DNA of 64,000 nucleotides from Elusimicrobiota bacterium (GTDB lineage Bacteria; Elusimicrobiota; Elusimicrobia; UBA1565; UBA9628), in the NCBI GenBank assembly GCA_035534315.1, contig DATLSD010000006.1, positions 10,839 to 74,838 of the forward strand. The letters are read 5' to 3'. Numbering within the stretch: the first letter of the stretch is position 1; every line of letters begins with the position of its first letter. The position numbers and the translations under genes are program-made. Below the pieces are notes generated by a model. That model saw only the letters and a program-made list of their open reading frames with translations. It had not been told where the DNA came from and did no database searches. This document shows positions 1 to 64,000 of this stretch, one piece after another.

Positions 1-911
1 CCGTCCGCCGGGTTGAAAATCTCGTAAACGCCGGGCTTTACCGGAAGAAGCGCGACGGGCGCGCCGGAAAAATCCTGCTCCGGCGAAGCGCCGGGGCTGG
101 GTGCGGCGTCCGCCGATGGCGCCGGCTCCTGTGCCTTCGGACCGGCCAGGTTCGCGAGAATGGCGCCGCAGTCGCTTTTCCACCAGTCGCCCCGCAGGGC
201 CACGCGGCGCGAACGCACGCGCGAGGCTTGGCAGACGGCGTCCACGTAGAAGCGGGGCGAGGGATAGGAAGCGCCGCCTGCCGGGTGGACGAACTCGATG
301 CCCGCGGCTTCGCCCACGGCCAGCAGCGCGGAAAACAAGGCGTTGGCGTCATGGACCTGCGCGAGGCGGGCCTTGGGCTCGATGATGCTGGCCAAGCGGG
401 TCAAGGCAGCCCGATAGGCGCGATCATCCGCGGCTTGCCGGCGCTTCAAGCGCTCGACATCGTCCGCATCCCCCTGCTCGATGAGGCGGGCAAGCTTCTC
501 CATCAAGCCGTCTTGCAAGCTTCGCACGCTTTCCAGCGTGGCTTCTTTCTCCTCGACCTTGACGTCGGCCGAGCCCGCGGGCGAGAGCGCGTCCGCGACG
601 GTCTGCAGGTAGAGTCTAAAATCCTCGGCCGCGCCCGTGCTCTTGGCGAAATCCTGCGCCGATTCGCGCCGCACGGCCGCGCCCAAGCGCCCCACCGCGA
701 GCAGCGAGAATCCATTGTACGCGGGAGCGCCCGAGAAAATGCCGCCCTGGGAAGCGGTGAAAAGATGTCGCCGCGGCCCCGCAGGAGCGCCGTCCTTGGC
801 GCGCACGGCGAAGACGTCGACCTGCCCGGCCTCGACCTTGTAAATCCAGCCCGCGTCATCCAAAAGAACCGGATGGTTGCCGGAGAGTTGCATCAGCGCT
901 TCCGGACTCAT
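1..911 (-). CDS. Partial N-terminal portion of a second NHLP-system ABC-type transporter, with a cyclic-nucleotide-binding-like domain; runs off the window start
   Basis: Hand-translated minus frame from ATG near 909-911 with GAGGAG RBS, 8 nt after the stop of the C39 ABC gene. Open to position 1, which explains its absence from the ORF track. N-terminus (HPVLLDDAGWIYKVEAGQVDVFAV...) is paralogous to ORF 10805..11509. NHLP loci typically carry a second, cNMP-domain ABC protein. Confidence 0.4.
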   Translation of the reverse strand, partial: MSPEALMQLSGNHPVLLDDAGWIYKVEAGQVDVFAVRAKDGAPAGPRRHLFTASQGGIFSGAPAYNGFSLLAVGRLGAAVRRESAQDFAKSTGAAEDFRLYLQTVADALSPAGSADVKVEEKEATLESVRSLQDGLMEKLARLIEQGDADDVERLKRRQAADDRAYRAALTRLASIIEPKARLAQVHDANALFSALLAVGEAAGIEFVHPAGGASYPSPRFYVDAVCQASRVRSRRVALRGDWWKSDCGAILANLAGPKAQEPAPSADAAPSPGASPEQDFSGAPVALLPVKPGVYEIFNPAD

Positions 912-918
912 CGGCTCC

Positions 919-3126
919 TCACTGCACCCCGGCCAGCCGCGCGTAGGCGCCGCCTTGCGCCTTTAACTCGTCGTGGGTGCCGCGCTCGACCGTCTTGCCG
1001 TCCTCGAGCACGATAATCTCATCGGCGTCGCGCACCGTGCTCAGACGGTGAGCGATAATGATGCAGGTGCATCCCCGGCGGCGCAGATTGTCGTCGATGA
1101 TTTTTTCCGTCACGGTATCCAAGGCGCTGGTGGCCTCGTCCAGGACCAGCACGCGCGGGTTCAAGACCAAAGCCCGCGCGATTTCCAGGCGCTGGCGCTG
1201 GCCGCCGCTCAAATTGGCGCCGCCCTCCTCCAAAACCGCGTCATAGCCGCCCGCGCGCGCGACGATGTCGTTATGGATGCAGGCATCCCGGGCAGCGGCG
1301 ACAATTTGATCCTCGGGCACGGTGTCATCCCAAAGGGTCAGGTTGTCGCGCACCGTGCCGGCAAAAAGCGCGATGTCCTGGTCCACGAAGGCCACCGAGT
1401 TGGCTAAAAGCGCGCGCGGCAGTTTCTCCCGCGGCACGCCGTCGAAAAGGATGTCGCCGCTCCAAGGCGGGTAAAGACCCGTGAGTATTTTTGAAATGGT
1501 GGATTTGCCGCAGCCGCTGGGCCCGACCAGCGCCACGCGGCTGCCGGGCTTAAGCGATAGGCTGAAGTCCTCAATGAGCGGCTCGGAAAGCCGTGAATAG
1601 CCGAAGGTCAGGCCGCGCAAGTCAACTTGACCCGAAAGTTTGGCCTGCGGCGGTTCGGCCTCAGAGCCTGTGGGCTCCGCCTCCGCCGAAGCCGCAGGAT
1701 CGGCCGGATAGGCCATGACGTCGTCCAGGCGGTTCATGTCGCCCTCGAATTCTTGGAACGTGCCCATGAGGTTGACGGTGCGATTGACCGGATCGATGAA
1801 GCTCGCCATGAGGCTCTGGAACGCGACCAAAAGGCCCAGCGTCATGTGCCCGCGCATGACGCTCAAGCCTCCGAAAGCCAGCACCGCGGCCGTGGCCAGG
1901 GCCTGCAAGAGCGGCGGAATCTGCAGGAAAGGCTGGGTGACCTCGTTCAACTGGAGAGTGTAGCTCACCAGCTTGGCCTGATAGCCGGCCCAGGTGGAGA
2001 AAAAATCCGACTCCCCCCCGGTCGCCTTCAGGGTCTCGATGGCCTGCAGGCCGCCCATGGAAACGCCCATGAGCTTGCCCTGCTCGCGCACCAGGCGCCG
2101 GTTTCCATCGACGCGCTTTCTTTGGATAGCGCGCGCGGCGGCGTAGTTGGCGCCCAAGGCTCCGATGGCGATCAATGTCAAAAGCGGGTTGATGGCGAAC
2201 ATCAGGGCCGCATAGAAGACGACCATGACCAGGTCAACCGCGGCCCCGGCCATGTCGGAGGCCATGATGTGGGCCAGGCGCTTGTTGATGGCCACGCGGT
2301 TGGCGATGTCGCCGCAGAAGCGCTGCGCGTAGAAGTCCACGGGCAGGCGCAGCACGTGCCAGAGAAATTTTCCGGAGCCCGAGACCGAGAGCTTGGTCTC
2401 CAGGCGGTTCAAGTAGTATTTCTGCAGCCAGGTAAGCGCCCCGCGCATGACGGCGGTGATGAGCATTCCCAGCAAGAGGGGCTTGATCCAGTCCGTCATC
2501 TGGAGCACGAGGTAATCGTCCACGAAGATGCGGATGAAGGTGGGGATGACCAGGCCCGGCACGACCAGGGCCAGGCCGGCGATGATGATGTAGGAAAGCG
2601 CCTCCTTGGAGGATTCCATGCGCTGGCGCAAGCCCGGCCACATGGATGGTTTCACGCCGCCCTTCTTGAACTCAGGGCCCGGCTTGAAGGCCAGCGTCAC
2701 GCCGGTGAAGGACTCGTCGAATTCCTCGTCTGAAACCGCGCGCGGGCCGACCGCCGGATCGGCGAGATGGACTACGCCCTTGCCGAAGCCCTCGACCACC
2801 AAGAAGTGGTTGAAGTTCCAGAACACGATGACCGGCAGGGCCATCTGCCGCAGTTCCTGCGGTTCTTTGCGGTAGCCCGTCGCTTCAAGCCCGTAGGCGC
2901 GCGCCGCGCGAAGGACGTTGCGGGCGTTGCTGCCGTCGCGGGAGACGCCGCAGGCCTTGCGCAGTTCCTCCAAGGGAACGTAGCGCCCGTAATAACCCAG
3001 CACCATGGCCAGGGACGCCGCCCCGCACTCGACCGCCTCCATCTGCAGGACGGTCGGCACGCGGGCCCGGCTCGGCCGCCCGAAAATCCGCGCGACCGGC
3101 TCAAGCAGGGATTTAGGAAGAGGCAC
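919..3126 (-). CDS. Bacteriocin/NHLP-type ABC transporter with N-terminal C39 peptidase domain, permease and ATPase
   Basis: 735 aa. C39 Cys motif (ECGAASLAMVLGYYG) sits at the N-terminus, a TM region in the middle, and Walker A GPSGCGKST plus LSGGQRQRLEIARAL at the C-terminus. Confidence 0.9.
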   Translation of the reverse strand: MPLPKSLLEPVARIFGRPSRARVPTVLQMEAVECGAASLAMVLGYYGRYVPLEELRKACGVSRDGSNARNVLRAARAYGLEATGYRKEPQELRQMALPVIVFWNFNHFLVVEGFGKGVVHLADPAVGPRAVSDEEFDESFTGVTLAFKPGPEFKKGGVKPSMWPGLRQRMESSKEALSYIIIAGLALVVPGLVIPTFIRIFVDDYLVLQMTDWIKPLLLGMLITAVMRGALTWLQKYYLNRLETKLSVSGSGKFLWHVLRLPVDFYAQRFCGDIANRVAINKRLAHIMASDMAGAAVDLVMVVFYAALMFAINPLLTLIAIGALGANYAAARAIQRKRVDGNRRLVREQGKLMGVSMGGLQAIETLKATGGESDFFSTWAGYQAKLVSYTLQLNEVTQPFLQIPPLLQALATAAVLAFGGLSVMRGHMTLGLLVAFQSLMASFIDPVNRTVNLMGTFQEFEGDMNRLDDVMAYPADPAASAEAEPTGSEAEPPQAKLSGQVDLRGLTFGYSRLSEPLIEDFSLSLKPGSRVALVGPSGCGKSTISKILTGLYPPWSGDILFDGVPREKLPRALLANSVAFVDQDIALFAGTVRDNLTLWDDTVPEDQIVAAARDACIHNDIVARAGGYDAVLEEGGANLSGGQRQRLEIARALVLNPRVLVLDEATSALDTVTEKIIDDNLRRRGCTCIIIAHRLSTVRDADEIIVLEDGKTVERGTHDELKAQGGAYARLAGVQ

Positions 3127-3133
3127 GTTGGGA

Positions 3134-4210
3134 TCAGAGCCCGAGCAGCGACTTCATCGCCGGGATGACCAAGGTGATGGGCCGGCGCTTCTTGACGATA
3201 ATGCGCACGTCGCACATCATGCCGGCCTTGATCTTCAGTTGGGGCCCCTCCGAGGAAGACCAGCGGTAGCCGCTGAAGTTGTTGGAATCCTTGTCCAGCG
3301 ATATCCTTAAAATGTAGGGAGCGCCGCCCGAAGTGAGCTCCTGGTCTAGAATGTTGTTGCGCGTAAGCTCGAAAATCATCTGTTCGCGCGCGGGAAATTC
3401 GGAGACGTAGTAGACTTGGCCCGTGAGATAGCCGTACTCTTCCTTCTTAATGATGCGCGGCGAAACCTCGGCGGCCATCCCGGGCTTGGCCTGGTTGCCC
3501 ACGCTGGGGATGAACGCGATGGCGTTGAGACTTTGCCCCTCATCGACGTAGGTCATAAGGAAGGCGCCCTTCTGGATGAGCGTTCCGGGCGAGGTCATGA
3601 CCTCGACGATGCGCCCGCTCTTGGGGGCAATGACATCGGTGGCCTCTTTAAGCTCCATGCCGTTTAGGGCCAGCTGGTTTTGCAGGGACTTGAGGCTGGT
3701 TTGCGCCCGGGCCAAGTTCTGCTTCGCGGTCTCAAGCACGTCGGGCGCGATGAGGCCGTCCTTGAGCGCCACCTGCATCGCGCGCACCTGCCGGTCCAGG
3801 CTGCGGATATGCTCCTGGGTCGCCGCGATGCTTTGGTTTATTTCGCCCGCGGAGCGCGCGCCCTTTTGCGCCATGCTGCTTTGATCCAAAGTCGCCACGA
3901 CCTCGTCCTTGGTGACCAAGTCCCCCTCGGCGACGAAAATCTGCTTGACGATGCCGGTCCCGGGCGAGTAGATATTGTCGACGCCTCGCGGCGGCATGAT
4001 GATGGCCGGACCCGAGATGGTGGTGGGGATGCTTCCCAGCACGGACCAAATGAGCGCCAAAACGATGAGGGCGCACAGCGTCCACAAGGCGTACCAGCCC
4101 TTGGGCGTGGTCACCTGCATCAGGTAGTCGAGCTGCTCGGGCGTGGAGAGCCGCTCCAAGGAAGCCTTTCGGAATATCTCTTGCTCGGCCATGGGGTTGA
4201 ATCTTAACAC
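3134..4210 (-). CDS. HlyD-family secretion adaptor of the bacteriocin export system
   Basis: 358 aa with an N-terminal TM and a long coiled-coil; 8 nt upstream of the ABC exporter. Confidence 0.8.
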   Translation of the reverse strand: MLRFNPMAEQEIFRKASLERLSTPEQLDYLMQVTTPKGWYALWTLCALIVLALIWSVLGSIPTTISGPAIIMPPRGVDNIYSPGTGIVKQIFVAEGDLVTKDEVVATLDQSSMAQKGARSAGEINQSIAATQEHIRSLDRQVRAMQVALKDGLIAPDVLETAKQNLARAQTSLKSLQNQLALNGMELKEATDVIAPKSGRIVEVMTSPGTLIQKGAFLMTYVDEGQSLNAIAFIPSVGNQAKPGMAAEVSPRIIKKEEYGYLTGQVYYVSEFPAREQMIFELTRNNILDQELTSGGAPYILRISLDKDSNNFSGYRWSSSEGPQLKIKAGMMCDVRIIVKKRRPITLVIPAMKSLLGL

Positions 4211-4226
4211 TCAATACGATGGGTAT

Positions 4227-7200
4227 TCAAGCGAACGCCTCGACTTCCGGCAGATCGTCAAGCAGGAACCGCGCGGCCGCGTAGCCGACGCCCGCCTGGC
4301 CCTGGAAAAAGCCGGGATTGGGCGGCCCCCCGTCAAAACCCAGGCGCAGCGCCCCGCGCCGGGCCCGGGAAACAACGCGCGCAATTTTATGCCGTGCTTG
4401 CCGCGTCAAAGCCTCGTCGCTCAGCGCCCGCGCGGCGCGCGCGAGGAAGAGAGCGGCTCCCGCCTCGCCGCAGCAGAGATGATCCACGGCAGGTTCGTCC
4501 GCGTAGCGCTCCACGGCCGCGGCGGCCCAGCGCGCGGCCCGCGAAAAATCGAGCCCCAAAATCCGGCCCGTTTCCAGCAAGCCGAGGCCGACGCCCGCCG
4601 CGCCGCCGCACCAGCTCAAGACAAAGCGCGGCTTGTCCCCCTGCCCGAAATCGCGCCAGTCCGGCCAGTTGCCCGCCTCGGCGTCGTAGCTCGAGGCGCA
4701 GAGCTCGGCCAGATCGCGGGAAATCTCCGCCCAAGGCCCGCCGCGCTTGCTCATCCGCGCGCAGACATAGGCCGCGCCCGCCGCGCCGTGGGCGAAACCC
4801 AACTCCGGCCGTTGCGCCCGGCCCGAGGCGATATCGTTGAACAGGCTCCGGCTCGCGGCGAGAAATTCATTTCCGATCTCTTCACGCCGCCTATCCAACT
4901 CCCCGGCCAAATCGGTCGGCGGGGCGCCGGGCAGCGCGTCGAGCGCCAAAAGCGCGCCGGGAATTCCTCCCAGCAAATCCGTCCGGCGCGCATCCTCCGA
5001 AGACAGATATTTGGGCGAAAGCGCCGCGGCCAACTGGGCCGCTTCCGCGATGAGTGATTCTTCTCCCAGGATTCGTCCGATGGCCGAAAGACCGTAGGAC
5101 AAGGACGCCGCTCCCGTGCCGATGCCCAGGCCCATGCCGCGCGTCAGCCGCTCCATGCCGTAGCGGCGCGAGTCCCGCGCGACCAGGCGCGCCGTGGCCA
5201 ACGCGACGCCGCGGGTCCGGGGATTTTTCCCCAGCTTATGGGCCGCGGCCAGAAAAAGCGCGATGCCCAGCGCGCCGTCGAAAAGCCGGCCGCCGACCGG
5301 GCCGTACTGCCAGTTGCGGGAACGCTCGTCGTAGCACATGGAGAGCCACCACGCCTCATCGCCCGCGGTCGTCAAGGCGCTTTCAAGCAAGTCGTCGGCC
5401 AGATTGAGAACAAAATCCTGCATGACGTCCGGATTAAAATCCTCCGCCGCCCCGGCTTCACCGCCTGGGACAAGCTTCGCCGGCGCCGCTTTCGGCGTGA
5501 AAAAGCTCGCGCGCAAAAACCGGCTCTGCCGGGCCAAGTCCGCCTCGTCAAGAGCGGCCAGGCGCTTGCGGACCAAATCAAGCGGCGCCTCGTTCATCAC
5601 CAGAATCCGCCGCCCGCCGCAAGACGCGTAATCATGGCCTGGCGCGGTTTTAAACACCGGGACATCTCGGCAAGACAGCGCCCGGATTTCCTCGACCGCG
5701 CTCAAGCCCAGGCTTTGCCGCTCCTTCTCGTCTTCCACGCCCGAAAGCGCGCGCCAGAGCGGCTCGAACACGAAGCCTTGGGCCGCGCCATCCTTGAGCG
5801 CGGCGGGCTCCAGCGATTTTTGCAGCATGTGCGCGTAAACGCGGGTGTTGCGCAGGATAAAGCGCGTCGGCAGGTTCTCAAGGGACTCAAGCGCGGCGGA
5901 AACGGCTCGGCGGAACTCCGGGCGAAGAGCCTGGCGGTAGGCCGCGGCGAAGCCCGATTCGATGTCGTCGAGGAAATCAGCCGCGGCGACGGGCCGGCCG
6001 TTTAAAAGCGGCTTGTTGGCGCTCGACTCGATCCTCACTCGGACCTTCGCCACGCGCATGCGGTCACGGTTAGCGAACTCCCATCGCAGAGCCTCCCCAG
6101 ATTCCTCCGCGCTTCCCCCCGCTAAGCCGCTCGACTCCAAAATCCGGCCGCCTCCCAAAAACTCGTAGCGCGGCAGAAGCGCCGTGCGCACCACCGATTC
6201 AAAGAAGAAGCGGTGCTGGGCCAAATTGGCCGCGTCGAAGGCGCCCTCTCCCAGGCGCGGCCGCGGGCAGCAGAGAGTCTCCAAATCAATCGGATAAGGG
6301 CCGGCTGCCGTCGCGACGATGTTTTCGTGGTGCAAATCCGAGGCGCCCAGCAGGTACATATGAAAAAGCAGCTCGCCCCCGGACCTGAAGTATTTCCGCA
6401 CTTGAGCCTCTTCCGTAAAATCAGCCCGGCGGGCGAACGCGCAATAACCGTAGCCGCCGCGGTCGAGCACGCGCAGACGGCCCAAGCCGGAGACAAAGCC
6501 CGCCGCGTCAAGCCTGTCCAAGTAGGCGCAAAACCACGCTTCGGCCGCCAAGGGCTTGGGCTTATAAAGGAAGCGTCCGCCGCCGTCCAATTCCAGCAGG
6601 GCCACGGTCTTGCCGCCCTCGTGCGGATCCGAAACGCCGAATTCAGCGCGCGAGATGCGCCTAAACATGTCACTTGCCGCGAAAATCTTGGCCAGTTCCG
6701 GCCAATCCTCGGCGAGACGGGAGACGAACAGGGCCGCGTTCCTGCGCCAATTTTCGAGCAGGACGGCCATGACGCGAAGGAGCGCCGGATATTCTTCGAA
6801 GAACGCGCGGAAGTCCTCCGCGAGGAATCGATGGACGAACGCGCGGAAAGCCGCGTCAGAGTCGGGATCGAAGCCGGAGAGTTCCGCGCCTTCGAGGCCG
6901 CGGAAGACGGCGAACTCGGCCGCCAGGCAATAAGCCGAAGCCCCGCAAAGGTTCCTGAGCAGATCGCGCCCGATATCTCTCCAAGCTTGCGGCGCCAGCG
7001 GTGCCTCCGGAACAGCCGCAGCGCAAGCGCCCTTGAGGCGTGCGAGCTCGTGCTCGGTTAGCGCCGACCAGACAGGGCCAAAAGGAATGTCCGCGCCGGG
7101 CAGGGCGGCCGCGTCTTGTTCCGCGTCCCTTTGCGGCTTTTCCCGACCGCACGAGAGAAAGTCGATAATGTCGACCGCGGCGGGAACCCAGCTCTCATCC

Positions 7201-7391
7201 GCGGGAGAAAAATCGCGAAACGTCTTGCGAAGCTCCAAAAGGCCGGGCGCCAGCGGATCGATGGCCGCGCGCCAAGCCTCTTCGTCAGCGCCGCTCGAGC
7301 CGCCGACGGAGAGCCGCTCGGACAAGGAGCGCGCCTTGGGCACGAGCGCCTGGACGAAGACCTCCGGCGGGGCCGCGGACGCCGTGCTCAC
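4227..7391 (-). CDS. Class II lanthipeptide synthetase (LanM; dehydratase plus LanC-like cyclase)
   Basis: 1054 aa. N-domain carries YKPKP and DLHHEN motifs. C-domain carries GFAHGAAG, SWCGGAAG (WCxG) and HLCCGEAG, a CCG motif rather than CHG, as in ProcM. Confidence 0.85.
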   Translation of the reverse strand: MSTASAAPPEVFVQALVPKARSLSERLSVGGSSGADEEAWRAAIDPLAPGLLELRKTFRDFSPADESWVPAAVDIIDFLSCGREKPQRDAEQDAAALPGADIPFGPVWSALTEHELARLKGACAAAVPEAPLAPQAWRDIGRDLLRNLCGASAYCLAAEFAVFRGLEGAELSGFDPDSDAAFRAFVHRFLAEDFRAFFEEYPALLRVMAVLLENWRRNAALFVSRLAEDWPELAKIFAASDMFRRISRAEFGVSDPHEGGKTVALLELDGGGRFLYKPKPLAAEAWFCAYLDRLDAAGFVSGLGRLRVLDRGGYGYCAFARRADFTEEAQVRKYFRSGGELLFHMYLLGASDLHHENIVATAAGPYPIDLETLCCPRPRLGEGAFDAANLAQHRFFFESVVRTALLPRYEFLGGGRILESSGLAGGSAEESGEALRWEFANRDRMRVAKVRVRIESSANKPLLNGRPVAAADFLDDIESGFAAAYRQALRPEFRRAVSAALESLENLPTRFILRNTRVYAHMLQKSLEPAALKDGAAQGFVFEPLWRALSGVEDEKERQSLGLSAVEEIRALSCRDVPVFKTAPGHDYASCGGRRILVMNEAPLDLVRKRLAALDEADLARQSRFLRASFFTPKAAPAKLVPGGEAGAAEDFNPDVMQDFVLNLADDLLESALTTAGDEAWWLSMCYDERSRNWQYGPVGGRLFDGALGIALFLAAAHKLGKNPRTRGVALATARLVARDSRRYGMERLTRGMGLGIGTGAASLSYGLSAIGRILGEESLIAEAAQLAAALSPKYLSSEDARRTDLLGGIPGALLALDALPGAPPTDLAGELDRRREEIGNEFLAASRSLFNDIASGRAQRPELGFAHGAAGAAYVCARMSKRGGPWAEISRDLAELCASSYDAEAGNWPDWRDFGQGDKPRFVLSWCGGAAGVGLGLLETGRILGLDFSRAARWAAAAVERYADEPAVDHLCCGEAGAALFLARAARALSDEALTRQARHKIARVVSRARRGALRLGFDGGPPNPGFFQGQAGVGYAAARFLLDDLPEVEAFA

Positions 7392-8119
7392 GGCCCTTCC
7401 CGCCGCAGCCGCCAGGCCTCGGGATCGCGCGCGATAGCGTCCAAAAAGGCGAGATGGTTCGTGTGGTTGACGAAATTAAAGCTCAGGGTGACGGAGGGTT
7501 CTAGGCTCTGCGCCGAGTGCACGCGGCCGGCGGGGATCAAGAGCACGTCGCCGGGCTCGAGTTCCACGTCTTCGCTTGCGGCCAGGCCCTCCGCTCCGGC
7601 CAGACCGCGCAGGCTCACGCGCTTGCGGCCGACGAGCTGCGCCAGCCAGGCGTGCGTGGAGAACAAATCCGCGTGCGGCAGGGTTTCGGTGCCCGCCGGG
7701 CCGATGAAAAGCCAGCCGAATTTGCGCAGGTACCAGCTCTTCTGCGCGGGCGCGCGGAAGTCGAGCAGCGTGCGGCAGAACTCGGGAAACGCGAAGTCTT
7801 TAAGAAGCTCGGGATGATCCGCGAAGGGAGAATACTGCAGGGTGTACCACCGAGGCTCCTCAGCCGGGCCGGCTCCGCTTAAAATCCAATCGATGAATTC
7901 GGCCAAGCGCATCTTCTTGCCGCGCTTGGTCGCGCCGATTTTATCGCCCACGACCACCTCGTCTTGTCCCAACCTTTCGCGCAGAAACTTCCAGTTCCAG
8001 CGCTCGAACGCCCTCCAGCGCTTGGCGTAGCCCTTGAAGAGCGCCGGAATGCCCGGCGCGGAGAGCAGAGAGCGCTCGGCTTCCTCGGCGGAAATTTCCT
8101 CGCTGAATATCCGGATCAT
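7388..8119 (-). CDS. JmjC/cupin-like Fe(II)/2-oxoglutarate-type oxygenase, a candidate peptide hydroxylase
   Basis: 243 aa. HxD (LPHAD) followed by a distal His (RVHSAQ) in a cupin-sized protein; 4-nt overlap with the lanM start. Confidence 0.55.
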   Translation of the reverse strand: MIRIFSEEISAEEAERSLLSAPGIPALFKGYAKRWRAFERWNWKFLRERLGQDEVVVGDKIGATKRGKKMRLAEFIDWILSGAGPAEEPRWYTLQYSPFADHPELLKDFAFPEFCRTLLDFRAPAQKSWYLRKFGWLFIGPAGTETLPHADLFSTHAWLAQLVGRKRVSLRGLAGAEGLAASEDVELEPGDVLLIPAGRVHSAQSLEPSVTLSFNFVNHTNHLAFLDAIARDPEAWRLRREGP

Positions 8120-9018
8120 GACGGCGCGCCGGAAGCGAAAGCCGAGCGGCGGCGGATGTCCGCGCTAAAGCGCTCCTTCAAGATGCCTGAAAGCCTTTCC
8201 AGCAGCCGATCGCAGAGGTCGCGCGGGGTATAACCGGAAATCCGCGAGAGGCTCACGCCGATGAACCGGCAGTCCATCTCCGTGTCCTTAAGCCACGCGC
8301 CGAAGCGCTCCATCCGGGCGAAGGCTTCCTCATCGGTGGCGGTGCGGCCCTCGCCGCGCCCGTCCGAGCGGCCGAAGACCAGCAAATGCTTGTTCTCCGG
8401 CGTGACGGAAGGGCTTACGGGAGCGCCGGGCGAAATGCGCAGAAGATGATACGGATTGTTCTTAAAGCGCTCGTACTCTTCCGCAGTGACCTCAAGAGCG
8501 ACGGGATCTCGCTCCGGAGTCAGATTGCAGGAGAAATAGTCCAAGCAGATATCGAGCGCTACGGGGTATTGCGGCCGGATGTCTGAAAGGTTCTTCACCC
8601 GCGCGAAGCGCGCCTGGGCGGCGTCGGGCTTGCCCTGGAGATCGGGCGGCAGCGGCCCCCTGGCCCAGACCATGGCCCGGCGCTGGGCGTCGGTGGTGAA
8701 AATGCAGACCGAGCCGTCGTAAGGCAGGGTGGCCTCGTGCTCGCGGTGCCACCACACCTCGCTGAAAAACCCGTGAAGCACGGCGGGCCAGATAAAATTC
8801 GCGATGTTGAGTTCCTTCAGGATGAAGGCGCGGGTTTCTTCGAGACCGGCGCCCGGTTCCAGCATCGGGCCCTGCAGCGTCGGGAGATCCATGTCCGAGT
8901 GCTCGTCGATATGGACCAGCGAACTGCCGCGGGCGGGAAGAACGCCCTTGGCCGCGGCTTCCTTCCAAAAATAAAACGCCTCGTGGTGTTCCTCAAAAAC
9001 GACGCAGGGGACGGGCAT
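8116..9018 (-). CDS. Hypothetical tailoring protein, possibly UPF0489-like (arginase/deacetylase-related fold)
   Basis: 300 aa. The N-terminal PVPCVVFEEHHEAFYFW motif is reminiscent of the UPF0489 family, from memory only. Translationally coupled on both sides. Confidence 0.3.
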   Translation of the reverse strand: MPVPCVVFEEHHEAFYFWKEAAAKGVLPARGSSLVHIDEHSDMDLPTLQGPMLEPGAGLEETRAFILKELNIANFIWPAVLHGFFSEVWWHREHEATLPYDGSVCIFTTDAQRRAMVWARGPLPPDLQGKPDAAQARFARVKNLSDIRPQYPVALDICLDYFSCNLTPERDPVALEVTAEEYERFKNNPYHLLRISPGAPVSPSVTPENKHLLVFGRSDGRGEGRTATDEEAFARMERFGAWLKDTEMDCRFIGVSLSRISGYTPRDLCDRLLERLSGILKERFSADIRRRSAFASGAPS

Positions 9019-9953
9019 CAGCTCCGCGCGGAGGCCAGCGGAACTTCAAGCCCGCGCAAGGTCCAGGTCTTGTCCAGACAGGGCACCAGGTGCTTGTTTA
9101 ATGAGCGCAGCCACTCCGGATACTCCAAGGGGACGTCGAACTCCGCGCAGCTGGGCGCGCCTTCCTTCAGAAACATCTCGTAGTGCGCGTTCATGGCCGC
9201 GCGCAACAGCAGGACCGCGGCGGCGCGGTGGCGCGCGGCGAAGGCCGGATCGACCCAGAACTTGGTGTAGTAAAGAGTATCGGGCTTCTCAGCGAAGCGA
9301 TGGGTCGCGAACCAGCCCTTAGCCTCGCCCCCCGAGAACAGCATCTGGCTCGTCGACCAGTCGATTTCATTCTCACGAAAGCGCACGCTTAGATGCGCGG
9401 GCGCCCCGGCGCGCGAACCCCGCTCGATGGGGTCGAGCCCCTCGGCGCGGGCCTTGGTCCAGGAAATCACGCGCCAATCGGCGGCCGCGGACTCGCCGGC
9501 GCCCTTGGCCCAGCGCGGAATATTCGCGATGCGGCTCTGGCCGAAGAAAATGCGCGTAAAGGGCGTCCCGCAGCCGGCGCGAACGATGGTTTTTTCGACG
9601 GCCTCAAGCCCCGAAATGCGGCTGCCATAATTGACGGAGAGGCGCTCGAGTCCTGGCCGGCGCGAAAGCTCTTCTATTAGGCGGCGCAAAAGCGCGGCGC
9701 CAAGCCCTTGCCGCCGCCGCCCGGGCAGGACATAGACCGAGAGCAGCTCGGCCTTGCGCTCCGCGGGTTCGAGCCTCGCCAGCGCGAGCCCCTCCGGCTC
9801 CCCGCCCAATCCGAGCGCGGCCGCGGCCAGCCAAGAAAATTCCTTCCTTGCGACGCCCTGGGCGAAAGAAGGGTAGGTGAAACCGGCCCAAGGCGAAAAA
9901 TCCGTCCCGGGCCCCAAGGTGGAAAGCTGTCCGGAATTTAAAATGGCGGTCAT
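9018..9953 (-). CDS. GNAT-family N-acetyltransferase
   Basis: 311 aa with GNAT motif A (RRRQGLGAALLRRLIEE); 1-nt overlap with the next gene. Confidence 0.6.
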   Translation of the reverse strand: MTAILNSGQLSTLGPGTDFSPWAGFTYPSFAQGVARKEFSWLAAAALGLGGEPEGLALARLEPAERKAELLSVYVLPGRRRQGLGAALLRRLIEELSRRPGLERLSVNYGSRISGLEAVEKTIVRAGCGTPFTRIFFGQSRIANIPRWAKGAGESAAADWRVISWTKARAEGLDPIERGSRAGAPAHLSVRFRENEIDWSTSQMLFSGGEAKGWFATHRFAEKPDTLYYTKFWVDPAFAARHRAAAVLLLRAAMNAHYEMFLKEGAPSCAEFDVPLEYPEWLRSLNKHLVPCLDKTWTLRGLEVPLASARS

Positions 9954-10048
9954 AACGTGGCGTTGGATTTAAGAACCCTAAGCTTCGGGGCACGGGAGAA
10001 TGGCCCCGCGCCCCGAAGCGATGCCGTCGTGGATTTGGTCGGCCGAAA

Positions 10049-10366
10049 CTACATGCTCATCATGACGCAGGCCGAGGAGCCGCCGCAGGTCGCGCCGCAG
10101 CGTCCGCCGCCGGCGACTTTCTCGAGCTCGCTGTCGGAAAGCTCGCCGCCCGTCTTGACCAGATCGGGCACCACGACCACCAAGTCGGCGCCGTTGCGCG
10201 CCACGGCCTTGATGTTGAAGCCTTGAGGAAGGTCCTTGCCGGAGACCTCCTTGACCGCCTTGACCGGATCCTTGAGCGCCAGCTCGCGGAACTTCGCGTC
10301 CGTCGAAGCCTTGCGCGAAAATGCCTCCAAGGCCTTTTTCTGCTCGTCTTGTGTCCAGGGTTTCAT
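10049..10366 (-). CDS. NHLP-leader lanthipeptide precursor A (core GRCGATCGGSSACVMMSM)
   Basis: 105 aa. The leader matches the nitrile-hydratase-leader pattern (FRELALKDP...ELSDSELEKVAGG). The core has 3 Cys and several Ser/Thr, and an AGGAGA RBS is present. Confidence 0.85.
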   Translation of the reverse strand: MKPWTQDEQKKALEAFSRKASTDAKFRELALKDPVKAVKEVSGKDLPQGFNIKAVARNGADLVVVVPDLVKTGGELSDSELEKVAGGGRCGATCGGSSACVMMSM

Positions 10367-10431
10367 CGTTTTCTCCTTGAATAATCTAAACGGCTCTTCG
10401 TCTTCGTTTAATTGATGCGAGAGCGCGCCCT

Positions 10432-10794
10432 TTAGACGCAGGCGCCGCCCACGCCCGGCACGTACGTTGGTCCCGGAGGCACCGTGGACGAAACTAGGCA
10501 GACCTGGCTGATGCCGCAGCTTCCCGCGCAGCGGCCGCCCGCGACCTTCTCAAGCTCGCTGTCGGAAAGCTCGCCGCCCGTCTTGACCAGATCGGGAACC
10601 ACGAGCACCATGTCCACGCCGTCCCGCGCCACGGCAGCAAGCTTGAAGTCCGGCGGCAGCTCCTTGCCGGAGACTTCCTTGACCGCCTTGGCCGGGTCCT
10701 TAAGCGCCAGTTCCCGGAACTTCGCGTCCGTCGAGGCCTTGCGCGCGAACGCCTCCAAGGCCTTTTTCTTCTCGTCCTGAGTCCAAGGTTTCAT
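10432..10794 (-). CDS. NHLP-leader lanthipeptide precursor B (core RCAGSCGISQVCLVSSTVPPGPTYVPGVGGACV)
   Basis: An internal start (MKPWTQDEKKK) lies inside the 249-aa track ORF, giving 120 aa. The leader is about 90% identical to precursor A, and a GGAG RBS sits upstream of the ATG at 10794. Confidence 0.85.
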   Translation of the reverse strand: MKPWTQDEKKKALEAFARKASTDAKFRELALKDPAKAVKEVSGKELPPDFKLAAVARDGVDMVLVVPDLVKTGGELSDSELEKVAGGRCAGSCGISQVCLVSSTVPPGPTYVPGVGGACV

Positions 10795-10804
10795 TGATTT
10801 CTCC

Positions 10805-11509
10805 TTAATCCAAGCGCAGCTTAAAATTGTCCGGCAGGCTCCGGCCCAGCACCTCGGCGGCCGCCGCCCGCGGATTCGACATGAATTTCTCGCGAAAACC
10901 GGGTTGGGAGGCGGCGCGCTTGGCGACGGCGCGGCGGAGGCACGCCAGTTCAAACTCGCTTGGAAGCGGCGCGGCGGGGAATGCCTCCCCCTCGCCAAAT
11001 CGCGCGACGCGTTCGGCCAGAATTTCGCGCCAGAACTCGCGCGCGGACTGGAGATTATCGGCGAAACTTTGGGAAAAAGCCGGGGCCGGAATTTTTTCGG
11101 CGCCTTCGCCCAACAGCGAGTTGAAATGGGCAAGCCCTTCTCGAAGCCTTTTCGATTCCGCCGCGTCCGCCCGCCCGTCAAGCCTTCTCGCGTCGAAAGC
11201 GGCGCACCGGGCTTGGGCTCCGGGCGTGAAAATGGGAGTAAAGCGTCCGCGCGCGGCGGAAATTTCCATCAAGTCGAACAGGAATTCTCCGCTTGAAACG
11301 CGCAAAAGTCGGTGGCGCCGGATAAAGACGCCGCTGTCGGCGTCGCGGCGCGCTAAAAATAGGTCGAGCCGGCCCTCAAGAACCAGCCACGCCCGGCCTT
11401 CGGATCCGCACTGCACGTAGGGGACGCCGGCGGGAAGTTCCTGTCCGATGTCCTCGATTCTCGACGGCGTGGCCTCGGACGCTCCAATCATCGGAGGGGA
11501 TGTTATCAT
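10805..11509 (-). CDS. Hypothetical protein: cNMP-binding-like N-domain fused to a C-terminal NHLP-leader-like segment with no core
   Basis: 234 aa. The N-terminus (VQCGSEGRAWLVLEGRLDLFLA) resembles the N-terminus of the partial gene at 1..911. The C-terminus (FREKFMSNPRAAAAEVLGRSLPDNFKL) aligns with the precursor leaders. Confidence 0.5.
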   Translation of the reverse strand: MITSPPMIGASEATPSRIEDIGQELPAGVPYVQCGSEGRAWLVLEGRLDLFLARRDADSGVFIRRHRLLRVSSGEFLFDLMEISAARGRFTPIFTPGAQARCAAFDARRLDGRADAAESKRLREGLAHFNSLLGEGAEKIPAPAFSQSFADNLQSAREFWREILAERVARFGEGEAFPAAPLPSEFELACLRRAVAKRAASQPGFREKFMSNPRAAAAEVLGRSLPDNFKLRLD

Positions 11510-11525
11510 ATTCCTAAAATAAGAT

Positions 11526-12554
11526 TTAGCGGCCGAAAAAGGCCCAGGCCGCGGCCGCGTTGCACAGCAAATAGGCCGCCGGATAAAGCGCGCGGGAGAA
11601 GGACCGGATGCGCGCCGCGGCTTTCGCGGAGCGACCGTCCGCGACGCGGTGAACGATGACGATTTCCACGATAGTAACGGCGGAAAAGACGAAGCCGATG
11701 AGGAAAAAAGCGTCGATATAGGTCAAGTACGGCAGGTGCGGCAGGCTGCCTGAAATCACGAAGAGAAAGGCGATCATGGTCAGGGCGGCGCTCAGGGCCA
11801 CGGAGAACTGGGCGGCCGTGTCGGTTTCCTTAATCCAAAGAGCGCAATAAGAAACGATGACCATGATAAAGAGCGGCAGAAAGACTTTCCAGATGTAGTA
11901 GCCGTAGCGCCGCTTGATGACCATGTTGAAGTCGATTTCCGGGATGCTGCCGCCCTTGCCGCCCAAGACTGACTCGGCCGGCACGGCCCGCATTCCCAAC
12001 ATTTTCCATTGCGCCAAGAGGGCCCAGGGCTGGCTGTTGATGCCGGTCTGTCCCGCATCAGGGACAAGCGCAACCGCATCCCGCTCATCCAAGAACGGTT
12101 GAAGCACCACGGGCAGGACCTGCTCGTCAAATGGAAAACGGTGGAAGGTCATCTGCATGGTCAGGTCGTCCTCGAAATCTTCCCAGAAAACAACCGTGCC
12201 GTCGGGATGCCGGCGGATGTTGGTTCCCAGCTTGAAGAGCCCGTTGACCGCGTTAGCCATGACGATGTTGGGCGTCCAAATTTTTTCCGGGTCGCACAGC
12301 CGGTCCGTGTCCTTGGCGCCGCGCGGCGCATACTTAAGACGGGAATCTTTCCATTGTTCGTAGAGATAGCCGCGGACGCGGAAGGTTTCCCCGACCTCGT
12401 CCACGCCGACCAAGTCGGTCACGTAGACGCCCACCTTGACCGGCACCCGCCCGTTTCTGCCCGGCGGCGGCGCGATAGAGGCGGCCGAGGAAGGCCGCAG
12501 GCTCAGGCCCAAGGATAAAATCAGGAACAACGCCGGGATTCTCGCGCGCCTCAT
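11526..12554 (-). CDS. Prokaryotic pentameric ligand-gated ion channel (Cys-loop receptor family homolog)
   Basis: A signal peptide from internal Met MRRARIPALF precedes the ligand-binding-domain pattern VKVGVYVTDLVGVDEVGETFRVRGYLYEQWKDSRLKY. There are four C-terminal TM helices. The track ORF (to 12806) carries an implausible N-extension. Confidence 0.7.
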   Translation of the reverse strand: MRRARIPALFLILSLGLSLRPSSAASIAPPPGRNGRVPVKVGVYVTDLVGVDEVGETFRVRGYLYEQWKDSRLKYAPRGAKDTDRLCDPEKIWTPNIVMANAVNGLFKLGTNIRRHPDGTVVFWEDFEDDLTMQMTFHRFPFDEQVLPVVLQPFLDERDAVALVPDAGQTGINSQPWALLAQWKMLGMRAVPAESVLGGKGGSIPEIDFNMVIKRRYGYYIWKVFLPLFIMVIVSYCALWIKETDTAAQFSVALSAALTMIAFLFVISGSLPHLPYLTYIDAFFLIGFVFSAVTIVEIVIVHRVADGRSAKAAARIRSFSRALYPAAYLLCNAAAAWAFFGR

Positions 12555-12776
12555 CAAGCGGAGATTATATCCTAAAAATGCTATCGTGATCGTGATGTTC
12601 GTCCTTTTGTTGCACCGGAGCCGCCCATGAAAAAGCAGTGCGTCGCGATGACGTCCGTCACCACCTACTCCGCCGCCCACCGGTGTCTCAAGGGCGCCGA
12701 CGCCCCCAAAAGCGGCCGTCGCCGGCTCTGCGCCCATCACCGCGCCCAAGCCGTCCGCGCCGGAAGCAGGTAAGTT

Positions 12777-13688
12777 TTGGCCAAACGGGAACTGCCCCGC
12801 TGGCAAGCCTTTCCGCTTGTCGCCCTGCTAAGCGCCCTTGGGCTCTTCGCTTCGGCCCTGCCGCGGCGCCTTGAAGTTTCCCTGGCCCGCACCCTGGGCC
12901 GGCTGGTGTTCCAGGCCCGGCTTTTCAAGCGCCGGGTGGTGGAATCCAACGTCAAGCGCTGCCTGCCGAAACTCAGCTTCGCCGAACGCCGCAGGCTCAT
13001 TCGGAACAACTACGAGCACTACGGGCTTCTCCTCTTCGAGTACATGCATTTTTTCTCCCCCTTCAAGGGCCACTGGCGTCGCTACGTTCCCACCGTCGCG
13101 CGCATGGAAGGCTTCGAACATTGGGAAAAGGCCCACGCGCGCGGCCGCGGCGTGATTTTCTTCTGCTCGCACCTGGGCTCCTGGGAAGCGGGAGCGGCCT
13201 CCATCGCCTTAAGCGGCGTCGAGGCCACCATCGTGACCACGGTCTTGACCCCGCGCTGGCTGCACGACAAGATCACGGCCTGCCGCGATTCGGTGGGCAT
13301 GAAGGCGGCTTATCACCCGGGCTCCATGCCCGCGGTGCTCAAAACCCTGCGCCGCGGCGGCTCGGTCGCCTTCATGAACGATCAGTACGCCGCGCCGCCC
13401 ATGGGCCTGCCGGCGGTTTTCTTCGGAACCAGCGTGGATACCTTAGCGGTCGTCGGGCCCCTGGCGCGACGGACCGGCGCGGCCGTGCTGCCGCTGCACA
13501 CCTTCCGCGCCGCCGACGGCATGACCACGGCCGTCATCGAGCCTGAATTAGAATTGGGCGACGCCTTGGACGACGCCTCGGCCGCGACCCAGCGCGTGGC
13601 CAGCCGTGTGGAATCCTGGGTGCGCGCCAACCCGGAACATTGGCTCTGGATGCACCGCCGGTTCAAGAACGTCGCGCCCGCGGCCTAA
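12777..13688 (+). CDS. Lipid A biosynthesis (LpxL/HtrB-like) lysophospholipid acyltransferase
   Basis: 303 aa with an N-terminal TM and the general LpxL-family layout. Confidence 0.65.
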   Translation: MAKRELPRWQAFPLVALLSALGLFASALPRRLEVSLARTLGRLVFQARLFKRRVVESNVKRCLPKLSFAERRRLIRNNYEHYGLLLFEYMHFFSPFKGHWRRYVPTVARMEGFEHWEKAHARGRGVIFFCSHLGSWEAGAASIALSGVEATIVTTVLTPRWLHDKITACRDSVGMKAAYHPGSMPAVLKTLRRGGSVAFMNDQYAAPPMGLPAVFFGTSVDTLAVVGPLARRTGAAVLPLHTFRAADGMTTAVIEPELELGDALDDASAATQRVASRVESWVRANPEHWLWMHRRFKNVAPAA

Positions 13689-13706
13689 AAGTCCTCAGCC
13701 TGCCCT

Positions 13707-14391
<685 letters not shown>

Positions 14392-14402
<11 letters not shown>

Positions 14403-17064
14403 CCGGCTCTCCCAGCGGCAGCGAAAATTTAAAAGAAGCGCCGCCTCCTTCGCGGCTCTCGGCCCAGATGCGCCCGCCGTGCGCGTTCAAGACCGCCCGG
14501 CAGATCGCCAGGCCCAAGCCGGCGCCCTTCGAGCCCTTGGCGTGATAGAATTTTTCAAAAACTTTTTCGAGGTCCTCGGGCGGGACGCCCGGCCCGCGGT
14601 CGGCCACCTCGACGATCAAGCGATCTTTTTCGGCCCGCGCGGTGACGGCGATGGGTGTTCCCTCGGGGGTGTGCCGCGCCGCGTTCTCCAGGAGGTTCAT
14701 GAAAACCTGCTCGATGAGCACGCCGTCCATCGGAACCAGCGGCAGGTCGGGAGGCACGCTGGTCGTTATCTCCCGGCGCGCGAGCATCGCCTCAAGGCGC
14801 CCCAGGGCCGAGCCGGCGATCTCCTCGATGGAGCCGGGCTCCTTGCGCAGCGCCACCGCGCCCGTTTCAAGGCGCGTGGTCTCGATGAGATTGGCGACCA
14901 AACGCGCCAGCCACTGGCCCTCCTCGATGACATTCTCCACGAGCTCGCGAGCCTTGTGCGTCAGCGGAGCGCCCGCATCCTGAAGCAGGCTCGTGGCCGA
15001 GCCGATGATGGCGGCTAAAGGCGTGCGCAAATCATGCGAAACTGACGAGAGCAGGGAACTGCGCAATCGCTCGGTCTCGGCGTCGATTTGCGACTGGCGC
15101 GCGCTTTCCTGGAGACGATCGACCTCGAGTGCCAGGCCGATTTGATGAGCGAAGGATTCCAGGAGCAGCATCTGATCGGGAATCAAAAGACGCTCCCGCG
15201 AGTGCGGCTGGACGCGGAGCACGCCCACGGGCCCCTCCGCGCCGGTCAAGGGCGCGTAGAGCGCGTTGACCACGGGCAGGGTCTGCGTGCCCAGTCCGGC
15301 CGACTGCCCCAGATCAAACACCCACTGCGCGACGCTGCGCTCCTTTTCATCGAGTTCCCGCTTGGCGCCCGAGGCGCTGCGGACTTCCAGAGCCCCCCGT
15401 TCCCCTTGCATGAGCGCGATGATGTCGCTGTCGAAAACCTCCGCGACATGGCGCGCCGCCACATCCAAAATAGCCTGCACGCCGCGCGTGCCGGCGAGCT
15501 CGCGGCTCAGGGAGTGCATCGCGGCCGTACGCATCTCTCCCAGGCGCGCCGACTCGGCCTGGGCTTGGATGCGCACGGTCAGCCCCGAGATGAAGAGCGC
15601 CACCGCCGCCATGACGACGAAGGTCACCAGGTAATCCCCGCTGCTCACGCTGAATGTAAAGCGCGGAGGCACGAAGAAGAAGTCGAAGCAGAGCACGGCC
15701 AGGATGGAGTAGAGCGCCGCGGGGCGGCGATGCCCGCGGGAAGCCACCAGCACGGCGCCGGCCAGGTAGAGCATGATGAGATCGGTCAGCGCCAAGTACG
15801 GGGAGACGAGAAAATCCAAGAGAGTGACCGCGGCCGCGGCGCCCGCCGCGACTACGTATTCCCACGGCGGCGTTTCCGGCTTCTTGGCCAATGCGGACGG
15901 AGCCGGTTCGGCGGCCGGGCCCTCTCCGCGGATGACGTAGACGTCGATGTCTCCGCTTTTCTGCACCAATTGATCGACGATGCTGCCGCGCAAGATCTCC
16001 TTCCAGCGCTGCCGCGCGCTCTTTCCTACCACGAGCTTGGTGACGTTGCGCTGCCGGGCCAAATCCAGCATGCCCTCGACCACGTCGCGTGTCGTCAGCG
16101 TGAGGGTCTGGGCGCCTAATTGTCCGGCCAAGCGCAGATTGTCGATGGCGCTGCTGCGCGCCGTCTCGGAGAGCCGCTGGGCCTGGGAATCAACGAAGAC
16201 GGCCAGCCACTCGGCGTGAAGGCCCGCGGCCATGCGCCGGGTTGCGCGGACGAGCTTCGCGGAACTGGGCCCGGGACCGACCGCGACCAGAAGCCGTTCG
16301 CGCGTGGGCCAGATGGCCTCGGGGGCTTGGCGGCGGCGGTAGGATTCCACCACAGCGGCCACGCCCTCGGCCGTGGCGCGCAGGGAGAGCTCGCGCAGCG
16401 CGGACAAATTGGACATCTTGAAGAAGCTCTGCACCGCGCGTTCGGCCATGTCGGGGACGTAGACCTTGCCCTCCTTCAAGCGATCCAAAAGCTCCTCGGG
16501 CGGCAAGTCGACCAGCTCGACGTCGGCGCGCTCCAAGACGGAGTCCGGCACGGTCTCGCGCACGATGACGCCCGTAATGCGCGCGACGATGTCGTTCAAG
16601 GTCTCCAAATGCTGGATGTTGAGAGTCGTGTAGACGTCGATGCCGCGATCCAGAAGCTCCAACACGTCTTGCCAGCGTTTGGAATGGCGGCTTCCCGGAG
16701 CGTTGGTATGCGCGAGTTCATCGACGAGAAGAAGCCCGGGCCTGCGCGCCAGGGCCGCGTCGATGTCGAAATCGTAGAGCTTGATGCCCCGGTGTTCGCC
16801 GACGCGGCGGGGTAGGACTTCCAGACCGTCGAGCAGTTCCCGGGTCTCGCGGCGGCCATGGGTCTCCGCCAGGCCCACGGCCACGTCCTCGCCATCGTTT
16901 TTCTTGATGCGCGCCGCCTGGAGCATGGCGTAGGTCTTGCCCACGCCGGGCGCGGCGCCGAGGAAAATCTTAAGCCTGCCGCCGACGCCGCGGGTCTCGT
17001 CCTGGCGCGCCTCGGGCAGGAAGGCTTCGGGTTCCGGGCGTTTTCGCTCTCTGGGCATTTTCAT
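14392..17064 (-). CDS. kdpD: Sensor histidine kinase KdpD
   Basis: 890 aa. An N-terminal KdpD/P-loop domain (GAAPGVGKTYAML) is followed by USP and TM regions, a GAF domain, the HisKA motif (SHDLRTPL) and an HATPase domain. Confidence 0.9.
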
Positions 17065-17114
17065 CTACTTAAATAACATGTTTGCGCCACCGACGCAATG
17101 AGACGGGGGCGAGA

Positions 17115-17732
17115 TCATCTTCCTCGGGCCCGGCGGGAAGATCGGATCATCCGCCGCAAGCTTTCGTTGAGCATCAGGACGTTGACCCGCGGTTCTCCGA
17201 AAATTCCCAGCGCGCGGCCTTGAACGCGCTTGAGAACGAGGGCGCGCACGGCCGCTTCGGAGATTCCATAGCGCCGGACGGCGGCCGCCACGCGCGGCAG
17301 CTGCCAGAGGGCCGCGGCCGGGCTGATGTCGGGATCAAGCCCGCTGCCCGAGGCGGTCACGAGCTCCGGCGGAATGGGCGCCGCGTTACCGGGCTCGGAG
17401 GCGCGCAGGGCGCCGACACGGGCTTGGACGCTTTGAAGCAGCGCGGGGTTGGTCGGACCGAGATTCGAGCCCGAGGAAGACGCCGCGTTGTAGGGAAACG
17501 GCGTCGTCGCCGAGGGGCGGCTCCAGAAGTACATGGGACTTGAGAACGACTGGCCGATAAGCTCCGAGCCCGCGACCTTGCCGTCTTGGACGATGAGGCT
17601 GCCGTTGGCCTGCCAAGGAAACAGGAACTGGGCCAGGCCGGTCACCAGAGCCGGATAAGCGAGTCCGGTCAGGATGGAGAAGGCCGCGAACATCAGCGCC
17701 GCCGGCCGGAGTTGGCTGAGAAGTGTTTTCAT
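17115..17732 (-). CDS. kdpC: Potassium-transporting ATPase subunit C
   Basis: 205 aa with a single N-terminal TM; sits between kdpB and kdpD. Confidence 0.9.
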   Translation of the reverse strand: MKTLLSQLRPAALMFAAFSILTGLAYPALVTGLAQFLFPWQANGSLIVQDGKVAGSELIGQSFSSPMYFWSRPSATTPFPYNAASSSGSNLGPTNPALLQSVQARVGALRASEPGNAAPIPPELVTASGSGLDPDISPAAALWQLPRVAAAVRRYGISEAAVRALVLKRVQGRALGIFGEPRVNVLMLNESLRRMIRSSRRARGR

Positions 17733-17744
17733 GTCGATTCCTCG

Positions 17745-19817
<2,073 letters not shown>

Positions 19818-19818
19818 T

Positions 19819-21585
19819 TTAGCGCGCCCCCATCATCATGAGATGCTCGGCGATCGGCCCAAGGGCCAGAGCGGGCACGAAGGTCAAGGCGCCGACGATG
19901 AGCACCACCGAGATCAGCAGCAGGACGAAGAGCGGCGTATGCGTCGGGAGCGTGCCCTCGCCCGCGGGCACGATCTTCTTGCGGGCAAGCGAGCCCGCGA
20001 TGGCCAGCGTCGGCACCATGATCCAAAAGCGGCCCATGAGCATGACGAAGCCGCCCAGGACATCGTAGAACGGCACGGCGGCGTTTAAGCCCGCGAAGGC
20101 GCTGCCGTTGTTGTTGGCCATGGAGGAGAACGCGTAGAGGATTTCGGAGAAACCGTGCGCGCCGGGGTTGGCCAAGGACGCCTTGGCCGCGGCGCTCACG
20201 ACGGCGATGGCCGTGGGCACGAGGACGATGATGGGCATAATGAGGATGACGACGGAGGCCATCTTCATCTCGTAGGCCCCGATTTTCTTGCCTAGGTATT
20301 CCGGCGTGCGGCCGACCATCAGCCCCGCGACAAAGACCGCGACCAAGACGAAGACGAGCATGCCGTAGAGCCCGCAGCCTATGCCTCCGAAAATGACCTC
20401 GCCAAGCTCGATGAGGAAGAGCGGCACCATCCCGCCCAAGGGCGTGAACGAATCGTGCATCGAGTTGACCGAGCCGTTGGAAGCCGCGGTCGTGGCCGCG
20501 GCCCACAGCGCGGAGTCCGTGACGCCGAAGCGCGCCTCCTTACCCTCCATGTTGCCTCCGGGCGAGGCGGCCAAGCCTTCCTGCGCGGCCGTGCTCACGC
20601 CCATCTTGGCGATGAGCGGATTGCCCTTCTGTTCGCTCACGGTGCACAGGACCAGCAAGGGAATCAGGATAAGCGTCATGGCGGCCATGATCGCCCAGCC
20701 CTGTCTGCGGTCTTCGACCATGACGCCGAACATCACGCAGCAAGCGGCGCCTAAGGCCAGGATGGCCCAGAGTTCTGCAAAGTCCGAGAGCGGCGTGGGG
20801 TTCTCGAAAGGATGCGCCGAGTTCACGTTGTAGTAGCCGCCGCCGTTGGTGCCGAGCTGTTTAATGGCGATCTGCGAGGCCACGGGACCAAGCGGCAGGC
20901 TCTGCTCCGCGGCCGTCGCGGTTTTTCCGTTGTCCTGATAAGAGACGGGCTCCATCATTGTCGCCTGGGCTGAGGGTCCGAAAGTCTGCGGCACGCCCTG
21001 CCAAACAAGGAACAGGGCCATGATGAATGAGAGCGGCAGCAGGATGTAGAGCGTCGAGCGCGTTAGGTCGGCCCAGAAGCTGCCCAGGTTCTCGGATTCC
21101 TTCCGGCGCAGAGCGCGGATGAAGGCGGCTAGCACGGCCATCGCGGTCGCCACCGACAGGAAGTTTTGCACGGTCAGGCCCAGCATCTGGGTCAGGTAGC
21201 TCATGGTGGTTTCGCCGCCGTAGTCCTGCCAATTGGTGTTGGTGGCGAAGCTCACCGCCGTGTTGAACGCGCTGTGCGGGATAACGGCTGCGAGCGCCAA
21301 GGGATTGAGAGGCAAGAATCCCTGCAGGCGCTCGAGCGCGTAGACCGCGAGCACGCCTAAGAAGTTAAAGGCGAGCGCCGCGGCAGCGTAGGTTTTCCAG
21401 CCCATGGCCTCGTCCGGATCGACGCCCGTCAAGCGGTAGAGCGCGCGCTCCACGGGGCCCAACACGCGGCCCAGCCAGCCCGGCTTGCCCTCATAGACGC
21501 GGGCCATATAGGGCCCGTAGATTGCCCCGAAGCCGATGACGGCGGCGAAATAGAGAACGTCCTGCGCTATGGCGTTTGTAGTCAT
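19819..21585 (-). CDS. kdpA: Potassium-transporting ATPase subunit A
   Basis: 588 aa polytopic membrane protein in the kdpFABC order. Confidence 0.95.
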
Positions 21586-21592
21586 GGTATCC

Positions 21593-21682
21593 TCAGAAGA
21601 GTTCCGGCTTGAACAAGGCGATGAATAGGTAGACGCACAACCCGCACGACAAGGCGAGCGCGACCCAATAAAGCACGGTCAT
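21593..21682 (-). CDS. kdpF: Potassium-transporting ATPase subunit F (29-aa micropeptide)
   Basis: Hand translation gives MTVLYWVALALSCGLCVYLFIALFKPELF, a single TM of KdpF-like length and ending, 7 nt upstream of kdpA. It is below the ORF-track size cutoff. Confidence 0.6.
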   Translation of the reverse strand: MTVLYWVALALSCGLCVYLFIALFKPELF

Positions 21683-21777
21683 GATGGACCTCCGGAAAGG
21701 CGATCGAAAAGCTCGACCATGATCCAAGTGACCGCGAAGAAGGCGGCGGTCAAGCCCAAGTACATGAGATCGTCCAT
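21679..21777 (-). CDS. Additional 32-aa hydrophobic micropeptide translationally coupled (ATGA) to kdpF
   Basis: Hand translation gives MDDLMYLGLTAAFFAVTWIMVELFDRLSGGPS. A strong AAGGAGAAAAAAC-ATG RBS precedes it. Confidence 0.35.
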   Translation of the reverse strand: MDDLMYLGLTAAFFAVTWIMVELFDRLSGGPS

Positions 21778-21799
21778 GTTTTTTCTCCTTAACAAGCTC

Positions 21800-22990
21800 T
21801 TAGAAGGTCAATCCCAATGATGTCGCAATATATCCATCGGTTCTCGTCAACCCGTGGACCGCGGGGAAAACGGCGTTTTCCGCCCAGTACTCGCGCAGTT
21901 CGTTGCGCCACACGAGCTGTTTTTGCAGCTGCACGTCGACGTTGACCGAGGCCGCGTTCGTCTTGAACGCCCCGGCGCCCGTCTGCACGACGACTTGATC
22001 CGGATCAGCGAAGCGCTCGACGCGCGCGGCCATCGCCACGCGCTGGGTGAGTTGGTAGCGGCCGATGAGCGAGCCTCCATACCACGACGAAAAATCGCCC
22101 TTCCCCGCGGGCTTATGCTGGATGCCGTAGTCCGCGGAGGCCTCGAACTGCCATTTGCCCCAGGCAGGAGTTTTGAAGATGAAGTCGTTCAGGAAACGTC
22201 CTTGGTTTCCGACTTTCTGGCCCCAAAACGTGTTGTAAGTCGCCGACCAGCCGCCTTCCGGCGCGTAGGAGATCTGGGTTCCCAGGGCCTTGTTCTGGTT
22301 GTTCTCCGAGATGTTCTGCCAGCCGTTGATGAGATGCAGTTGTCCCGACCAATCGTCGTTGAACTGATAGGCCGCCCAGACGCCGGATTGGTAGGTCGGC
22401 GAGAACTCGCCCATCATGGACCTGGTGTAGGTCCAGTTGTCCTTCGAAATGAAGCTTTCCATGCCGATGTGCGAGAAATAGATGCCGCCGTTGATCCAGA
22501 GCTTGTCCGTGACGCGGTATCCCGCCCACGCCTCCTGGATGAACTGCGAGACGCTGGGCCCGCTGACCTTGCCGACCGTCGGCTCGCCGGCGTAGGTTGC
22601 CTGCACGGAGTTGCCGGTTTGCAGGGCGAAGCGGCCATGCACGCGATCGGAATTGACGACGGCGTCCATATAGGCGAGATTGACGTTGAACTCGTTGGCC
22701 CGGGCGGCTTGGGCGGTGTAGGCCCGATCGAAATTCGGCGGCTGATCGAAATCGTAGGCGTAGTAGGTGTCGATGAAGCCGCCGAACTTGACCGGCAAGT
22801 CCGACGCCCAGGAGGAAGCCGCGGGCGGGGGCGATAGGCGCGTCTCCAACTCCAAAAGCCGCTTATTTAAGTCGTTGACTTGCCGGCTTAATGACTGGAT
22901 ATCCGAAGAGGATGCCTGTTGAGCCCGTGCCAACCGCGGAGCTAACGGGAATACAAAGGCAAGGAGCATCATCAAACGTCGCTGCGTCAT
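21800..22990 (-). CDS. Outer-membrane beta-barrel porin (OprO/OprP-like) upstream of the kdp operon
   Basis: Signal peptide (MTQRRLMMLLAFVFPLAPRLARAQ), an N-terminal coiled-coil, a Tyr/Gly-rich barrel and a C-terminal Phe. Architecture is similar to 47797..49092. Confidence 0.5.
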   Translation of the reverse strand: MTQRRLMMLLAFVFPLAPRLARAQQASSSDIQSLSRQVNDLNKRLLELETRLSPPPAASSWASDLPVKFGGFIDTYYAYDFDQPPNFDRAYTAQAARANEFNVNLAYMDAVVNSDRVHGRFALQTGNSVQATYAGEPTVGKVSGPSVSQFIQEAWAGYRVTDKLWINGGIYFSHIGMESFISKDNWTYTRSMMGEFSPTYQSGVWAAYQFNDDWSGQLHLINGWQNISENNQNKALGTQISYAPEGGWSATYNTFWGQKVGNQGRFLNDFIFKTPAWGKWQFEASADYGIQHKPAGKGDFSSWYGGSLIGRYQLTQRVAMAARVERFADPDQVVVQTGAGAFKTNAASVNVDVQLQKQLVWRNELREYWAENAVFPAVHGLTRTDGYIATSLGLTF

Positions 22991-23043
22991 GGAAGGTATC
23001 CTATAAATCACTTTAATTCTCGCAACAAAATGGCTGCGAGCGC

Positions 23044-23493
23044 TCATAAAGGGACGCCTGCCAGCAAGCCGTGCAAGTCTTCTCGTGTCCGAGCTTCGGA
23101 TAAGGCGCGGAGCAACCCTTTGCGTCCGGAGATCTGGCTGAGCGCCGATAAGGGGTAGAGATGGCCGGAGATGTTCTCCCGCGACACTGCGAGCAAGAAG
23201 GCAAAGCCCGTAGTTTTCTTTTCCCGGCCGGCGGCATTATTCGGCGGCGCCAGCCGCGCTATCGCCAGCGCCGGCCCGGAGATGCCGTCCGCTGAGCCGC
23301 AGAGCAAAGCCGAGCCGTGATCCGTCCTTTTATAAACCCCGGATTTCGGGGCAAGGGCGGAGCGCGCGATTTCCTCGCGGCAGGACTCCGGGACGGGCAA
23401 AGCCTTCGCCAGGGCTTGAACGATTTCCGCTGCGTCGCGCGCCTCCAGAGATTCCAAGATCGACTCGGGGCGCAGGATATTTCCGAGCGTCAT
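23044..23493 (-). CDS. PTS EIIA type-2 (PtsN-like) domain protein, divergent
   Basis: 149 aa, PtsN-length and paralogous to the adjacent EIIA-Ntr. The canonical AIPH motif is not evident. Confidence 0.45.
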   Translation of the reverse strand: MTLGNILRPESILESLEARDAAEIVQALAKALPVPESCREEIARSALAPKSGVYKRTDHGSALLCGSADGISGPALAIARLAPPNNAAGREKKTTGFAFLLAVSRENISGHLYPLSALSQISGRKGLLRALSEARTREDLHGLLAGVPL

Positions 23494-23562
23494 GAAGATT
23501 AGAGTACGTCTGCGGAGCGTTAGAAAGCCATTGTCGGGGCGTTGGCGCGGCGTTAGCGCGGG

Positions 23563-24030
23563 CTAAAGGGAAACAGCGGCGAGCAGACCCAGAAACTCCG
23601 GAGCGGAGGTCGCGCGGTTGAGCGACTTCAAGAGCTTCGCGTCCGCGGCCAAGCGGCTGAGCGCCGCCAAGACTTGCAGGTGGGAGCGGGGATCCGATTC
23701 CGGGACCGCCAAAAGGAAAATCAACGATACGGGCTTGGCATCGGCCGCGGCGAACTCGATGGGCTTGGCCAAGCGGCCCGCCGCCAGCAGCGGTTTGCCG
23801 AGCCTGGGCGTGCGCGCGTGCGGAATGGCGACGCCTCTGCCGATTCCCGTGGAACCGGCTTTTTCCCGGGCCAGGACGGCTTCGCGCAGCAAGTTCCTGT
23901 CGTCCTGAGTCCCCGGCAATTCCAGGGCGCCCACAAGCAGGGAAATCGCCGCTTCGCGATCGGCGGCCTGAAGCGGGACGATGATGGACTCGGGCCGAAC
24001 GATGTCCGACAGGAGCATGATGCCGATCAT
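23563..24030 (-). CDS. ptsN: Nitrogen-related PTS EIIA (EIIA-Ntr)
   Basis: 155 aa with the GRGVAIPHAR active-site His motif and the PTS EIIA type-2 fold pattern. Confidence 0.7.
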   Translation of the reverse strand: MIGIMLLSDIVRPESIIVPLQAADREAAISLLVGALELPGTQDDRNLLREAVLAREKAGSTGIGRGVAIPHARTPRLGKPLLAAGRLAKPIEFAAADAKPVSLIFLLAVPESDPRSHLQVLAALSRLAADAKLLKSLNRATSAPEFLGLLAAVSL

Positions 24031-24068
24031 AGCTTATCCCGCGTTAGAAGTCCGTTAGAACAGGAGCC

Positions 24069-24083
24069 TGGCACGTTCATTGC
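24069..24083 (+). promoter_or_regulatory. Candidate sigma-54 (-24/-12) promoter TGGCACG-N4-TTGC
   Basis: The sequence tggcacgttcattgc matches the RpoN consensus; it lies 14 nt upstream of the ATG at 24097. Confidence 0.4.
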
Positions 24084-24096
24084 GGACTATTTTGCC

Positions 24097-24693
24097 ATGA
24101 ACACGAAAATCGCCGGTCTCGCCGCTAAAATCGCCGATCTGGAGCGCGAGCTAGAAGAGGAGCTTGAGGAAGAACTCGAACGCACGCGAACCAAATTCCA
24201 CTACAGCATTGAGAAGGGCCTCGCCGCCTTCTCGCGCGAGACCCGCGCGCTTCACGACACGCTGCGCCAAAGCGTCCCCGCGTTCCTTTGGCAGACGCCG
24301 GTGAAAAGCCTTTTGGTCGCGCCCGTGATCTACTCCCTCATCATTCCTCTGGTCCTGATCGATCTCTGGGTGCGGCTTTATCAAGCGGTCTGCTTCCCGG
24401 TCTACCGCATCGCCAAGGTGGAGCGCGCCCGCTACGTCATTCTCGATCGCGGGCGCCTTCCCTATCTCAACTGGATTGAGCGAATCAACTGCGACTACTG
24501 CGGCTACGCCAACGGCCTCGTCGCCTACGTCCGCGAGGTGGCCTCGCGCACAGAACAGTACTTCTGTCCCATTAAACACGCGCGCCATCTTGCCGGAGCT
24601 CATGCGCGTTACCAGGACTTTCTAGACTTCGGCGACGCCCAGGGCTATAAGAATGAGTTGCGCCAGCTACGCTCGGATCTGCGCGGCGAATAA
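24097..24693 (+). CDS. Hypothetical membrane protein with coiled-coil N-terminus and a CxxC...C...H cluster
   Basis: Internal start MNTKIAGLAAKIADLERELEEE, one TM (LLVAPVIYSLIIPLVLIDLWVRLY) and CDYCGYANG...CPIKH. The longer track ORF overlaps ptsN. Confidence 0.45.
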   Translation: MNTKIAGLAAKIADLERELEEELEEELERTRTKFHYSIEKGLAAFSRETRALHDTLRQSVPAFLWQTPVKSLLVAPVIYSLIIPLVLIDLWVRLYQAVCFPVYRIAKVERARYVILDRGRLPYLNWIERINCDYCGYANGLVAYVREVASRTEQYFCPIKHARHLAGAHARYQDFLDFGDAQGYKNELRQLRSDLRGE

Positions 24694-24740
24694 AGAAATA
24701 TTGAGTAAAACAAATAATATTTTTAATAAGGCATATTTGT

Positions 24741-24749
24741 TGCTATAAT
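24741..24749 (+). promoter_or_regulatory. Extended -10 promoter element (TGcTATAAT) in an AT-rich island
   Basis: The only strongly AT-rich stretch nearby (24700..24757). The TGnTATAAT ends 9 nt before the GTG start at 24759, which implies a leaderless mRNA. Confidence 0.4.
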
Positions 24750-24758
24750 CGTTCATTC

Positions 24759-25325
24759 GTGAAAATATATAACAGCGCCTTCGAGAGCGGCCGTTGGGCT
24801 CCCGGAGCGGTGGCGGCTGTCGGGAAGTTCGACGGCATCCACTTGGGCCACCAAAAAATCATCCGTTTGGCCGTCGCCCGGGCCAAAAAACTCAAAGTTC
24901 GCTGCTTGGTCGTGACCTTTGATCCCCTGCCGGACCAATTCCTGCTCCTTTATTCCTACCGGCCGCTCCTCTCCGAGGCGGAAAAAATGGAGATTCTGGG
25001 CCGAATGGGCGTAGACGCCGTGGTGATCATGCCCTTCGATAAGGAACTCGCCTGCCTCTCGCCCGAAGCCTTCGCGGTCACCGTCTTAAAAGAGCAGTTG
25101 AAGGCGCGCGAAATCGTCGTGGGCGAGGATTTTTGCTTCGGGAAGGACCGCGCCGGAACCGCGGAGGCTCTCATAGAGTTCGGCCGGGCCATGGGCTTTA
25201 AGGTCCACGCCGTTCCCCTGGTCCGCGCCGCCGGCCAAAAAATCAGCGCTTCTCGAATACGCGAGCTCATCGAGTCCGGGAACCGGGCGGGAGCCGAGAA
25301 ACTGCTCGGCCGCGCGCCGGCCTAG
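24759..25325 (+). CDS. FMN adenylyltransferase (FAD synthetase, RibF N-terminal domain only)
   Basis: 188 aa with the GKFDGIHLGHQ nucleotidyltransferase motif; no riboflavin-kinase domain. Confidence 0.7.
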   Translation: MKIYNSAFESGRWAPGAVAAVGKFDGIHLGHQKIIRLAVARAKKLKVRCLVVTFDPLPDQFLLLYSYRPLLSEAEKMEILGRMGVDAVVIMPFDKELACLSPEAFAVTVLKEQLKAREIVVGEDFCFGKDRAGTAEALIEFGRAMGFKVHAVPLVRAAGQKISASRIRELIESGNRAGAEKLLGRAPA

Positions 25326-25347
25326 GGAGCCTCCCATTTCAAAAGCC

Positions 25348-28260
25348 ATGGACGGCGCCGCCCCGGACGCCCGGTTAAAGGGCGTCATCGAGCGCCTGGC
25401 CGAACTCCTGCCGGCGCAGGGGCCCATCGGCATTTTCATCCACCATAACACTCTCCACGCGTTCGAATCCCAAGATTTCGAGCAGGCCGTCGTTTCGGCG
25501 GGCGAAAAGCTGTCCTGCGAGCCTTTTCTACCGGAAGAGGAGTACCGCCGCGAATTTCAAAGCGGCCGCATTCTGGAGCAGGACCTCCGCTGGGCCCTGG
25601 GCGATGAACTCGGCCCGGACGCCGCGCGCGCGGTTTTCGACGATCTCACGCGCCTGGAGTTGCGGATCCGCATCGCCCGGTACGGAATCCCGAAGGCCGC
25701 CGGAGCGTCCTTGGCGTGGCTGTTGCAAGAAACCCCGGTTCTGCGGCGCTTCCGGGAGGACATCCCCAACGACGCGCGCCAAGCGCTGCGAAACGGGAGC
25801 AGCGCCCGCGATCTGTGGCGGGCTTGCCTCGCCGCGGCGCGGAAAACCCCGGCGGCGCCTTTTGTTCCCCCCGCTCCCCCCGCGCGCCACCGCGATCTTT
25901 TGCTGGCGGCGGCCGGAACGGACACCGACGCGTGGGTCAATCCCGTGCTCATCAGGCTCCTGGGCGCCTTCCTTGATCAAGGCTTGGCGCGCTGGAGCCT
26001 GCCGGAAGCCTCGCGCGGCCTTTACGCCTGCTTTCTCCATCTCTACGCGAACAGCTGGGCGTCCCTTTGCGGCCGGTGGGCGGCGCGCCTTCCCGATCTT
26101 ATTCGGGAGGAACGCCGCTTGGGCTTGAGCCCCTCGGCGTCGCTTGAGCGCTCGCTGGAGGTCTTGGGCGTCGGCGGCGAAGAAGCCGCCGGCTTTCTGG
26201 AGGCGACCGCCCTGGCCCTGCGCGGCTGGGCCGGGATGATCCGGCAGCTTGAAGAGCGCCCCGACCGGGTCCCGGCGCGCTCGCGGCCCGCGGCGGTCAT
26301 GGAATACCTGGCGGTCCGGCTGCTTTTGGAGCGCGCGGCGCTCTCCTACGCGGCGAGCCGCTTGCCCGGCTTCGGCGCGACGCTCTCGGAGCTTCGCGCG
26401 CATTTGCGCGGCCTGCTTGAGCCGCCGCCTCTTGCCTCGGATGAGGAGCGCGCCTGGCAGATCTTCCACGCGGCCCAACTCTGCGGATTGACCGCGGCGC
26501 GGATAGGCGGGCTCTCCGCCGCGCAGGCCGCGGCGCTCGAGGCCGAGCTCGCCGGGTTTGACGAAACCAGCCGGCGGCGCGTCCTGCAGTCGGCCTATGA
26601 CCGCCATCTGCGCGGCCGCTTGTGCGACGCCTTGAGCGCGCGCGTGCCCGCCCCAACGCCGAGCCCCGCCGCCTACCAGGCGATTTTTTGCCTGGACGAG
26701 CGCGAGGAGTCCTTCCGCCGGCACCTCGAGGAAACCGCGCCCGATTGCGAAACCTTCGGGGCCGCGGGATTCTTCGGCGTGGCCATGTACTACCAAGGAG
26801 CGACCGACGCCCATCCGCGCCCCCTGTGCCCCATCGCCGTCAAGCCGCGGCACTACGTCGGGGAGATGAAAATCGATCCCTCGGCCGCGCTGGCGCGCTG
26901 GCGGCGCGTGCGCCGGCGGCAGTCCGGCCGGCTGGGCCAGCTTCTCCACCGGTTCAACGGAACTTTTCTCGGCGGCTACCTCATCACGACGGTCGCGGGC
27001 CCGCTTTCGATTCTGCCGCTGGTTCTGCGCGTGGTTTTCCCCGGCTTGGCCCGGCGCTGGTCCCTGGCCCTGCCCTTTTCCAAAACCCCGGCGACGAGGC
27101 TGCTGCTTGACCGCCGGCCGGAGGCTCCCCCCATCGGCGCGCATTACGGCTACACGAAAGAGGAAATGGCCGCCATCGTGGGAAATCTTCTGCGCGGCGC
27201 CGCAATCGCCGGGCGCCTGGCCCCCGTCGTCGTGGTGGCGGGGCACGGCTCCACCAGCCTCAACAACCCCCACGAATCCGCGCACGACTGCGGCGCCTGC
27301 GGCGGCGGGCGCGGCGGCCCCAACGCCCGCGCCTTCGCGCAGATGGCCAACGATCCGGCGGTGCGCGCGCTTCTCGCCCAAGACGGCCTGCGCGTCCCCG
27401 AGCAAACGCGGTTCATCGGCGCCCTGCGCAACACCTGCGACAACTCGGTCGAGTTTTTCGATTTGGATCTGCTGCCCCGGGAGCACGAAAAGCGCTTTGG
27501 CCGCATCGCGGCCGATTTCGCGCGCACGCGCCGCAAGGAGGCGCACGAGCGCTGCCGCCGGTTCGAGAATTTTCCGCTCTCCGGAGGCCACGGCGCGGCC
27601 CTGGCCCACGTGGAGGAGCGCGCGCACGATTTGGCCCAGCCGCGGCCGGAGTACGGCCACGCCTCGAACGCCTTTTGCGTCGTGGGCCGGCGCAGCCGCA
27701 CGCGCGGGCTTTTCCTGGACCGCCGCGCGTTTTTAACCTCCTACGATCCGACGCAGGACGAAGACGGCTCCATCTTGGAGAGCACGCTCGCCGCGGTGAC
27801 CCCGGTCGTGGCGGGAATTTCCCTCGAATACTACTTCAGCCGGGTCGACCCCTCCGGCTACGGCTGCGCGACCAAGCTCCCCCACAACGTCGCGAGCCTC
27901 CTGGGCGTCATGAACGGCACGCAAAGCGATCTGCGCACGGGCCTGCCCTGGCAGATGGTGGAGATTCACGAACCGGTCCGGCTTTTCCTGGTCGTCGAGT
28001 GCGCGCCCGAACGCTTCGAGAGCGTGCTCGAGCGCCTGCCGACCGTGCGCCGGCTTCTCGACGGGCGCTGGATATTCGCCGCCTGCCTCGACCCGAACTC
28101 GCGGGCTCTGCGGCTGCGTGGAACTGACGGCTACCGGCCTTGGACGGCCCAGGCGCCCCTGCCTTCCGTCGTAGGCGATTCCGCGTCCTGGTACCGGGGC
28201 AGGCGCGATCACCTGCCCATCGCCGAAATAATCCCGCCCCCCGAGGCGGCGCTTCCATGA
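25348..28260 (+). CDS. dabA: DUF2309/UPF0753 protein DabA (putative CO2-hydrating subunit of a DAB inorganic-carbon uptake complex)
   Basis: 970 aa with FIHHNTLHAFE and HESAHDCGACGG Cys/His clusters. Immediately followed by NuoL-like membrane subunits with ATGA overlap. Confidence 0.7.
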   Translation: MDGAAPDARLKGVIERLAELLPAQGPIGIFIHHNTLHAFESQDFEQAVVSAGEKLSCEPFLPEEEYRREFQSGRILEQDLRWALGDELGPDAARAVFDDLTRLELRIRIARYGIPKAAGASLAWLLQETPVLRRFREDIPNDARQALRNGSSARDLWRACLAAARKTPAAPFVPPAPPARHRDLLLAAAGTDTDAWVNPVLIRLLGAFLDQGLARWSLPEASRGLYACFLHLYANSWASLCGRWAARLPDLIREERRLGLSPSASLERSLEVLGVGGEEAAGFLEATALALRGWAGMIRQLEERPDRVPARSRPAAVMEYLAVRLLLERAALSYAASRLPGFGATLSELRAHLRGLLEPPPLASDEERAWQIFHAAQLCGLTAARIGGLSAAQAAALEAELAGFDETSRRRVLQSAYDRHLRGRLCDALSARVPAPTPSPAAYQAIFCLDEREESFRRHLEETAPDCETFGAAGFFGVAMYYQGATDAHPRPLCPIAVKPRHYVGEMKIDPSAALARWRRVRRRQSGRLGQLLHRFNGTFLGGYLITTVAGPLSILPLVLRVVFPGLARRWSLALPFSKTPATRLLLDRRPEAPPIGAHYGYTKEEMAAIVGNLLRGAAIAGRLAPVVVVAGHGSTSLNNPHESAHDCGACGGGRGGPNARAFAQMANDPAVRALLAQDGLRVPEQTRFIGALRNTCDNSVEFFDLDLLPREHEKRFGRIAADFARTRRKEAHERCRRFENFPLSGGHGAALAHVEERAHDLAQPRPEYGHASNAFCVVGRRSRTRGLFLDRRAFLTSYDPTQDEDGSILESTLAAVTPVVAGISLEYYFSRVDPSGYGCATKLPHNVASLLGVMNGTQSDLRTGLPWQMVEIHEPVRLFLVVECAPERFESVLERLPTVRRLLDGRWIFAACLDPNSRALRLRGTDGYRPWTAQAPLPSVVGDSASWYRGRRDHLPIAEIIPPPEAALP

Positions 28261-29579
28261 TCGCGCTGATTTTGCGCGGCGGCGTTCTCCTGGCTCTAGC
28301 GGCGCCGGCGCTGCTCTTGGCGGTCCTGGCTCTGCCGGGCTTTTTGGGCCGGCCGTGGAGCGAAAGCCGCGTGGGCCTCCTGACGCAGGCGGCTTTCCTC
28401 GCGTCCTTCGGGGCCGTCGCCGCGGCGGGCCTGGCCTACGCGGCGGGCGCGCGCGTCCCGCTCGTCATCCATCTGGGCGGCTGGTTCTCAAAGGACGGGG
28501 GCTTCTCCTTCGATCTGCTCGTGGACGGCTGGTCGCTCGGCTTCGCGGCGCTCTCGGTCGGCATCTGCGGGGTCGTCTCCTCATTTTCCTTCCGCTACCT
28601 CCACCGCGAGCCGGGATTTCAGCGCTACTTTATCCTGCTCGTCTGTTTCGTGGGCGGCCTGCTGCTCGTCGCCCTGGCCGGCTCGGTCGAAGTCTTGTTC
28701 GCCGGCTGGGAGCTCCTGGGCCTGAGCTCGGCGCTGCTTGTCGCCTTCTTCCACGAGCGCCCGGCGCCCGTCGACAACGGCTTTCGCGTGCTGGCCTTCT
28801 ACCGCATCGGCGACGCCTGCATGCTCTCCGCGGCCGTCCTGCTCCACCATTGGGCGGGCAGCGACAGCCTCTCTCTGCTCTTCTCGGGCGGCGCCGGCCA
28901 TCTCTCCCGCCTGGGCGCCGATCACGTCGTGACCATCGCGGTCCTTCTTATCGCCGCGGCCGCGGCCAAAAGCGCGCTGCTCCCCTTCTCCACCTGGCTG
29001 CCGCGCGCCATGGAGGGGCCCACGCCCTCAAGCGCGGTCTATTACGGCGCGCTCTCCATCCACGCTGGCTGCTTTCTCCTGCTGCGCGCCTCCTCCCTGG
29101 TCCAGTACTCGGCGGCCACGCGGATTTTGACCGCCGCGGCGGGATTGGCCACGGCGGGCTACGCCGCGCTATCGGGGCGCGCGCAGACCGACGTCAAGTC
29201 GAAGCTCTGCTTCGCGTCCCTCGCCCAAGTCGGCATCATCGTGGTCGAAATTTCCCTGGGCTTGAACACCTTGGCCTTCCTGCACATGTCCGGGAACATC
29301 TGCCTGCGGCTGCTGCAGTTCCTGAGCGCCCCCAACATCCTCCACGATCTTCATCAGTTGGAAAACGATCTGGGCGCGAGCCTGGCCGCGGCCGAGGAGC
29401 CGCCCGCGGCTTGGGGCGGCGCGCTTTATCTCTTCGCGCTCGAGCGCGGCTTTTTGGACGGCCTCATGGACCGCTGGCTGGCCGAGCCCCTGGAGCGGCT
29501 GGCGGCCGCGCTGGAGAGCCTCGATCGGCGGCTGTGCCGGATTCCGGCGGCCTTCTTCGGAGGCGGCGATGGCGCTTAG
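28258..29579 (+). CDS. dabB: NuoL/MrpA-like proton-conducting membrane subunit (DabB-like 1)
   Basis: PF00361-type motifs GWELLGLSSALLVAFF and WLPRAMEGPTPSSA; polytopic membrane protein. Confidence 0.7.
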
Positions 29580-30930
29580 CCGGCTTCTTTGGCTGGCCGC
29601 GCTCGCGGCCCTCCCGGGCGCGGTTTTGGCGGCCTACGCCTTGGGAACGCGCGGGCGGCGGCTTTATGCCCTCGCGGCGGCATGCGCCGCCGTCTTGACC
29701 GCCGTCGCGGCAATCCCCCTGGCGCTGGAATTTTTTGGGCCGCTGAGCTCCGGTTCGGCGCCCTTGGCGCTTCTTTCCACCGTGCTTGTTCCCTTCGCGG
29801 CGCTGCTCTGGCTGATGGCGGTCGTCACGACGCCGAGCGCCCGCATGGACGACGCGGGACTCGCCCGCACGGCCGCGGCGTGCCTGCTGGGAATGGCGGC
29901 GTTTTTGACCGCCGCGCCCGCGGCCCTGGTCCTGATTTGGATTGCGACCGCCGCGATTTTGGCGGCCGGCCACCGGGGTGCGCGCTTCAAGGCGGCGCGG
30001 CGCGTCATCTTCTCGCACTTGGGCCTCTCGGCTATTTTTCTCGCGGCGGGCGCGGCCTTGGCGGCCTGGGCGCGCGGCCGCGGCGACGCGGCCTTGGAGC
30101 AATGGGGCGTGGCCTTGATTCTCTCGGCCGTCGTGCTGCGCAAGGGAATATTCCCGTTCCACGCGTGGATCCCCGAAGTCTTCGACCAAGGCCGCATCGG
30201 GCCCGCGGCTCTTTTCAACGCGCCGCAGCTGGGCACCTACGCGGCGCTGGTCCTGGCGGTCCCCTATGCGTGCCCGACGCTTTTGAGAACAGCCGCCGGG
30301 CTGGCCCTCATCACCGCGGTTTACGGATCCTTCATGGCGCTCTACCAGGCGGACGCGCGCCGGGCCTGCGGATACCTCTTCGTGAGCCAGTCGGCGCTGG
30401 TCATCGCGGGCTTGGAGCTTCCCGGCCGCGGAGCCTTGGTCGGCGCGCTGCTCCTGTGGGTGTGCTCCGGCGTGGCCCTGGCCGGGCTCTCGCGCGCGGT
30501 CCTGGCTCTTGAAGCGCGCCGCGGGCGCCTGCGCCTGGACGTGCGCCACGGTGGCTACGAGCGCATGCCGCTTCTGGCCGTGAGCTTCCTCATCATGGGG
30601 CTGGCCGTCGCGAATTTCCCCGGCACGCTCGGCTTTATCGGCGGGGAGATGTTGGTGCGGGGCGCGGTGGATTCCTTTCCCGGCTTGGGGCTCTTCGCGG
30701 TGGCGGCCGTGGCGATGAGCGGCTTGGCGGCCATCCGGATGTATTTCTCCCTTTTCTGCGGCCGGAAAGATTCCGGCGCGCATTTGAAGATGGGCCGCGT
30801 GGAAAGCCTGGGCTTCGCCGCGGCGGCGCTGATCCTGCTGGGCTTCGGCCTGGCGCCCGGAGGCCTGACGCGCGTTCTCTCGCGCGCCAGCGCGGCGGTC
30901 ATGGCCTCAAGGCAAAGCCCAAACCGCTAG
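29569..30930 (+). CDS. Second NuoN/MrpD-like proton-conducting membrane subunit (DabB-like 2)
   Basis: 453 aa polytopic protein with its own FHAWIPEVFDQGRIGPAALF motif; overlaps the previous gene by 11 nt. Confidence 0.6.
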   Translation: MALSRLLWLAALAALPGAVLAAYALGTRGRRLYALAAACAAVLTAVAAIPLALEFFGPLSSGSAPLALLSTVLVPFAALLWLMAVVTTPSARMDDAGLARTAAACLLGMAAFLTAAPAALVLIWIATAAILAAGHRGARFKAARRVIFSHLGLSAIFLAAGAALAAWARGRGDAALEQWGVALILSAVVLRKGIFPFHAWIPEVFDQGRIGPAALFNAPQLGTYAALVLAVPYACPTLLRTAAGLALITAVYGSFMALYQADARRACGYLFVSQSALVIAGLELPGRGALVGALLLWVCSGVALAGLSRAVLALEARRGRLRLDVRHGGYERMPLLAVSFLIMGLAVANFPGTLGFIGGEMLVRGAVDSFPGLGLFAVAAVAMSGLAAIRMYFSLFCGRKDSGAHLKMGRVESLGFAAAALILLGFGLAPGGLTRVLSRASAAVMASRQSPNR

Positions 30931-30938
30931 AATAGCGC

Positions 30939-31157
30939 ATGCTTCTAAAGCTCAAGGTCCACCCCGCCTCGAAGAAGGCGGCCGTCAGCCGCAAGGGGCC
31001 CGACGCGTACGATGTCTGGGTGCGCGCCGAGGCCCGCGACGGCTTGGCCAATGACGAAGCGCTGGCCGCCTTGGCCCGGGAGCTCGGCGTGGGCCGCGAA
31101 AAACTGCGGCTTGTCAAAGGCTCCCGGACTCCGTCTAAAATCGTCCAGGTTTATTAA
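30939..31157 (+). CDS. DUF167 (YggU-like) small protein
   Basis: 72 aa with an LKLKVHPASKKAAV...LRLVKG pattern. Confidence 0.5.
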   Translation: MLLKLKVHPASKKAAVSRKGPDAYDVWVRAEARDGLANDEALAALARELGVGREKLRLVKGSRTPSKIVQVY

Positions 31158-31352
31158 AAAAACGAGGGCGGGATGGACCGATGTCCGTCCCGTCCTGTTC
31201 GCCGGTGCGGCGTTGCTTAAGTTCGCTATGAACTTCGCGTCGGCCTCCGGCTTTCTGGCCTCTCATATGGAGGCTCTTTTCATGGGCTTCGGGGTTTCCC
31301 CCTGCCCCTCGATTTTCAATGGTGCAACGTTTCGGCTACCCCGTAAAATTGA

Positions 31353-32669
31353 TTGGGAAACAAGCAGAAAAGTAGAATAAAACCCATGGTCGTGCTCAGC
31401 GCGCTTCTCCTGGCCCTTTGCCCCTGCGCCCGCGCCGCGAACAACGCACGGGAGCTTTCCGCCCTCTTCGCGAAAGAGAGCTTCAAGCGGGAAATCGTCA
31501 AGCCCCCGCTGGGCCTCTTGCGGCACGAGTACATCGTGCCTGACGGGCCCTACTTCCAGCTTTTCGACTGGGACATGTATTTTATGGGAACGGCCTTGAG
31601 CTACGACAAGGTCTCCAAGCCCGTCATGGGCTCGGTCGAGGACTTCCTGGACTTTGTGGACGAGTTCGCCGCCTGGACGGGCTACGCGCCGCGCGAAATC
31701 GCGCCCGACGCGCTCTGGGCCTTGCCCGAGATGTGCAAGCCCTTCCTGGCCCAGGCGGCGCTGCGGGCCTCGCTCACTTCAGGGAATTTCACTTGGCTTC
31801 TGGGCTCGGACTCGCCGCCGTCTAAATCCCTCGACTATCTCAAGCTCCAGCATTACGAGCGCCCGGACGAGGGCCCGCGCATTTCCTTCTACCAAAAACT
31901 CAAGGACACGCTTTCCTTTTGGGAGAACAACCGCCGCGCGAAAGACGGGCTCTTCGTCTGGTACAACGGGGTGGAAAGCGGCGCGGACAACAACCCCGCG
32001 GTCTCGGACGAGCCCTCGCAGATTACCGAGGGCGTCGACTTGCAGTGCTACATCTACCGCGAGTACCTGGCCCTGGCATTTCTGGCGCACAAGCTCGGAC
32101 GCGCGCAGGATGCCGCGCTCTACCGGCACAAAGCTCAGGCGCTCAGGGCGCTTATCCAAAAGCGCATGTGGTCCGAAAAGGACGGGACCTTCTGGAACAT
32201 CGACAGCCGGACCGGCGCCTTCGTCAAGATCAAGACCTGGACCAATTTCGTCCCGCTCTGGGCCAAGGTCGCGACGCCCGCCCAGGCCAAACGCATGATC
32301 AAAGAGCATCTCTTGAATCCGGCCGAGTTCTGGTCACCCAACGGCATCAGGAGCCTGGCCAAGGACGAGGCGCTCTACGACGCGCGCGCGGGCTACTGGC
32401 AAGGCCCGGTGTGGATTCTCGCCAACTACCTCATGATGCACGGCCTTTTAAACTACGGCTACGACTCCCAAGCTCGGCAGCTCGCGCGCAAGACCCAGCG
32501 GCTGCTGGTCGCGGACATCAAGGCCAGCGGCGGGATGAACGAGAACTACGACCCGGAGACCGGCGCGCCCGACGCCAGCGGGCACTTCGTGAGCTGGAAC
32601 CTGCTGGCCCAGCACATGGCGCAGGAAGCCGCCTCGGGCCAAGACCCGACCGCGATTCCCGCCTGGTAG
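31353..32669 (+). CDS. Secreted six-hairpin glycoside hydrolase, trehalase (GH37)-like
   Basis: FQLFDWDMYFMG and YWQGPVWILANYL resemble trehalase signatures. A signal peptide follows a likely internal start at about 31386 (MVVLSALLLALCPCARA). Confidence 0.5.
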   Translation: MGNKQKSRIKPMVVLSALLLALCPCARAANNARELSALFAKESFKREIVKPPLGLLRHEYIVPDGPYFQLFDWDMYFMGTALSYDKVSKPVMGSVEDFLDFVDEFAAWTGYAPREIAPDALWALPEMCKPFLAQAALRASLTSGNFTWLLGSDSPPSKSLDYLKLQHYERPDEGPRISFYQKLKDTLSFWENNRRAKDGLFVWYNGVESGADNNPAVSDEPSQITEGVDLQCYIYREYLALAFLAHKLGRAQDAALYRHKAQALRALIQKRMWSEKDGTFWNIDSRTGAFVKIKTWTNFVPLWAKVATPAQAKRMIKEHLLNPAEFWSPNGIRSLAKDEALYDARAGYWQGPVWILANYLMMHGLLNYGYDSQARQLARKTQRLLVADIKASGGMNENYDPETGAPDASGHFVSWNLLAQHMAQEAASGQDPTAIPAW

Positions 32670-32732
32670 CCGCCCGGCCGCAAAATAAGTTAAATTCACA
32701 GGCAGTCAGTTCGTCACCCAAGGAGACTTCGC

Positions 32733-32897
32733 ATGGCTATCGTGGAATTCGGAGAGTTCAAAGGCAACAAGATGATCGTCCTCAAGCGCACCGAGGAGGA
32801 CAAGTACCCCTTTCAGTTCGGCCTCGGCAAGGCCTCGCTCATCCTCGAGCACATCGAGGACATCCGCAAGTTCGTCGCGGACAACCAGAAAGCCTAA
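32733..32897 (+). CDS. PC4/p15-like ssDNA-binding small protein (54 aa)
   Basis: Hand translation gives MAIVEFGEFKGNKMIVLKRTEEDKYPFQFGLGKASLILEHIEDIRKFVADNQKA. An AAGGAG RBS precedes it. The FKG...DIR...GLGKASL pattern resembles the bacterial PC4 fold. Below the ORF-track cutoff. Confidence 0.4.
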   Translation: MAIVEFGEFKGNKMIVLKRTEEDKYPFQFGLGKASLILEHIEDIRKFVADNQKA

Positions 32898-35059
32898 AAG
32901 CGCAGCCGGACGCCGCCGCCCCCGCCGTAGGCCGAGTCCCATTGGCCGACGAGCGAGACGTCCTGGCTCGCCGCAAACGCCAGGCCGAGGCGGTTCTCCC
33001 ACCGATCGTGGGTGTCGTATTCGGCTTCCCCGAAAGCGGAGAGCCGCGGCGTGAGTTGGAAGGATTTCTTCAGATTAGCCCTGGCCCCGCCGTCCGAATC
33101 CAGCCATAGGCGGGACTCGATCAAGAACGGAAGCAGGCAGCGGACGCCCGCCACCCCCCGCGCGACGGACGCCTCGTTCCTGCTTTTTTCCGCGTCCGCC
33201 CCGGCAAAGACGGTGAAGAAGGCGTTGATGTAGCGGTTATAAGTGGGCACGACCTCCCAGCGGCGCGACGCGGAGGGCAGCCATCCCGCCTCCCAGTCGG
33301 TCCTGAAAATATTCCTGGTGTCCGCCAAGAAGACCGAGCCCTGGGTCATGTCGCTCAGCGCGTCCGCGCGCCCGTAGAAATAGAACGGATCGCGGTAGAG
33401 CTTCGGGCGGACCGCGGCCAGCGCCGGAGAAAGCCGGTAGCCCGCGTAGTGGACGACCCGGGCCATGCCGCTTTCCATGTGATAGAGGATGTGGCAGTGG
33501 AAAAACCAGTCGCCCTTGGCGTCGGGCAGGAACTCGATGACGACCGTGGACATGGGCGGCACGTCCACCGTGTGCTTGAGCGGCGAGTAGCGCCCCTGGC
33601 CGTTCAAGACCCGGAAAAAGTGGCCGTGCAGATGCATGGGATGGCTCATCATGGTCCGGTTGATGAGGATAAAGCGCGTCACTTCTCCCTCGCGCACGCG
33701 GATGGACCGGCTCTCCGCCAAAACTTTGCCGTTGATCATCCAGACGTAGCGGCGCATGTCGCCGTCGAGCGTAAGGCGGTAGGTACGCGCGGGCCCCGCG
33801 GGAAACGCCGTCGGCCGGACGGATTTAAGCCGCGCGTAGGGAGGGCCCGGGCGCGCGTCCGCGCCCATGCTTCCCGTGTTCATGCCCGACATAGTCATCC
33901 CCGACATGCCGCCCTTATCCATGCCCGCCGTCATGGTCGGCTTGTCGAACTGGCCCTCGGCCACGGCTTTGTCGCTCATGCCCATCGCGCCCGCGGGCGT
34001 CAACGCGAACACGCGCGCGAAAGAAATTTTTCCCGGCATCATCTTGTAGAGATCGGGCTTGGGAACCTCGGGCGCCGGATGCGGAGGGCCTTGGCCGAGC
34101 CAAATGGAGGCATGGCCCGAGCCGTCCTGGGCGGTGGCCCTGAGCTCGTAGCTGCCGCCGGGCGGAACCTTGACGAGCACGTCGTAGGTCTCGGCAATTG
34201 CGATCAGGAAGCGGTTTTCCTTATCCGGCTCGACGTCCTGCCCGTCCGCCGCGATGATGGTCATCGGCCCGCCGGCGAACTGGAGGAAAAAAAATGTGGA
34301 CGCGGACGCGTCGATGAGGCGCAGGCGGACCAAGTCGCCGGTCTTGGCCGCGACGCGGATTTGCGGAGCGCCGTTGGCGAGAAACAGGTTGTAGTAGACG
34401 TCCGAAACGTCCATGGGCGGCATGCGCAGCAGTTCGCGCTTAAGATAATCGGAAAGCTCGCCTCTTTTGAGCGCGCCCCAAAGGCTCTGGGCGTTTTTCT
34501 TCCGGATGGAAAACCAATCGCTGCCGCGCTTAAGCGCGCTGAGGATTTTCCTGGGATTTTCGTCCGTCCAGTCGGAAAGCACGACGGCCTTGTCCACGTC
34601 GGGGTGGTAGCGCGGCTTCGCGCCCGGCCCCGGCGCTATCACGATGGCGCCGTAGAGTCCGCGCTGCTCCTGAAACCCGCTGTGCGAATGGTAAAAATAC
34701 GTGCCCGACTGCTTGACGTTAAAGGTGTAGACAAACGTCGCGCCCGGCTTGATGGGAGCGTAGGTCACGTAGGGAACGCCGTCCATGGCATTGGGGACGA
34801 GCATCCCGTGCCAATGCAGGGAGGTAGGCGCGGGCAAATCGTTATGGACGCGGATAACGGCCGTGTCGCCTTCCTGAAAATAGAGCGTGGGGCCCGGAAT
34901 CGTCCCGTTGATCGCCAAGGCGGCGGCCGTTTTGCCGGTGAAATCGACTTTTTTCCCGCCGATGCTGAGATCGTAGGTCACGGTCTTGGCGCGCAGCGGG
35001 ACGCCGGGCGCGAAAAGGCAGGCAAGAACGCCCCACAAAAACGCCCGTTTTATCTTCAT
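32894..35059 (-). CDS. copA: Multicopper oxidase (CopA-like) with Met-rich segment and a C-terminal CopB-like outer-membrane barrel extension
   Basis: 721 aa with HWHG, HSHS and HCHILYH copper sites. A Met-rich run (GMSGMTMSGMNTGSMG) precedes a ~250-aa C-terminal extension ending ...GGGVRLRF. Confidence 0.75.
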   Translation of the reverse strand: MKIKRAFLWGVLACLFAPGVPLRAKTVTYDLSIGGKKVDFTGKTAAALAINGTIPGPTLYFQEGDTAVIRVHNDLPAPTSLHWHGMLVPNAMDGVPYVTYAPIKPGATFVYTFNVKQSGTYFYHSHSGFQEQRGLYGAIVIAPGPGAKPRYHPDVDKAVVLSDWTDENPRKILSALKRGSDWFSIRKKNAQSLWGALKRGELSDYLKRELLRMPPMDVSDVYYNLFLANGAPQIRVAAKTGDLVRLRLIDASASTFFFLQFAGGPMTIIAADGQDVEPDKENRFLIAIAETYDVLVKVPPGGSYELRATAQDGSGHASIWLGQGPPHPAPEVPKPDLYKMMPGKISFARVFALTPAGAMGMSDKAVAEGQFDKPTMTAGMDKGGMSGMTMSGMNTGSMGADARPGPPYARLKSVRPTAFPAGPARTYRLTLDGDMRRYVWMINGKVLAESRSIRVREGEVTRFILINRTMMSHPMHLHGHFFRVLNGQGRYSPLKHTVDVPPMSTVVIEFLPDAKGDWFFHCHILYHMESGMARVVHYAGYRLSPALAAVRPKLYRDPFYFYGRADALSDMTQGSVFLADTRNIFRTDWEAGWLPSASRRWEVVPTYNRYINAFFTVFAGADAEKSRNEASVARGVAGVRCLLPFLIESRLWLDSDGGARANLKKSFQLTPRLSAFGEAEYDTHDRWENRLGLAFAASQDVSLVGQWDSAYGGGGGVRLRF

Positions 35060-35093
35060 CGCTTGCCGGCCGAGCCGGCGGGCCCGGAATGAA

Positions 35094-36587
35094 ATGATAT
35101 CATGGGCCGTGCCTTCCTATATATTGGCCTTGGACCAGGGCACCACGGGCAGCGCCGCGGCGGTGATGGACGATGCCGGAGCGGTGCGCGCCCACGCCAA
35201 GCGCGAGTTCCGGCAGATTTTCCCCAAGCCCGGCTGGGTGGAGCACGACCCCGCAGACATCTGGCGCTCGACGCTTGAAGCCGCCGCGCGCGCCCTGGCC
35301 GCGGCCAAGGTTTCCCCGGCGCGCCTGGCCGCCATCGGCATCGCCAACCAGCGCGAAACCACGCTGCTCTGGAACAGGCGCACGGGCGCGCCCGTCCACA
35401 ACGCGATCGTCTGGCAGGACCGGCGCACGGCGGAATTCTGCGCCAAGCTCAAAAAAGCCGGCCATGAGGCGCGCGTGCGCTCGCGCAGCGGCCTGGTCAT
35501 CGACCCCTATTTTTCCGGAACTAAAATCCGCTGGCTCCTGGACCACGTCCCGGGCCTGCGCGCGCGGGCCAAGTCCGGCGCGCTCGCCTTCGGCACGGTT
35601 GATTCCTATCTTCTCTGGCGCCTGACCGGCGGGGCGCTGCACGCCACCGACGCCACCAACGCGTCGCGCACGATGCTCATGAATTTAAAGACCCTCGCGT
35701 GGGACGATGAGCTCTGCGATATTTTGGGCGTGCCGCGCGCGCTGCTGCCGGAGATTTGTCCGACCATCGGGATTTTGGGCCGCACCAAAGGCGTGCCCGG
35801 CCTGCCCGACGGCATCCCCATCGCGGCCATGGCGGGCGATCAGCAGGCCGCGCTCTTTGGCCAGGCGTGCTTTGAGCCCGGCTCGGCCAAATGCACTTTC
35901 GGCACGGGCAGCTTTCTTTTGATGAACGCCGGGGCAAAAGTTCCCCCCGCCATCCCCGGCTGCGTCGCAACCGTGGCCTGGCTCTGGAAGGAGCAGACGA
36001 CGTATGCCCTTGAGGGCTCGGCTTTTATCTGCGGCGCGGCGGTCCAGTGGCTGCGCGACGGCCTGGGCGTCATCGCCTCAAGCGCCGAGGTGGAAGCCTT
36101 GGCCCGCGGCGTGCCGGACGCGGGCGGCGTGCAGTTCGTCCCGGCGCTCACGGGGCTTGGCGCGCCGCACTGGCGGCCCGAGGCGCGCGGGCTCATCACG
36201 GGACTGACGCGGGGCTCGACCAAGGCGCACCTGGCCCGCGCCGTCTTAGAAGGCATGGCCCTGCAGAACGCGGAACTGCTTTCGGCCATGGAAAAGGGCT
36301 TGAAGCGCCGGGTCCGCTCGCTCAAGGTCGACGGCGGCGCCGCGACCGACGATCTGCTGATGCAACTCCAGGCCGACTACTCCGGCGCGCGCTGCGTTCG
36401 GCCCCGCGTCACCGAGACCACCGCCGCGGGGGCGGCCTTCATGGCGGGCCTGGGCGTCGGGCTCTGGAAGACCACCGCCGACATCGAGACGGTTTGGAAA
36501 AAAGATCGGGAATTTGTCCCATCCTGCTCGAAGCCCGAGCGAATCCGGCGCCTGCGTCGCTGGCAGGACGCCGTGGCCAAAGCTTAG
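35094..36587 (+). CDS. glpK: Glycerol kinase
   Basis: ILALDQGTTGS start, FGTGSFLLMN and the FGGY-family layout. The track ORF has an N-terminal extension. Confidence 0.9.
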   Translation: MISWAVPSYILALDQGTTGSAAAVMDDAGAVRAHAKREFRQIFPKPGWVEHDPADIWRSTLEAAARALAAAKVSPARLAAIGIANQRETTLLWNRRTGAPVHNAIVWQDRRTAEFCAKLKKAGHEARVRSRSGLVIDPYFSGTKIRWLLDHVPGLRARAKSGALAFGTVDSYLLWRLTGGALHATDATNASRTMLMNLKTLAWDDELCDILGVPRALLPEICPTIGILGRTKGVPGLPDGIPIAAMAGDQQAALFGQACFEPGSAKCTFGTGSFLLMNAGAKVPPAIPGCVATVAWLWKEQTTYALEGSAFICGAAVQWLRDGLGVIASSAEVEALARGVPDAGGVQFVPALTGLGAPHWRPEARGLITGLTRGSTKAHLARAVLEGMALQNAELLSAMEKGLKRRVRSLKVDGGAATDDLLMQLQADYSGARCVRPRVTETTAAGAAFMAGLGVGLWKTTADIETVWKKDREFVPSCSKPERIRRLRRWQDAVAKA

Positions 36588-36598
36588 CGGACCCGCCC

Positions 36599-38341
36599 TC
36601 AGCGCCCGGACGTTTTAAAGCCCGCGGCCTTCATTGCCCTGATAATTTCGGGGTTCTTCATGAAGGACTCCCACACGTCGCCGCCGGCCAGGTTGGCGGC
36701 CGACAAGAGCGTGATTCCCGCGTCGATGCCGAGCACGTCATTGTTGACGCGGCCGGTCGCGGGGTGAAACGAGTCCGCGAAGCCGTAGCGGCCGTACGTC
36801 TTGGGGTAGCGTTTGCGCATCGCGCGCAGTGCCGCCGAAGATTCTTTTGGCGTGAACATCAGAGACCCCCCCGGCGCCGACGGAACGACCGTGCCGTCGA
36901 TGGGGCCTTCGAGCGGAGGCGCGCCCCACGCCGCGTAGCCGCCCTTGCCGTCGTCGGACGACGTGAGCCCCCATATGTCCTTGGACCATCCCGCGTATTT
37001 TCCCGACGGATCTTGGCCCAATTCGCTCATGACCCGCCTCTGCGCCAGCGTCGCCTTGACCGAATTCTCGAAGTAGTCCAGGCCGCGGCGGTCTTTCTTG
37101 CCGCGGAAATCCACGTAGGCGTGCGAATATTGGTGGATGAACAGGGGCGCTGTTCCCGCGATGAAAGCTTGCCCTCCGGCCCTGACCTCCGGCCTCGCCC
37201 AAGCGTCCCACGCCGAAGCGGGGATGGGCCGCGTGGGAGAGCCCATCGCGAGCAGGCAGAGGACCATGTGCTCGCTGTAGGTGTCCCAGCGCGCGGGGAT
37301 AAAGCCCTGCTCCGGCGTCCATCCCATCGACAAGAGGTTGGGCGAGCCGTTGAGCATCCAGGGGAAATCGACGCGGGCGTAGATCTCGTCGGCCAGCCGG
37401 GAAATCTCGGCGTCGCCGAAGAACTGCTTGGCGGTCATGGCGCCGGCCAGGAGAAGAGCGGTGTCGATGGAGGAGACCTCGCTGTTCCAGGCCCGCGCCC
37501 CGGTCCGAGCGTCGAGAAAATGATAGAACCAGCCGCGCTCCTGGGCGGCATTGGCCGCGAGGAACTTGAGCGTCTTTCTAGCCCGCGCGAGCGCTTTTCG
37601 GCGCGGAATCCAGCCCCGCTTGGCGCCCACGCTCAAAGCGCTGAGGCCAAAGCCGGTCGCCGCGACGCTGGCGGCGCGCCCGGATTTTTTCCGGAGGCCA
37701 AGCCCGCCCGCTCTCGGCGCGCGATCGGCCACGAGGCCGGTTTTTTTGTCCGCCTGCTCCAGAAAATAGCGAAAGCTGCGGCGCGACACATCCTCCAAAA
37801 ATCGCCGGTCGTCCGGCGCCAAGGGCGCGTCGAATTCCGCGGCCGATTGGGCCGCGAGGCTGTCGCCCGAGGCTCCGGGCTTAAGCCACCCGGAAATCCG
37901 CCCCGAGATTTTTCCAAGCCTCCCCAACTCCGCCGCGCGCGGGCCCGCGGGGCGCAAGGACTCCGTCCTCTCCGCCTCCGCCGACACGGCGGAGGCGGCA
38001 TAGGCGGCGGGGACGGCCGCCGCTTCGCTTTGCGCGGGAACGCCGGCGGCTTCGCGCGGATTCTCGGCGGCCGCCGGCGCGGGAATTTGAGGAAGATCGC
38101 GCAAGGGCGCGGCGACTGGAGAGGCAAGGACATTGGGAAAGGCGTCCGTCGGGCCGGTAAAATTCAAGGCCGGCCCCAAATATATTGGCCGCACTTGCAC
38201 GGCTTCCTCGGCAACTCCGAGCGCGTCTTCCGCGGCCGCACGGCAGGGCAAGCGCGAGGCCAGGAGAAATACGCCGGCGGCCGGCAAAGCCGCGGCCACT
38301 CCGCGCAGGGCGCGTCTATCCATCTTTCTCGTCGAGGGCAT
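36599..38341 (-). CDS. Secreted glycoside hydrolase, DUF3131/GH144-like (beta-1,2-glucanase-type fold)
   Basis: 580 aa with a signal peptide and an Ala/Pro-rich linker. The C-terminal 400 aa (WFYHFLDARTGA...SSIDTALLLAG) is reminiscent of DUF3131. Confidence 0.4.
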   Translation of the reverse strand: MPSTRKMDRRALRGVAAALPAAGVFLLASRLPCRAAAEDALGVAEEAVQVRPIYLGPALNFTGPTDAFPNVLASPVAAPLRDLPQIPAPAAAENPREAAGVPAQSEAAAVPAAYAASAVSAEAERTESLRPAGPRAAELGRLGKISGRISGWLKPGASGDSLAAQSAAEFDAPLAPDDRRFLEDVSRRSFRYFLEQADKKTGLVADRAPRAGGLGLRKKSGRAASVAATGFGLSALSVGAKRGWIPRRKALARARKTLKFLAANAAQERGWFYHFLDARTGARAWNSEVSSIDTALLLAGAMTAKQFFGDAEISRLADEIYARVDFPWMLNGSPNLLSMGWTPEQGFIPARWDTYSEHMVLCLLAMGSPTRPIPASAWDAWARPEVRAGGQAFIAGTAPLFIHQYSHAYVDFRGKKDRRGLDYFENSVKATLAQRRVMSELGQDPSGKYAGWSKDIWGLTSSDDGKGGYAAWGAPPLEGPIDGTVVPSAPGGSLMFTPKESSAALRAMRKRYPKTYGRYGFADSFHPATGRVNNDVLGIDAGITLLSAANLAGGDVWESFMKNPEIIRAMKAAGFKTSGR

Positions 38342-38381
38342 CCTTCAGAATGATCATAGCCGGGACGCGGCGGACCAACGG

Positions 38382-39497
38382 CTAAAATCCATCGAAGGCG
38401 TCGGGGCGGATGAGGCCCAGGGCCCGGGCGCCGCCAGCCGAAATATTCCGAGCGGGCGGGCCCGCGACGTCTTGGCCGCCCCGCCAGCGCTTGAAATAGT
38501 TTTCCAAGAGTTTCTCCGCGGGCTTGCCGCGCACTCCTTGGCCCTTGTCTTGCGGCCCCATGGACCGCGAATCAGCCTCCCAGTCCCACAGCCAAAATCC
38601 CGCGCACCACTTGTCCCGGCCGAAGGTGTCCAAGAACGCCTGCAGGTAGGCCTTCTGCACCTGGAGATCCAGCGGGCCGAAATCGCCGAAGTTCCAGGGC
38701 CGGAGATTGGCGCCCTTCTGGCTGGAGATGCCGACTTCGGTGAAGAGCACGGGCTTGCCGTAGGCGGCGCTCATGGCCGCGATCACGGGCTTGTAGGCCT
38801 CCCAGCCCAGGCGCAAAAGCGTCTCGTTGTCGCCGCCCGGCATTGGAAAATAGCCGTCGATGCCGATGTAGTCGAGCTTGTCCCAGAAGGAGACGCGGAT
38901 GAAATTGTAGCTGTTGGCGGCGTAGGTGAGCGGCCCGGGATAGACCGCGCGCACTTCGGCGATGAGGCGCTTCCAGTCGCCGCGGTGGGCGGGGCCGTCC
39001 ACGTGCAGGAGCTCGGTGCCCACCACGAACATGTCCGCGTGGCCTTGGGCGGCCAGCCGCGCGTAGTGCAGAATCATGGCGCGGTAATTGACGAACCAAG
39101 CCGGCGCGTCCTTGGGGTCGATGTCGGAGCGGGGATGCCCGTTTTCCAAATCCACGTGGGGCTTTAGCGCCACCAAGAGCCCCAGGGCCTTGGCCCGGCG
39201 CATCGCGGCGACGACGGACTCATCCGACGGCGAGGCGCGGGTCGGCCCCAGCTTGGAGTCCTTGGCCGAGCCCATGTACCACGTGGGGATGACCGCGGCC
39301 CAGCGCGCGCCGGTTTGGGCCAGGGCCTGCAGGCTTTGTCCGGCAGACGCGCTTTGGTAGCAGTCCGTCTGCCAGCAGGGAAAGTTGAAGCCGTAAATGG
39401 CGGGATGGGACCAGGCCGCGCGCGGCAGGAGCAGGAACAAGGCCGCCGCCATCCCGGCCAGCCATGGCGTTTGCCGGCGCTTCTGCGTTGAATTCAT
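38382..39497 (-). CDS. Secreted TIM-barrel glycoside hydrolase (clan GH-A, GH113/GH5-like)
   Basis: Signal peptide from MNSTQKRRQTPWLAGMAAALFLLL. VLFTEVG is a putative catalytic Glu. Confidence 0.45.
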   Translation of the reverse strand: MNSTQKRRQTPWLAGMAAALFLLLPRAAWSHPAIYGFNFPCWQTDCYQSASAGQSLQALAQTGARWAAVIPTWYMGSAKDSKLGPTRASPSDESVVAAMRRAKALGLLVALKPHVDLENGHPRSDIDPKDAPAWFVNYRAMILHYARLAAQGHADMFVVGTELLHVDGPAHRGDWKRLIAEVRAVYPGPLTYAANSYNFIRVSFWDKLDYIGIDGYFPMPGGDNETLLRLGWEAYKPVIAAMSAAYGKPVLFTEVGISSQKGANLRPWNFGDFGPLDLQVQKAYLQAFLDTFGRDKWCAGFWLWDWEADSRSMGPQDKGQGVRGKPAEKLLENYFKRWRGGQDVAGPPARNISAGGARALGLIRPDAFDGF

Positions 39498-39639
39498 CGC
39501 GCGCTTTTTCCCGCGTCTTCCATCATGTCTCACCATGATCATGGAGCTTTCGGCGGAAGTTGTTATGGGCTTGCCAGGCGCCGCCGCCCAGTCTTTGGGC
39601 CCAGCCGTTTTCAGGCCCTTGGACCCACCGCGAATACGC

Positions 39640-40641
<1,002 letters not shown>

Positions 40642-40801
40642 CTATGCCTTCTTATTATAGACCCTCTTGATGGTAAAGTCGCTCGTCCACACGTAAGCCG
40701 CGGGAAGCTCCGTCTCCCGCGCGGCCGTTTCCGGCGTCGCGTCGTTCATAACCCCTCCTCGATTAAATCACCAGCGCTTCGACGACAAACAATTCGCGCG
40801 C

Positions 40802-41545
40802 TCAGTTCTTGCCGCCCGCCGCGCGGATGACGTGCCCCGTCACCCAGCGCGCGTCGTCCGAAGCCAAAAACGCCACCGCGTCGGCGATGTCCTCCGGCTG
40901 CCCGATGCGCCCAAGCGGCGTGGCCGCGACGATGGCCTTGCGCGACTCCTCGCCGAGAATGGGCCTGGCCATCTCGGTGTCGGTGGCGCCGGGCGCGACC
41001 GCGTTGACCCTCACGCCTCGGGGCCCCAGCTCCGCGGCCCAGACGCGGGTCAGGGCTTCCACCGCGGCCTTGGTGGCCGAGTAGACCGACATCGACGGAT
41101 AGGACGAGTTCGCGGCGACGGAGCTGATGTTGATGACGCTCCCGCCGTCCTTGGAAAAGCGCAGCGCGGCGGCCTGCGTCGCGAAGACGGGCCCGCCGAC
41201 GTTCAAGTCGAACTGCGCCTTCACGTGCTTCTCGTCCACCGCCTCCAGGGGCGCGAACTCCGCGCGGCCCGCGTTGTTGACCAGGATGTCGAGGCGCCCG
41301 AACTCCTTGAACGCGGCCTCGACCGCGGCGCGCGCCTGCGCGGCGTCGCTCATGTCCCCCTTGACCGCGACCGCGCGGCCGCCTTCCTTAATAATGCCCG
41401 CCGCGACCGCCTGGGCCTCCTTGGCCGACTTGGAATAGTTGACCGCCACCGCGGCGCCGTCCTTGGCCAGCCGCCGCGCGATGGCCGCTCCGATGCCGCG
41501 CGCTCCGCCCGTCACCAGCGCCGCCTTGCCTTCGAGTTTCTTCAT
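40802..41545 (-). CDS. Short-chain dehydrogenase/reductase (FabG-like)
   Basis: ALVTGGARGIGAAIA, NNAG and YSATKAA motifs. Confidence 0.85.
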   Translation of the reverse strand: MKKLEGKAALVTGGARGIGAAIARRLAKDGAAVAVNYSKSAKEAQAVAAGIIKEGGRAVAVKGDMSDAAQARAAVEAAFKEFGRLDILVNNAGRAEFAPLEAVDEKHVKAQFDLNVGGPVFATQAAALRFSKDGGSVINISSVAANSSYPSMSVYSATKAAVEALTRVWAAELGPRGVRVNAVAPGATDTEMARPILGEESRKAIVAATPLGRIGQPEDIADAVAFLASDDARWVTGHVIRAAGGKN

Positions 41546-41599
41546 TTTAAGTTCTCCTTGTCTGATACCGAGTTTGTTACAGTTTAGTCCAAAAAAAAT

Positions 41600-42012
41600 T
41601 CAAGCGACCTCCGCCAGCAAATCCTTCACGCTGACTTTCTTTAACTGGGCCTGCGCCGCCCGCTCCGCGCTGGCAAAGGCCTTGCCCAGCGTTTCCTTCA
41701 TGCGGCAGCTGATCGCGCACTTGGGGTTGGGCGGATTCTTATGGACGGCGAAGAGATGCTCCTCGCCCAAAGCCACGGACAAATCCCACAGCGTGATGTC
41801 CTCCGGGCACTTGACCAGCTTGGACCCCCCCGCCTTGCCTTCGTGCGAGACCACGATGCCCGCGCGCGTCAAGGCGGCCAGGATGTGGCGGATGACCACG
41901 GGGTTGGTGTTGACGCTGCCGGCGATGGCCTGGGAAGAAACGAACTCGTCGCACTTCGCGGCCAGCACGGAGACGATGTGCGCGGCGACGGCGACCCGGC
42001 TATTGGCTGCCA
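41600..42012 (-). CDS. Rrf2-family transcriptional regulator
   Basis: wHTH N-terminus (VAVAAHIVSVLA), SSQAIAGSVNTNPVVIRHIL and C-terminal Cys residues (CAISC). Start chosen at the internal Met. Confidence 0.6.
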
Positions 42013-42032
42013 TATCTGTAACTATTGTAGTA

Positions 42033-43409
42033 TCAGTTAGGCGATTTGTCAAGAGGCGCGTCCGCCAGACTTTCGGCAGGCCCCCTCTCGCCAGACACGC
42101 GAAGCAGTCGCGCGGCCAAGTCCTGAGCTTGGCCGCGCAACTCCGGCACCGCCACGCTCTCCCAGAGCCGGCCCTTGAGCCAAGTGCCCAACGTGAAAAT
42201 CCTTTTGTCTACGCGCCCGTCGCCGCGAACGAGCGCCCCATCCTCATCCGCGTCAAAGCCCAGGCTGAGCGCATCCGGCCGCGCTAGGCCGCGCGCCAGG
42301 AGGTTGACGATGAGTGGATCTCGGCTTCTGGCGGGGTTCGATTCGGGCCCGGCACAGTTGACGATCCAGTTGGCCTCCAAGGTCTTAATGCCCGTGCCGC
42401 CGCGCAGGCGCAGGTTTGTCCGTATGTCCGCACCCGCGGGCGTCAAGGAGTCGATTCTTCCCGCGAAGGTCCGCAGCTGCCCGCTCTTCAAGAGCGCCGC
42501 AAGAGCCGCGTGCGCCTGCGGCGGCAACCGGTGCCGGTGCGAGTCCCAGTAGGGCCGGGCGTGCCTAAGAAAGCGGCGGCGCTCCGCGGGCGAAAGCGAA
42601 AACCAAAGTTCTTGAACCCGAGGCCTCAGCGCGTCCATGGCGCCGCGCCAATTGTCCTGCCGACGAATCCAGCGCAGAACGCCGCGCGCCGTGCGGCCCG
42701 CGGCTTCCGCGGGTGGAAACGAATCGACCGCGCGCCCCTCCCCGTGCGGCTGGGGCAGAAGCCCGCGGCGGGAGAAGGCGAACATCGGCCCGCGATGCCC
42801 GCGCCGCGAAAGCGCGATGGCCACGTCGACCATGGTCAGCCCCGTGCCGATGAGCATCACCGCGGCATCCGGCTCGATGCCGGAGAGCCGCCCGCCGTCC
42901 CACGGATCGGCGATGAAGCGCGCGCCCAAATCCGCCAGCGCGGGGTAGGGCGGGCTGGGCGCCGCGTTTCCCAGCGCGAGAACGATTTGCTTGGCCGGCA
43001 GCTCGCCGCCCGAGCGCAGCACGACTCGCAGGCCTTCGCCCTCGGGGCGGACGTCTACCGCCTCGTCCTTGAGCGCGCGGAACGTGACGCCCGGCGCGGC
43101 GCCGTCTTGGGCGTCTTTCAAAATGGAAAGGATGTAATCGCCGAAGCGGCCGCGCGAGATAAAATCCCCACCCTGGGCGTCGCCCAGCCAGCGCAGAAAA
43201 TGGTTGGGATCGTCCGGAAACGCGCTCATGCCTTGGGCCGGGACGTTGAGCAGGTGGGCGGGATCCTTGGTGCTGTAGGCAGCGCCGCGGCCGACGGCGG
43301 CTTTTTCAACCAACGTCACGTCCAGCGGAGCCGCGGCCCTTTTAAGCAGATGCGAAGCGACTAGGCAGCCCGAAAATCCGCCCCCGATAATGACAATTTT
43401 TTGAGCCAT
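42033..43409 (-). CDS. FAD-dependent oxidoreductase (FAD/NAD(P)-binding family)
   Basis: KIVIIGGGFSGC Rossmann motif in a 458-aa protein. Confidence 0.6.
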   Translation of the reverse strand: MAQKIVIIGGGFSGCLVASHLLKRAAAPLDVTLVEKAAVGRGAAYSTKDPAHLLNVPAQGMSAFPDDPNHFLRWLGDAQGGDFISRGRFGDYILSILKDAQDGAAPGVTFRALKDEAVDVRPEGEGLRVVLRSGGELPAKQIVLALGNAAPSPPYPALADLGARFIADPWDGGRLSGIEPDAAVMLIGTGLTMVDVAIALSRRGHRGPMFAFSRRGLLPQPHGEGRAVDSFPPAEAAGRTARGVLRWIRRQDNWRGAMDALRPRVQELWFSLSPAERRRFLRHARPYWDSHRHRLPPQAHAALAALLKSGQLRTFAGRIDSLTPAGADIRTNLRLRGGTGIKTLEANWIVNCAGPESNPARSRDPLIVNLLARGLARPDALSLGFDADEDGALVRGDGRVDKRIFTLGTWLKGRLWESVAVPELRGQAQDLAARLLRVSGERGPAESLADAPLDKSPN

Positions 43410-43463
43410 GCCCGGCTATCAACCCCCTGTCTAGGCCTACCTAGGCCTGCAAGTAGCCCCCGT

Positions 43464-44249
43464 CTACCGGGTCTGGCCCAGCATGAGGTCCACGGGCCCG
43501 CTCATCTGCTTCAAGATGAAGCCGGGCGCCAGACGGCTCATGAATTTAAGTTGGTTGGACTGGCCGGGGCGGATTTCCAGCTTGTCCGCGGCCAACCCGG
43601 CAATCGAGGCCGCGACCATGTCCTGGACCTTCATGACCGAGACGCCCTTCATGGCCTCGCGGTTCTTCATGGCGTCCGCGAGAAGATCGGTTTCCGTGGC
43701 CGGGGGCGCGACTTCAAAGACCTTCACCTGCGTGTTTTTGAGCTGCACGCGCAGGGAGAGCGTGAAGGAATGCAGGCCGGCCTTGGTCGCGCAGTAGACC
43801 GGCGAGGTGGGCAGCGGCGTGAAGGCCAGGCCCGAGGAGACGTTCACGATGGCGGCCGAGTCCTGCTTTTTGAGGTGCGGCAAAAACGTCTTGGCCATGC
43901 GCATGGGGCCCTTCAAGTTGATGTCGATTTCGCGGGTAAGCTCGTCGAGCGAGACCCCGTCCTCGTGCAGGTTGATGGTGCGCATGATGCCCGCGTTGTT
44001 GACGAGCACGTTTAAGGCCGGGAACTCGGAGAGCACGACGTCGCGCAGGGACGCGATGGCCGCGGCGTCGCTCACGTCGCTCTTGATGACGTGGAGCTCG
44101 GGCAGCTGGGATTTGGCTTTCTTGAGCTTCTCCTCGTCGCGCCCGGTGGCGATGACCGTGTTGCCCAGGGCGACGAGCTGCTTGGCGAACTCAAATCCGA
44201 TGCCACTTGATCCGCCGGTGACGAGGACGATGTTTCCGCTGGTTTTCAT
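43464..44249 (-). CDS. Short-chain dehydrogenase/reductase
   Basis: VLVTGGSSGIGFE, NNAG and YCATKAG motifs. Confidence 0.8.
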   Translation of the reverse strand: MKTSGNIVLVTGGSSGIGFEFAKQLVALGNTVIATGRDEEKLKKAKSQLPELHVIKSDVSDAAAIASLRDVVLSEFPALNVLVNNAGIMRTINLHEDGVSLDELTREIDINLKGPMRMAKTFLPHLKKQDSAAIVNVSSGLAFTPLPTSPVYCATKAGLHSFTLSLRVQLKNTQVKVFEVAPPATETDLLADAMKNREAMKGVSVMKVQDMVAASIAGLAADKLEIRPGQSNQLKFMSRLAPGFILKQMSGPVDLMLGQTR

Positions 44250-44304
44250 GGGGTCTCCGTGCGACGCTGGGTGACGGTTAAATCTCTTGCAGGATTATAG
44301 CTGT

Positions 44305-44943
44305 TTAGGATTTTAACTGGACGCCTTTGATTATTTCCCACAACTGCGGGCCGTCGATCATCCGAATCGGTTTGCCTCGCGCGAAAGCGTGCGCATCCCT
44401 GGTGAATTTTCCTGAAGTCACGACAATCCCCGCGTCGGCCTTCTCCGCCGCCATCACGCCGTAGAGTTCACGAACAACACTAGCCCCTACGGACCAAACT
44501 TTCCAGTGCTTGCATTGGACGAGCGTCTTCTTCCCCTCTTTGCGCAAAACCAAATCGACGCCGCCATCGGCTCCGCCGCTAATCGATTCTTCAGTCGCGT
44601 AGCCCTGCCTCTTGAACGCCTCGCCCACCAGCCACTCAAACTGCTGCCACGTTAAATTTTGGATGGACGCAGGGCCGCTCTGACTATCAACAACTTTTTT
44701 CCTAAACATTCCGAAAATTGCCGCCAACAAAGCCGCCAACAAAAAACCCCCAGCAGCGATAGGAGCAAGCATTCGCGACGAAGCCGCGAATGCTGCGAGA
44801 ATTCCTTGTCGGAAAATAAACGCGGGCAAAACCCATCGCAATCCGATATAAGCGATGGGCGCCAATACCACGGAAAACCACCATGGCATCAAGATCAACT
44901 GCTCGAGCTCGGAAGGATTACGGCGACTCACAACCTTCCTCAA
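44305..44943 (-). CDS. Membrane-anchored Mrr-cat (restriction endonuclease-like) domain protein
   Basis: Two N-terminal TM helices precede the GGVDLVLRK...QCKHW Mrr catalytic motif. Local GC is visibly lower than the surroundings. Confidence 0.5.
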   Translation of the reverse strand: MRKVVSRRNPSELEQLILMPWWFSVVLAPIAYIGLRWVLPAFIFRQGILAAFAASSRMLAPIAAGGFLLAALLAAIFGMFRKKVVDSQSGPASIQNLTWQQFEWLVGEAFKRQGYATEESISGGADGGVDLVLRKEGKKTLVQCKHWKVWSVGASVVRELYGVMAAEKADAGIVVTSGKFTRDAHAFARGKPIRMIDGPQLWEIIKGVQLKS

Positions 44944-46388
44944 TACGTCGGCACGGTGGGGTCGATGCGCTCGGACCAGGCGGTGATGCCGCCGGCCACG
45001 TTGACCGCCTTGGTAAATCCCGCGTCGTGCAGGAACTTGACCGCCTTGGCGGAGCGCCCCCCCATCTTGCAGTGCACCAGGATTTCATCCGCGGAGTTAA
45101 GCTCGCTCACGCGCTCGGGCAGTTGGCCCAACGGAATGAGCTTTGAGCCGGGCAGGCGGCAGATGTCGTACTCCTCCTGCTCGCGCACGTCCAGGATAAA
45201 AATCTCCTCGCCGCGGTCCATCTTGGCCTTTAACTCCTCCACGCTGACCTCGGGGACGCCGGCCGCGGCCGCCTTTTTCTCCTCGCCGCGAATACCGCAA
45301 AACTCCTCGTAGTCGATGAGCGTCTTGATGCTGGGCTTGGTCCCGCAGACCGGGCAACCGGGGTCCTTGCGGAGAGCCAACTTTCTCCAGTTCATCTTCA
45401 AGGCATCAAAGAGCACGAGCTTGCCGATCAAGGGCTCGCCGATGCCCACGATGAGCTTGATGGTCTCGGTCGCCTGCAGCGCGCCCACCACGCCCGGCAA
45501 AACGCCCAGCACGCCGCCCTCGGCGCAGGACGGCACCAGGCCCGGCGGCGGCGGCTCCGCGTAGACGCAGCGGTAGCACGGCCCGCGCTCGGCCCAGAAC
45601 ACCGAGACCTGGCCCTCGAAGCGGAAGATGCTGCCGTAGACGTTGGGCTTGCCCAAGAGCGCGCAGGCGTCGTTGACCAGGTAGCGCGTGGCGAAGTTGT
45701 CCGTGCCGTCGACCACGATGTCGTAGCCCTTGATGATGTCCAAGGCGTTTTGCGAGGTGAGCCTGGTCTCGTGGGTTTGGATTTTGATAGCCGGGTTGAC
45801 GCCCAAGAGCCGCGCGCGCGCCGATTCGATTTTGGGCTTGCCCACCGCGTCGGTGGAATGGATGATTTGGCGCTGCAAGTTGGAAAGCTCGACCACGTCG
45901 AAGTCCACGATGCCGATCGTGCCCACGCCGGCCGCGGCCAAATACAGGCTCAGCGGCGAGCCAAGCCCGCCCGCGCCGATGGTCAGCACCTTGGCTTCTT
46001 TAAGTTTTTTCTGCCCCGCCATGCCCACCTCGGGCATGATGAGGTGCCGGCTGTAGCGCTTGATTTCCTCGGCGCTAAACGTGGTCTCCTCTTGGGCCGC
46101 AGCCCGGGCCGCGTTGCCGCCCGCAATTGAGGGCACGATGAGCAGCACGTCGCCGTCCTTGACCGGGGTCTTGGCGCCCTGCAAATGCCGGATGTCCGCG
46201 TCGTTGAGGAACACGTTGACGAAATGGCGCAGCTGGCCGTCGTCGCCGACCAAATGTTTTTTGAGCGCGGCGTATTTGCCCGTCAAAGCGTCCAACACCG
46301 CCCCCACGGTCGCGCCTTCGAGCTCGACCACTTCTTTTTTCTCGACGTACTGCCGCAGCGCCGTCGGCACGTGAACTTGAACTTTCAT
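44940..46388 (-). CDS. moeZ: CysO(MoaD/ThiS-like, ends GG)-MoeZ fusion: sulfur-carrier protein joined in-frame to E1-like adenylyltransferase with C-terminal rhodanese
   Basis: MKVQ...SIAGG (91 aa) continues without a stop into EEIKRYSRHLIMPEVG...GAGGLGSP...CxxC...HCKMGGRSAKA. The MoeZ part is near-identical in pattern to mycobacterial MoeZ. Start ATG overlaps the mec stop (TGATG). Confidence 0.85.
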   Translation of the reverse strand: MKVQVHVPTALRQYVEKKEVVELEGATVGAVLDALTGKYAALKKHLVGDDGQLRHFVNVFLNDADIRHLQGAKTPVKDGDVLLIVPSIAGGNAARAAAQEETTFSAEEIKRYSRHLIMPEVGMAGQKKLKEAKVLTIGAGGLGSPLSLYLAAAGVGTIGIVDFDVVELSNLQRQIIHSTDAVGKPKIESARARLLGVNPAIKIQTHETRLTSQNALDIIKGYDIVVDGTDNFATRYLVNDACALLGKPNVYGSIFRFEGQVSVFWAERGPCYRCVYAEPPPPGLVPSCAEGGVLGVLPGVVGALQATETIKLIVGIGEPLIGKLVLFDALKMNWRKLALRKDPGCPVCGTKPSIKTLIDYEEFCGIRGEEKKAAAAGVPEVSVEELKAKMDRGEEIFILDVREQEEYDICRLPGSKLIPLGQLPERVSELNSADEILVHCKMGGRSAKAVKFLHDAGFTKAVNVAGGITAWSERIDPTVPTY

Positions 46389-46804
46389 CAAAGAACCTCC
46401 GTTTTTCCCTCGATAAAGCTGCGCCCGTCCTCGGACCGCCGCCACACCCGCGCGTCCCCGGCGCCCGCCTCCGTGGTCGCGACGATCAAATAAGCGTAGG
46501 CGGGCCAGGCGCGCTGCAGGTCAAAGGGCGAGGGCCACGCCGGGGCGTTGGGGTGCGAGTGGTAAATGCCCACGATGCCCTGGGGCTTTCCCGAAAATTC
46601 CTTCTCGACGGCCGCCCAGGCCTGCGGATCCATCTCGTAGCGGTCGTTCTTTCTTTGCGGGTTGGCCATGTTTTTGAGCGGCCTAAAATCCGAGGCGCGC
46701 ACGTCCGAGTCCGGCTCGCCGAAGTCGGCCGGAATGTCGCCGATTAAAAGCCCGCAGCCTTCCTCGGGATAGGCCCGGCGCACGTGATCCTGGATGCCCT
46801 GCAT
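46388..46804 (-). CDS. mec: JAMM/MPN+ metalloprotease Mec+ (CysO-cysteine peptidase)
   Basis: 138 aa with EEGCGLL and the HSHP JAMM motif. The true gene lies within a larger spurious track ORF (46388..47644). Confidence 0.8.
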   Translation of the reverse strand: MQGIQDHVRRAYPEEGCGLLIGDIPADFGEPDSDVRASDFRPLKNMANPQRKNDRYEMDPQAWAAVEKEFSGKPQGIVGIYHSHPNAPAWPSPFDLQRAWPAYAYLIVATTEAGAGDARVWRRSEDGRSFIEGKTEVL

Positions 46805-46827
46805 GACTTCGCGCGCGATCAGGAGCG

Positions 46828-47766
46828 TCACCGCGCCGCCTCCCAGAAGCGCTCGCTCAAGTAGCGCTCGCCGCCGTCCGGCAGAACCGTGACCAAGAGC
46901 GCGTCCTGCCCCGCCTGGGAAAGCTTTTGTCCGACCTTGAAGCACGCGGCCAAATTCGCCCCGCCTGAAATGCCGATGAGCACGCCCTCGTCCTTGGCCG
47001 CGCGCAAGACCCAGTCGTAGGCCTCTTCCGTCGCGATTTCCAAATTTTGGTCCGCCTGGCGCGGGTCGTAGATGCCGGGGACGATGGCGCTCTCCATGTG
47101 CTTCAAGCCTTCCAAGCCGTGCAGCGGCGAATCGGGCTGGACGGAAATAAGCGTCACGCCGGGGTTGAGCTCCTTGAGCCTGGCTCCCGCGCCGCGAAAC
47201 GTGCCGCTGGTGCCCAGGCCCGCGACAAAATGCGTGACCCGGCCTTGGGTCTGCTCCCAGATTTCCGGGCCGGTGGTCTCGTAGTGCGCCTTCCAATTCT
47301 CCGGATTGTTGTACTGGTCGGGGTAAAAATAAAGTTTTGGGTTTTCCGCGTTGAGCGCGCGCGCCTTGCGAATCGCGCCGTCGGGGCCTTCCAGGGGATC
47401 GGTGAGGATCAACTCCGCGCCGTAGGCCAGAAGAATTTTCTTTCGCTCCGCGTTGATGTTGGCGGGCACGGCCAGGCGCACCTGGTAGCCCAGCTTCGCG
47501 CCCATCCAGGCGTAGGCGATGCCCGTGTTGCCCGAGGTGGCGTCCATGATGATTTTGCCGGGCGCCAAGCGCCCGTCGCGCTGGGCCTCCCGCAGCATGC
47601 GCAGGGCCGGACGGTCCTTCACCGAGCCGCCGGGGTTGCGCCATTCCGCCTTGGCGGCGATTTGCACGCGGCCACCCAAAGAACGCGCGAGCTTGGGGAA
47701 ATAAATGAGCGGGGTGTTCCCCACCCCCAAGTCTTGCTCTTCCGTCGGATGCGTCGGCGCGCGCAT
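46828..47766 (-). CDS. cysM: Cysteine synthase B-type (CysM, CysO-thiocarboxylate/O-phosphoserine dependent)
   Basis: PLP-fold with SVKDR and TSGNTG motifs; linked to mec and cysO-moeZ. Confidence 0.85.
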   Translation of the reverse strand: MRAPTHPTEEQDLGVGNTPLIYFPKLARSLGGRVQIAAKAEWRNPGGSVKDRPALRMLREAQRDGRLAPGKIIMDATSGNTGIAYAWMGAKLGYQVRLAVPANINAERKKILLAYGAELILTDPLEGPDGAIRKARALNAENPKLYFYPDQYNNPENWKAHYETTGPEIWEQTQGRVTHFVAGLGTSGTFRGAGARLKELNPGVTLISVQPDSPLHGLEGLKHMESAIVPGIYDPRQADQNLEIATEEAYDWVLRAAKDEGVLIGISGGANLAACFKVGQKLSQAGQDALLVTVLPDGGERYLSERFWEAAR

Positions 47767-47796
47767 CCTGTTATTATACGTGTTATGACGGGAACG

Positions 47797-49092
47797 TTAG
47801 AAGGCTAATTGCGCGCGCGTGCCCAGGACGCGCTCGATGGGGCGATTGCCCGCGCCGCCGCCGCCCTCGAACCAGGTCTGCTCGTAATCCGCGGCTAGCC
47901 GCACGAAATCGTTGAGATACCAGTTGAGCGCGAGCGTATAGGCGGTCGCGCGCGACGCCGAAACGGTCGGATCGGCGAAAACCGGGAAAGTCCTGGGATC
48001 AATCCAGAGCTGATGAAACCGCGCCGCCAGCTCCCACGCGCCCCACGTTCCCGCCTCGGGATCGAACGGCCTATTCGGGGAGACCCCTTTGTAGGAGGCA
48101 GTCCCGCCCGCCACCACCCAGAACGCCGCGGCCTGCCAGGCGCGATTGGTCAGGCGGGCCCGCGCGCCGCCGGCCAGAGCCGTCTGGCTGGTTTGCGCGT
48201 ACTCCGCGTACGCCCCCAGCGGCCCCAAGTAATAGGAAGCTTGCGGGATTAAATGGCTTTGCTCGCCGTCGAAGGCCACGTTGCTCCGGTAGCTCATGAA
48301 TTGATCTTGGCCTGTCGCGGTCCTAAAAACGGGGATGCCGGGGTTCGAGCCGGCATAGCTGCCCGCGACGCCGACGCCCAGGTTCTCCAGCGCGCGGCGG
48401 CCGAAATTCTTGAACGGCTGGACGAAGACCCGCGCGGCCAATTCCTTAGCGTTGGTGGCGGGGCCGTCGGGCGCGTGGGCGGCGTCGGCCGTGCCGTTGG
48501 TGAGGGAGGTTTGGTACTTAATCGCGCCGCCAAAGACGCCGCCGCGAAATTCTACTCCGGTGTCGCGCGACGGCATCAGGTCCGCCGTCAGGCCCCGTTC
48601 CATGAAGGTCAGGTCGCGGGCGGCGCGCAGCCGCTCCAGGCCCAAAGGCGGCTTGAACTTCCCGATTCTCAAGTTCGCGAAAGACCACGGCCGGACGTCA
48701 AAGTACGCGTCGTCAATCACCGCGGTATTTTCGCCGAAGTCCGGCTGAAACTTGAAATCATAAAACCCGAACATCGTGCCCTTGAGTTCGGGGCGCGCGC
48801 GCCTGAGCCAAAATCCGCTCGCCGCGGGATTAGCTCCGCTTCCCAGATAGAACCGGCCGTCGGTTTGGATGAGGCCCTTGAACTGGAGCTTTAAATCCCC
48901 GCCGGTGGGCTTGCGCGGCGCGGCTCCCAAATCGCGCTGCAGGGATTCCACCTGCGACTCAAGCCTATCCACCCGCTGCGCCAAAGTGTCCGTGGAGGCA
49001 AAAACCGCCGAGGGCGGCGCCTCTTGCGCGCGAAGCGGCCGGCCTATCGCGCAAAGCGCCAGCGCCGCCGCGATTGAAGCATGCTTGTTCAT
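47797..49092 (-). CDS. Outer-membrane porin, phosphate-selective porin O/P-like
   Basis: Signal peptide, N-terminal coiled-coil (LESQVESLQRDL), beta-barrel composition and a C-terminal Phe. Confidence 0.5.
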   Translation of the reverse strand: MNKHASIAAALALCAIGRPLRAQEAPPSAVFASTDTLAQRVDRLESQVESLQRDLGAAPRKPTGGDLKLQFKGLIQTDGRFYLGSGANPAASGFWLRRARPELKGTMFGFYDFKFQPDFGENTAVIDDAYFDVRPWSFANLRIGKFKPPLGLERLRAARDLTFMERGLTADLMPSRDTGVEFRGGVFGGAIKYQTSLTNGTADAAHAPDGPATNAKELAARVFVQPFKNFGRRALENLGVGVAGSYAGSNPGIPVFRTATGQDQFMSYRSNVAFDGEQSHLIPQASYYLGPLGAYAEYAQTSQTALAGGARARLTNRAWQAAAFWVVAGGTASYKGVSPNRPFDPEAGTWGAWELAARFHQLWIDPRTFPVFADPTVSASRATAYTLALNWYLNDFVRLAADYEQTWFEGGGGAGNRPIERVLGTRAQLAF

Positions 49093-49185
49093 CTTGGTCT
49101 GATATTCTTAGCAGGATTTTACGCAAACGGCAAGCGCCGGCGCCTCATGATTCACAAAAGCGGGGCAATCCGCTACAATGCGTCC

Positions 49186-50526
49186 ATGGCCAGCGCTCCC
49201 CGCCTGCCTCCGGCCCGCCTGCTCTTCGTCTCGATTACCGCGGTTGTCATCGGCGGCTTGATGGCTTTCGGAGCCAAGTTTATTCTCTGGCTCATCGCGG
49301 TCATCACCAACATTTCCTTCTACGGACGCTTCTCCAGCGTCCCCGTCACGGCCGCGCAAAATCATCTGGGGGCGTGGGTCATCCTGATTCCGGCCGTCGG
49401 AGCCGTCATCGTGGGCTTGATGGCCAGGTACGGCAACCGCGGCATCCAGGGCCACGGCATTCCGGAGGCCATGGAGCAGGTGCTCTTCAACGAGAGCAAG
49501 ATTGCCCCCGAGATTCTGGCCTTAAAGCCGCTCTCGACCGCGGTCGTCATCGGCACCGGCGGGCCCTTCGGCGCGGAAGGCGTGGTCATCGCGACCGGCG
49601 GCGCGTTGGGTTCCCTCTTCGGCCAATGGCTGGCGATTTCCCCGGTGGAAAGAAAGATTCTCCTGGCCGCGGGCGCGGCGGCCGGGCTCTCGGCGACGTT
49701 TTGCTCGCCCATCGCGGCGGTGCTCCTGGCCGTGGAGCTTCTCTTGTTCGAGTTTCACCCGCGCTCATTGATTCCCGTGTCTCTGGCCAGCGCCGCCGCC
49801 GCGGCCCTGCGCGAAAAAATCATCGGCCCGGGGCCTTTGTTCGCGATTTCTCCGGTCGCGGCCGCGACCGGCCCGGTTTTCCTCTCCTACGCCGCGCTCG
49901 GCCTGGCCATGGGCCTTCTGGCCGTCGTGGTGGTGCGCGCCGTCGCCCATGCCGAGGAGCTCTTCGAGAAGCTCCCCATCCACTGGATGTGGAAGCCGGC
50001 CCTCGGCGCTTTGGCCATCGGGCTCCTGGGCTATTGCGATCCGCGCGTCTTCGGCCCGGGCTACGACGTCATCGGCGGCATCTTGAGCGCGGCCTTGAGC
50101 CCCGCGGGCGCGGTCAAAATCGGGGGTTTGAAGCTCGCGGCCTGGATCGTGGGCGTGGCCAGCGCGACTTCCTCGGGAACCCTGGCGCCGCTTTTATTGA
50201 TCGGCGCGGGCGCCGGCGCGGGATTTTCGCGCGTCTTCGCCGCGGTCTTCCACAGCGCGGCGCTCGATCCGCGCTTGGCGGCGCTGGTGGGCTTGGCCGC
50301 CTTTTTCGGCGGCATGTCCGGCGCGTTCTTGGCCGCGATGATGCTCGTCATCGAGACGACCTGGCAGGTCCACGTTTTTGTCCCGCTCTTGACCGGCTGC
50401 GCGGCGTCCTACCTGGTCTGCCGGCTCTTGTCCAACGAGAACATCATGACGCAGAAATTCGCCAAGCAGGGAAGAGCGGTTCCGGCCGGCTACGCGGCCG
50501 ACGAGCCGGAAGCCCCCCGGCCGTGA
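49186..50526 (+). CDS. ClC-family chloride channel / H+-Cl- antiporter
   Basis: GHGIPE and GTGGPFGAEG motifs. Start moved to the internal Met to avoid overlap with the porin. Confidence 0.7.
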   Translation: MASAPRLPPARLLFVSITAVVIGGLMAFGAKFILWLIAVITNISFYGRFSSVPVTAAQNHLGAWVILIPAVGAVIVGLMARYGNRGIQGHGIPEAMEQVLFNESKIAPEILALKPLSTAVVIGTGGPFGAEGVVIATGGALGSLFGQWLAISPVERKILLAAGAAAGLSATFCSPIAAVLLAVELLLFEFHPRSLIPVSLASAAAAALREKIIGPGPLFAISPVAAATGPVFLSYAALGLAMGLLAVVVVRAVAHAEELFEKLPIHWMWKPALGALAIGLLGYCDPRVFGPGYDVIGGILSAALSPAGAVKIGGLKLAAWIVGVASATSSGTLAPLLLIGAGAGAGFSRVFAAVFHSAALDPRLAALVGLAAFFGGMSGAFLAAMMLVIETTWQVHVFVPLLTGCAASYLVCRLLSNENIMTQKFAKQGRAVPAGYAADEPEAPRP

Positions 50527-50550
50527 CCGGCCCGCTTTAGAATTCCGTCC

Positions 50551-51423
50551 TTAATAAGAGGCGAGAGCGGGCGAAACAGGGTAGTAAATTTTCAAGTTGC
50601 CGGCGGCGTCGCGGCTTAAGCCCACCGTGGTTTGGTCCGGGCTGTCGCTGCTGTTTCGCCGCTCCTTGGACGGCGTGGAAATGAGCATGCCGGCCCCCGT
50701 TCGCGGGATATCCTGCTCGATCACGTGGAATCCGCCGACTTTGTTACCGTTGAACGTCATGAAGACCAGCAAGTTGTCGCCGCTGTAGCGCTCGAAACTG
50801 TCGTTGCTTTCAATGAAGTTCCGGCTGTAGACCAGCCGGTAGGCCTTGCCCCCGATGTTCAGAGGAACGCCGGTTTGGTAGGCGTCGCGGACCAGGTCGG
50901 CGATGAGAAAGGTCGCCGCTTGCCCACGCCCGTCCGCGGGCTTGACCACCAGCCGGCTCCGCATCATGTCCGACACGCACAAATTGATGTAGACGCGGTA
51001 GGAGATATGGTTGAACTCCATGGTCAGCGCGCCGTTGAACAGGCTTAAGCCCAGAACCTTGATTGACGGAAGCTTGCTTCCCTTCACGAAGATCGGCTGC
51101 GCGGCGTTCTCCGGCCAGAACTCGATGAACCAGGACTTCTTGTTTTCGCTCTTAGTCCCGAACACGTGCACGGGAACGCTCCCGGCCATGAACATCGCCG
51201 AAGTCCGGCGATCGGCGTCCAAAATCGCAGGCAGGGCCACGGTATACATCGGCCGCGTGAGCGCGGGATTCATCATGCCGTTGACGGGAATATGAAGCGG
51301 CGCGAAATGCAGGGACCCGGCGCCGACGCCGGCCTCAAGTTCCAGGCTGCGCAGCGCCGACGGGCTTTGCGCCCGCGCGGGCAGGGCCAGGGCCGCGCCC
51401 AACAAGACGGCGGTGAGAATCAT
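50551..51423 (-). CDS. Hypothetical secreted protein
   Basis: Signal peptide MILTAVLLGAALALPARAQ and no recognisable domain. Confidence 0.4.
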   Translation of the reverse strand: MILTAVLLGAALALPARAQSPSALRSLELEAGVGAGSLHFAPLHIPVNGMMNPALTRPMYTVALPAILDADRRTSAMFMAGSVPVHVFGTKSENKKSWFIEFWPENAAQPIFVKGSKLPSIKVLGLSLFNGALTMEFNHISYRVYINLCVSDMMRSRLVVKPADGRGQAATFLIADLVRDAYQTGVPLNIGGKAYRLVYSRNFIESNDSFERYSGDNLLVFMTFNGNKVGGFHVIEQDIPRTGAGMLISTPSKERRNSSDSPDQTTVGLSRDAAGNLKIYYPVSPALASY

Positions 51424-51568
51424 CGCGCATAGAATACGGCCGGCAAAAGCGCGGCGCACGGGCCTTAAGGCCAAATAAAATGCAGCCAAAGGGCCTACTA
51501 TTTCCCCCGCGCTTTCGTATGATATATAGAGAATCAGCCGGGGACCCGGCTTATATAAGGAGGCACCT

Positions 51569-52000
51569 ATGCAACGCAAGGCATCGGCCGTCTGGCAGGG
51601 AGACTTGAAGTCGGGCAAGGGCAGCTTGTCCACGGAGACGGGCACGCTCAAGAGCGCACCCTATTCCTTTTCCACGCGCTTTGAAAACGGCGCCGGCACC
51701 AATCCCGAGGAGCTTCTGGCCGCGGCCCACGCCGGGTGCTTCACCATGGCGCTCTCGGCCCAGCTCGCCAGCCGGGGCATGACGGCCGCCAGGCTCGAGA
51801 CCTCCTGCACCATTACCTTGGAGAAAGTGGGCGACGCGTTTTCCATCACCAAGAGCCAGCTGGAGCTGACCGCGCACATTCCCAACGCCGACCAGGCCAA
51901 GTTCAACGACGCGGTCAAGGCCGCCGAGACGGGCTGCCCCGTGAGCAAGCTCTACAACGCCGCGATTTCCGTCAACGCGAGGCTGGTGACGGCGGTCTAG
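51569..52000 (+). CDS. OsmC/Ohr-family peroxiredoxin
   Basis: 143 aa with two Cys (HAGCFTMALS, ETGCPVS), as in OsmC. Confidence 0.8.
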   Translation: MQRKASAVWQGDLKSGKGSLSTETGTLKSAPYSFSTRFENGAGTNPEELLAAAHAGCFTMALSAQLASRGMTAARLETSCTITLEKVGDAFSITKSQLELTAHIPNADQAKFNDAVKAAETGCPVSKLYNAAISVNARLVTAV

Positions 52001-52725
52001 AAGGTCTTGACCAGCGCCACGGTCGTTCCCAGCCCGTAATAGCCGACGCCGTTCCTGTCGCCAATGGAGCGCAGGCCGTCCAAGGCGGCGTTGACGCGCC
52101 AGCTAGTGTTGGGAATCTGCCACTCGTAGCCCAGGCCCACGTCCCAGGCGGCGGAGGTTCCCACGATGGGCGAGGAAAAATCAGACCCGGGCGCGCCGGA
52201 GACCTGCGACGCGGCCAGGCCCAGGCGCAGGAGCACGTAGCGGGTCTGCGGCGTGGCCAGGGGAACCAGGGCGAGCTCGATTCCGGCGGGAACCGACCAG
52301 CGCATCAGCTCCGCGGTGCTTCCGTTCGTCCGGTTCTGGCGCAGGGACTCGGCCTCCAATCCCGCGTAGGCGCGCAGCCAGGGAGTCAGATGGCGCTCGT
52401 AAAGCGCCCGGGCGCCGAGAGTTCCGCGCGCCGTCGGCTCGCCGCCTTTTTCAGAGAACGGGAAAAGCGTCGTGGACGCCGGGCCCAGCTCCAGCGACCA
52501 CGCGGCATGCGATGACGTCGATCGGTTCTCGGTCAGATAGACCTGCCGCACCTGGCCGGCCGGCATCGGCTGACTGGAATTCAGGTAGCGGAGAAAAGTG
52601 GCCTTGTCCTGCCGCGTCCAGGCCCGCTGATCGGCCAAGGACGGCGCCGATTGGGCTCGGCACCGCGTCCACGGCGGCAAAACAATCGCGCACAAGAGCA
52701 GCCAGCGGGCGTTTCGAGGCCTCAT
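51997..52725 (-). CDS. Small outer-membrane beta-barrel protein (OmpA-barrel/OmpW-like)
   Basis: Signal peptide MRPRNARWLLLCAIVL, alternating amphipathic strands and a C-terminal ...LVKTF. Confidence 0.4.
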   Translation of the reverse strand: MRPRNARWLLLCAIVLPPWTRCRAQSAPSLADQRAWTRQDKATFLRYLNSSQPMPAGQVRQVYLTENRSTSSHAAWSLELGPASTTLFPFSEKGGEPTARGTLGARALYERHLTPWLRAYAGLEAESLRQNRTNGSTAELMRWSVPAGIELALVPLATPQTRYVLLRLGLAASQVSGAPGSDFSSPIVGTSAAWDVGLGYEWQIPNTSWRVNAALDGLRSIGDRNGVGYYGLGTTVALVKTF

Positions 52726-52730
52726 TCGGA

Positions 52731-52747
52731 AAGGTATTATATACCTT
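52731..52747. promoter_or_regulatory. Perfect 7-3-7 inverted repeat AAGGTAT-TAT-ATACCTT in a 27-bp divergent intergenic gap
   Basis: It lies between divergent starts at 52725 (-) and 52753 (+), is AT-rich and -10-like. Likely a shared operator/promoter. Confidence 0.35.
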
Positions 52748-52752
52748 TCACG

Positions 52753-53238
52753 ATGAAACCCCGGCTCTTTGCCTTCCGCGCCAAAGCGTCTCTCGGCCTG
52801 GCCCTCCTCGCGCTCGCTCTGGCGGCGGCGCCCTGCCGGGCCAAGGCCGTCGCCCAGGCGCGGCGGGAAATTCTCGTGCAGACCTTGCGCTATTTGAACG
52901 TTCCCTATCTCTGGGGCGGCGTGCACCCCGCGACGGGCCTGGACTGCTCGGCCTTCGTCCAGCTCGTCTACCGCCGCGCCGACTTGTCCCTGCCCCGGCT
53001 CTCGCGGGAGCAGTTCGCCGCCACGCGCTACGTCAAGCCCCAGAACGTTCTGCCCGGGGACCTGGTCTTTTTCGCCATGCGCCGCTCGCATCCGCATGAG
53101 GTCGATCACGTGGGGATTTACCTGGGCAAGGGCCTCTTCATCCACGCCTCGGTCTCGGACGGCGTGCACATCGAATCCATCGCGAAGCCCTACTACATGG
53201 AGCGGCTGGTGGCCATCCGCCGCTACGCGGGATTCTAG
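52753..53238 (+). CDS. NlpC/P60 (C40) cell-wall peptidase
   Basis: Signal peptide, then the LDCSAFVQLVY Cys and downstream HVGIY/H motifs. Confidence 0.75.
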   Translation: MKPRLFAFRAKASLGLALLALALAAAPCRAKAVAQARREILVQTLRYLNVPYLWGGVHPATGLDCSAFVQLVYRRADLSLPRLSREQFAATRYVKPQNVLPGDLVFFAMRRSHPHEVDHVGIYLGKGLFIHASVSDGVHIESIAKPYYMERLVAIRRYAGF

Positions 53239-54003
53239 ATGAGACTAGACCTCGCCATCCTGGGGCTCCTGGCGCTCTTTGGCCTCTTCGGCCTGTTCTC
53301 CGGCGCCATCCGGCAGCTGGCTCAGTTGGCGGGCCTGGTCCTGGCTTATCTGGCGGCGCCGCGCGCGGCCGCGGCCCTGCTGCCGCTGGCCCAGAAGCGC
53401 GTGCACTGGCCGCCCATGCTCATTGGCCTGGCCGTTTCCGCGGCCGCGTTCCTGCTGCTCGCAACCGCGGGAAGCATCCTGGCTCGCCTGGCCATCCTCC
53501 GGCTCTTCCGCGGCCATCCCAACAAAAAGATCGACCACGGCGCCGGCCTTGTCTTGGGCGCGGGCAAGGGCGCGGCCGTGGTCTTTGCCGCGCTTTCCAT
53601 CGTGCTCTTCGTCTTCAACCCTCAAACCGAACCCCCCGGCCCGATCACCAACCTGATGGCGGGCTCCAAGGCCGTCGCCTTCGTGCGGAAGCACAATTTG
53701 TTCTCTCTCGTGCGCGTCCCGGCGCTCGACAAAATCTCGAAGCTGCTTACCGCGGCGAAGAATCCCGAGACCGCCAAAGCCTTGGCCGACAATCCTGATT
53801 TCAAGGCCCTGGTGAATGATCCCCAATTCAAGGCCGCGCTCAGCCAAGTCCCCGCCGGGCAAACGCCCACCCTCAACAACGCCGCGGCCTTGATGGACAA
53901 CCCGCGCATCCGCCAATTGCTCCAGGACCCCGCGTTCGTCAAGCACCTGCTCAAGTTCGAGGCCGCGTTCGCGAACGGCGCCGGCGCCAATTCTTCCCGC
54001 TAG
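53239..54003 (+). CDS. cvpA: CvpA-family membrane protein (colicin V production protein-like)
   Basis: N-terminal LDLAILGLLALFGLFGLFSG, four TM helices, and C-terminal DPxFKA repeats. Confidence 0.6.
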   Translation: MRLDLAILGLLALFGLFGLFSGAIRQLAQLAGLVLAYLAAPRAAAALLPLAQKRVHWPPMLIGLAVSAAAFLLLATAGSILARLAILRLFRGHPNKKIDHGAGLVLGAGKGAAVVFAALSIVLFVFNPQTEPPGPITNLMAGSKAVAFVRKHNLFSLVRVPALDKISKLLTAAKNPETAKALADNPDFKALVNDPQFKAALSQVPAGQTPTLNNAAALMDNPRIRQLLQDPAFVKHLLKFEAAFANGAGANSSR

Positions 54004-55274
54004 AGCCGCAGGAGCGGCAGAAGCCCGGCCGCGGCCAAGCCCAGCAGAAGCAGCAGGCTCGAGATTCCCGCGCGGCGCTCGGCGAAGACGTAGGCGTAGA
54101 TTCCCTTGATGGCGTTGTTGCTCGCCGCCGCGACCACGACGGCTCCCGCGGCCAGGGCCAGCGGAGTGTTGACGCCCGCCGTCTGAGTCATGCCCAGGAT
54201 GAACGGATCGACGTCGGTCACGCCCATGAGCCCGGCCACGCCGTAGATTCCGGCGTGGCCCAGGTAGGCGACGGCGAGGTGGGTAATCACCAGGACGGCC
54301 ACGAAAACGGCGGCGAAGAGAAAGGCGGCGTCCAGCTCCAGCGGATTCTTGGACAAGATGCTCCCGGACTTCGCGGCCCCTTTTTTCTCCGGCCGCCTTG
54401 CCCACAAGGCGCCCGCCGCCAGGGCGGCCGCGCCCAAAGCAACGAACGACGGCGCCAGCGCGGTCATGAGCCCGCGGTTAAAGAGCCCCAGAAGCACGAT
54501 GAGGCGCAGGTACATGACGCCCGAGGCCATCAGGATGCCGCCGGCAAAAAGATGCGGGCTTTGGCTCTCGCGCGAGCGCTTGGCCAAGGTCACCGTGGTC
54601 ACGGTCGAGGAGTAGGCGCCCCCCAGCACGGCCGAGGCCAGCACGCCGCCCCGGTCCTTGAGCATCTTCTGCAGGAGATAGCTGCCGTAGGAAACGGCGC
54701 TCACGGCCACCACCACGAGCCAGGTCTTGTAGGGATTGATCTGAAAAGACGTAAAATCGCGATTGGGAACCGCGGGCAAAATGACCGCCGAGAGCAGCAG
54801 AAATTTCGTGAAGGCCAGGATTTCGTCGCCCGCGAAGCGCCGGGAGAGGCTCTCGAGCGTCGTTTTCAGCTGGAGCAGCAGCATGCTCAGAACCACCAGC
54901 GTCACGGCGACCCAGTCGTAGCCGCGCTGGACCAAGGCGCCCACCAGATAAGTGATGAGCGCCGAGACCTCGGTGGTCAAGCCCGCGCCGGTCCGGCTCT
55001 GCAGCTTGTGCCAAAAAGAAAGCGCCATCAAGCCGCCCACGACGGCCAGGCCAACGACGAGCGGCAGCAGGTCCGGACCGGAAAGCAGCGCGAGCGCGTA
55101 GCCCATCAAGCCCAGCATGGGGAACGTGCGCACGCCGCCGAACGAATAGGGCGCGTCGCTCTTGTGCTCTTCCCGCTCCAGGCCGATGAGGAAGCACAAA
55201 AACAGCGCGAGCAGGATCTTGACGCCTTCGGGCGGGACCAGCGCGACGAGTTGGGACATAATGGGAGCGCACAA
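54000..55274 (-). CDS. MgtC/SapB-family membrane protein with DUF4010 domain
   Basis: LALFLCFLIGLEREEH MgtC N-terminal motif in a polytopic 424-aa protein. Confidence 0.6.
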   Translation of the reverse strand: MCAPIMSQLVALVPPEGVKILLALFLCFLIGLEREEHKSDAPYSFGGVRTFPMLGLMGYALALLSGPDLLPLVVGLAVVGGLMALSFWHKLQSRTGAGLTTEVSALITYLVGALVQRGYDWVAVTLVVLSMLLLQLKTTLESLSRRFAGDEILAFTKFLLLSAVILPAVPNRDFTSFQINPYKTWLVVVAVSAVSYGSYLLQKMLKDRGGVLASAVLGGAYSSTVTTVTLAKRSRESQSPHLFAGGILMASGVMYLRLIVLLGLFNRGLMTALAPSFVALGAAALAAGALWARRPEKKGAAKSGSILSKNPLELDAAFLFAAVFVAVLVITHLAVAYLGHAGIYGVAGLMGVTDVDPFILGMTQTAGVNTPLALAAGAVVVAAASNNAIKGIYAYVFAERRAGISSLLLLLGLAAAGLLPLLRL

Positions 55275-55324
55275 GGAGTATAGCCGGGATGCCGGCGGGG
55301 GTCAATGACCCCAGATCAGCGGAT

Positions 55325-57022
55325 TCACGCGTACTTGGGGTACTCGGGCTTGTACTGCCTTGACTCAACGGCGGCCGCCAGGTCCCTAGGCCGCGGCTCG
55401 GCGGCTAAACCCCGCTGGTAGGCGATTTCCGCCGTCGCCGCCGCGATCAGCGCCGAGACTTCGCGAATCCGGCCGAGCGACGGATAGAGGCAGCCTTCCC
55501 GCAGCTCGTCGTCCGTGACGGAGCGCGCCAGGATGCGCGCAGCCTCCATAAACATCTCGTCGGTCATTCTCTTGGCGCCGGAGACGACCACGCCCATTCC
55601 CACGCCGGGGAAAATGTAGACGTTGTTCCCCTGGCCGGGCACCAAGCGCTTGCCCTCCCGCTCCACCGGCGCGAACGGGCTGCCGCCCGCGAAAAGAGCC
55701 TTGTCTCCCGACCAGCGATAGGCCTCTTCGGCGGTGCATTCGGAATTCGCGGTCGGATTTGAAAGCGCGAATATGACGGGTCTTTCGTTGATGCGGGACA
55801 TTTCCGCGACGACTTCACGGGTAAACTGCCCCGCCTTGCCCGACACGCCGATGAGGACGGTCGGCTCGAGTTCGCGGACGGCCGAGAGCAAATCCCCGAC
55901 GGGCTTATGCGCGTGGGCATAGGGCTTCTTGTAGTCGCCGAGATCCGCGCGCCCGCTTTCCACCAAGGCCTTCGAGTCCATGAACCAGCAGCGGGCCATC
56001 GCGTCCTTTTTTTCAAGGCCTTGGGCCGTCATGGCGGCGACGATGAGGTTGCCGATGCCGATGGCCGCTCCGCCCGCGCCATGGAACAATATCTTCTCGT
56101 CGCGCAGGCGCCGGCCGGTGATGCGCCCGGCCGAATAAAGCCCGGCCAGGGCGACCGCGGCGGTCCCTTGGATGTCGTCGTTGAAGCAGCAGACGCGGCC
56201 GCGGTAGCGCTCAAGAAGGCGAAGGGCGTTGCGATTGGCGAAATCCTCGAACTGAATCAGGGCTTTGGGGAACTCCTCTTGAACGGCCTGGATGAACTCA
56301 TCCGCCAGTTCGTCGTAATCCCCGCCCGTGCTTCGCCGCTCGCGCAGCCCGAGGTAGAGCGGATCGGCGAGCAGCGCCTCGTTGTTAGTGCCCACGTCGA
56401 GAACGACCGGCAGGGTTTGCTCGGGAGGAACTCCGCCGCAGGCCGTGTAGAGGGAAAGCTTGCCCACCGGAATGCCCATGCCGTTGCAGCCCAAATCGCC
56501 CAGGCCGAGGATGCGTTCGCCGTCCGTGACGACGATGACGCGGACGTCCCGGTGGGGCCAGTTGCGAAAAACCTCCCGGAACATTCCTTTTTCGCGCCGG
56601 CTCAGGAACACGCCGCGGGAACGGCGGAAGGCGTGGGCGTACTGCTGGCAGCCTTGGCCGACGGTCGGCGTGTAGATGATGGGCATCAACTCCTCGATGT
56701 TTTCGGTCACGACCTTGTAAAAAAGGGTCGTATTGCGATCGAGCAGGGAGAGCAAGTCGATGTATCTGTCGATGTCCGTCGGACGCCCGCGGACGTTCGC
56801 CATGACGCGCGTGGCCTGCTGCTCCGGACTCGAGACCGCCGGAGGCAGGAGCCCCAGGATGCCCAGACGCGCGCGCTCTTCGCGCGTGAACGCCGTTCCT
56901 TTATTAAGCAAGGGATCGTGGAGAAGATCGGCCCCGAACTTCTTCCGCGCGGGCTCCTGGCTGGGAACTTGCTTCTTATCTTCTTTTACCATAGAGAAAA
57001 CCGGACCCGGCCGACGCGCCAA
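55325..57022 (-). CDS. maeA: NAD-dependent malic enzyme
   Basis: LLNKGTAFT, FNDDIQGTAAVA and GAGGAAIGI motifs. Confidence 0.9.
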   Translation of the reverse strand: MARRPGPVFSMVKEDKKQVPSQEPARKKFGADLLHDPLLNKGTAFTREERARLGILGLLPPAVSSPEQQATRVMANVRGRPTDIDRYIDLLSLLDRNTTLFYKVVTENIEELMPIIYTPTVGQGCQQYAHAFRRSRGVFLSRREKGMFREVFRNWPHRDVRVIVVTDGERILGLGDLGCNGMGIPVGKLSLYTACGGVPPEQTLPVVLDVGTNNEALLADPLYLGLRERRSTGGDYDELADEFIQAVQEEFPKALIQFEDFANRNALRLLERYRGRVCCFNDDIQGTAAVALAGLYSAGRITGRRLRDEKILFHGAGGAAIGIGNLIVAAMTAQGLEKKDAMARCWFMDSKALVESGRADLGDYKKPYAHAHKPVGDLLSAVRELEPTVLIGVSGKAGQFTREVVAEMSRINERPVIFALSNPTANSECTAEEAYRWSGDKALFAGGSPFAPVEREGKRLVPGQGNNVYIFPGVGMGVVVSGAKRMTDEMFMEAARILARSVTDDELREGCLYPSLGRIREVSALIAAATAEIAYQRGLAAEPRPRDLAAAVESRQYKPEYPKYA

Positions 57023-57028
57023 CCGGCC

Positions 57029-58063
57029 CTAGCGGCCGTCGAAATCGCCGGCGGCGGACTTAAGGCGCCCGAGCGCCTTTTGGGTGGAAGCAACGTTCAC
57101 GCCAGGCCGAGACCGGGCGAACATCAAGCCGGACAAGGCCTTCAGGATAGGCCCCACCTCGGTCACGTCCTCTCCCGCGCAGTTGGAATTCGGCGCGAAG
57201 CCGGCGTCCGGGCATCGGGCGGTGGTGCGGCGGTAGAGACCAAAGGGCCGCAGCAGAATAAATCCGTGCTTGACGAAATCGGGCTCGCCCCGAACCAGGA
57301 AGCCCTCAACTAAGTCCGTGCGCGCGTCGAAGACCGGAGAGCCCGAGTTTCCGGCGGCGTCGTCCAAGTCGGCCGAAAAATAGCCCGAGGTAGAAAGGGA
57401 AACGATGCGCGCGTTCTCGGAGACCTTCGCGGGAAGCCCGGAAGGATAGCCGATCATGAAGAGGGGCTCCCCCACCCGCGGATGGGCGTCTTTATCAAGC
57501 GCCAGGGGCGGATGATTGGGCACCGGGCGGTCGAGCCGCACCAGGGACCAATCCTGCCCGTTGTCCGTGTATTTCCGGGCGATGAGGCCGGCGCAGCCGT
57601 AGACCTCGGAGGCGGGAACCGAAGACAAGCTGGAATCCGGGCGGCTGAGCGAAAAACCGAAGACAAACTCCGTGTCGCGGCAATCCTTCGCCGAAGTGAC
57701 GCAGTGGCCCGCGGTGGCGACCACGTCCGGGCTGATGAGGGCCCCGGAGCAAAACGCCCCGTCGGGCTCGCTGTAAAAACGCTCACGGCTCTCAAGCTTA
57801 TAGTCCTTGCCGTAAACGCCGTTTTTCAGATAGGCCGTTCCGCCTTTGATTGCGACGTCTTCCTTATAAAAGAGCGCGGGCGCCGAGCCGGCCAGGGCCT
57901 GGAGCCGCGCCTGAACCTGATAGAGATCATGGCGGTCGTCGCGGCCGTAAATCATGGGTTGGGGCACGGCCCCAAAACGCGGCGCGGCCCGCAGACGCGG
58001 CGCGGCGGCCAGGAAAAACCCGGCCGCCAGGAGAAGCGTCTTTCGCCTGCAAGTCATGCTCAT
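57029..58063 (-). CDS. Secreted trypsin-like (S1) serine protease
   Basis: Signal peptide; ATAGHCV (His) and GNSGSPVF (Ser) motifs. Confidence 0.75.
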   Translation of the reverse strand: MSMTCRRKTLLLAAGFFLAAAPRLRAAPRFGAVPQPMIYGRDDRHDLYQVQARLQALAGSAPALFYKEDVAIKGGTAYLKNGVYGKDYKLESRERFYSEPDGAFCSGALISPDVVATAGHCVTSAKDCRDTEFVFGFSLSRPDSSLSSVPASEVYGCAGLIARKYTDNGQDWSLVRLDRPVPNHPPLALDKDAHPRVGEPLFMIGYPSGLPAKVSENARIVSLSTSGYFSADLDDAAGNSGSPVFDARTDLVEGFLVRGEPDFVKHGFILLRPFGLYRRTTARCPDAGFAPNSNCAGEDVTEVGPILKALSGLMFARSRPGVNVASTQKALGRLKSAAGDFDGR

Positions 58064-58164
58064 TTAGGATAGACTCTCTCTCGCGTTGGATCATGGGTCC
58101 AAAGTCCCATGCCGCGCAATTAAGCTAAAATGAGTTTTCGCCGTTATCTTATGGATAGGAACTC

Positions 58165-58629
58165 ATGAGCCGGGCTTTTACCAAGGAAGACACGGGCGAT
58201 TTCGACGAGCTGCCCGACCGCTACCAGAGCGCGTCGCCCAACTACGTGACCCGCGAGGGCCTCGCGGCCCTGCGCCGCCGGCAAGAAGAACTGCGCCAAA
58301 GCCTCGCCTCCCTGCCGAAAGAAAGCCCGCAGGCGCGGGAAGCGCGCCGCGATCTGCGCTACGTCGCGGGCCGCATCGCCGGCGCCATCTTGGTCGAGCC
58401 GCAGGCTGGCCAGGCTCACGAGATCCGCTTCGGGGCCGCGGTTGATGTGCGCTTGAAGAACGGACGGGCGCGCCGCGTCATCATCGTGGGACAGGACGAG
58501 GCGGAAGGTTCCGCCGAGAAAATCGCCTGGGATTCGGTCCTGGCCACGGCGCTTATCGGCGCCAAGGAAGGCGACCGCGTCGAGACCGAGGAAGACGGCG
58601 TCTTAGTCGTCGAGAAAATCGGCTATTGA
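58165..58629 (+). CDS. GreA/GreB-family protein (Rnk-like, C-terminal FKBP-like domain)
   Basis: 154 aa with an N-terminal coiled-coil and the GreA-C pattern GAAVDVRLKNG...IGAKEGDRVE. Confidence 0.6.
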   Translation: MSRAFTKEDTGDFDELPDRYQSASPNYVTREGLAALRRRQEELRQSLASLPKESPQAREARRDLRYVAGRIAGAILVEPQAGQAHEIRFGAAVDVRLKNGRARRVIIVGQDEAEGSAEKIAWDSVLATALIGAKEGDRVETEEDGVLVVEKIGY

Positions 58630-58649
58630 CCTTGGGCCGCGGGGGTTAA

Positions 58650-59309
58650 ATGCCGGCGATTCTTTTTGATTTGGACGGAACCCTAGTGGACAGCCTCTCC
58701 GACATCGCCGGAGCGCTCAACCATATGCGCGGCCTCCATCGGCTTTCCCCATTGCCTCTCGAAACAGTCCGAAAATTCGTCGGCCGGGGCTTGGAGCATC
58801 TCGTTAAACAGGCTTTCCCGGAGCTCAGTTCGGAGCAATCCGACGAGCTCATCGAAAAATACCGGTCCTACTATCTTGAACACGCGTGCTCCACGGGAAC
58901 GCTCTACCCCGGAGTGCGCGAAACCCTCGAGGCCCTGCGCCAAAAACCCGGCCTGAAGCTGGGAATCGTGACCAACAAGCCGAGCCTAATCGCGGACAAA
59001 ACATTGGCGCATTATCTTCCCGGATTTCATTTCGACGCGGTCGCCGGGCCGGAGCGCGTCGCCGAGCGAAAACCGAGCCCACGCCATTTGCTCGATGTGC
59101 TCGCGCGGCTTGAGGTCGAGCCGGCCGACGCCTGGTATGTCGGCGACCATCCCGTGGACGAGCAATGCGCCCGGGCCGCGGGCGTGCGTTTTTTAGGCGC
59201 CGGCTATGGTTTCGGCGGAATCAAGATCGACGACGCCCGGATGATTCAATCGTTTCCGCAAATCCTCGTCAAAGCGCCGGCGCAGGACGTCATGGGAAGA
59301 CGGGGATAA
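58650..59309 (+). CDS. gph: HAD-superfamily hydrolase, phosphoglycolate phosphatase-like
   Basis: ILFDLDGTLVDS motif I, and VTNKP / GDHPVD motifs. Confidence 0.8.
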   Translation: MPAILFDLDGTLVDSLSDIAGALNHMRGLHRLSPLPLETVRKFVGRGLEHLVKQAFPELSSEQSDELIEKYRSYYLEHACSTGTLYPGVRETLEALRQKPGLKLGIVTNKPSLIADKTLAHYLPGFHFDAVAGPERVAERKPSPRHLLDVLARLEVEPADAWYVGDHPVDEQCARAAGVRFLGAGYGFGGIKIDDARMIQSFPQILVKAPAQDVMGRRG

Positions 59310-59451
59310 CGGACAAAGCGCGGGTCGCTCGCGGCCAGCCCGCATTGGAACACGGCGCTTCCCCCCTTGGTGGTCAGGCGCTTGGCATGGACGCAGCTGG
59401 CGCAGAGGCCCACGCGCGCCTCCGCCTCCCGGCGCGAGGCGCCCACCGACT

Positions 59452-60072
59452 CTAGGTCCGCGCCGCGCCGGGCAGCGCGTCCAGAAACTTTAGGACCGCG
59501 GCCTTGGCTCCCGCGAGAATCGGCTCGCCGTCTCCAGCCAAAAGCCGCTCGAAGCTAAGCGCGCGCAGCTTCTGCAGGGATTTTTCCAGCAGGTCCTGGT
59601 CCCGAATTTTTTCCCTGGGGAGAAACCGCAGCGCCCCCATGGGATCGCCGATGAGCGCGTCGCCCACGAGGAGCGTCCCGCCGTCGCCATCGATATGGAT
59701 TGCGATTTCGCCCTCGGTTTTTCCGGGCAGATGCACGATTTGGCAGCCGGCCCAGATATGGTCTCCATCCTTGAGCTTCCGGGACACCTCGAAGCCGTAC
59801 TCGTTTGTCTCGGTCTCATGCATGGCCAGGGGAATCTGATAGCGCTCCAGCCACCACTGGACGTCGCGAAGGTGGTGTTTGTTGGTCACGACGGCGAGCG
59901 TGGGTTTCTGCTTAAGTTTTTGGTCCAGGAACGCCTCGTCGCCGCCAGAGTGCGGCGGCGGGTCCACAACGATGACTTCGCCCGCGCCCACGATGAGCGT
60001 GCCGTTGAAGTTGAGCCCCTTTTCCTCGTTGAACTTGTTCCACGAATACGCGTTATCGGCTAATCGAATCAT
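59452..60072 (-). CDS. MBL-fold metallo-hydrolase-like protein
   Basis: 206 aa with VVDPPPHSGGD and HxH-like spacing (HIDGDGG). Confidence 0.5.
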   Translation of the reverse strand: MIRLADNAYSWNKFNEEKGLNFNGTLIVGAGEVIVVDPPPHSGGDEAFLDQKLKQKPTLAVVTNKHHLRDVQWWLERYQIPLAMHETETNEYGFEVSRKLKDGDHIWAGCQIVHLPGKTEGEIAIHIDGDGGTLLVGDALIGDPMGALRFLPREKIRDQDLLEKSLQKLRALSFERLLAGDGEPILAGAKAAVLKFLDALPGAART

Positions 60073-60096
60073 GAGAGCTTCGTTAGGGCTGAATAA

Positions 60097-60534
60097 TCAG
60101 CGCGGGCCCATTTTTTTCGCGGCACGGGACATTGCCTGCAAACGGCAGCCCTCCATGATCAGCAGCGTATGGCGCCTAATTTCGGCTTTCCGGCACTCAT
60201 AGTGCCGCCCGAACACGGTGAGTTGGCGGATGGCGGCATCCACGCCCGCGGGGATGACTCCGTTTTTGCCTTCCTTGCGCGCGGCGATGAATTTCTGGTC
60301 GATGACAGGGCCCAACTGCTTGTGCATTTGCGACAATTGCGAGCCGGGCCCCGCCGGAATCGTGATCGAAAAAGATTCAAGCTTGGCGCACAAAGTGTGG
60401 TGGACCGACGTGATTTCCAGGCCGCTGCAGCTCTCGGGCGCCGACGCCGGCGCTTGCGCGTAAACGGCCGCGCCGGATATGACGACCGCCGCAAGAACGA
60501 ACGATAGTCTCTTCAACATGAGATTCCTCCTCAA
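60097..60534 (-). CDS. Hypothetical secreted protein
   Basis: Signal peptide MLKRLSFVLAAVVISGAAVYAQA. Confidence 0.35.
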   Translation of the reverse strand: MRRNLMLKRLSFVLAAVVISGAAVYAQAPASAPESCSGLEITSVHHTLCAKLESFSITIPAGPGSQLSQMHKQLGPVIDQKFIAARKEGKNGVIPAGVDAAIRQLTVFGRHYECRKAEIRRHTLLIMEGCRLQAMSRAAKKMGPR

Positions 60535-60632
60535 TATTATTTTCGCAAGAAGCGCGAAAAGCCTCCGCTCCGAGTTTGATTATATAAAGAGGCCAATTTT
60601 GATGTCTATCTTGTTGATCCCGGCTTTGTCGC

Positions 60633-62408
60633 TTGATGGCCGATCTTGGTAAACTCAACGGGAAGGACCATCCCGTGCGATACGACCTAGCGCTCCTGCA
60701 TCCGCCAAGCGTCTACGACTTCCGGAAAATGAAGCAGTTCCGGGGGCCGATGAGCGACGTCATTCCCTCCAGCTCCATTTTCGACATGTACCCCGTGGGA
60801 TTTACCAGCATCGCGGGCTTCCTGGAGCGCTCGGCCCTGCGGGTCAAGATCGTCAACGTGGCGGCGCGGATGCTGCGCGACGCCAAGTTCGACGCCGAAA
60901 AGAAAATCCGCGGGCTCGACGCGCGCGCCTTCGGCGTGGGCCTGCATTGGCTGCCGCACGCCCAGGGCGCGCTCGAAATCGCCAAGCTGGTCAAGAAGCA
61001 TCACCCCGCCGCGCCGGTCATCTTCGGCGGCCTTTCCGCCACCTACTACCACCGCGAGCTCGCCGCTTATCCCTTCATCGATTTCGTCGTGCGCGGAGAT
61101 TCGACCGAAGAGCCCATGCTGCGGCTTATGGAGGAACTATGCTCCGGCCGCAAGAACTTTTCCGCCGTGCCCAGTTTGACCTGGAAGCGCGGCGGCGACA
61201 TCGTCGAGAACGCGATGGGAGAGGCGCCCGCGAATTTAAACGGCATCAACATCCCCGACTACCGCTACGCCGTGCGCTCGGTCATCAGGGACAAGAACCT
61301 CCTGGACGCGATGCCCTACCACGGCTGGCTCGATTACCCGGTCACGGCGCTTTTGACCGTGCGGGGCTGCACGCAAAACTGCTCCCTGTGCGGCGGCTCC
61401 CGTTCGGCCTACAAGCTCAACTGCGGCCGGCAGAAGCCCGCCATGCGCTCGCCGGAAAAGCTGGTTCAGGACATCGCGTTCATCCAGCGCTTCAGCCGCA
61501 CTCCCGTCTTCGTCATCGGGGACATCCGGCAAGGAGGAGAAGCTTACGTCGAGGAGTTTTTGACTCGCGTCGCCGCCTTGAAGCCCAAGAACGAGCTGGT
61601 CTTCGAGCTGTTCTGGAAGGCGGGCGACGAGTTCTTCTCGAAGATACAACGCCGCGTTCCCCGGTACAGCCTTGAGATCACGCTGGAAAGCGCGGACGAG
61701 GACATCCGCCGGGCCAACGGCAAGTTCGCCTGCTCCAATGAGGAATTCATCCGCTTGGCGCGCTCGGCCCTGGCGCACGGCTGCCGCAAGCTCGACGTCT
61801 TTTTCATGGTGGGCCTGCCGCGCCAGACCCGGGAAAGCGCCCTGAGAAACGTCGCCTTCTGCGAGGAAATCCACCGGGCCTGCGGCCTGGACCGGCGCCT
61901 CAACTATTTCATCGCGCCCCTGGCGCCCTTTTTAGATCCGGCCAGCCGCGCTTTCGAGCATCCCGAACAATTCGGCTACAAGCGCCTGGCGGCGAGCCTG
62001 GAGGATCATATCCGGCATTTCATGGCGCCCTCCTGGGAGTTCATCCTGAACTACGAGACCGACGCCATGAACCGCCGGCAGATCGTCGAGGCGATGTACG
62101 AGAGCTTCGAGAAATTAAACGACTTCAAGCTCGAGTGCGGCCTCATCGACGCCGAGACGCACCAAAAGCTTCTGGGCGAATCGCGCGCCTCGCTGGACCA
62201 TTTGGCGCGCGTGCGCGAGGCCGTGAACTCCGGCGCGGACTTGGAGCTTCTACCCGGCTTCTCGGACGCCGATTTGGAGACCACGCGCACGCATAAAGAG
62301 CTGCGCTGGAGAATCCGCCGCCGCTACGCCGGCGTTTTCTCGCTGGCGTGCTTGGGATTGGAAGTCTTTTTGGAGCAATGGCAGGCACGCACGCATGCAC
62401 GCTCGTAG
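60633..62408 (+). CDS. B12-binding domain radical SAM protein
   Basis: N-terminal B12-binding-like region followed by the CTQNCSLCGG CxxxCxxC radical SAM cluster. Confidence 0.75.
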   Translation: MMADLGKLNGKDHPVRYDLALLHPPSVYDFRKMKQFRGPMSDVIPSSSIFDMYPVGFTSIAGFLERSALRVKIVNVAARMLRDAKFDAEKKIRGLDARAFGVGLHWLPHAQGALEIAKLVKKHHPAAPVIFGGLSATYYHRELAAYPFIDFVVRGDSTEEPMLRLMEELCSGRKNFSAVPSLTWKRGGDIVENAMGEAPANLNGINIPDYRYAVRSVIRDKNLLDAMPYHGWLDYPVTALLTVRGCTQNCSLCGGSRSAYKLNCGRQKPAMRSPEKLVQDIAFIQRFSRTPVFVIGDIRQGGEAYVEEFLTRVAALKPKNELVFELFWKAGDEFFSKIQRRVPRYSLEITLESADEDIRRANGKFACSNEEFIRLARSALAHGCRKLDVFFMVGLPRQTRESALRNVAFCEEIHRACGLDRRLNYFIAPLAPFLDPASRAFEHPEQFGYKRLAASLEDHIRHFMAPSWEFILNYETDAMNRRQIVEAMYESFEKLNDFKLECGLIDAETHQKLLGESRASLDHLARVREAVNSGADLELLPGFSDADLETTRTHKELRWRIRRRYAGVFSLACLGLEVFLEQWQARTHARS

Positions 62409-63723
62409 ATTTTTGATGAGAAAACCCCCACTCTGGGCCCTTGTCGTCGCGGCGGGCCTAATGGGCGCTTTTGCTTACGGCCAAGGCTCCGGTTATCCCT
62501 CGCTCGATTTTAACGGCTACCAAACCTCGCTGATCAAAGACCCTTTTGGCGGTCGCGTCGCGGTGGGATACGCCGTAAGCTCCGACCACAAGGGCGATAT
62601 CCTGATCGGCGGGGCCTTCTCCGACGCCGCCGGCGTCTATCACATGGCGGTGCTGCGCCTGGAGCGCGACGGCACGCTGGATCCTTTATTCGGCTCCGGC
62701 GGCGGCGTCTATGCCGCGGCGGACCCGCCTGACTTGGGCACGGCCATGGCGGTCGACGGACGGGGGCGGGTGCTGGTCGCGGGCCTGCTGGGCGCCAGCT
62801 TCAATCAATCCGGCTTCGCGGTCCTGCGCCGATTCCTGCCTGACGGCAAACCGGACCCCTCTTTCGCCCGGGGCGCGCTGATCCGGGCCGCGGGCCCCTT
62901 CGGCGGCCACGCCGCGGCCTACGCCGTAGCCGTTCAAGGCCCGAGAATTCTTATCGCCGGAACGGTCAGCGGGCCCAAGGGGAGCGCCTGGGGCGCCGTC
63001 TGGCGCTTTTGGAACGGCGGACTGCCGGACGTCTCTTTCGGCCGCAATGGCGTCGTTCTTCTGCCCGCGCCTCCCGGCGCCCAAGCCCAAGTCCGCGCCC
63101 TGCTTCTCGGACCGGATCATTCCGTCTTGGCCGCCGGGAGCGTCGCCGGCCGGATGGCGCTGTGGAAAATTTCTGCGCAGGGGCACAGGGATAAGAGTTT
63201 CGGCATTAACGGCGTCGCGGTGGGCCTTCCGGGCCAAGCCCGAGGGCTGGCCGCGGACGCGAGCGGCGATTCTTGGCTGACTGGATTTCGGAATCAATAC
63301 AATCCCGTCGTTGCGGCGGTCGCGAGGCAATCCGCGGCCGTCGCCCTGTTCACGCCGAAGGGCGCCTCGGACGGAAATTTCTCCCGCTGGGGAACGGTCG
63401 CCTTGCCGACGCCCGAGCTCTTTTCCAACGCGCAGGCCTTCGCGATGGCGCCGGACCCTCACGGCGGCTTCTACGCCGCGGGCTACGCGCGCGGCCCCAG
63501 CAATCAAGCCTGCTTTTGGGCTTTCGATTCCAGCGGGCGCCTCATAACCGGCTTCGGCTCGAACGGCATCCTGGTCCTGCCCAACGCTCCAGGCGGCGTG
63601 GACGACCGCGCCTATGCCATCGCCTTTGATCGCAGCGGCAGGATTTTGGCGGCGGGATTAAGCCGTGACAAATCGGGCGAGATCCGACTGGCCCTTTGGC
63701 GCGTCCAGCCGGCGGGTTATTGA
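62395..63723 (+). CDS. Secreted delta-60 repeat (beta-propeller) protein
   Basis: Signal peptide plus at least 6 repeats of the ...G.LD.SFG.NG... type (e.g. DGTLDPLFGSGGGV, DGKPDPSFARGALI). Confidence 0.6.
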   Translation: MHARRFLMRKPPLWALVVAAGLMGAFAYGQGSGYPSLDFNGYQTSLIKDPFGGRVAVGYAVSSDHKGDILIGGAFSDAAGVYHMAVLRLERDGTLDPLFGSGGGVYAAADPPDLGTAMAVDGRGRVLVAGLLGASFNQSGFAVLRRFLPDGKPDPSFARGALIRAAGPFGGHAAAYAVAVQGPRILIAGTVSGPKGSAWGAVWRFWNGGLPDVSFGRNGVVLLPAPPGAQAQVRALLLGPDHSVLAAGSVAGRMALWKISAQGHRDKSFGINGVAVGLPGQARGLAADASGDSWLTGFRNQYNPVVAAVARQSAAVALFTPKGASDGNFSRWGTVALPTPELFSNAQAFAMAPDPHGGFYAAGYARGPSNQACFWAFDSSGRLITGFGSNGILVLPNAPGGVDDRAYAIAFDRSGRILAAGLSRDKSGEIRLALWRVQPAGY

Positions 63724-63832
63724 GGCTCGAGCCCAAACGCTTCCCCTCATAGCCAGGCGCTCTCCGATTCCATGCCCGCGTCGCCTGCAATCAGCGTCGC
63801 GCCCTCGTCTTCGATGTGGATTGCGCTCCGCT

Positions 63833-64000
63833 ACTCGCGCAGCCAGCGCCACGCCTCGGGGAGCTGCCCGCTTCGGAAGGTTTTAATCTCGCCGGAGATG
63901 AGCACGCCGGCAAGCTTGGCGCACAGGCGCTCCCAGGCCGGGCCGCCCACCATCGCGACCTTCTCGAAATCGCCCCGGTGCTTGACGTCCATGGCGGTAT
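63833..64000 (-). CDS. Partial CDS (C-terminal end), possibly a STAS/SpoIIAA-like domain protein
   Basis: Hand-translated C-terminus ...VKHRGDFEKVAMVGGPAWERLCAKLAGVLISGEIKTFRSGQLPEAWRWLRE, with a stop near 63833. The gene continues beyond the window. Confidence 0.25.

What the first reader, a model, noticed from the sequence alone, without database searches (positions are those of the whole stretch)
11526..12554. Pentameric ligand-gated ion channel encoded at the head of the lanthipeptide operon
A GLIC/ELIC-type channel gene ends 17 nt before the next cluster gene on the same strand. A ligand-gated channel co-transcribed with secreted modified peptides suggests the peptide, or a small molecule, may be its ligand. 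It could serve signalling or immunity rather than simple antibiosis. pLGICs are not a usual component of RiPP clusters.
Basis: inference. Interest (0 to 1): 0.6.

Follow-up and report, generated by a model that had tools for sequence, protein, structure and literature searches.

The report
Ion-channel gene heading a lipolanthipeptide cluster
A real GLIC-like ligand-gated ion channel gene heads a lipidated-lanthipeptide (selidamide-type) gene cluster in an Elusimicrobiota genome, and related genomes keep the same channel next to the same cluster in other arrangements, which hints at a functional link that no experiment has yet tested.

Summary
Window 11526..12554 (-) encodes a 342-aa prokaryotic pentameric ligand-gated ion channel (pLGIC). 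It passes both Pfam domains, aligns end to end with GLIC (E 3e-43) and has dN/dS 0.11-0.13. The next same-strand ORF starts 16 nt downstream, and no terminator lies between them. A TTTTAGGATATAAT motif lies 8-9 nt upstream of the start codon; it is identical in three genomes, although one of them has an unrelated upstream flank.

The cluster is selidamide/phaeornamide-type. It has two NHLP precursors with Arg-1 cores, a GNAT, a peptide arginase, a JmjC hydroxylase, LanM and the exporter genes HlyD-ABC1-ABC2-OEP.

The linkage is not limited to the closest genomes. pLGIC orthologues at 56-59% identity also lie beside orthologous cluster genes. One overlaps the exporter's OEP gene at the tail. 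Another is convergent with LanM, with the stop codons 7 nt apart. No other flanking gene is shared.

The linkage is absent elsewhere. Among 73 other genome loci carrying a pLGIC homologue, none has a homologue of any cluster-specific gene within 10 kb. Two clade members and a 35%-identity sister cluster also show none in the sequence available.

Functional coupling is plausible (about 0.55). The idea that the peptide gates the channel is untested (about 0.15).

The parts
12564..12577 (-). Conserved TTTTAGGATATAAT motif (-10-like TATAAT) ending 9 nt upstream of the pLGIC ATG; candidate promoter giving a leaderless or near-leaderless mRNA
   Evidence: Identical in window, L001 and L004 although the sequence further upstream in L004 is unrelated. 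It is the only exact match in the window; 3 matches at up to 3 mismatches against 0.55 expected. L005 and L009 orthologues carry GGATTTG(C/G)TAAGCT 7 nt before their ATG. Promoter function is inferred, not shown.
11526..12554 (-). pLGIC gene, 342 aa: signal peptide (by inspection), periplasmic ligand-binding domain, four transmembrane helices M1-M4
11510..11525 (-). 16-nt spacer between the pLGIC stop and the next ORF; it and the first codons of that ORF read TTTTAGGAATATGAT, and the TATGAT is conserved in all three genomes
   Evidence: No terminator was found. A possible internal -10 element cannot be separated from coding constraint.
10805..11509 (-). 234-aa fusion ORF. Residues 29-105 are 52% identical to the N-terminus of the ABC2 exporter of a related cluster. 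Residues 184-233 are 54% identical to the 75-aa NHLP-leader-like protein that follows ABC2 in that cluster.
   Evidence: The ORF is intact in L001/L002/L004 with dN/dS 0.27-0.32. Weak TIGR03793 hit at residues 192-232.
10432..10794 (-). NHLP precursor 1 (120 aa), core RCAGSCGISQVCLVSSTVPPGPTYVPGVGGACV after a GG motif
   Evidence: TIGR03793 E 8e-11; sequence
10049..10366 (-). NHLP precursor 2 (105 aa), core RCGATCGGSSACVMMSM after a GGG motif
   Evidence: TIGR03793 E 8.5e-12; sequence
9018..9953 (-). GNAT acyltransferase, occupying the place of PhaN/KspN in the pha/ksp clusters
   Evidence: Pfam Acetyltransf_1 E 1.3e-11; cluster comparison with PMC8784127
8116..9018 (-). Peptide arginase (Arg to Orn)
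   Evidence: Pfam UPF0489 E 1.1e-16. NCBIfam pept_arginase FlmR/OhkR E 2.3e-52, below that model's cut-off.
7388..8119 (-). Cupin/JmjC Fe(II)/2-oxoglutarate-type hydroxylase (the same Pfam family, PF08007, as PhaI)
   Evidence: Cupin_8 E 7e-17, JmjC_2 E 5e-7; PMC8784127
4227..7391 (-). Class II lanthipeptide synthetase LanM
   Evidence: TIGR03897 E 2.6e-170, above cut-off; Pfam DUF4135 and LANC_like
3134..4210 (-). NHLP-system HlyD-type adaptor
   Evidence: TIGR03794 E 2.2e-79, above cut-off
919..3126 (-). ABC1: C39 peptidase/permease/ATPase exporter
   Evidence: TIGR03796, 1097.6 bits, above cut-off
1..911 (-). 5' part of ABC2, the second exporter subunit, cut by the window edge. In the same genome (L018) it is followed by an OEP (outer-membrane efflux protein, TolC-like) gene, a C1 peptidase and a beta-lactamase-fold gene.
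   Evidence: Translation; gene order in L018 and L019

Best explanation
Shown: the gene encodes a genuine, selectively maintained GLIC-like pLGIC. Inferred: it is the promoter-proximal gene of a roughly 21-kb same-strand array that makes and exports a selidamide (phaeornamide-type) lipolanthipeptide. In that pathway Arg-1 of each core would be converted to ornithine, hydroxylated and fatty-acylated; LanM would form the thioether rings; and HlyD-ABC1-ABC2-OEP would export the product. Inferred: the channel is an accessory gene of this cluster lineage rather than a chance neighbour. The linkage goes back to the common ancestor of a seven-member pLGIC clade and has survived at least three different arrangements. 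The mechanism I commit to is as follows. The channel's periplasmic domain senses an extracellular or envelope chemical cue tied to production. The most economical candidate is the exported amphiphilic lipopeptide itself, or a condition it creates. The channel then converts that cue into ion flux across the inner membrane, giving the producer feedback or protection while it secretes a lipopeptide whose characterised relative depolarises membranes. The agonist, the ion selectivity and the cellular output are all unknown.
For: Identity. Selection: dN/dS 0.11-0.13.

Operon geometry: spacers of 16 nt and 10 nt lead to the first precursor, with no terminator. A conserved TATAAT motif lies directly upstream, and the synteny break in L004 falls just upstream of it.

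Cluster type: the gene set matches the pha cluster, namely NHLP precursor, GNAT, PF12640 arginase, PF08007 hydroxylase and LanM.

Linkage across rearrangements:
- Arrangement A (head position): window, L001-L003, and L004/L017/L020.
- Arrangement B: L010 carries an ABC2 C-terminus (71% identity), an OEP (51%) and the pLGIC (58-59%) with 4-nt gene overlaps. L012 comes from the same sample and carries the rest of the orthologous cluster (LanM 49%). GC content is 0.695 and 0.696, and the tetranucleotide correlation is 0.98-0.99, the highest for either contig.
- Arrangement C: in L007/L008 the pLGIC (56-58%) ends 7 nt from the stop codon of a convergent LanM that is 52% identical to the window's.

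No other flanking gene of these contigs has a homologue in the 64-kb window. Neighbour-joining tree: the seven proteins form one clade (bootstrap 0.99), and the cluster-linked members fall on both sides of its root. The LanM clade at 49% identity or more consists only of these lineages, so every known orthologous cluster has the channel beside it.

A characterised selidamide-family peptide depolarises membranes (PMC13060382).
Against: The association is limited to one narrow clade. None of 73 other pLGIC-bearing genome loci has a homologue of any cluster-specific gene within 10 kb, and neither does a 48%-identity homologue. Two clade members show no cluster gene in view. L005 has 7.3 kb upstream and 3.6 kb downstream; L009 has 7.6 kb upstream and 0.4 kb downstream. 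The next-closest cluster type (L013-L016, LanM 35%) shows no pLGIC in the sequence available. The characterised selidamide paper does not mention ion channels. In arrangement C the channel belongs to a Cache/cyclase sensory operon, a context already known for bacterial pLGICs (PMC549065), and it is only convergent with LanM. The junction in this window borders a gene-fusion scar, so the head position is a product of rearrangement. Only three independent arrangements are known. All come from related organisms, so shared ancestry plus local shuffling is a viable alternative. There are no expression or physiological data.
Confidence: 0.55

Rival explanations
1. Neutral neighbour. The channel is an independent chemosensory or pH-gated pLGIC, of the kind found with Cache and solute-binding-protein genes. 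It was adjacent to the cluster in an ancestor and has stayed near it through local rearrangements. Read-through from its promoter into the RiPP genes would be incidental.
For: pLGIC homologues occur in many unrelated contexts. The L007 operon (dCache, then dCache-HAMP-cyclase, then pLGIC) and the two solute-binding-protein genes in L005 match contexts reported by Tasneem et al. (PMC549065). A cyclase is also next to the channel in L009, 78% identical to the L007 cyclase. L005 keeps the pLGIC next to a C1 peptidase without the cluster. The fusion remnant at the junction shows the head of the cluster was remodelled. A conserved TATGAT at the start of the next ORF could be a separate promoter for the RiPP genes.
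Against: General synteny has been lost: no other flank gene is shared, and the upstream flank already differs within arrangement A. Even so, the channel still touches a cluster gene in three arrangements. Two of these have operon-type spacing: 16 nt at the head, and a 4-nt overlap with OEP at the tail.
Confidence: 0.35
2. One reading: the mature lipolanthipeptide, or a pathway intermediate, is the agonist of the channel, forming an autocrine or quorum-type sensing loop. This is a sub-case of the best explanation.
For: The ligand-binding domain faces the periplasm, which the exported product must cross or could re-enter. The cluster has no LanRK-type sensor gene. Cores and channel are both conserved between arrangements A and B. 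The linkage evidence is as above.
Against: To my knowledge, no pLGIC with a peptide agonist has been described; known prokaryotic agonists and modulators are protons, primary amines, pH and Ca2+ (background knowledge; ELIC amines in PMC3119659, listed). A channel has no obvious route to transcriptional output. Nothing in the sequence points to a peptide-binding site.
Confidence: 0.15
3. Self-protection. The channel offsets the producer's own membrane-active lipopeptide, for example by adjusting ion balance or membrane potential, and so stands in for the missing LanI/LanFEG immunity genes.
For: No recognisable immunity gene is present in the cluster. Nostolysamide C, from the same RiPP family, depolarises membranes. 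In arrangement B the channel gene overlaps the exporter's OEP gene, which suggests translational coupling.
Against: Opening an ion channel would normally depolarise the cell, not protect it. I know of no precedent for channel-based lantibiotic immunity. Producers with an outer membrane and a complete three-part exporter often lack dedicated immunity genes (background knowledge).
Confidence: 0.08
4. The ORF is a decaying or mis-called gene.
For: None beyond the 426-aa maximal ORF that extends to an upstream TTG.
Against: It matches GLIC over its full length. dN/dS is 0.11-0.13. The ATG and the signal peptide are conserved across orthologues.
Confidence: 0.01

Closest known systems
GLIC (Gloeobacter violaceus proton-gated pLGIC; PDB 3eam, 4hfi and others)
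   Same: Same minimal architecture and length. The two align end to end (E 3e-43, about 28% identity). The FPFD motif of the beta6-beta7 loop, the M1 proline, the LPxxPY M2-M3 loop and the equivalent of Glu35 (Glu56) are conserved.
   Different: GLIC His235 (M2 11') is Met260 here, and GLIC Glu222 (-2') is Ala247, with an invariant Asp245 two residues earlier. Proton gating and cation selectivity therefore cannot be carried over from GLIC. The protein scores below the NCBIfam LGIC_1 and TIGR00860 cut-offs. GLIC's genomic context was not examined here.
Bacterial pLGICs in predicted operons with Cache or periplasmic-binding-protein genes (Tasneem et al. 2004, PMC549065)
   Same: Clade members L007 (two dCache genes and a cyclase upstream) and L005 (two solute-binding-protein genes downstream) reproduce these sensory contexts.
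   Different: In this window the partner genes are a RiPP biosynthesis and export cluster. That study and the literature searches report no such context.
Phaeornamide (pha) and kamptornamide (ksp) selidamide clusters (Hubrich et al. 2022, PMC8784127)
   Same: Same gene set: NHLP precursor, RiPP-type GNAT, PF12640 peptide arginase, PF08007 hydroxylase (as in pha), LanM and a C39-ABC exporter. The modifiable Arg sits at the start of the core.
   Different: This cluster has two precursors, a full HlyD-ABC1-ABC2-OEP exporter, the ABC2-N/leader-like fusion ORF, and a pLGIC at the head. The paper's main text does not mention an ion channel. No product has been characterised for this cluster.
Standard accessory genes of lanthipeptide clusters (LanRK two-component sensors, LanI/LanFEG immunity)
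   Same: The channel occupies the kind of position, promoter-proximal or flanking the cluster, where regulatory and immunity genes usually sit.
   Different: It has no homology to them and works in a completely different way, as a channel rather than a kinase or ABC pump. The KdpDE genes upstream belong to the kdpFABC potassium-uptake operon, not to the cluster.

Membership tests
Pentameric ligand-gated ion channel (Cys-loop/pLGIC superfamily) | N-terminal extracellular beta-sandwich ligand-binding domain (Pfam PF02931) | tested here: met
   E 3.1e-22, 79.5 bits against a cut-off of 26, residues 32-217. The AF2 model has beta strands there, but at low confidence.
Pentameric ligand-gated ion channel (Cys-loop/pLGIC superfamily) | Four transmembrane helices M1-M4 after the ligand-binding domain (PF02932) | tested here: met
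   38.4 bits against a cut-off of 28.1. Helices at 218-240, 246-270, 279-307 and 310-340, with block-mean pLDDT mostly 74-91.
Pentameric ligand-gated ion channel (Cys-loop/pLGIC superfamily) | Signature motifs: (F/Y)PxD in the beta6-beta7 loop, the M1 proline, and a conserved M2-M3 loop | tested here: met
   F140, P141, F142, D143, P227, L271 and P272 are invariant, and P275 and Y276 nearly invariant, across 37 homologues. They align with the GLIC motifs. The flanking cysteines are absent, as in other prokaryotic members.
Pentameric ligand-gated ion channel (Cys-loop/pLGIC superfamily) | Pentameric assembly and ligand-gated conductance | not testable with these tools
   Needs biochemistry or electrophysiology. 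Only a monomer could be modelled.
GLIC-type proton-gated cation channel (functional subtype) | Residues implicated in GLIC proton sensing and cation selectivity (Glu35, His235, Glu222 at -2'; the roles are from my background knowledge) | tested here: not met
   Glu35 is conserved as Glu56, but His235 is Met260 and Glu222 is Ala247. It should not be filed as a proton-gated GLIC orthologue.
NCBIfam LGIC_1 (NF033918) and TIGR00860 LIC subfamilies | Score at or above the curated cut-off | tested here: not met
   139.5 bits against 500, and 138.9 bits against 280.2. It is a superfamily member outside these curated subfamilies.
Selidamide (GNAT-lipidated lanthipeptide) biosynthetic cluster | NHLP/Nif11-type precursor together with a RiPP-associated GNAT and LanM; optionally a peptide arginase and a hydroxylase; Arg or Lys at the start of the core | tested here: met
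   HMM hits. Cores begin with Arg after GG/GGG. The gene set equals that of the pha cluster as described in PMC8784127. Whether the GNAT falls in the selidamide clade of the GNAT tree was not tested.
Selidamide (GNAT-lipidated lanthipeptide) biosynthetic cluster | The product carries a fatty acyl group on an Orn or Lys side chain | not testable with these tools
   Needs heterologous expression and mass spectrometry.
Genuine component of the RiPP cluster (functional co-membership) | Same-strand, operon-type spacing with no terminator | tested here: met
   16-nt spacer with no terminator. An internal promoter is not excluded.
Genuine component of the RiPP cluster (functional co-membership) | Co-occurrence with orthologous clusters across genomes, independent of flanking synteny | tested here: inconclusive
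   Present in arrangements A, B and C; these are all five known lineages whose LanM is at least 49% identical. Not seen for two pLGIC clade members, in the 35%-identity sister cluster, or in 73 other genome loci. The sample is small and the lineages are related.
Genuine component of the RiPP cluster (functional co-membership) | Co-transcription and a phenotype linked to the product | not testable with these tools
   Needs RNA-seq and genetics.

The most novel reading that the evidence does not exclude
This small Elusimicrobiota clade has a pLGIC whose native agonist or modulator is the lipolanthipeptide made by the adjacent genes. That would be the first prokaryotic pLGIC with an assigned physiological role. 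It would also be, to my knowledge, the first peptide- or RiPP-gated member of the superfamily: an autocrine loop in which a secreted peptide is read out as ion flux.
Probability: 0.15. Interest if true: 0.85.

Novelty: new variant of a known kind. Interest (0 to 1): 0.55.

Why it matters
To my knowledge, the native ligands and cellular roles of prokaryotic pLGICs are still unknown, even though GLIC and ELIC are the main structural models for neurotransmitter receptors. A channel that stays next to one biosynthetic cluster through several rearrangements provides a concrete, purifiable candidate ligand and a testable phenotype. Both halves of the experiment have established methods. Selidamides have been produced by co-expression in E. 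coli (PMC8784127), and ELIC has been characterised by electrophysiology (PMC3119659). If the link is real, ion channels join the kinds of accessory gene found in RiPP clusters, and it would suggest that peptide-to-channel signalling predates animals. If the link is not real, the locus is still a clear case of a neighbour persisting in a remodelled cluster, and a warning against reading function from a single genome's operon layout.

Tried and rejected
- A genome-contig scan with the window's LanM as a single protein found nothing.
- A metagenome scan with a LanM alignment returned only the lineages already known, plus one unrelated 29%-identity hit.
- An exact-sequence look-up of ABC1 failed, probably because the gene was called with a different start codon. 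I used the LanM look-up instead.
- A second protein search, using the L012 LanM, found no further cluster orthologues.
- I recalled that the N-terminal domain of NHLP-type ABC2 exporters is cyclic-nucleotide-binding-like, which would have tied the cyclase neighbours to the cluster. Pfam gave no such hit for either ABC2 or for the 234-aa ORF, even at E up to 1, so I dropped the idea.
- I checked whether the 1.4-kb gap between OEP and the C1 peptidase in L094 holds a pLGIC remnant. It holds an unrelated 442-aa ORF.
- The AlphaFold2 monomer model built from a 37-sequence alignment is poor in the extracellular domain (pLDDT 63). I used it only for helix count and fold family.
- Rfam and tRNA scans of the window were empty.
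- The promoter scan found nothing at the junctions. The conserved TATAAT motif came from the alignment instead.
- I could not reconstruct one rearrangement path that explains arrangements A, B and C and also the fusion ORF, so I make no claim about the order of events.
- No supplementary files were held for the selidamide paper.
Full report
**What is at the coordinates.**
Window 11526..12554 on the minus strand is an ATG-to-TAA ORF of 342 codons. It passes both Pfam pLGIC domains above their gathering scores: Neur_chan_LBD at 79.5 bits and Neur_chan_memb at 38.4 bits. It aligns over residues 28-341 with residues 7-316 of the Gloeobacter channel GLIC, E 3e-43. The family signatures are invariant in a 37-sequence alignment of homologues: FPFD in the beta6-beta7 loop, the M1 proline and the M2-M3 loop.

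An AlphaFold2 monomer model is weak in the extracellular domain (mean pLDDT 63). It does give four confident C-terminal helices, and its best structural matches are GLIC. Against two orthologues the gene has dN/dS 0.11 and 0.13 at dS 0.65 and 0.96, so it is a maintained gene.

It is not a close GLIC orthologue in functional terms. GLIC His235 is Met here, and the -2' Glu222 is Ala, with an invariant Asp two residues earlier. The protein also scores below the NCBIfam subfamily cut-offs. The agonist and the ion selectivity cannot be read from the sequence. The exact protein is on record as a hypothetical protein of an Elusimicrobiota MAG.

**The neighbours.**
Ten nucleotides after that ORF comes the first of two NHLP-leader precursors. 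Next are a GNAT, a peptide arginase, a cupin/JmjC hydroxylase, LanM, an NHLP-type HlyD adaptor, the C39-ABC exporter ABC1 and the start of ABC2 at the window edge. In the same genome the array continues with an OEP (outer-membrane efflux protein, TolC-like) gene. A C1 peptidase gene follows.

This gene set is that of the phaeornamide (pha) selidamide cluster: NHLP precursor, GNAT, PF12640 arginase, PF08007 hydroxylase and LanM (PMC8784127). Both cores begin with Arg straight after the GG motif, the position that is converted to ornithine and acylated in that family. The cluster is therefore a lipolanthipeptide (selidamide-type) pathway, not a generic lantibiotic one. A family member, nostolysamide C, depolarises membranes (PMC13060382).

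The 234-aa ORF is a scar. Its residues 29-105 match the N-terminus of the ABC2 exporter of a related cluster (52% identity). Its residues 184-233 match the 75-aa leader-like protein that follows ABC2 in that cluster (54% identity). It is intact in three genomes and has dN/dS about 0.3.

**Transcription signals.**
No terminator-like site lies between the channel gene and the next ORF. The GC stem over the stop codon is no more stable than shuffled sequence and is not conserved.

Upstream of the channel gene, TTTTAGGATATAAT ends 8-9 nt before the ATG. It is identical in the window, L001 and L004, although the sequence beyond it in L004 is unrelated. It is the only exact match in the window. Orthologues that head their own transcription unit carry TG(C/G)TAAGCT 7 nt before the ATG. 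The channel thus appears to have its own promoter, giving a near-leaderless mRNA, and read-through into the RiPP genes is likely.

One caveat applies. A conserved TATGAT overlaps the first codons of the 234-aa ORF and could be a second promoter. Coding constraint prevents a decision.

**Does the association hold elsewhere?**
The three closest channels (100%, 87% and 82% identity) are all at the head of the same cluster. In the 82% genome the upstream neighbours are GreA and ThiF/JAB/PALP. In the window those genes lie 33-46 kb away from the channel gene, so the rearrangement breakpoint falls just upstream of the channel's promoter motif and the channel stayed with the cluster.

The next relatives (56-61% identity) at first looked unlinked, but closer reading changed that.
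- In L010 the channel gene overlaps by 4 nt an OEP gene that is 51% identical to the cluster's OEP. Before the OEP gene lie the last 48 codons of an ABC transporter gene; 42 of them align at 71% identity with the cluster's ABC2.
- Contig L012, from the same sample, carries the rest of the orthologous cluster, from the end of precursor 1 through to the start of ABC1 (LanM 49%). It has the same GC content and the highest tetranucleotide correlation with L010 (0.98-0.99), even when only L010's non-homologous flank is used.
- In L007/L008 the channel is the last gene of an operon that also encodes a dCache protein and a dCache-HAMP-cyclase. It ends 7 nt from the stop codon of a convergent LanM that is 52% identical to the window's and 66% identical to L012's.

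The channel therefore touches orthologous cluster genes in three arrangements: head, tail and convergent. None of the other flanking genes of these contigs has a homologue anywhere in the 64-kb window. Two protein searches found no other LanM at 49% identity or more, so every known orthologous cluster has the channel beside it. In a neighbour-joining tree the seven channels form one clade (bootstrap 0.99), and cluster-linked members fall on both sides of its root. The linkage is therefore most simply ancestral to that clade.

**Limits of the association.**
Two clade members show no cluster gene in the sequence available. L005 has the channel followed by a C1 peptidase that is 52-55% identical to the one at the far end of the window genome's cluster. 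L009 has the channel convergent with a cyclase that is 78% identical to the L007 cyclase.

The next-closest cluster type (LanM 35% identity) runs OEP-like gene, HlyD, ABC1, ABC2, p75 (the 75-aa leader-like gene), three NHLP precursors, GNAT, arginase and LanM. It shows no channel in view.

A scan of species-representative genomes with a channel alignment returned 74 loci, mostly Binataceae at 29-47% identity. Apart from the Elusimicrobia genome already known, none has a homologue of any cluster-specific gene (LanM, NHLP precursor, GNAT, arginase, hydroxylase, HlyD, OEP) within 10 kb; a few have only generic ABC-transporter hits. A 48%-identity homologue on a 91-kb contig shows none either.

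Literature searches found no report of a pLGIC in a RiPP or other biosynthetic cluster. The known contextual partners of bacterial pLGICs are Cache and periplasmic-binding-protein genes (PMC549065), and L007 and L005 reproduce those contexts.

**Interpretation.**
The facts fit two readings.
- Functional coupling (about 0.55). Two independent operon-type fusions with the same cluster (head and tail), plus a third adjacency, have persisted while all other synteny was lost.
- Neutral neighbour (about 0.35). All cases come from one related group. One arrangement is only convergent and sits in a typical sensory operon. The head junction is visibly a product of rearrangement.

None of these can be tested with sequence alone. 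The experiments are straightforward and are listed under next steps.

**Verdict.**
The channel is a new member of a known superfamily, and the cluster is a member of the selidamide family. The recurring pairing of the two is, as far as these searches show, unreported.

Noticed in passing
window 10805..11509 (-): The 234-aa ORF between the channel gene and the precursors is a fusion of the first ~105 residues of an ABC2-type exporter with a core-less NHLP-leader-like protein (p75, a separate gene in L013). It is kept intact in three genomes with dN/dS about 0.3. It could be a rearrangement scar that acquired a function, for example as a leader mimic.
   Followed up: partly
window 12627..12773 (+): A 48-aa ORF (MKKQCVAMTSVTTYSAAHRCLKGADAPKSGRRRLCAHHRAQAVRAGSR) lies divergent from the channel gene, just upstream of the lipid A acyltransferase gene. 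It is also called as a gene in L001, L003 and L018. It has no Pfam hit.
   Followed up: partly
L007 2061..4867 and L009 7635..9094: The channel orthologues are also repeatedly next to a dCache-HAMP adenylate/guanylate cyclase. In L007 the cyclase is co-directional with a 4-nt overlap; in L009 it is convergent. The two cyclase C-termini are 78% identical. This is a second recurring partner of this channel clade.
   Followed up: partly
L018 19200..22053; L005 8624..9613; L010 144..1706: The OEP and C1 peptidase genes that close the cluster array in the window genome are direct neighbours of the channel in relatives (OEP then channel in L010; channel then C1 peptidase in L005). This suggests an ancestral order of ABC2, OEP, channel, C1 peptidase. 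I could not derive the present head position from that order in one step.
   Followed up: partly
window 11505..11519 (-): In this genome the spacer after the channel gene reads TTTTAGGAATATGAT. That nearly repeats the motif upstream of the channel gene (TTTTAGGATATAAT), with one extra base and one substitution. Only the TATGAT part is conserved in L001 and L017.
   Followed up: partly
window 10049..10794 (-): The two precursors have near-identical leaders but very different cores (33 and 17 residues), and there is a single LanM. Both cores are conserved in the distant relative L012. A two-peptide product is possible.
   Followed up: no
L094 14103..15431: In the 87%-identity lineage a 442-aa ORF is inserted between the OEP and C1 peptidase genes. 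It is absent at this position in the window genome. By eye it resembles a soluble beta-propeller dehydrogenase; this was not checked.
   Followed up: no
window 13707..21727 and 25348..30930: A complete kdpFABC-kdpDE potassium-uptake locus lies next to the cluster, after the lipid A acyltransferase gene. A DabA gene (Pfam E 3e-229) followed by a Proton_antipo_M-family membrane gene, consistent with a DabA/DabB inorganic-carbon uptake pair, lies further on. These look like ordinary housekeeping genes with no apparent tie to the finding.
   Followed up: partly

Follow-up and report, generated by a model that had tools for sequence, protein, structure and literature searches.

A DabA operon with a short NuoL-type and a full-length NuoM-type membrane subunit in an Elusimicrobiota bacterium: a candidate third architectural class of DAB-type carbonic anhydrase

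The window, a 64,000-nucleotide stretch of an Elusimicrobiota contig, contains a three-gene operon that probably encodes an energy-coupled carbonic anhydrase of the DAB (DAC/MpsAB) type, with an architecture that sets it apart as a third class, in which CO2 hydration would be driven by the PMF. All features lie on the forward strand: dabA (25348..28260, 970 aa, matching PF10070), a short NuoL/DabB-type membrane subunit, here ORF2 (28257..29579, 440 aa, matching PF00662 and PF00361), and a full-length NuoM/MrpD-type third membrane subunit, here ORF3 (29569..30930, 453 aa, matching PF00361). As read from the sequence, dabA and ORF2 share an ATGA start/stop overlap (28257..28260), and the ORF2 stop overlaps the ORF3 start by 11 nt (ATGGCGCTTAG, 29569..29579). 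A sequence-only reading of this DNA had described dabA, the ATGA coupling to a 440-aa PF00361 protein, and an overlapping 453-aa PF00361 protein with its own HAW(L/I)P motif, and every one of these features is present where it was placed. That reading took DAB modules as described to consist of two genes, a premise now outdated: DAB1 is a DabA-DabB-DabC heterotrimer (bioRxiv 10.64898/2026.05.01.722082; PMC13144422). Three-subunit DABs (DabABC) and NuoM-like genes beside ybcC/dabA (noted in 2017) are already known, but by its sequence features the A-B-M clade (named for the gene order DabA, ORF2, ORF3) is an architecture distinct from known DABs, with co-varying differences from the canonical ones: the finger Glu of DabA is lost, and the TM5 Glu of ORF2 and the TM12 Glu of ORF3 are kept. 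As an uncharacterised DAB layout, it may reveal the wiring and evolution of such CO2 pumps.

Among GTDB species, each scanned through one genome, ORF3 relatives were identified in 94 species representatives; 177 clusters at 50% identity match ORF3 with E <= 1e-30. DabA, ORF2 and ORF3 are adjacent on one strand in A-B-M order in 76 fetched loci, from the soil and groundwater phyla Elusimicrobiota, Acidobacteriota, Myxococcota and Planctomycetota and from Binataceae. For most of the 76 loci, the estimated spacing between the dabA stop and the ORF2 start falls within a cluster of -1 to -10 nt, and the ORF2/ORF3 overlap, similarly estimated, is an identical -11 nt in ~35 of the 76. The three genes are co-inherited in at least five phyla, and their arrangement is far beyond chance. 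The three-subunit variant suggested from the sequence alone is supported by this conserved order and by the two distinct classes of membrane subunit. Every carrier found is a MAG. The DUF167 (YggU-like) gene reported downstream is real (30939..31157, 72 aa, PF02594 E 2.9e-14), and a homologue is found downstream only in an 89%-identical relative (locus L006); it adjoins the module but is probably not a member of it. A 122-aa ORF (31012..31380) was ruled out as the DUF167 gene, having no Pfam match.

The sequence-only reading had also entertained a duplicated or split DabB. A sequencing or assembly frameshift that broke a single DabB gene into the two membrane ORFs, or a recent tandem copying of DabB, would fit the 11-nt overlap, the PF00361 match in both ORFs and the frameshifted pieces present in some long-read MAG loci. 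Yet in 65-70 intact loci each of the two ORFs is conserved as a gene of its own, and about 70 independent assemblies, spread over five phyla, keep the ORF2 stop and a separate ORF3 start. Short length is a consistent trait of ORF2 homologues (the best 120 all measure 369-465 aa, and 423-465 aa apart from a partial entry and another of 404 aa), ORF3 contains a TM1-14 set of its own, and the PF00361 regions overlap (profile positions 3-229 in ORF2, 82-291 in ORF3), so the ORFs are not consecutive halves. Phylogeny of the membrane subunits sets ORF2, DabB and NuoL against ORF3, NuoM and NuoN in 100/100 bootstraps, placing the two ORFs in different deep PF00361 classes, which also disposes of duplication; within its class, a sister relationship between ORF2 and canonical DabB is not robust (43/100). 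Frameshift, split and duplication are already refuted by these comparative data, and retain only a vanishing probability.

DabA is, to judge from homology, a cytoplasmic beta-carbonic-anhydrase-like subunit and a member of a distinct DabA clade. The DUF2309/DabA identity proposed earlier is upheld by HMM (PF10070 E 2.8e-229, covering the whole 747-position profile), and residues 390-934 match DabA2 (PDB 9rd0_A, E 3.9e-65). BLAST scores are 830-1230 bits inside the clade, whereas canonical DabA1 and DabA2-type proteins score 190-335 bits. The Cys2His zinc site and Asp-Arg dyad are intact: zinc ligand C448 and the D450-R452 dyad (26689..26703, motif FCLDERE) and zinc ligands H633 and C648 (27244..27291, GHGS...HDCGAC), with codons checked, align to C351, D353, R355, H524 and C539 of DabA2, and all five residues are present in 59/59 clade members. 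The membrane "finger/elbow" motif (residues 543-565, 26974..27042, located by alignment to 9rd0_A) is wholly hydrophobic, and the sole hydrophobic peak of DabA lies at 541-563. T548 occupies the site of the essential E444 of DabA2; this position is T in 39/59 clade members, A in 15/59 and acidic in none, whereas the finger Glu is present in 5/5 canonical DabAs tested. The authors of the T. albus DAB1 study doubt that the finger has any part in proton transfer.

ORF2 is a NuoL/DabB-type module cut down to TM1-11 plus cytosolic C-terminal helices, with TM12-15 absent. It falls under all NCBIfam cut-offs (NuoL, 165 bits versus 556; TIGR01960 for ndhF3, 87 bits versus 588.7), is 30% identical to DabB1 of Nitrobacter hamburgensis across residues 103-408, a stretch that takes in the helices after TM11, and is without the final ~180 aa of that protein. 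Its AF2 model has a pLDDT of 82, and Foldseek alignments to NuoL/ND5 cover only ~360 columns. E152, R183, D186, K238, H269, H343, R351 and H363 are invariant, H363 sharing its spacing with H328 of T. albus DabB. The TM5 Glu, equivalent to the interface residue E144 of NuoL, is present in 66/66 ORF2 sequences, versus F, V, S, L or I in five canonical DabBs; DabB2 has Ile151 at that site, and I151E impairs function (PMC13144422). ORF2 has Arg in place of the TM11 Lys of NuoL and DabB, and DAB2 activity is abolished by K347A. Arg is a poor proton carrier, and this counts against the mechanism proposed below.

ORF3 (PF00361 E 6.8e-20, with FHAWIPE at residues 197-203) is predicted to form a complete 14-TM NuoM-like fold alone, with TM7 and TM12 broken. 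Its top NCBIfam match is NuoM (94.9 bits versus a cut-off of 263.8), and its AF2 model (pLDDT 88.7, pTM 0.89) gives Foldseek TM-scores of 0.82-0.86, normalised to ORF3, to NuoM, ND4, NdhD and MrpD over its full length. R191 (68/69 sequences), Q220 (67/69), Q274 (69/69), E360 (68/69) and E412 (69/69) are conserved. E360 is the TM12 Glu, which is kept; the TM5 Glu is lost, the TM7 Lys is Arg, the TM8 Lys is gone (Gln220 being the nearest polar residue), and the TM11 His is Ser or Ala.

In the proposed mechanism, the complex would act as a vectorial carbonic anhydrase, turning cytoplasmic CO2 into HCO3- one way only with the PMF as driver. In canonical DABs, the finger glutamate of DabA and TM12-13 of DabB make up the periplasmic half-channel; the A-B-M clade has neither, so some replacement path is needed. 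By analogy, ORF3 would lie beside ORF2 as NuoM lies beside NuoL, in the place taken in DAB1 by DabC, which is NuoM-proximal and essential. TM12 Glu360 of ORF3 may communicate with the NuoL-type interface switch of ORF2 (E152/R183 and K238/D186), and charge or protons would then run along H269, H343 and R351 of ORF2 to its extended TM11 and to the cytosolic helices that dock onto DabA in DAB1, which would gate the active site of DabA. Such a lateral path would stand in for the half-channel.

Because several residues of the canonical proton path are gone from ORF3 (the TM5 Glu and TM8 Lys, with Arg at the TM7 Lys and Ser/Ala at the TM11 His), it may instead serve the same three-subunit DAB complex purely as a scaffold, structural or allosteric, a role also proposed for DabC; it would then relay neither protons nor charge, the proton path lying wholly in ORF2 and DabA. 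DabC is essential though hydrophobic and without a water chain, and the ORF3 and DabC profiles are collinear over 227 columns (with an hhalign homology probability of only 47%). However, ORF3 keeps both discontinuous helices, its buried polar residues (R191, Q220, Q274, E315, E360 and E412) are near-invariant, ORF2 keeps the E144-type Glu that is lost in DabBs without an M-type neighbour, and the finger Glu and TM12-13 of the canonical half-channel are absent, so that a pure scaffold seems rather unlikely, though it deserves to be kept in mind.

The likely physiological role of the complex in these mostly heterotrophic lineages, by analogy with work on MpsAB and DAB, would be to supply bicarbonate at ambient CO2. 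No RuBisCO, carboxysome, PII or other CO2-related neighbours were seen around the operon, and no other nuo, ndh or mrp genes flank it; its genomic context is heterotrophic, with carbon-fixation genes absent. This context would also suit a function other than CO2 uptake, such as reverse operation in which an exergonic DabA reaction drives ion export, Na+ in place of H+, or another DabA substrate. Ion export, with more ions for more membrane subunits, was proposed in the COGNAT study (PMC5700660), a Na+ link has been argued for MpsAB, and replacement of Lys by Arg, as in both membrane subunits, is uncommon in proton wires. Nevertheless, the beta-carbonic-anhydrase zinc site is complete and, like the Asp-Arg dyad, invariant, the characterised relatives DAB1, DAB2 and MpsAB all accumulate Ci and are protonophore-sensitive, Na+ dependence is absent in DAB2, and heterotrophs commonly have DABs, all of which makes such functions improbable.

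The "clade C" ybcC operons of the COGNAT study (Biol Direct 2017, PMC5700660), in which a nuoL homologue and an extra COG1008 (NuoM) gene follow ybcC (COG3002), are probably the same operon type. That study was a neighbourhood observation only, predating known DAB function and without analysis of truncation, altered residues, kinship with DabC or taxonomic spread.

DAB1 (references: Halothiobacillus neapolitanus Hneap_0907-0909, the T. albus cryo-EM structure and N. hamburgensis plasmid locus L005) similarly has three subunits: a PF10070 zinc carbonic-anhydrase-like DabA of ~1000 aa, a NuoL-type DabB that touches DabA through its extended TM11 and cytosolic helices, and a NuoM-related third membrane protein, with residues 194-428 of ORF3 collinear with 13-244 of DabC. 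However, DabC is ~250 aa (roughly TM7-14), without a Pfam match and hydrophobic at the proton positions, whereas ORF3 has 453 aa, PF00361, 14 TM helices and the TM12 Glu; DabB1 is 559-565 aa with TM12-15, which the 440-aa ORF2 lacks; and the finger Glu is present in DabA1 but absent from the A-B-M clade. The gene order of DAB1 is A-C-B or B-C-A, and it adjoins carboxysome and RuBisCO genes, unlike the A-B-M operon.

DAB2/DAC/MpsAB (DabA2-DabB2, PDB 9rd0) shares the identical zinc site and Asp-Arg dyad, a NuoL-like DabB TM1-11 with TM7 Lys and TM11 His, and, presumably, PMF-coupled vectorial carbonic anhydrase activity. Its two genes run B-A, and LysR often precedes them (loci L087-L090); DabB2 has 15 TM helices, a short HL helix, Ile for E144 of NuoL and Lys on TM11, and E444 of DabA2 makes the periplasmic half-channel with TM12/13. 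In the A-B-M clade, E444 is replaced by T/A, TM12-15 are absent, the TM5 Glu is kept, the TM11 Lys is Arg, and a NuoM-type subunit is present in addition.

The cyanobacterial CO2 uptake systems NDH-1MS/MS' (NdhF3-NdhD3-CupA/CupS and NdhF4-NdhD4-CupB) also encode an L-type plus M-type antiporter-like pair with a cytoplasmic zinc CO2-hydrating protein, and they act as vectorial carbonic anhydrases, as the A-B-M system is proposed to do, but Cup proteins are unrelated to PF10070, and NdhF3 and NdhD3 belong to an NDH-1 complex that is redox-driven, whereas the A-B-M operon has no flanking ndh/nuo genes. With NuoL/NuoM of complex I and MrpA/MrpD of Mrp, the membrane subunits share the same folds, with TM7 broken, and TM12 also in ORF3; ORF2 retains counterparts of the two ion pairs at the NuoL interface (E144/R175 and K229/D178), and ORF3 the E407-type TM12 Glu of NuoM, which faces NuoL in complex I. 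Both ORFs nevertheless fall far under the NuoL, NuoM and Mrp equivalog cut-offs, ORF2 is without TM12-16 and the long lateral helix, ORF3 is without the TM5 Glu and TM8 Lys, and the partner is a carbonic-anhydrase-like protein rather than a redox module.

The four genes of the region are all co-oriented: dabA (25348..28260, +; 970 aa, PF10070 E 2.8e-229 over the full profile), ORF2, a short NuoL/DabB-type membrane subunit (28257..29579, +; 440 aa, PF00662 plus PF00361 positions 3-229 of 294), ORF3, a third membrane subunit of the NuoM/MrpD type (29569..30930, +; 453 aa, PF00361 positions 82-291), and a DUF167 gene (30939..31157, +; 72 aa, PF02594 E 2.9e-14). The start of ORF2 lies within the ATGA closing dabA, ORF2 and ORF3 overlap by 11 nt (ATGGCGCTTAG), and residues 197-203 of ORF3 read FHAWIPE. 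All the elements named in the sequence-only reading (DabA followed by two PF00361 proteins of 440 and 453 aa, ATGA coupling, overlap, HAWIP motif and a DUF167 gene downstream) are thus real, and the DUF2309 homology of DabA is upheld by HMM (PF10070, 763.8 bits versus a cut-off of 25, positions 1-747). A 122-aa ORF that overlaps the end of the DUF167 gene (31012-31380, +) was ruled out as the DUF167 gene; it matches nothing in Pfam or NCBIfam and is probably no gene. A weak sigma-70-like site (31349-31378) precedes a GH63/trehalase-like gene (31353-32669). Sites found in a promoter and terminator scan of 24000-31800 were no more numerous than in shuffled sequence, and the whole 64-kb window contains no tRNA or tmRNA gene (ARAGORN) and no Rfam family at gathering score.

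When one representative genome for each GTDB species was searched with an ORF3 alignment, 94 species proved to encode an ORF3 relative. The 80 loci fetched belong to Elusimicrobiota, Acidobacteriota (mostly Vicinamibacterales), Myxococcota (Polyangiales, Enhygromyxa and Sandaracinaceae), Binataceae and Planctomycetota; all carriers found are metagenome-assembled genomes (MAGs), and the closest homologues of the window proteins are MAG proteins, 89-94% identical, by which the window is assigned to an Elusimicrobiota bacterium. In a library of 1.84 billion representatives, the ORF3 relatives with E <= 1e-30 fall into 177 clusters at 50% identity. A tblastn search of 72,556 plasmids with ORF3 gave zero matches, so neither a cultured nor a plasmid-borne example came to light. 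Homologues of DabA, ORF2 and ORF3 are adjacent on one strand in 76 loci, where the estimated distance from dabA stop to ORF2 start is mostly between -1 and -10 nt and that from ORF2 stop to ORF3 start is -11 nt in approximately 35 loci, these distances being extrapolated from alignments and some of the long-read assemblies among the carrier MAGs being frameshifted. Gene calls on independent metagenome contigs give DabA, ORF2 and ORF3 homologues of 966/452/465 aa and 998/450/484 aa, and the best 120 ORF2 homologues span 369-465 aa, all of them 423-465 aa barring one partial and one 404-aa entry.

In a neighbour-joining tree with few outgroups, built without MrpA, MrpD, NdhF3 or NdhD3 sequences, ORF2 and ORF3 each form a monophyletic group (100/100 bootstraps), and ORF2, the canonical DabBs and NuoL are split from ORF3, NuoM and NuoN in 100/100; ORF2 is sister to canonical DabB in only 43/100, so the tree does not separate this placement from one beside NuoL. 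These opposite sides of the tree and the conserved separate genes indicate that ORF2 and ORF3 are two anciently distinct PF00361 classes. Of the interpretations offered from sequence alone, the three-subunit variant stands, but the split or duplicated DabB does not: separate, adjacent ORF2 and ORF3 genes of distinct classes in 76 loci contradict a gene split by a frameshift, and placement across the 100/100 split contradicts a recent duplication, so that halves or copies of one gene are excluded. In one long-read MAG (L073, 3647-7993), DabA and ORF2 are read as one 1448-aa ORF. This is either a natural DabA-DabB fusion, of a kind that the DAB1 paper reports (bioRxiv 10.64898/2026.05.01.722082), or the product of an indel error; frameshifts are plain in several of its long-read sister MAGs.

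The window DabA aligns with the solved DabA2 of the two-subunit system DAB2 (PDB 9rd0_A, E 3.9e-65). The zinc site (C448, H633 and C648, aligned to C351, H524 and C539 of DabA2) and the Asp-Arg dyad (D450 and R452, aligned to D353 and R355) are kept in 59/59 members of the window clade, that is, the relatives with the gene order dabA-ORF2-ORF3 (A-B-M, where M is ORF3). In sequence this DabA clade lies far from the DabA1 and DabA2-type proteins, to which its bit scores are 190-335, against 830-1230 inside the clade. The finger, a DabA membrane motif (residues 543-565), has T548 in the window and T or A across the clade at the position of the finger Glu, and carries no acidic residue at all in the clade. 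This Glu is present in 5/5 canonical DabAs, DabA1 included, and is E444 in DabA2, where E444A and E444Q abolish DAB2 activity.

ORF2 is NuoL-like yet falls under every curated cut-off (165 bits versus 556 for NuoL, NF005141; 138 bits versus 920 for the best MrpA model). Its AlphaFold model (pLDDT 82) matches NuoL/ND5 by Foldseek over approximately 360 columns only, equivalent to TM1-11, past which come an extended TM11 helix (337-372) and helices 385-395 and 398-433. ORF2 aligns to the DabB1 of N. hamburgensis through the post-TM11 cytosolic segment, ending at DabB1 residue 382/565, and is without the last ~180 aa of DabB1; TM12-15 are absent. It is an L-type module with the DabA-docking helices kept. 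The TM5 Glu is kept in 66/66 ORF2 sequences (E152 in the window) and, with R183, D186 and K238, makes up both NuoL interface ion pairs. The TM11 proton triad of DabB2 (H339, H343 and K347, all essential) is replaced in ORF2 by H343, N347 and R351, the Lys position being Arg in 66/66 ORF2 sequences and Lys in NuoL and five DabBs. N347 (29295-29297) corresponds to NuoL H338 and to DabB2 H343, the latter essential in DAB2; the residue is Asn in the window and 9/65 aligned relatives and His in the other 56, and all four Elusimicrobiota sequences of a 9-sequence tree sample have Asn.

The model of ORF3 (pLDDT 88.7, pTM 0.89) has a complete NuoM/ND4/NdhD/MrpD-like fold (TM-score 0.82-0.86, normalised to ORF3) with discontinuous TM7 and TM12 both present, and its scores are 94.9 bits versus 263.8 for NuoM (TIGR01972) and 70.6 bits versus 542 for MrpD. 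Several elements of the proton path are lost: its own TM5 Glu is gone, Arg stands at the TM7 Lys position, and the TM8 Lys is missing, with a near-invariant Gln220 as the closest polar residue. The main rival to an active part for ORF3 in coupling is that it serves as a scaffold only, as is proposed for DabC in DAB1; beside these losses stands the TM12 Glu (E360), kept in 68/69 sequences, whose counterpart in complex I faces NuoL. Aligned by hhalign with a 26-sequence DabC profile, the ORF3 profile gave a match that is no more than suggestive (probability 47%, E 1.9e-4, 227 columns in collinear order, ORF3 residues 194-428); with one DabC sequence in place of the profile, significance was not reached (probability 1.5%). 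The DabC profile also matches ND5 and ND4 (E 5e-6 to 1e-4) and aligns with Nqo13 residues 201-445. From its alignment to these parts of ORF3 and Nqo13, DabC looks like a TM7-14 remnant of an M-type subunit. The PDB chains include DAB2 (9rd0) and no DAB1 or DabC.

The window operon combines an intact carbonic anhydrase-type site in DabA, a complete M-type module in ORF3 and tight genetic coupling of the three genes. ORF3 would occupy the NuoM/DabC position, and its TM12 Glu would couple to the E152/R183 plus K238/D186 switch of ORF2; charge or protons would then run along H269, H343 and R351 of ORF2 to the TM11 extension, which would gate DabA. Such a lateral route, which would replace the missing half-channel of finger Glu and TM12-13, is proposed because of a co-variation in the aligned sequences: the lost finger Glu, the lost TM12-15, the kept TM5 Glu and the residue pattern of ORF3. 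This co-variation is the main argument for the lateral route and an indirect one, and the Lys-to-Arg changes call for caution.

More tentatively, and with some doubt on our part, the window clade might preserve an ancestral state with two modules, as in complex I, that gave rise to DabC and DAB2. A laterally coupled pair of L-type and M-type antiporter subunits (complex-I/Mrp-like) would have driven a buried beta-carbonic anhydrase; DabC of DAB1 would be what is left, in degenerate form, of the C-terminal part of the M-type subunit, whereas DAB2 would have lost that subunit wholly, compensating with the finger Glu and DabB TM12-13. If so, the two-module arm could shift the H+/CO2 stoichiometry, for example to 2 H+ per CO2, which would let bicarbonate build up when PMF is low or CO2 very low, as in soil heterotrophs.

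Two cryo-EM studies of 2026 disagree in part on how DABs drive carbonic anhydrase one way: in one, protons are transferred by the DabA finger Glu and DabB TM12-13, and the other doubts that role. The window clade is a natural experiment on this point, having neither finger Glu nor TM12-15 and still an invariant active site under strong conservation; it has a full NuoM-like module besides, and its NuoL-type switch between subunits is still in place. It could reveal which coupling elements are dispensable, the ancestry of the essential DabC and variation in ion stoichiometry among DABs. It would also bring abundant, uncultured lineages of soil and groundwater (Vicinamibacterales, Polyangiales and Elusimicrobiota) within the range of energised CO2 hydration, and the engineering of CO2-concentrating mechanisms gives compact Ci pumps a practical interest.

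In the window, the operon is neighboured by genes of FAD synthetase, DUF167, a GH63-like hydrolase, a multicopper oxidase and Kdp, with no carbon-fixation genes nearby. The physiological role may be to supply bicarbonate to heterotrophs at ambient CO2, by analogy with what has been published on heterotrophs that carry MpsAB or DAB; the lack of carbon-fixation genes near the operon also fits. Clustering of neighbours across the loci gave no conserved partner (no PII, LysR, SulP or RuBisCO) save an ArsR-family HTH gene (PF01022), which immediately precedes dabA in 27 of ~76 loci, including the closest related locus, L006. This gene may be the operon's usual regulator, lost in the window.

The block of DAB and DUF167 genes (25343-31152) is collinear with L006 at 89% identity. 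The ArsR region of L006 (3352-3780, ~420 bp) has no counterpart in the window at 25279-25348, between the FAD-synthetase gene and dabA. That gene (24759-25325, +), 22 nt upstream of dabA, encodes a 188-aa FAD-synthetase-only RibF (PF06574) without a riboflavin-kinase domain and with no room for one. Relative to L006, the window has ~11 kb of extra DNA (13684-24757) containing kdpA, an OmpL-like porin gene and two PTS-EIIA(Ntr)-like genes, and a further 2.2 kb (32909-35107) with a three-domain multicopper oxidase. The DAB operon (26000-30000) has a GC content of 0.70, where the flanks have 0.61-0.66, and a strongly negative AT skew (-0.37 at 28-30 kb); together with the presence of 50-60% identical operons in five phyla, these features hint at horizontal transfer of the module.

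Among known systems, complex I is distinguished by ORF2 and ORF3 scoring under its equivalog and subfamily cut-offs, with no nuo operon around the window genes; Mrp antiporters by unreached MrpA and MrpD cut-offs and no adjacent small mrp genes (mrpB, C, E, F, G); and cyanobacterial NDH-1MS (NdhF3/NdhD3/CupA) by 87.2 bits versus 588.7 for TIGR01960 and by a DabA that matches PF10070 only. The DABs compared were DAB1 on an N. hamburgensis plasmid (dabB1-dabC-dabA1-PII, adjoining cbbLS/csoS2) and four DAB2-type plasmid loci in dabB-dabA order. The premise that described DAB modules have two genes holds for DAB2, a DabA2-DabB2 heterodimer (PMC13144422), but not for DAB1, a heterotrimer with a small, essential DabC that occupies the NuoM-helix position beside NuoL, its proton-path residues replaced by hydrophobic ones (bioRxiv 10.64898/2026.05.01.722082). 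In addition, a 2017 study (COGNAT) reported that ybcC (dabA) upstream of a nuoL homologue is often trailed by extra COG1008 (NuoM) or COG0659 genes, its authors speculating that more subunits move more ions (PMC5700660). Thus, a three-subunit DAB is not new and the operon type had been glimpsed before; our literature search found no description of the anatomy or function of the A-B-M operon. The window operon shares with DABs in general the PF10070 subunit, the Cys-His-Cys zinc site with Asp-Arg dyad and an adjacent co-oriented NuoL-type subunit, but not the TM11 His-His-Lys triad or the DabA finger Glu. Compared with DAB1, whose DabC is small (~250 aa; 253 aa in N. hamburgensis) and has no Pfam domain, ORF3 is 453 aa long, matches PF00361 and has E360 at a position that is hydrophobic in DabC, and ORF2 (440 aa, TM1-11) is shorter than DabB (~560 aa, TM1-15). 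DAB2 has two genes, dabB (~500-550 aa) then dabA (~800-855 aa), whereas the window has three in A-B-M order, and ORF2 is without TM12/13, which in DAB2 are proposed to build a periplasmic half-channel jointly with the finger. Canonical DabBs have F, V, S, L or I at the NuoL E144 position (Ile151 in DabB2, where I151E impairs function; PMC13144422), but ORF2 keeps the Glu.

Follow-up and report, generated by a model that had tools for sequence, protein, structure and literature searches.

Organization of the locus and domains of the encoded proteins

Three genes are located on the minus strand of the window, the whole 64-kb stretch of DNA analysed in this study, in the order cysM-JAMM-fusion claimed in a preliminary description of this DNA, and stop and start codons overlap at both junctions (Table 1). 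The TGATG overlap of the JAMM stop codon with the fusion start codon, also part of that description, was found in the sequence; the GTGA overlap between cysM and the JAMM gene had not been mentioned in it.

Table 1. Features of the cysM-JAMM-fusion locus (window coordinates)
Feature	Position	Strand	Basis
Cysteine-synthase-family PLP enzyme (CysM/CysK-like), 312 aa	46828..47766	-	Pfam PALP
GTGA overlap, cysM TGA stop / JAMM GTG start	46828..46831	-	sequence reading
JAMM/MPN+ metallopeptidase (Mec+-like), 147 aa, GTG start	46388..46831	-	Pfam Prok-JAB
GGAGG Shine-Dalgarno, 7 nt 5' of fusion ATG, within JAMM 3' end	46396..46400	-	sequence reading
TGATG overlap, JAMM TGA stop and fusion ATG, one base in common	46386..46390	-	sequence reading
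Fusion ORF, 482 aa, 51.8 kDa: CysO-like Ubl, linker, E1, rhodanese	44940..46388	-	
CysO/ThiS/MoaD-type beta-grasp sulfur-carrier domain, residues 1-91, 9,783 Da if released	46116..46388	-	Pfam ThiS
Gly90-Gly91 codons (GGCGGC), predicted cleavage after Gly91	46116..46121	-	conservation
Variable linker, residues 92-103 (NAARAAAQEETT)	46080..46115	-	unconserved
MoeB/MoeZ/Uba4-type E1 adenylation domain, residues 104-365	45294..46079	-	Pfam ThiF, 284 bits
Rhodanese domain, residues 382-473, active-site Cys440 (HCKMGGRS)	44970..45245	-	Pfam Rhodanese, 70 bits

The fusion frame extends from the ATG at 46388 to a stop codon at 44940-44942. The region around 46100-46120, where a frameshift or stop codon had been considered, reads in one clean frame in the window sequence, continuing from ...IVPSIAGG (Gly90-Gly91) through NAARAAAQEETTF-SAEEIKRYSRHL with zero stops or frame shifts. 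Pfam matches of ThiS (residues 5-91, 52 bits), ThiF (112-347) and Rhodanese (382-473), together with the ORF, bear out the claimed in-frame CysO-E1-rhodanese fusion with an internal GG. An identical protein (P0001), derived from an Elusimicrobiota metagenome-assembled genome, is present in NCBI.

The carrier domain exceeded the cutoff of the NCBIfam SAMP1 model (63.6 versus 60 bits) and matched two solved CysO chains over their full length, 3dwg_C (1-93 of 93) and 4n6e_B (1-90 of 90), Gly91 pairing with the terminal residue of both. In the AlphaFold model of the fusion (pLDDT 88, pTM 0.78) the linker is predicted to be disordered, with pLDDT below 50 at residues 89-100. The linker had been described as about 17 aa long, which is approximately right, but only 12 residues (92-103) are variable, and the remainder is conserved E1 N-terminal sequence; matches of unfused E1-rhodanese relatives to the fusion begin at residue ~100-110. 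Relatives of the E1 domain in the PDB include Uba4 (6yub) and MoeB (1jw9), and R111/R114/H115 (RYSRH), the GxGxxG at 138-143, C288 and the zinc cysteines C271/C274/C345/C348 are invariant in homologues, as is C440 of the rhodanese domain.

The JAMM protein matched Pfam Prok-JAB with 75 bits, and its motif E24...H-S-H-x7-S-x2-D (HSHPNAPAWPSPFD) is complete, indicating from the sequence that the catalytic motif is intact. Its best solved relative is an MPN protein of Salinibacter ruber (2kcq_A, 2e-17), and its sole NCBIfam match is a desampylase model, below the cutoff of that model. The PLP enzyme matched Pfam PALP with 224 bits, and its PDB matches are OASS/CysM enzymes, the best ones at 1e-67 to 1e-54. 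The statement that the locus reproduces the mycobacterial pathway holds at the level of protein families but not at a finer level: the E1 scored 538 against a cutoff of 647 for the NCBIfam MoeZ equivalog; the PLP enzyme scored 339 bits against a cutoff of 394 for its top NCBIfam match (TIGR01138, cysM) and was also below the curated CysK cutoff; and solved proteins other than Mycobacterium tuberculosis CysM (3dwg_A, 1e-54) were closer to it.

Distribution of the fusion and its linkage to the JAMM gene

A survey of relatives for the same fusion, which the preliminary description had suggested, found the whole three-domain architecture in more than 115 protein clusters at 62-70% identity. Among 80 species-level genomes, whose loci were chosen by similarity to the fused query and are therefore biased toward fusions, 55 had an uninterrupted three-domain ORF and 25 had separate carrier and E1 genes. 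Phyla with the fusion include Acidobacteriota, Gemmatimonadota, Elusimicrobiota and Bacteroidota, and the fusion is also present in complete Pseudomonas and Paraburkholderia genomes. The 80-locus sample is phylogenetically clustered in the E1 tree, along which fusion and fission recur several times; the nearest E1 relative known (P0002, 90% identity) is unfused.

GG is present in all 80 related loci, and A89, G90 and G91 are invariant in 76/76 fused homologues. The residue immediately after GG may be S, A, T, N, V, R, M or K, and in 75 homologues GG and the RYxRH motif are 13 to 36 residues apart (median 18), with no conservation of the linker sequence. These comparisons of sequences indicate a genuine fusion that is subject to selection. 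The architecture is common and widespread in bacteria, is annotated in databases and is not unusual.

Of the 54 fused loci that could be assessed, 52, from at least eight phyla, have a JAMM gene immediately upstream; the exceptions are L067 and L070, where no JAMM gene was found within 6 kb. Among all 80 related loci, 68 have the JAMM gene next to that of the carrier; in these 68, its stop codon and the start of the carrier gene overlap in 16 cases and are within 30 nt of each other in 35. Of 78 assessable loci, 64 have a cysteine-synthase homologue upstream of the JAMM gene. Four fused loci (L017, L046, L060 and L065) kept the JAMM gene, and no cysM was found in them within 6 kb.

Unfused carriers encoded beside a JAMM gene have 1-27 residues past GG, and all 13 of those with three or more such residues, among the 25 unfused relatives, adjoin a JAMM gene. 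None of the 68 JAMM-linked loci encodes a carrier ending exactly at GG; both carriers that end there have no JAMM gene nearby, and six further unfused carriers without one have 1-2 residues past GG. The association between JAMM and the post-GG extension (Fisher p = 3e-7, phylogeny not corrected for) is confounded, as the eight loci without JAMM are also without cysM, and the loci cluster by phylogeny.

Many cultured Pseudomonas share a conserved protein of 619 aa with the architecture JAMM-Ubl-E1-rhodanese, and in the syntenic operon of P. chlororaphis the JAMM is encoded as its own gene. The Pseudomonas version of the operon also holds EamA, hexapeptide-transferase and AlaX-like genes.

Comparison with known systems

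The CysO/MoeZ(R)/CysM/Mec+ proteins of M. tuberculosis, in which Mec+ hydrolyses CysO-Cys (PMC3227635), belong to the same four families as those in the window, namely a GG beta-grasp carrier, an E1-rhodanese, a PLP cysteine synthase and a JAMM. The carrier domain matches M. tuberculosis CysO (3dwg_C) over its whole length. In M. tuberculosis, however, CysO is a free protein of 93 aa ending at GG and moeZ is located apart from the mec-cysO-cysM cluster, whereas in the window the carrier forms the N-terminal domain of the E1 protein, encoded last in the cysM-JAMM-fusion order.

Carriers with residues past GG are known from the JAMM-processed pairs QbsD/QbsE (GG-CF, thioquinolobactin) and CxnF/CxnE (GG plus 10 aa, chuangxinmycin) (PMC5925218). 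As proposed here, a JAMM from the same cluster is held to trim QbsE and CxnE before adenylation by a MoeZ-type E1, but their extensions are 2 or 10 residues and serve secondary metabolism, whereas the extension in the window is a 391-aa activating enzyme in a cysteine-synthase operon. Cleavage of linear MoaD-MoaE and SAMP1 fusions by DRJAMM (Deinococcus) and HvJAMM1 (Haloferax) has been demonstrated (PMC8832034). MoaD-MoaE fusions, including mycobacterial MoaX (PMC3227635), likewise join a carrier to a pathway partner and need a cut after Gly for activation. Their partner uses the thiocarboxylate, in the molybdopterin pathway, whereas the partner in the window is the E1 that would make it; unlike in the window, the JAMM is not encoded beside the fusion in an overlapping operon; and cleavage of the window fusion is predicted by comparison. 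In the Bil system (BilABCD), a JAB-family peptidase also pre-processes its cognate Ubl and exposes the terminal Gly: BilC cleaves a BilA-GFP fusion, and an additional C-terminal Ala prevents ATP binding in the E1 (PMC10557695). That system, in contrast, performs antiviral protein conjugation with an E2, has no rhodanese or PLP enzyme, and keeps its Ubl and E1 as separate proteins.

Ubl-E1 fusions, as well as the idea that JAB peptidases release fused ThiS/MoaD, were already published between 2006 and 2010. Operon type 4c of Iyer, Burroughs and Aravind (2006) comprises ThiS/MoaD, E1-rhodanese, JAB and cysteine synthase, and these authors proposed that the JAB may free fused ThiS/MoaD; Makarova and Koonin (2010) noted Ubl-E1 fusions "shared with bacteria". 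Operon 4c and the relatives of the window locus have the same gene set and shared phyla (Acidobacteria, Bacteroidetes/Salinibacter and Pseudomonas), Salinibacter being also the source of 2kcq. The carrier-E1-rhodanese fusion in a cysteine-synthase operon, its prevalence and the extension series are not described in the two texts, and the archaeal example of Makarova and Koonin, Ubl-E1-TBP, differs from the window protein in having no rhodanese.

Proposed processing of the fusion and alternative explanations

The best explanation, which we consider probable as a whole on the basis of sequence and analogy, is that all three overlapping genes belong to one operon for protein-thiocarboxylate-dependent cysteine synthesis of the type known from M. 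tuberculosis, in which the fusion would be a precursor cut after Gly91 by the adjacent JAMM, which would also recycle CysO-Cys. The 482-aa precursor would begin with the sulfur carrier, followed by the enzyme that activates it, and would have to be cut after Gly91 because adenylation requires a free Gly-Gly carboxylate. The need for a peptidase to free the GG end, put forward in the preliminary description, is supported by the invariant AGG, the 52/54 linkage, the extension series and the Pseudomonas JAMM fusions. The co-translated JAMM, the likeliest agent, may act through recognition of the beta-grasp domain and would break the bond between Gly91 and Asn92, within the disordered linker, giving CysO-GG (~9.8 kDa) and E1-rhodanese (~42 kDa). 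CysO would then be adenylated by the E1 and converted to CysO-COSH via a persulfide on rhodanese Cys440, and the PLP enzyme would join CysO-COSH to the aminoacrylate from a putative substrate, O-phospho- or O-acetylserine. After an S-to-N acyl shift, CysO-Cys would be hydrolysed by the same JAMM to cysteine and regenerated CysO-GG. In other systems the chemical steps of adenylation, sulfur transfer, addition and CysO-Cys hydrolysis are established, those of the M. tuberculosis pathway being described in PMC3227635.

An assembly or sequencing artefact, in which a lost stop codon or a frameshift merged cysO and moeZ, is exceedingly improbable. Although the window is from a metagenome-assembled genome, and carrier and E1 genes are separate in 25/80 relatives and for the 90%-identical E1, the linker region is clean in one frame and the same architecture recurs in the independent clusters, the 55 species-level genomes and the complete genomes described above. 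It is also quite unlikely that the beta-grasp domain stays on the E1 as a cis regulatory or docking module, as modelled on Campylobacter-type ThiF with an N-terminal Ub-like domain, the true carrier being a separate protein whose gene lies in another part of the genome. Iyer et al. (2006) described ThiF with a fused Ub-like domain beside a separate ThiS and suggested a different role for it, two fused loci have no adjacent JAMM, and the view of the genome is 64 kb. However, an invariant AGG followed by residues that are free to vary suits a future C-terminus rather than a docking module; at the corresponding place in the operon, 25 relatives encode this domain as a standalone carrier; the domain matches true CysO structures along its full length; a ThiS-like ORF occurs once in the 64-kb window and once in each of the 80 related loci, and no second one was found there; and thiamine genes were not found near the locus.

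Cleavage after GG by another agent, such as a housekeeping protease or autocatalysis, with the JAMM solely hydrolysing the CysO-cysteine adduct, is unlikely. The Mec+ role already accounts for the JAMM, which co-occurs with cysM, and the absence of cysM from the eight JAMM-less loci suggests that the JAMM may be kept solely for CysO-Cys hydrolysis; the fused loci L067 and L070 have no JAMM beside them, and the post-GG residues of the six JAMM-less carriers imply that some other trimming activity must exist. Against this, the four fused loci without cysM within 6 kb retain the JAMM, the JAMM is physically joined to the Ubl-E1 protein in Pseudomonas, a JAMM/JAB enzyme acts in all characterised cases of prokaryotic post-GG trimming or linear Ubl-fusion cleavage, and no conserved Cys, Ser or Thr follows GG for intein-like autoprocessing. 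Alternatively, the system may operate as described but yield a product other than primary-metabolic cysteine, either another thiol metabolite or, with the JAMM as deconjugase, sampylation-like conjugates, which we regard as doubtful. The product could be other than cysteine because the E1 and the PLP enzyme are below the MoeZ and CysM equivalog cutoffs, the latter also below that of CysK; the passing SAMP1 match of the carrier, the below-cutoff desampylase match of the JAMM, the additional genes of the Pseudomonas operon and the recruitment of such carrier proteins by natural-product pathways (PMC5925218) point in the same direction. Yet the top matches of the PLP enzyme are all cysteine synthases, the cysteine-synthase linkage is kept in 64/78 loci across phyla, and E2-like, adenylate-ligase and biosynthetic tailoring genes were not found flanking the operon in the window.

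If, as we favour, the adjacent JAMM both processes the precursor and recycles CysO-Cys, extra residues past GG would cost little, because the pathway peptidase would already cut after GG at each turnover. That such additions are cheap would explain the variety observed: some relatives have short tails, others have the whole E1 attached, and Pseudomonas proteins include the JAMM too.

Operon structure and domain content

In the fusion protein of the window, the Pfam searches identified ThiS (52 bits for the N-terminal domain), ThiF and Rhodanese domains, in that order and all above their gathering thresholds. The JAMM gene, located between the fusion and the gene for a PLP enzyme of the cysteine-synthase family (cysM), overlaps its neighbours on both sides, the cysM stop at its GTG start (GTGA) and the fusion ATG at its stop (TGATG, with one base in common). 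The fusion ATG is preceded by GGAGG at a distance of 7 nt. No convincing terminator was found between the three genes, and a promoter/terminator scan of 43.3-50.8 kb was uninformative. The preliminary description, which had proposed this three-gene arrangement, the TGATG overlap, a junction in one frame and the same domains, was therefore accurate in its anatomy.

Locations of the operon genes, their neighbours and selected features of related loci
Feature	Sequence	Position	Strand	Length	Evidence or remark
PLP enzyme, cysteine-synthase family	window	46828-47766	-	312 aa	PALP 224 bits (Pfam)
JAMM/MPN+ peptidase	window	46388-46831	-	147 aa	Prok-JAB 75 bits (Pfam)
Fusion ORF	window	44940-46388	-	482 aa	Pfam ThiS 5-91, ThiF 112-347, Rhodanese 382-473
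Phosphate-selective porin O/P family gene	window	47797-49092	-		ends 30 nt upstream of cysM start
Mrr_cat restriction-endonuclease-like ORF	window	44305-44943	-		114 bits (Pfam); hydrophobic N-terminal region
Pseudomonas locus	L082 (P. yamanorum)	5001-6860			JAB fused
Pseudomonas locus	L083 (P. chlororaphis)	4531-6419			JAB a separate gene
Class-V aminotransferase/cysteine-desulfurase-like gene	L070	4580-5887	-		divergent; beside the fusion
Cysteine synthase and JAMM in the same frame	L028 (Acidobacteria MAG)	57-1457			no intervening stop
Unfused E1, P0002	L081 (other Elusimicrobia MAG)	1-1209		394 aa	90% identical to window E1

The carrier domain (residues 1-91) aligns to full-length CysO structures and ends at the Gly-Gly, where G91 pairs with the C-terminal residue of the solved CysO proteins 3dwg_C and 4n6e_B. 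A89, G90 and G91 were invariant in 76 fused homologues; no residue is conserved in the stretch after AGG, and GG and RYxRH are separated by 13 to 36 residues. An AlphaFold model from the 76-sequence alignment had a pLDDT of 88 and a pTM of 0.78, with values below 50 at residues 89-100, which comprise the GG and the linker. The E1 part retains the Arg-containing RYSRH motif, the glycine-rich ATP loop, the four zinc cysteines and Cys288, and the rhodanese domain retains Cys440. The JAMM motif, E...HSH-x7-S-x2-D, is complete (HSHPNAPAWPSPFD plus the upstream Glu). The best solved relative of the JAMM is an MPN protein of Salinibacter ruber, a species that Iyer et al. 2006 named among those with this operon type.

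The neighbouring genes were also inspected. The porin O/P gene may be co-transcribed with the operon, since it lies on the same strand and only 30 nt from cysM. On the other side, the TTG start of the Mrr_cat ORF overlaps the fusion stop (TTGA, 44940-44943), and its true start may be a downstream ATG (MPWWF...); a functional link of this ORF to the sulfur operon is not obvious.

The fused reading frame and its distribution

The junction, IVPSIAGG-NAARAAAQEETTF-SAEEIKRYSRHL, reads through in a single frame with neither a stop nor a frameshift between the GG and the E1. An identical protein has been deposited from an Elusimicrobiota MAG. The 118 database clusters ranked after it matched over the full query at 62-70% identity and had all three Pfam domains; their sources were Elusimicrobia, Acidobacteria, Marinimicrobia and unnamed metagenomes. 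This architecture was precomputed for 118 of the 120 best database matches. A frameshift or lost-stop artefact was rejected, as complete genomes and more than 115 clusters share the ORF. An internal start producing a separate E1 was likewise rejected, as the first in-frame ATG, GTG or TTG after the GG is M118, beyond the invariant RYSRH (R111, R114), and such a start would not result in a free GG end. A programmed frameshift ending the carrier at GG was also rejected: a stop is reached only after 15 codons in the -1 frame and is not close by in the +1 frame.

Relatives were surveyed at the species level with one genome per species, resulting in 80 loci selected by similarity to a fused query. 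A survey of this kind had been suggested in the preliminary description. Carrier and E1 formed one ORF in 55 of the 80. These loci came from Acidobacteriota, Gemmatimonadota, Bacteroidota, Eisenbacteria, Verrucomicrobiota and Armatimonadota, with a few MAGs labelled Thermoplasmata or Nitrososphaerales. In the latter (L030, L068 and L077, Thermoplasmata; L051, Nitrososphaerales) the same cysM-JAMM-fusion operon was present, which could reflect lateral transfer or mis-binning; Ubl-E1 fusions have been reported in Thaumarchaeota (Makarova and Koonin 2010).

In a library clustered at 50% identity, about 15 of the best 150 representatives carried the N-terminal carrier domain, and the fusion is thus a minority architecture across several clusters. 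The other representatives among these 150 were ordinary E1-rhodanese proteins of ~375-395 aa that matched from query residue ~100-110; the E1 part of the fusion starts where free-standing E1s start. In a neighbour-joining tree of the E1 parts, unfused forms were found within one large clade of Terriglobia and at four or more scattered positions; fusion or fission therefore occurred repeatedly. The closest known relative of the window E1, P0002, is unfused. A truncated gene call was considered for P0002 and rejected, as each of the three frames contains a stop in the 24 nt before the ATG. P0002 is genuinely unfused, which implies that the carrier domain was gained or lost recently.

Probable processing of the carrier by the JAMM peptidase

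Acyl-adenylate formation on an E1 requires a free terminal carboxylate on the carrier. In the fusion the GG is internal to the precursor, with 391 residues following G91, and HMM searches of the 64-kb window detected a single ThiS-like ORF, as in each related locus, and no second standalone carrier or JAMM. In the Bil system, one extra alanine is sufficient to block ATP binding sterically (PMC10557695).

Several comparative results point to the JAMM as the processing enzyme. A JAMM gene was located directly upstream of the carrier in 68 of the 80 loci by profile search; among the 54 fused loci with enough upstream sequence, it was present in 52, and cysteine synthase was present as well in 48. 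The carriers of the 25 unfused relatives formed a graded series, ending 0 to 27 residues past the GG. A JAMM gene adjoins all 13 unfused carriers with at least 3 residues after the GG, an exact GG end is seen in none of the 68 carriers linked to a JAMM, and both carriers that do have this end lack a nearby JAMM. Six further genomes have a carrier with 1-2 residues beyond the GG and likewise no JAMM beside it. The 2x2 comparison of JAMM with a post-GG extension gave p = 3e-7, a value that ignores phylogeny and comes from loci picked for their similarity to a fused query. The JAMM could alternatively be present only for its known role as CysO-Cys hydrolase, since the loci without JAMM also lack cysM.

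Further support was provided by fused architectures. The representative search identified P0165, a single chain of 619 aa that combines Prok-JAB, a carrier whose last residues are SGG, ThiF and Rhodanese. Many cultured Pseudomonas encode such four-domain JAMM-carrier-E1-rhodanese proteins at 87-100% identity, among them complete genomes of P. yamanorum, whose 619-aa protein is P0280. Carrier-E1-rhodanese fusions of 470 aa are found in Paraburkholderia, Bordetella and P. chlororaphis, the last with the orthologue P0374. Synteny is conserved between the Pseudomonas operons, with genes for EamA, JAB, carrier-E1-rhodanese, PALP, a hexapeptide transferase and an AlaX-like protein (tRNA_SAD), whether the JAB is fused or a separate gene. 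The JAMM-carrier-E1 polyprotein is classic fusion evidence, and suggests that the JAMM acts on or with the carrier-E1 protein. The presence of EamA, PALP, hexapeptide-transferase and AlaX-like genes also means that the product of the Pseudomonas operon may be other than plain cysteine.

Taken together, these comparisons of sequence and gene order make it probable that the JAMM processes the fusion. A single specificity, cutting after the carrier GG, would serve two jobs, freeing CysO-GG (9,783 Da) from the precursor and recycling CysO-Cys at each turnover. A pathway already holding such a peptidase could bear anything appended after the GG, and tolerance of such additions would account for forms as different as short tails, the E1 fusion and the JAMM-carrier-E1 polyprotein.

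It is also conceivable, if rather unlikely, that the blocked C-terminus is selected and not just tolerated, so that in this lineage the carrier would always be made as an inactive pro-form and the JAMM cut would be a controlled licensing step. The pro-form would be completed by a tail, an E1, or a JAMM plus E1, and the cut would activate the carrier and the tethered E1, with zinc, redox state or sulfur status as possible signals; this could avoid premature adenylation or stray protein conjugation. The lack of exact GG ends among the JAMM-linked carriers is consistent with such selection, as is the cysteine content of the unfused tails (22 of 133 residues, ~17%), as might be expected of a pro-peptide sensitive to redox state or metals.

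Cys-rich tails were observed in the unfused JAMM-linked loci L016, L079, L032, L064, L053, L041, L063 and L018, just downstream of ~6270 in each locus. Examples are GG-CCPCGCCCCPR, GG-CARRCICR, GG-RPLRCACS, GG-SAFACGAGRDLCCN and ...VGCCPPACGR, and a C-x-R ending is frequent. These tails could be metal- or redox-active pro-peptides, or what is left, out of frame, of an earlier GC-rich linker.

Other arrangements were noted in the course of the survey. The cysteine synthase and JAMM of L028 possibly form a CysM-JAMM fusion, or represent an assembly error. Two fused loci have no adjacent JAMM: in L070, the product of the aminotransferase/desulfurase-like gene could plausibly supply sulfur to the rhodanese domain, and in L067, the ORF calls of the neighbourhood were swamped by GC-rich spurious frames. 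Permuted or alternative architectures of the E1 family (P0141, P0126, P0155, P0177 and P0270) were of the types JAB-ThiS-Rhodanese-ThiF, ThiS-Rhodanese-ThiF, Rhodanese-ThiF and TMP-TENI (thiamine-phosphate synthase)-ThiF-Rhodanese.

Relation to known systems and significance

The system resembles both the mycobacterial CysO pathway and JAMM-processed carrier precursors, and belongs to either in the strict sense only in part. In the M. tuberculosis cycle, CysO-COSH and O-phosphoserine form CysO-Cys, from which cysteine and CysO are released by Mec+ (PMC3227635). The carrier and JAMM of the window pass their models. The E1, which has the MoeZ-type domain layout with a C-terminal rhodanese and its catalytic residues in place, scored below the cut-off of the NCBIfam MoeZ equivalog NF005902 (538.5; cut-off 647) and passed the MoeB model NF006444 (486.6; cut-off 449). 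Similarly, the PLP enzyme, although of the cysteine-synthase family, is below the NCBIfam cut-offs for CysM (TIGR01138, 339 against 394) and CysK, and is no closer to M. tuberculosis CysM, which uses O-phosphoserine and CysO-COSH and was not its best PDB match, than to plant or E. coli enzymes. The carrier also differs from M. tuberculosis CysO in ending at an internal GG. The interpretation in the preliminary description is partly supported: its anatomy is sound, as is its reasoning towards a predicted cleavage, and its equation of the cluster with the mycobacterial pathway holds at the family level only.

Like the QbsE/QbsD type, the window system has residues following the carrier GG (391 in the window; 1-27 or a whole E1 in relatives) and a JAMM encoded with the carrier, here with the TGATG overlap. 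QbsD/QbsE and CxnF/CxnE are precedents for JAMM trimming of carriers (PMC5925218), DRJAMM and HvJAMM1 (PMC8832034) and MoaX (PMC3227635) for linear carrier-partner fusions, and BilC is a bacterial JAB that pre-processes its Ubl (PMC10557695). An assignment to the Campylobacter-type ThiF, in which the Ub-like domain stays uncleaved (Iyer et al. 2006), was rejected: that type has a separate ThiS and a thiamine context, whereas the window and each related locus have a single ThiS-like ORF, and in the window the neighbours are cysteine synthase and JAMM and not thi genes.

The operon type with ThiS/MoaD, E1-rhodanese, JAB and cysteine synthase was defined by Iyer, Burroughs and Aravind 2006, who also suggested that the JAB may free a fused ThiS/MoaD, and Ubl-E1 fusions have been listed as shared by Thaumarchaeota and bacteria (Makarova and Koonin 2010). 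The literature searched, from which Burroughs et al. 2009 on the E1-like superfamily was absent, contained no description or test of a CysO-E1-rhodanese fusion beyond general statements in these two papers, and no demonstrated cleavage of a carrier-E1 fusion. The three domains have already been recorded by annotation pipelines. The fusion is therefore real and coherent, and neither rare nor conceptually new; as its components and the idea were already published, the gain is incremental. Specialists might be interested in the graded extensions, the Cys-rich tails, the polyprotein of Pseudomonas and the lack of exact-GG carriers next to a JAMM. Since the fusion occurs in cultured Pseudomonas, Paraburkholderia and Bordetella, along with the Pseudomonas polyprotein, the cleavage hypothesis is directly testable.

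For annotation, the fusion matters in practice: the carrier gene seems to be missing in such genomes because it is inside the E1 gene, and the current names 'MoeB' and 'SAMP1' mask a thiocarboxylate-dependent cysteine route. Should the JAMM indeed cut the fusion, a Ubl precursor, its E1 and the JAMM that matures and recycles it would all be encoded in one small operon, following the logic of eukaryotic ubiquitin precursors and deubiquitinases, in metabolism and across many little-studied phyla.
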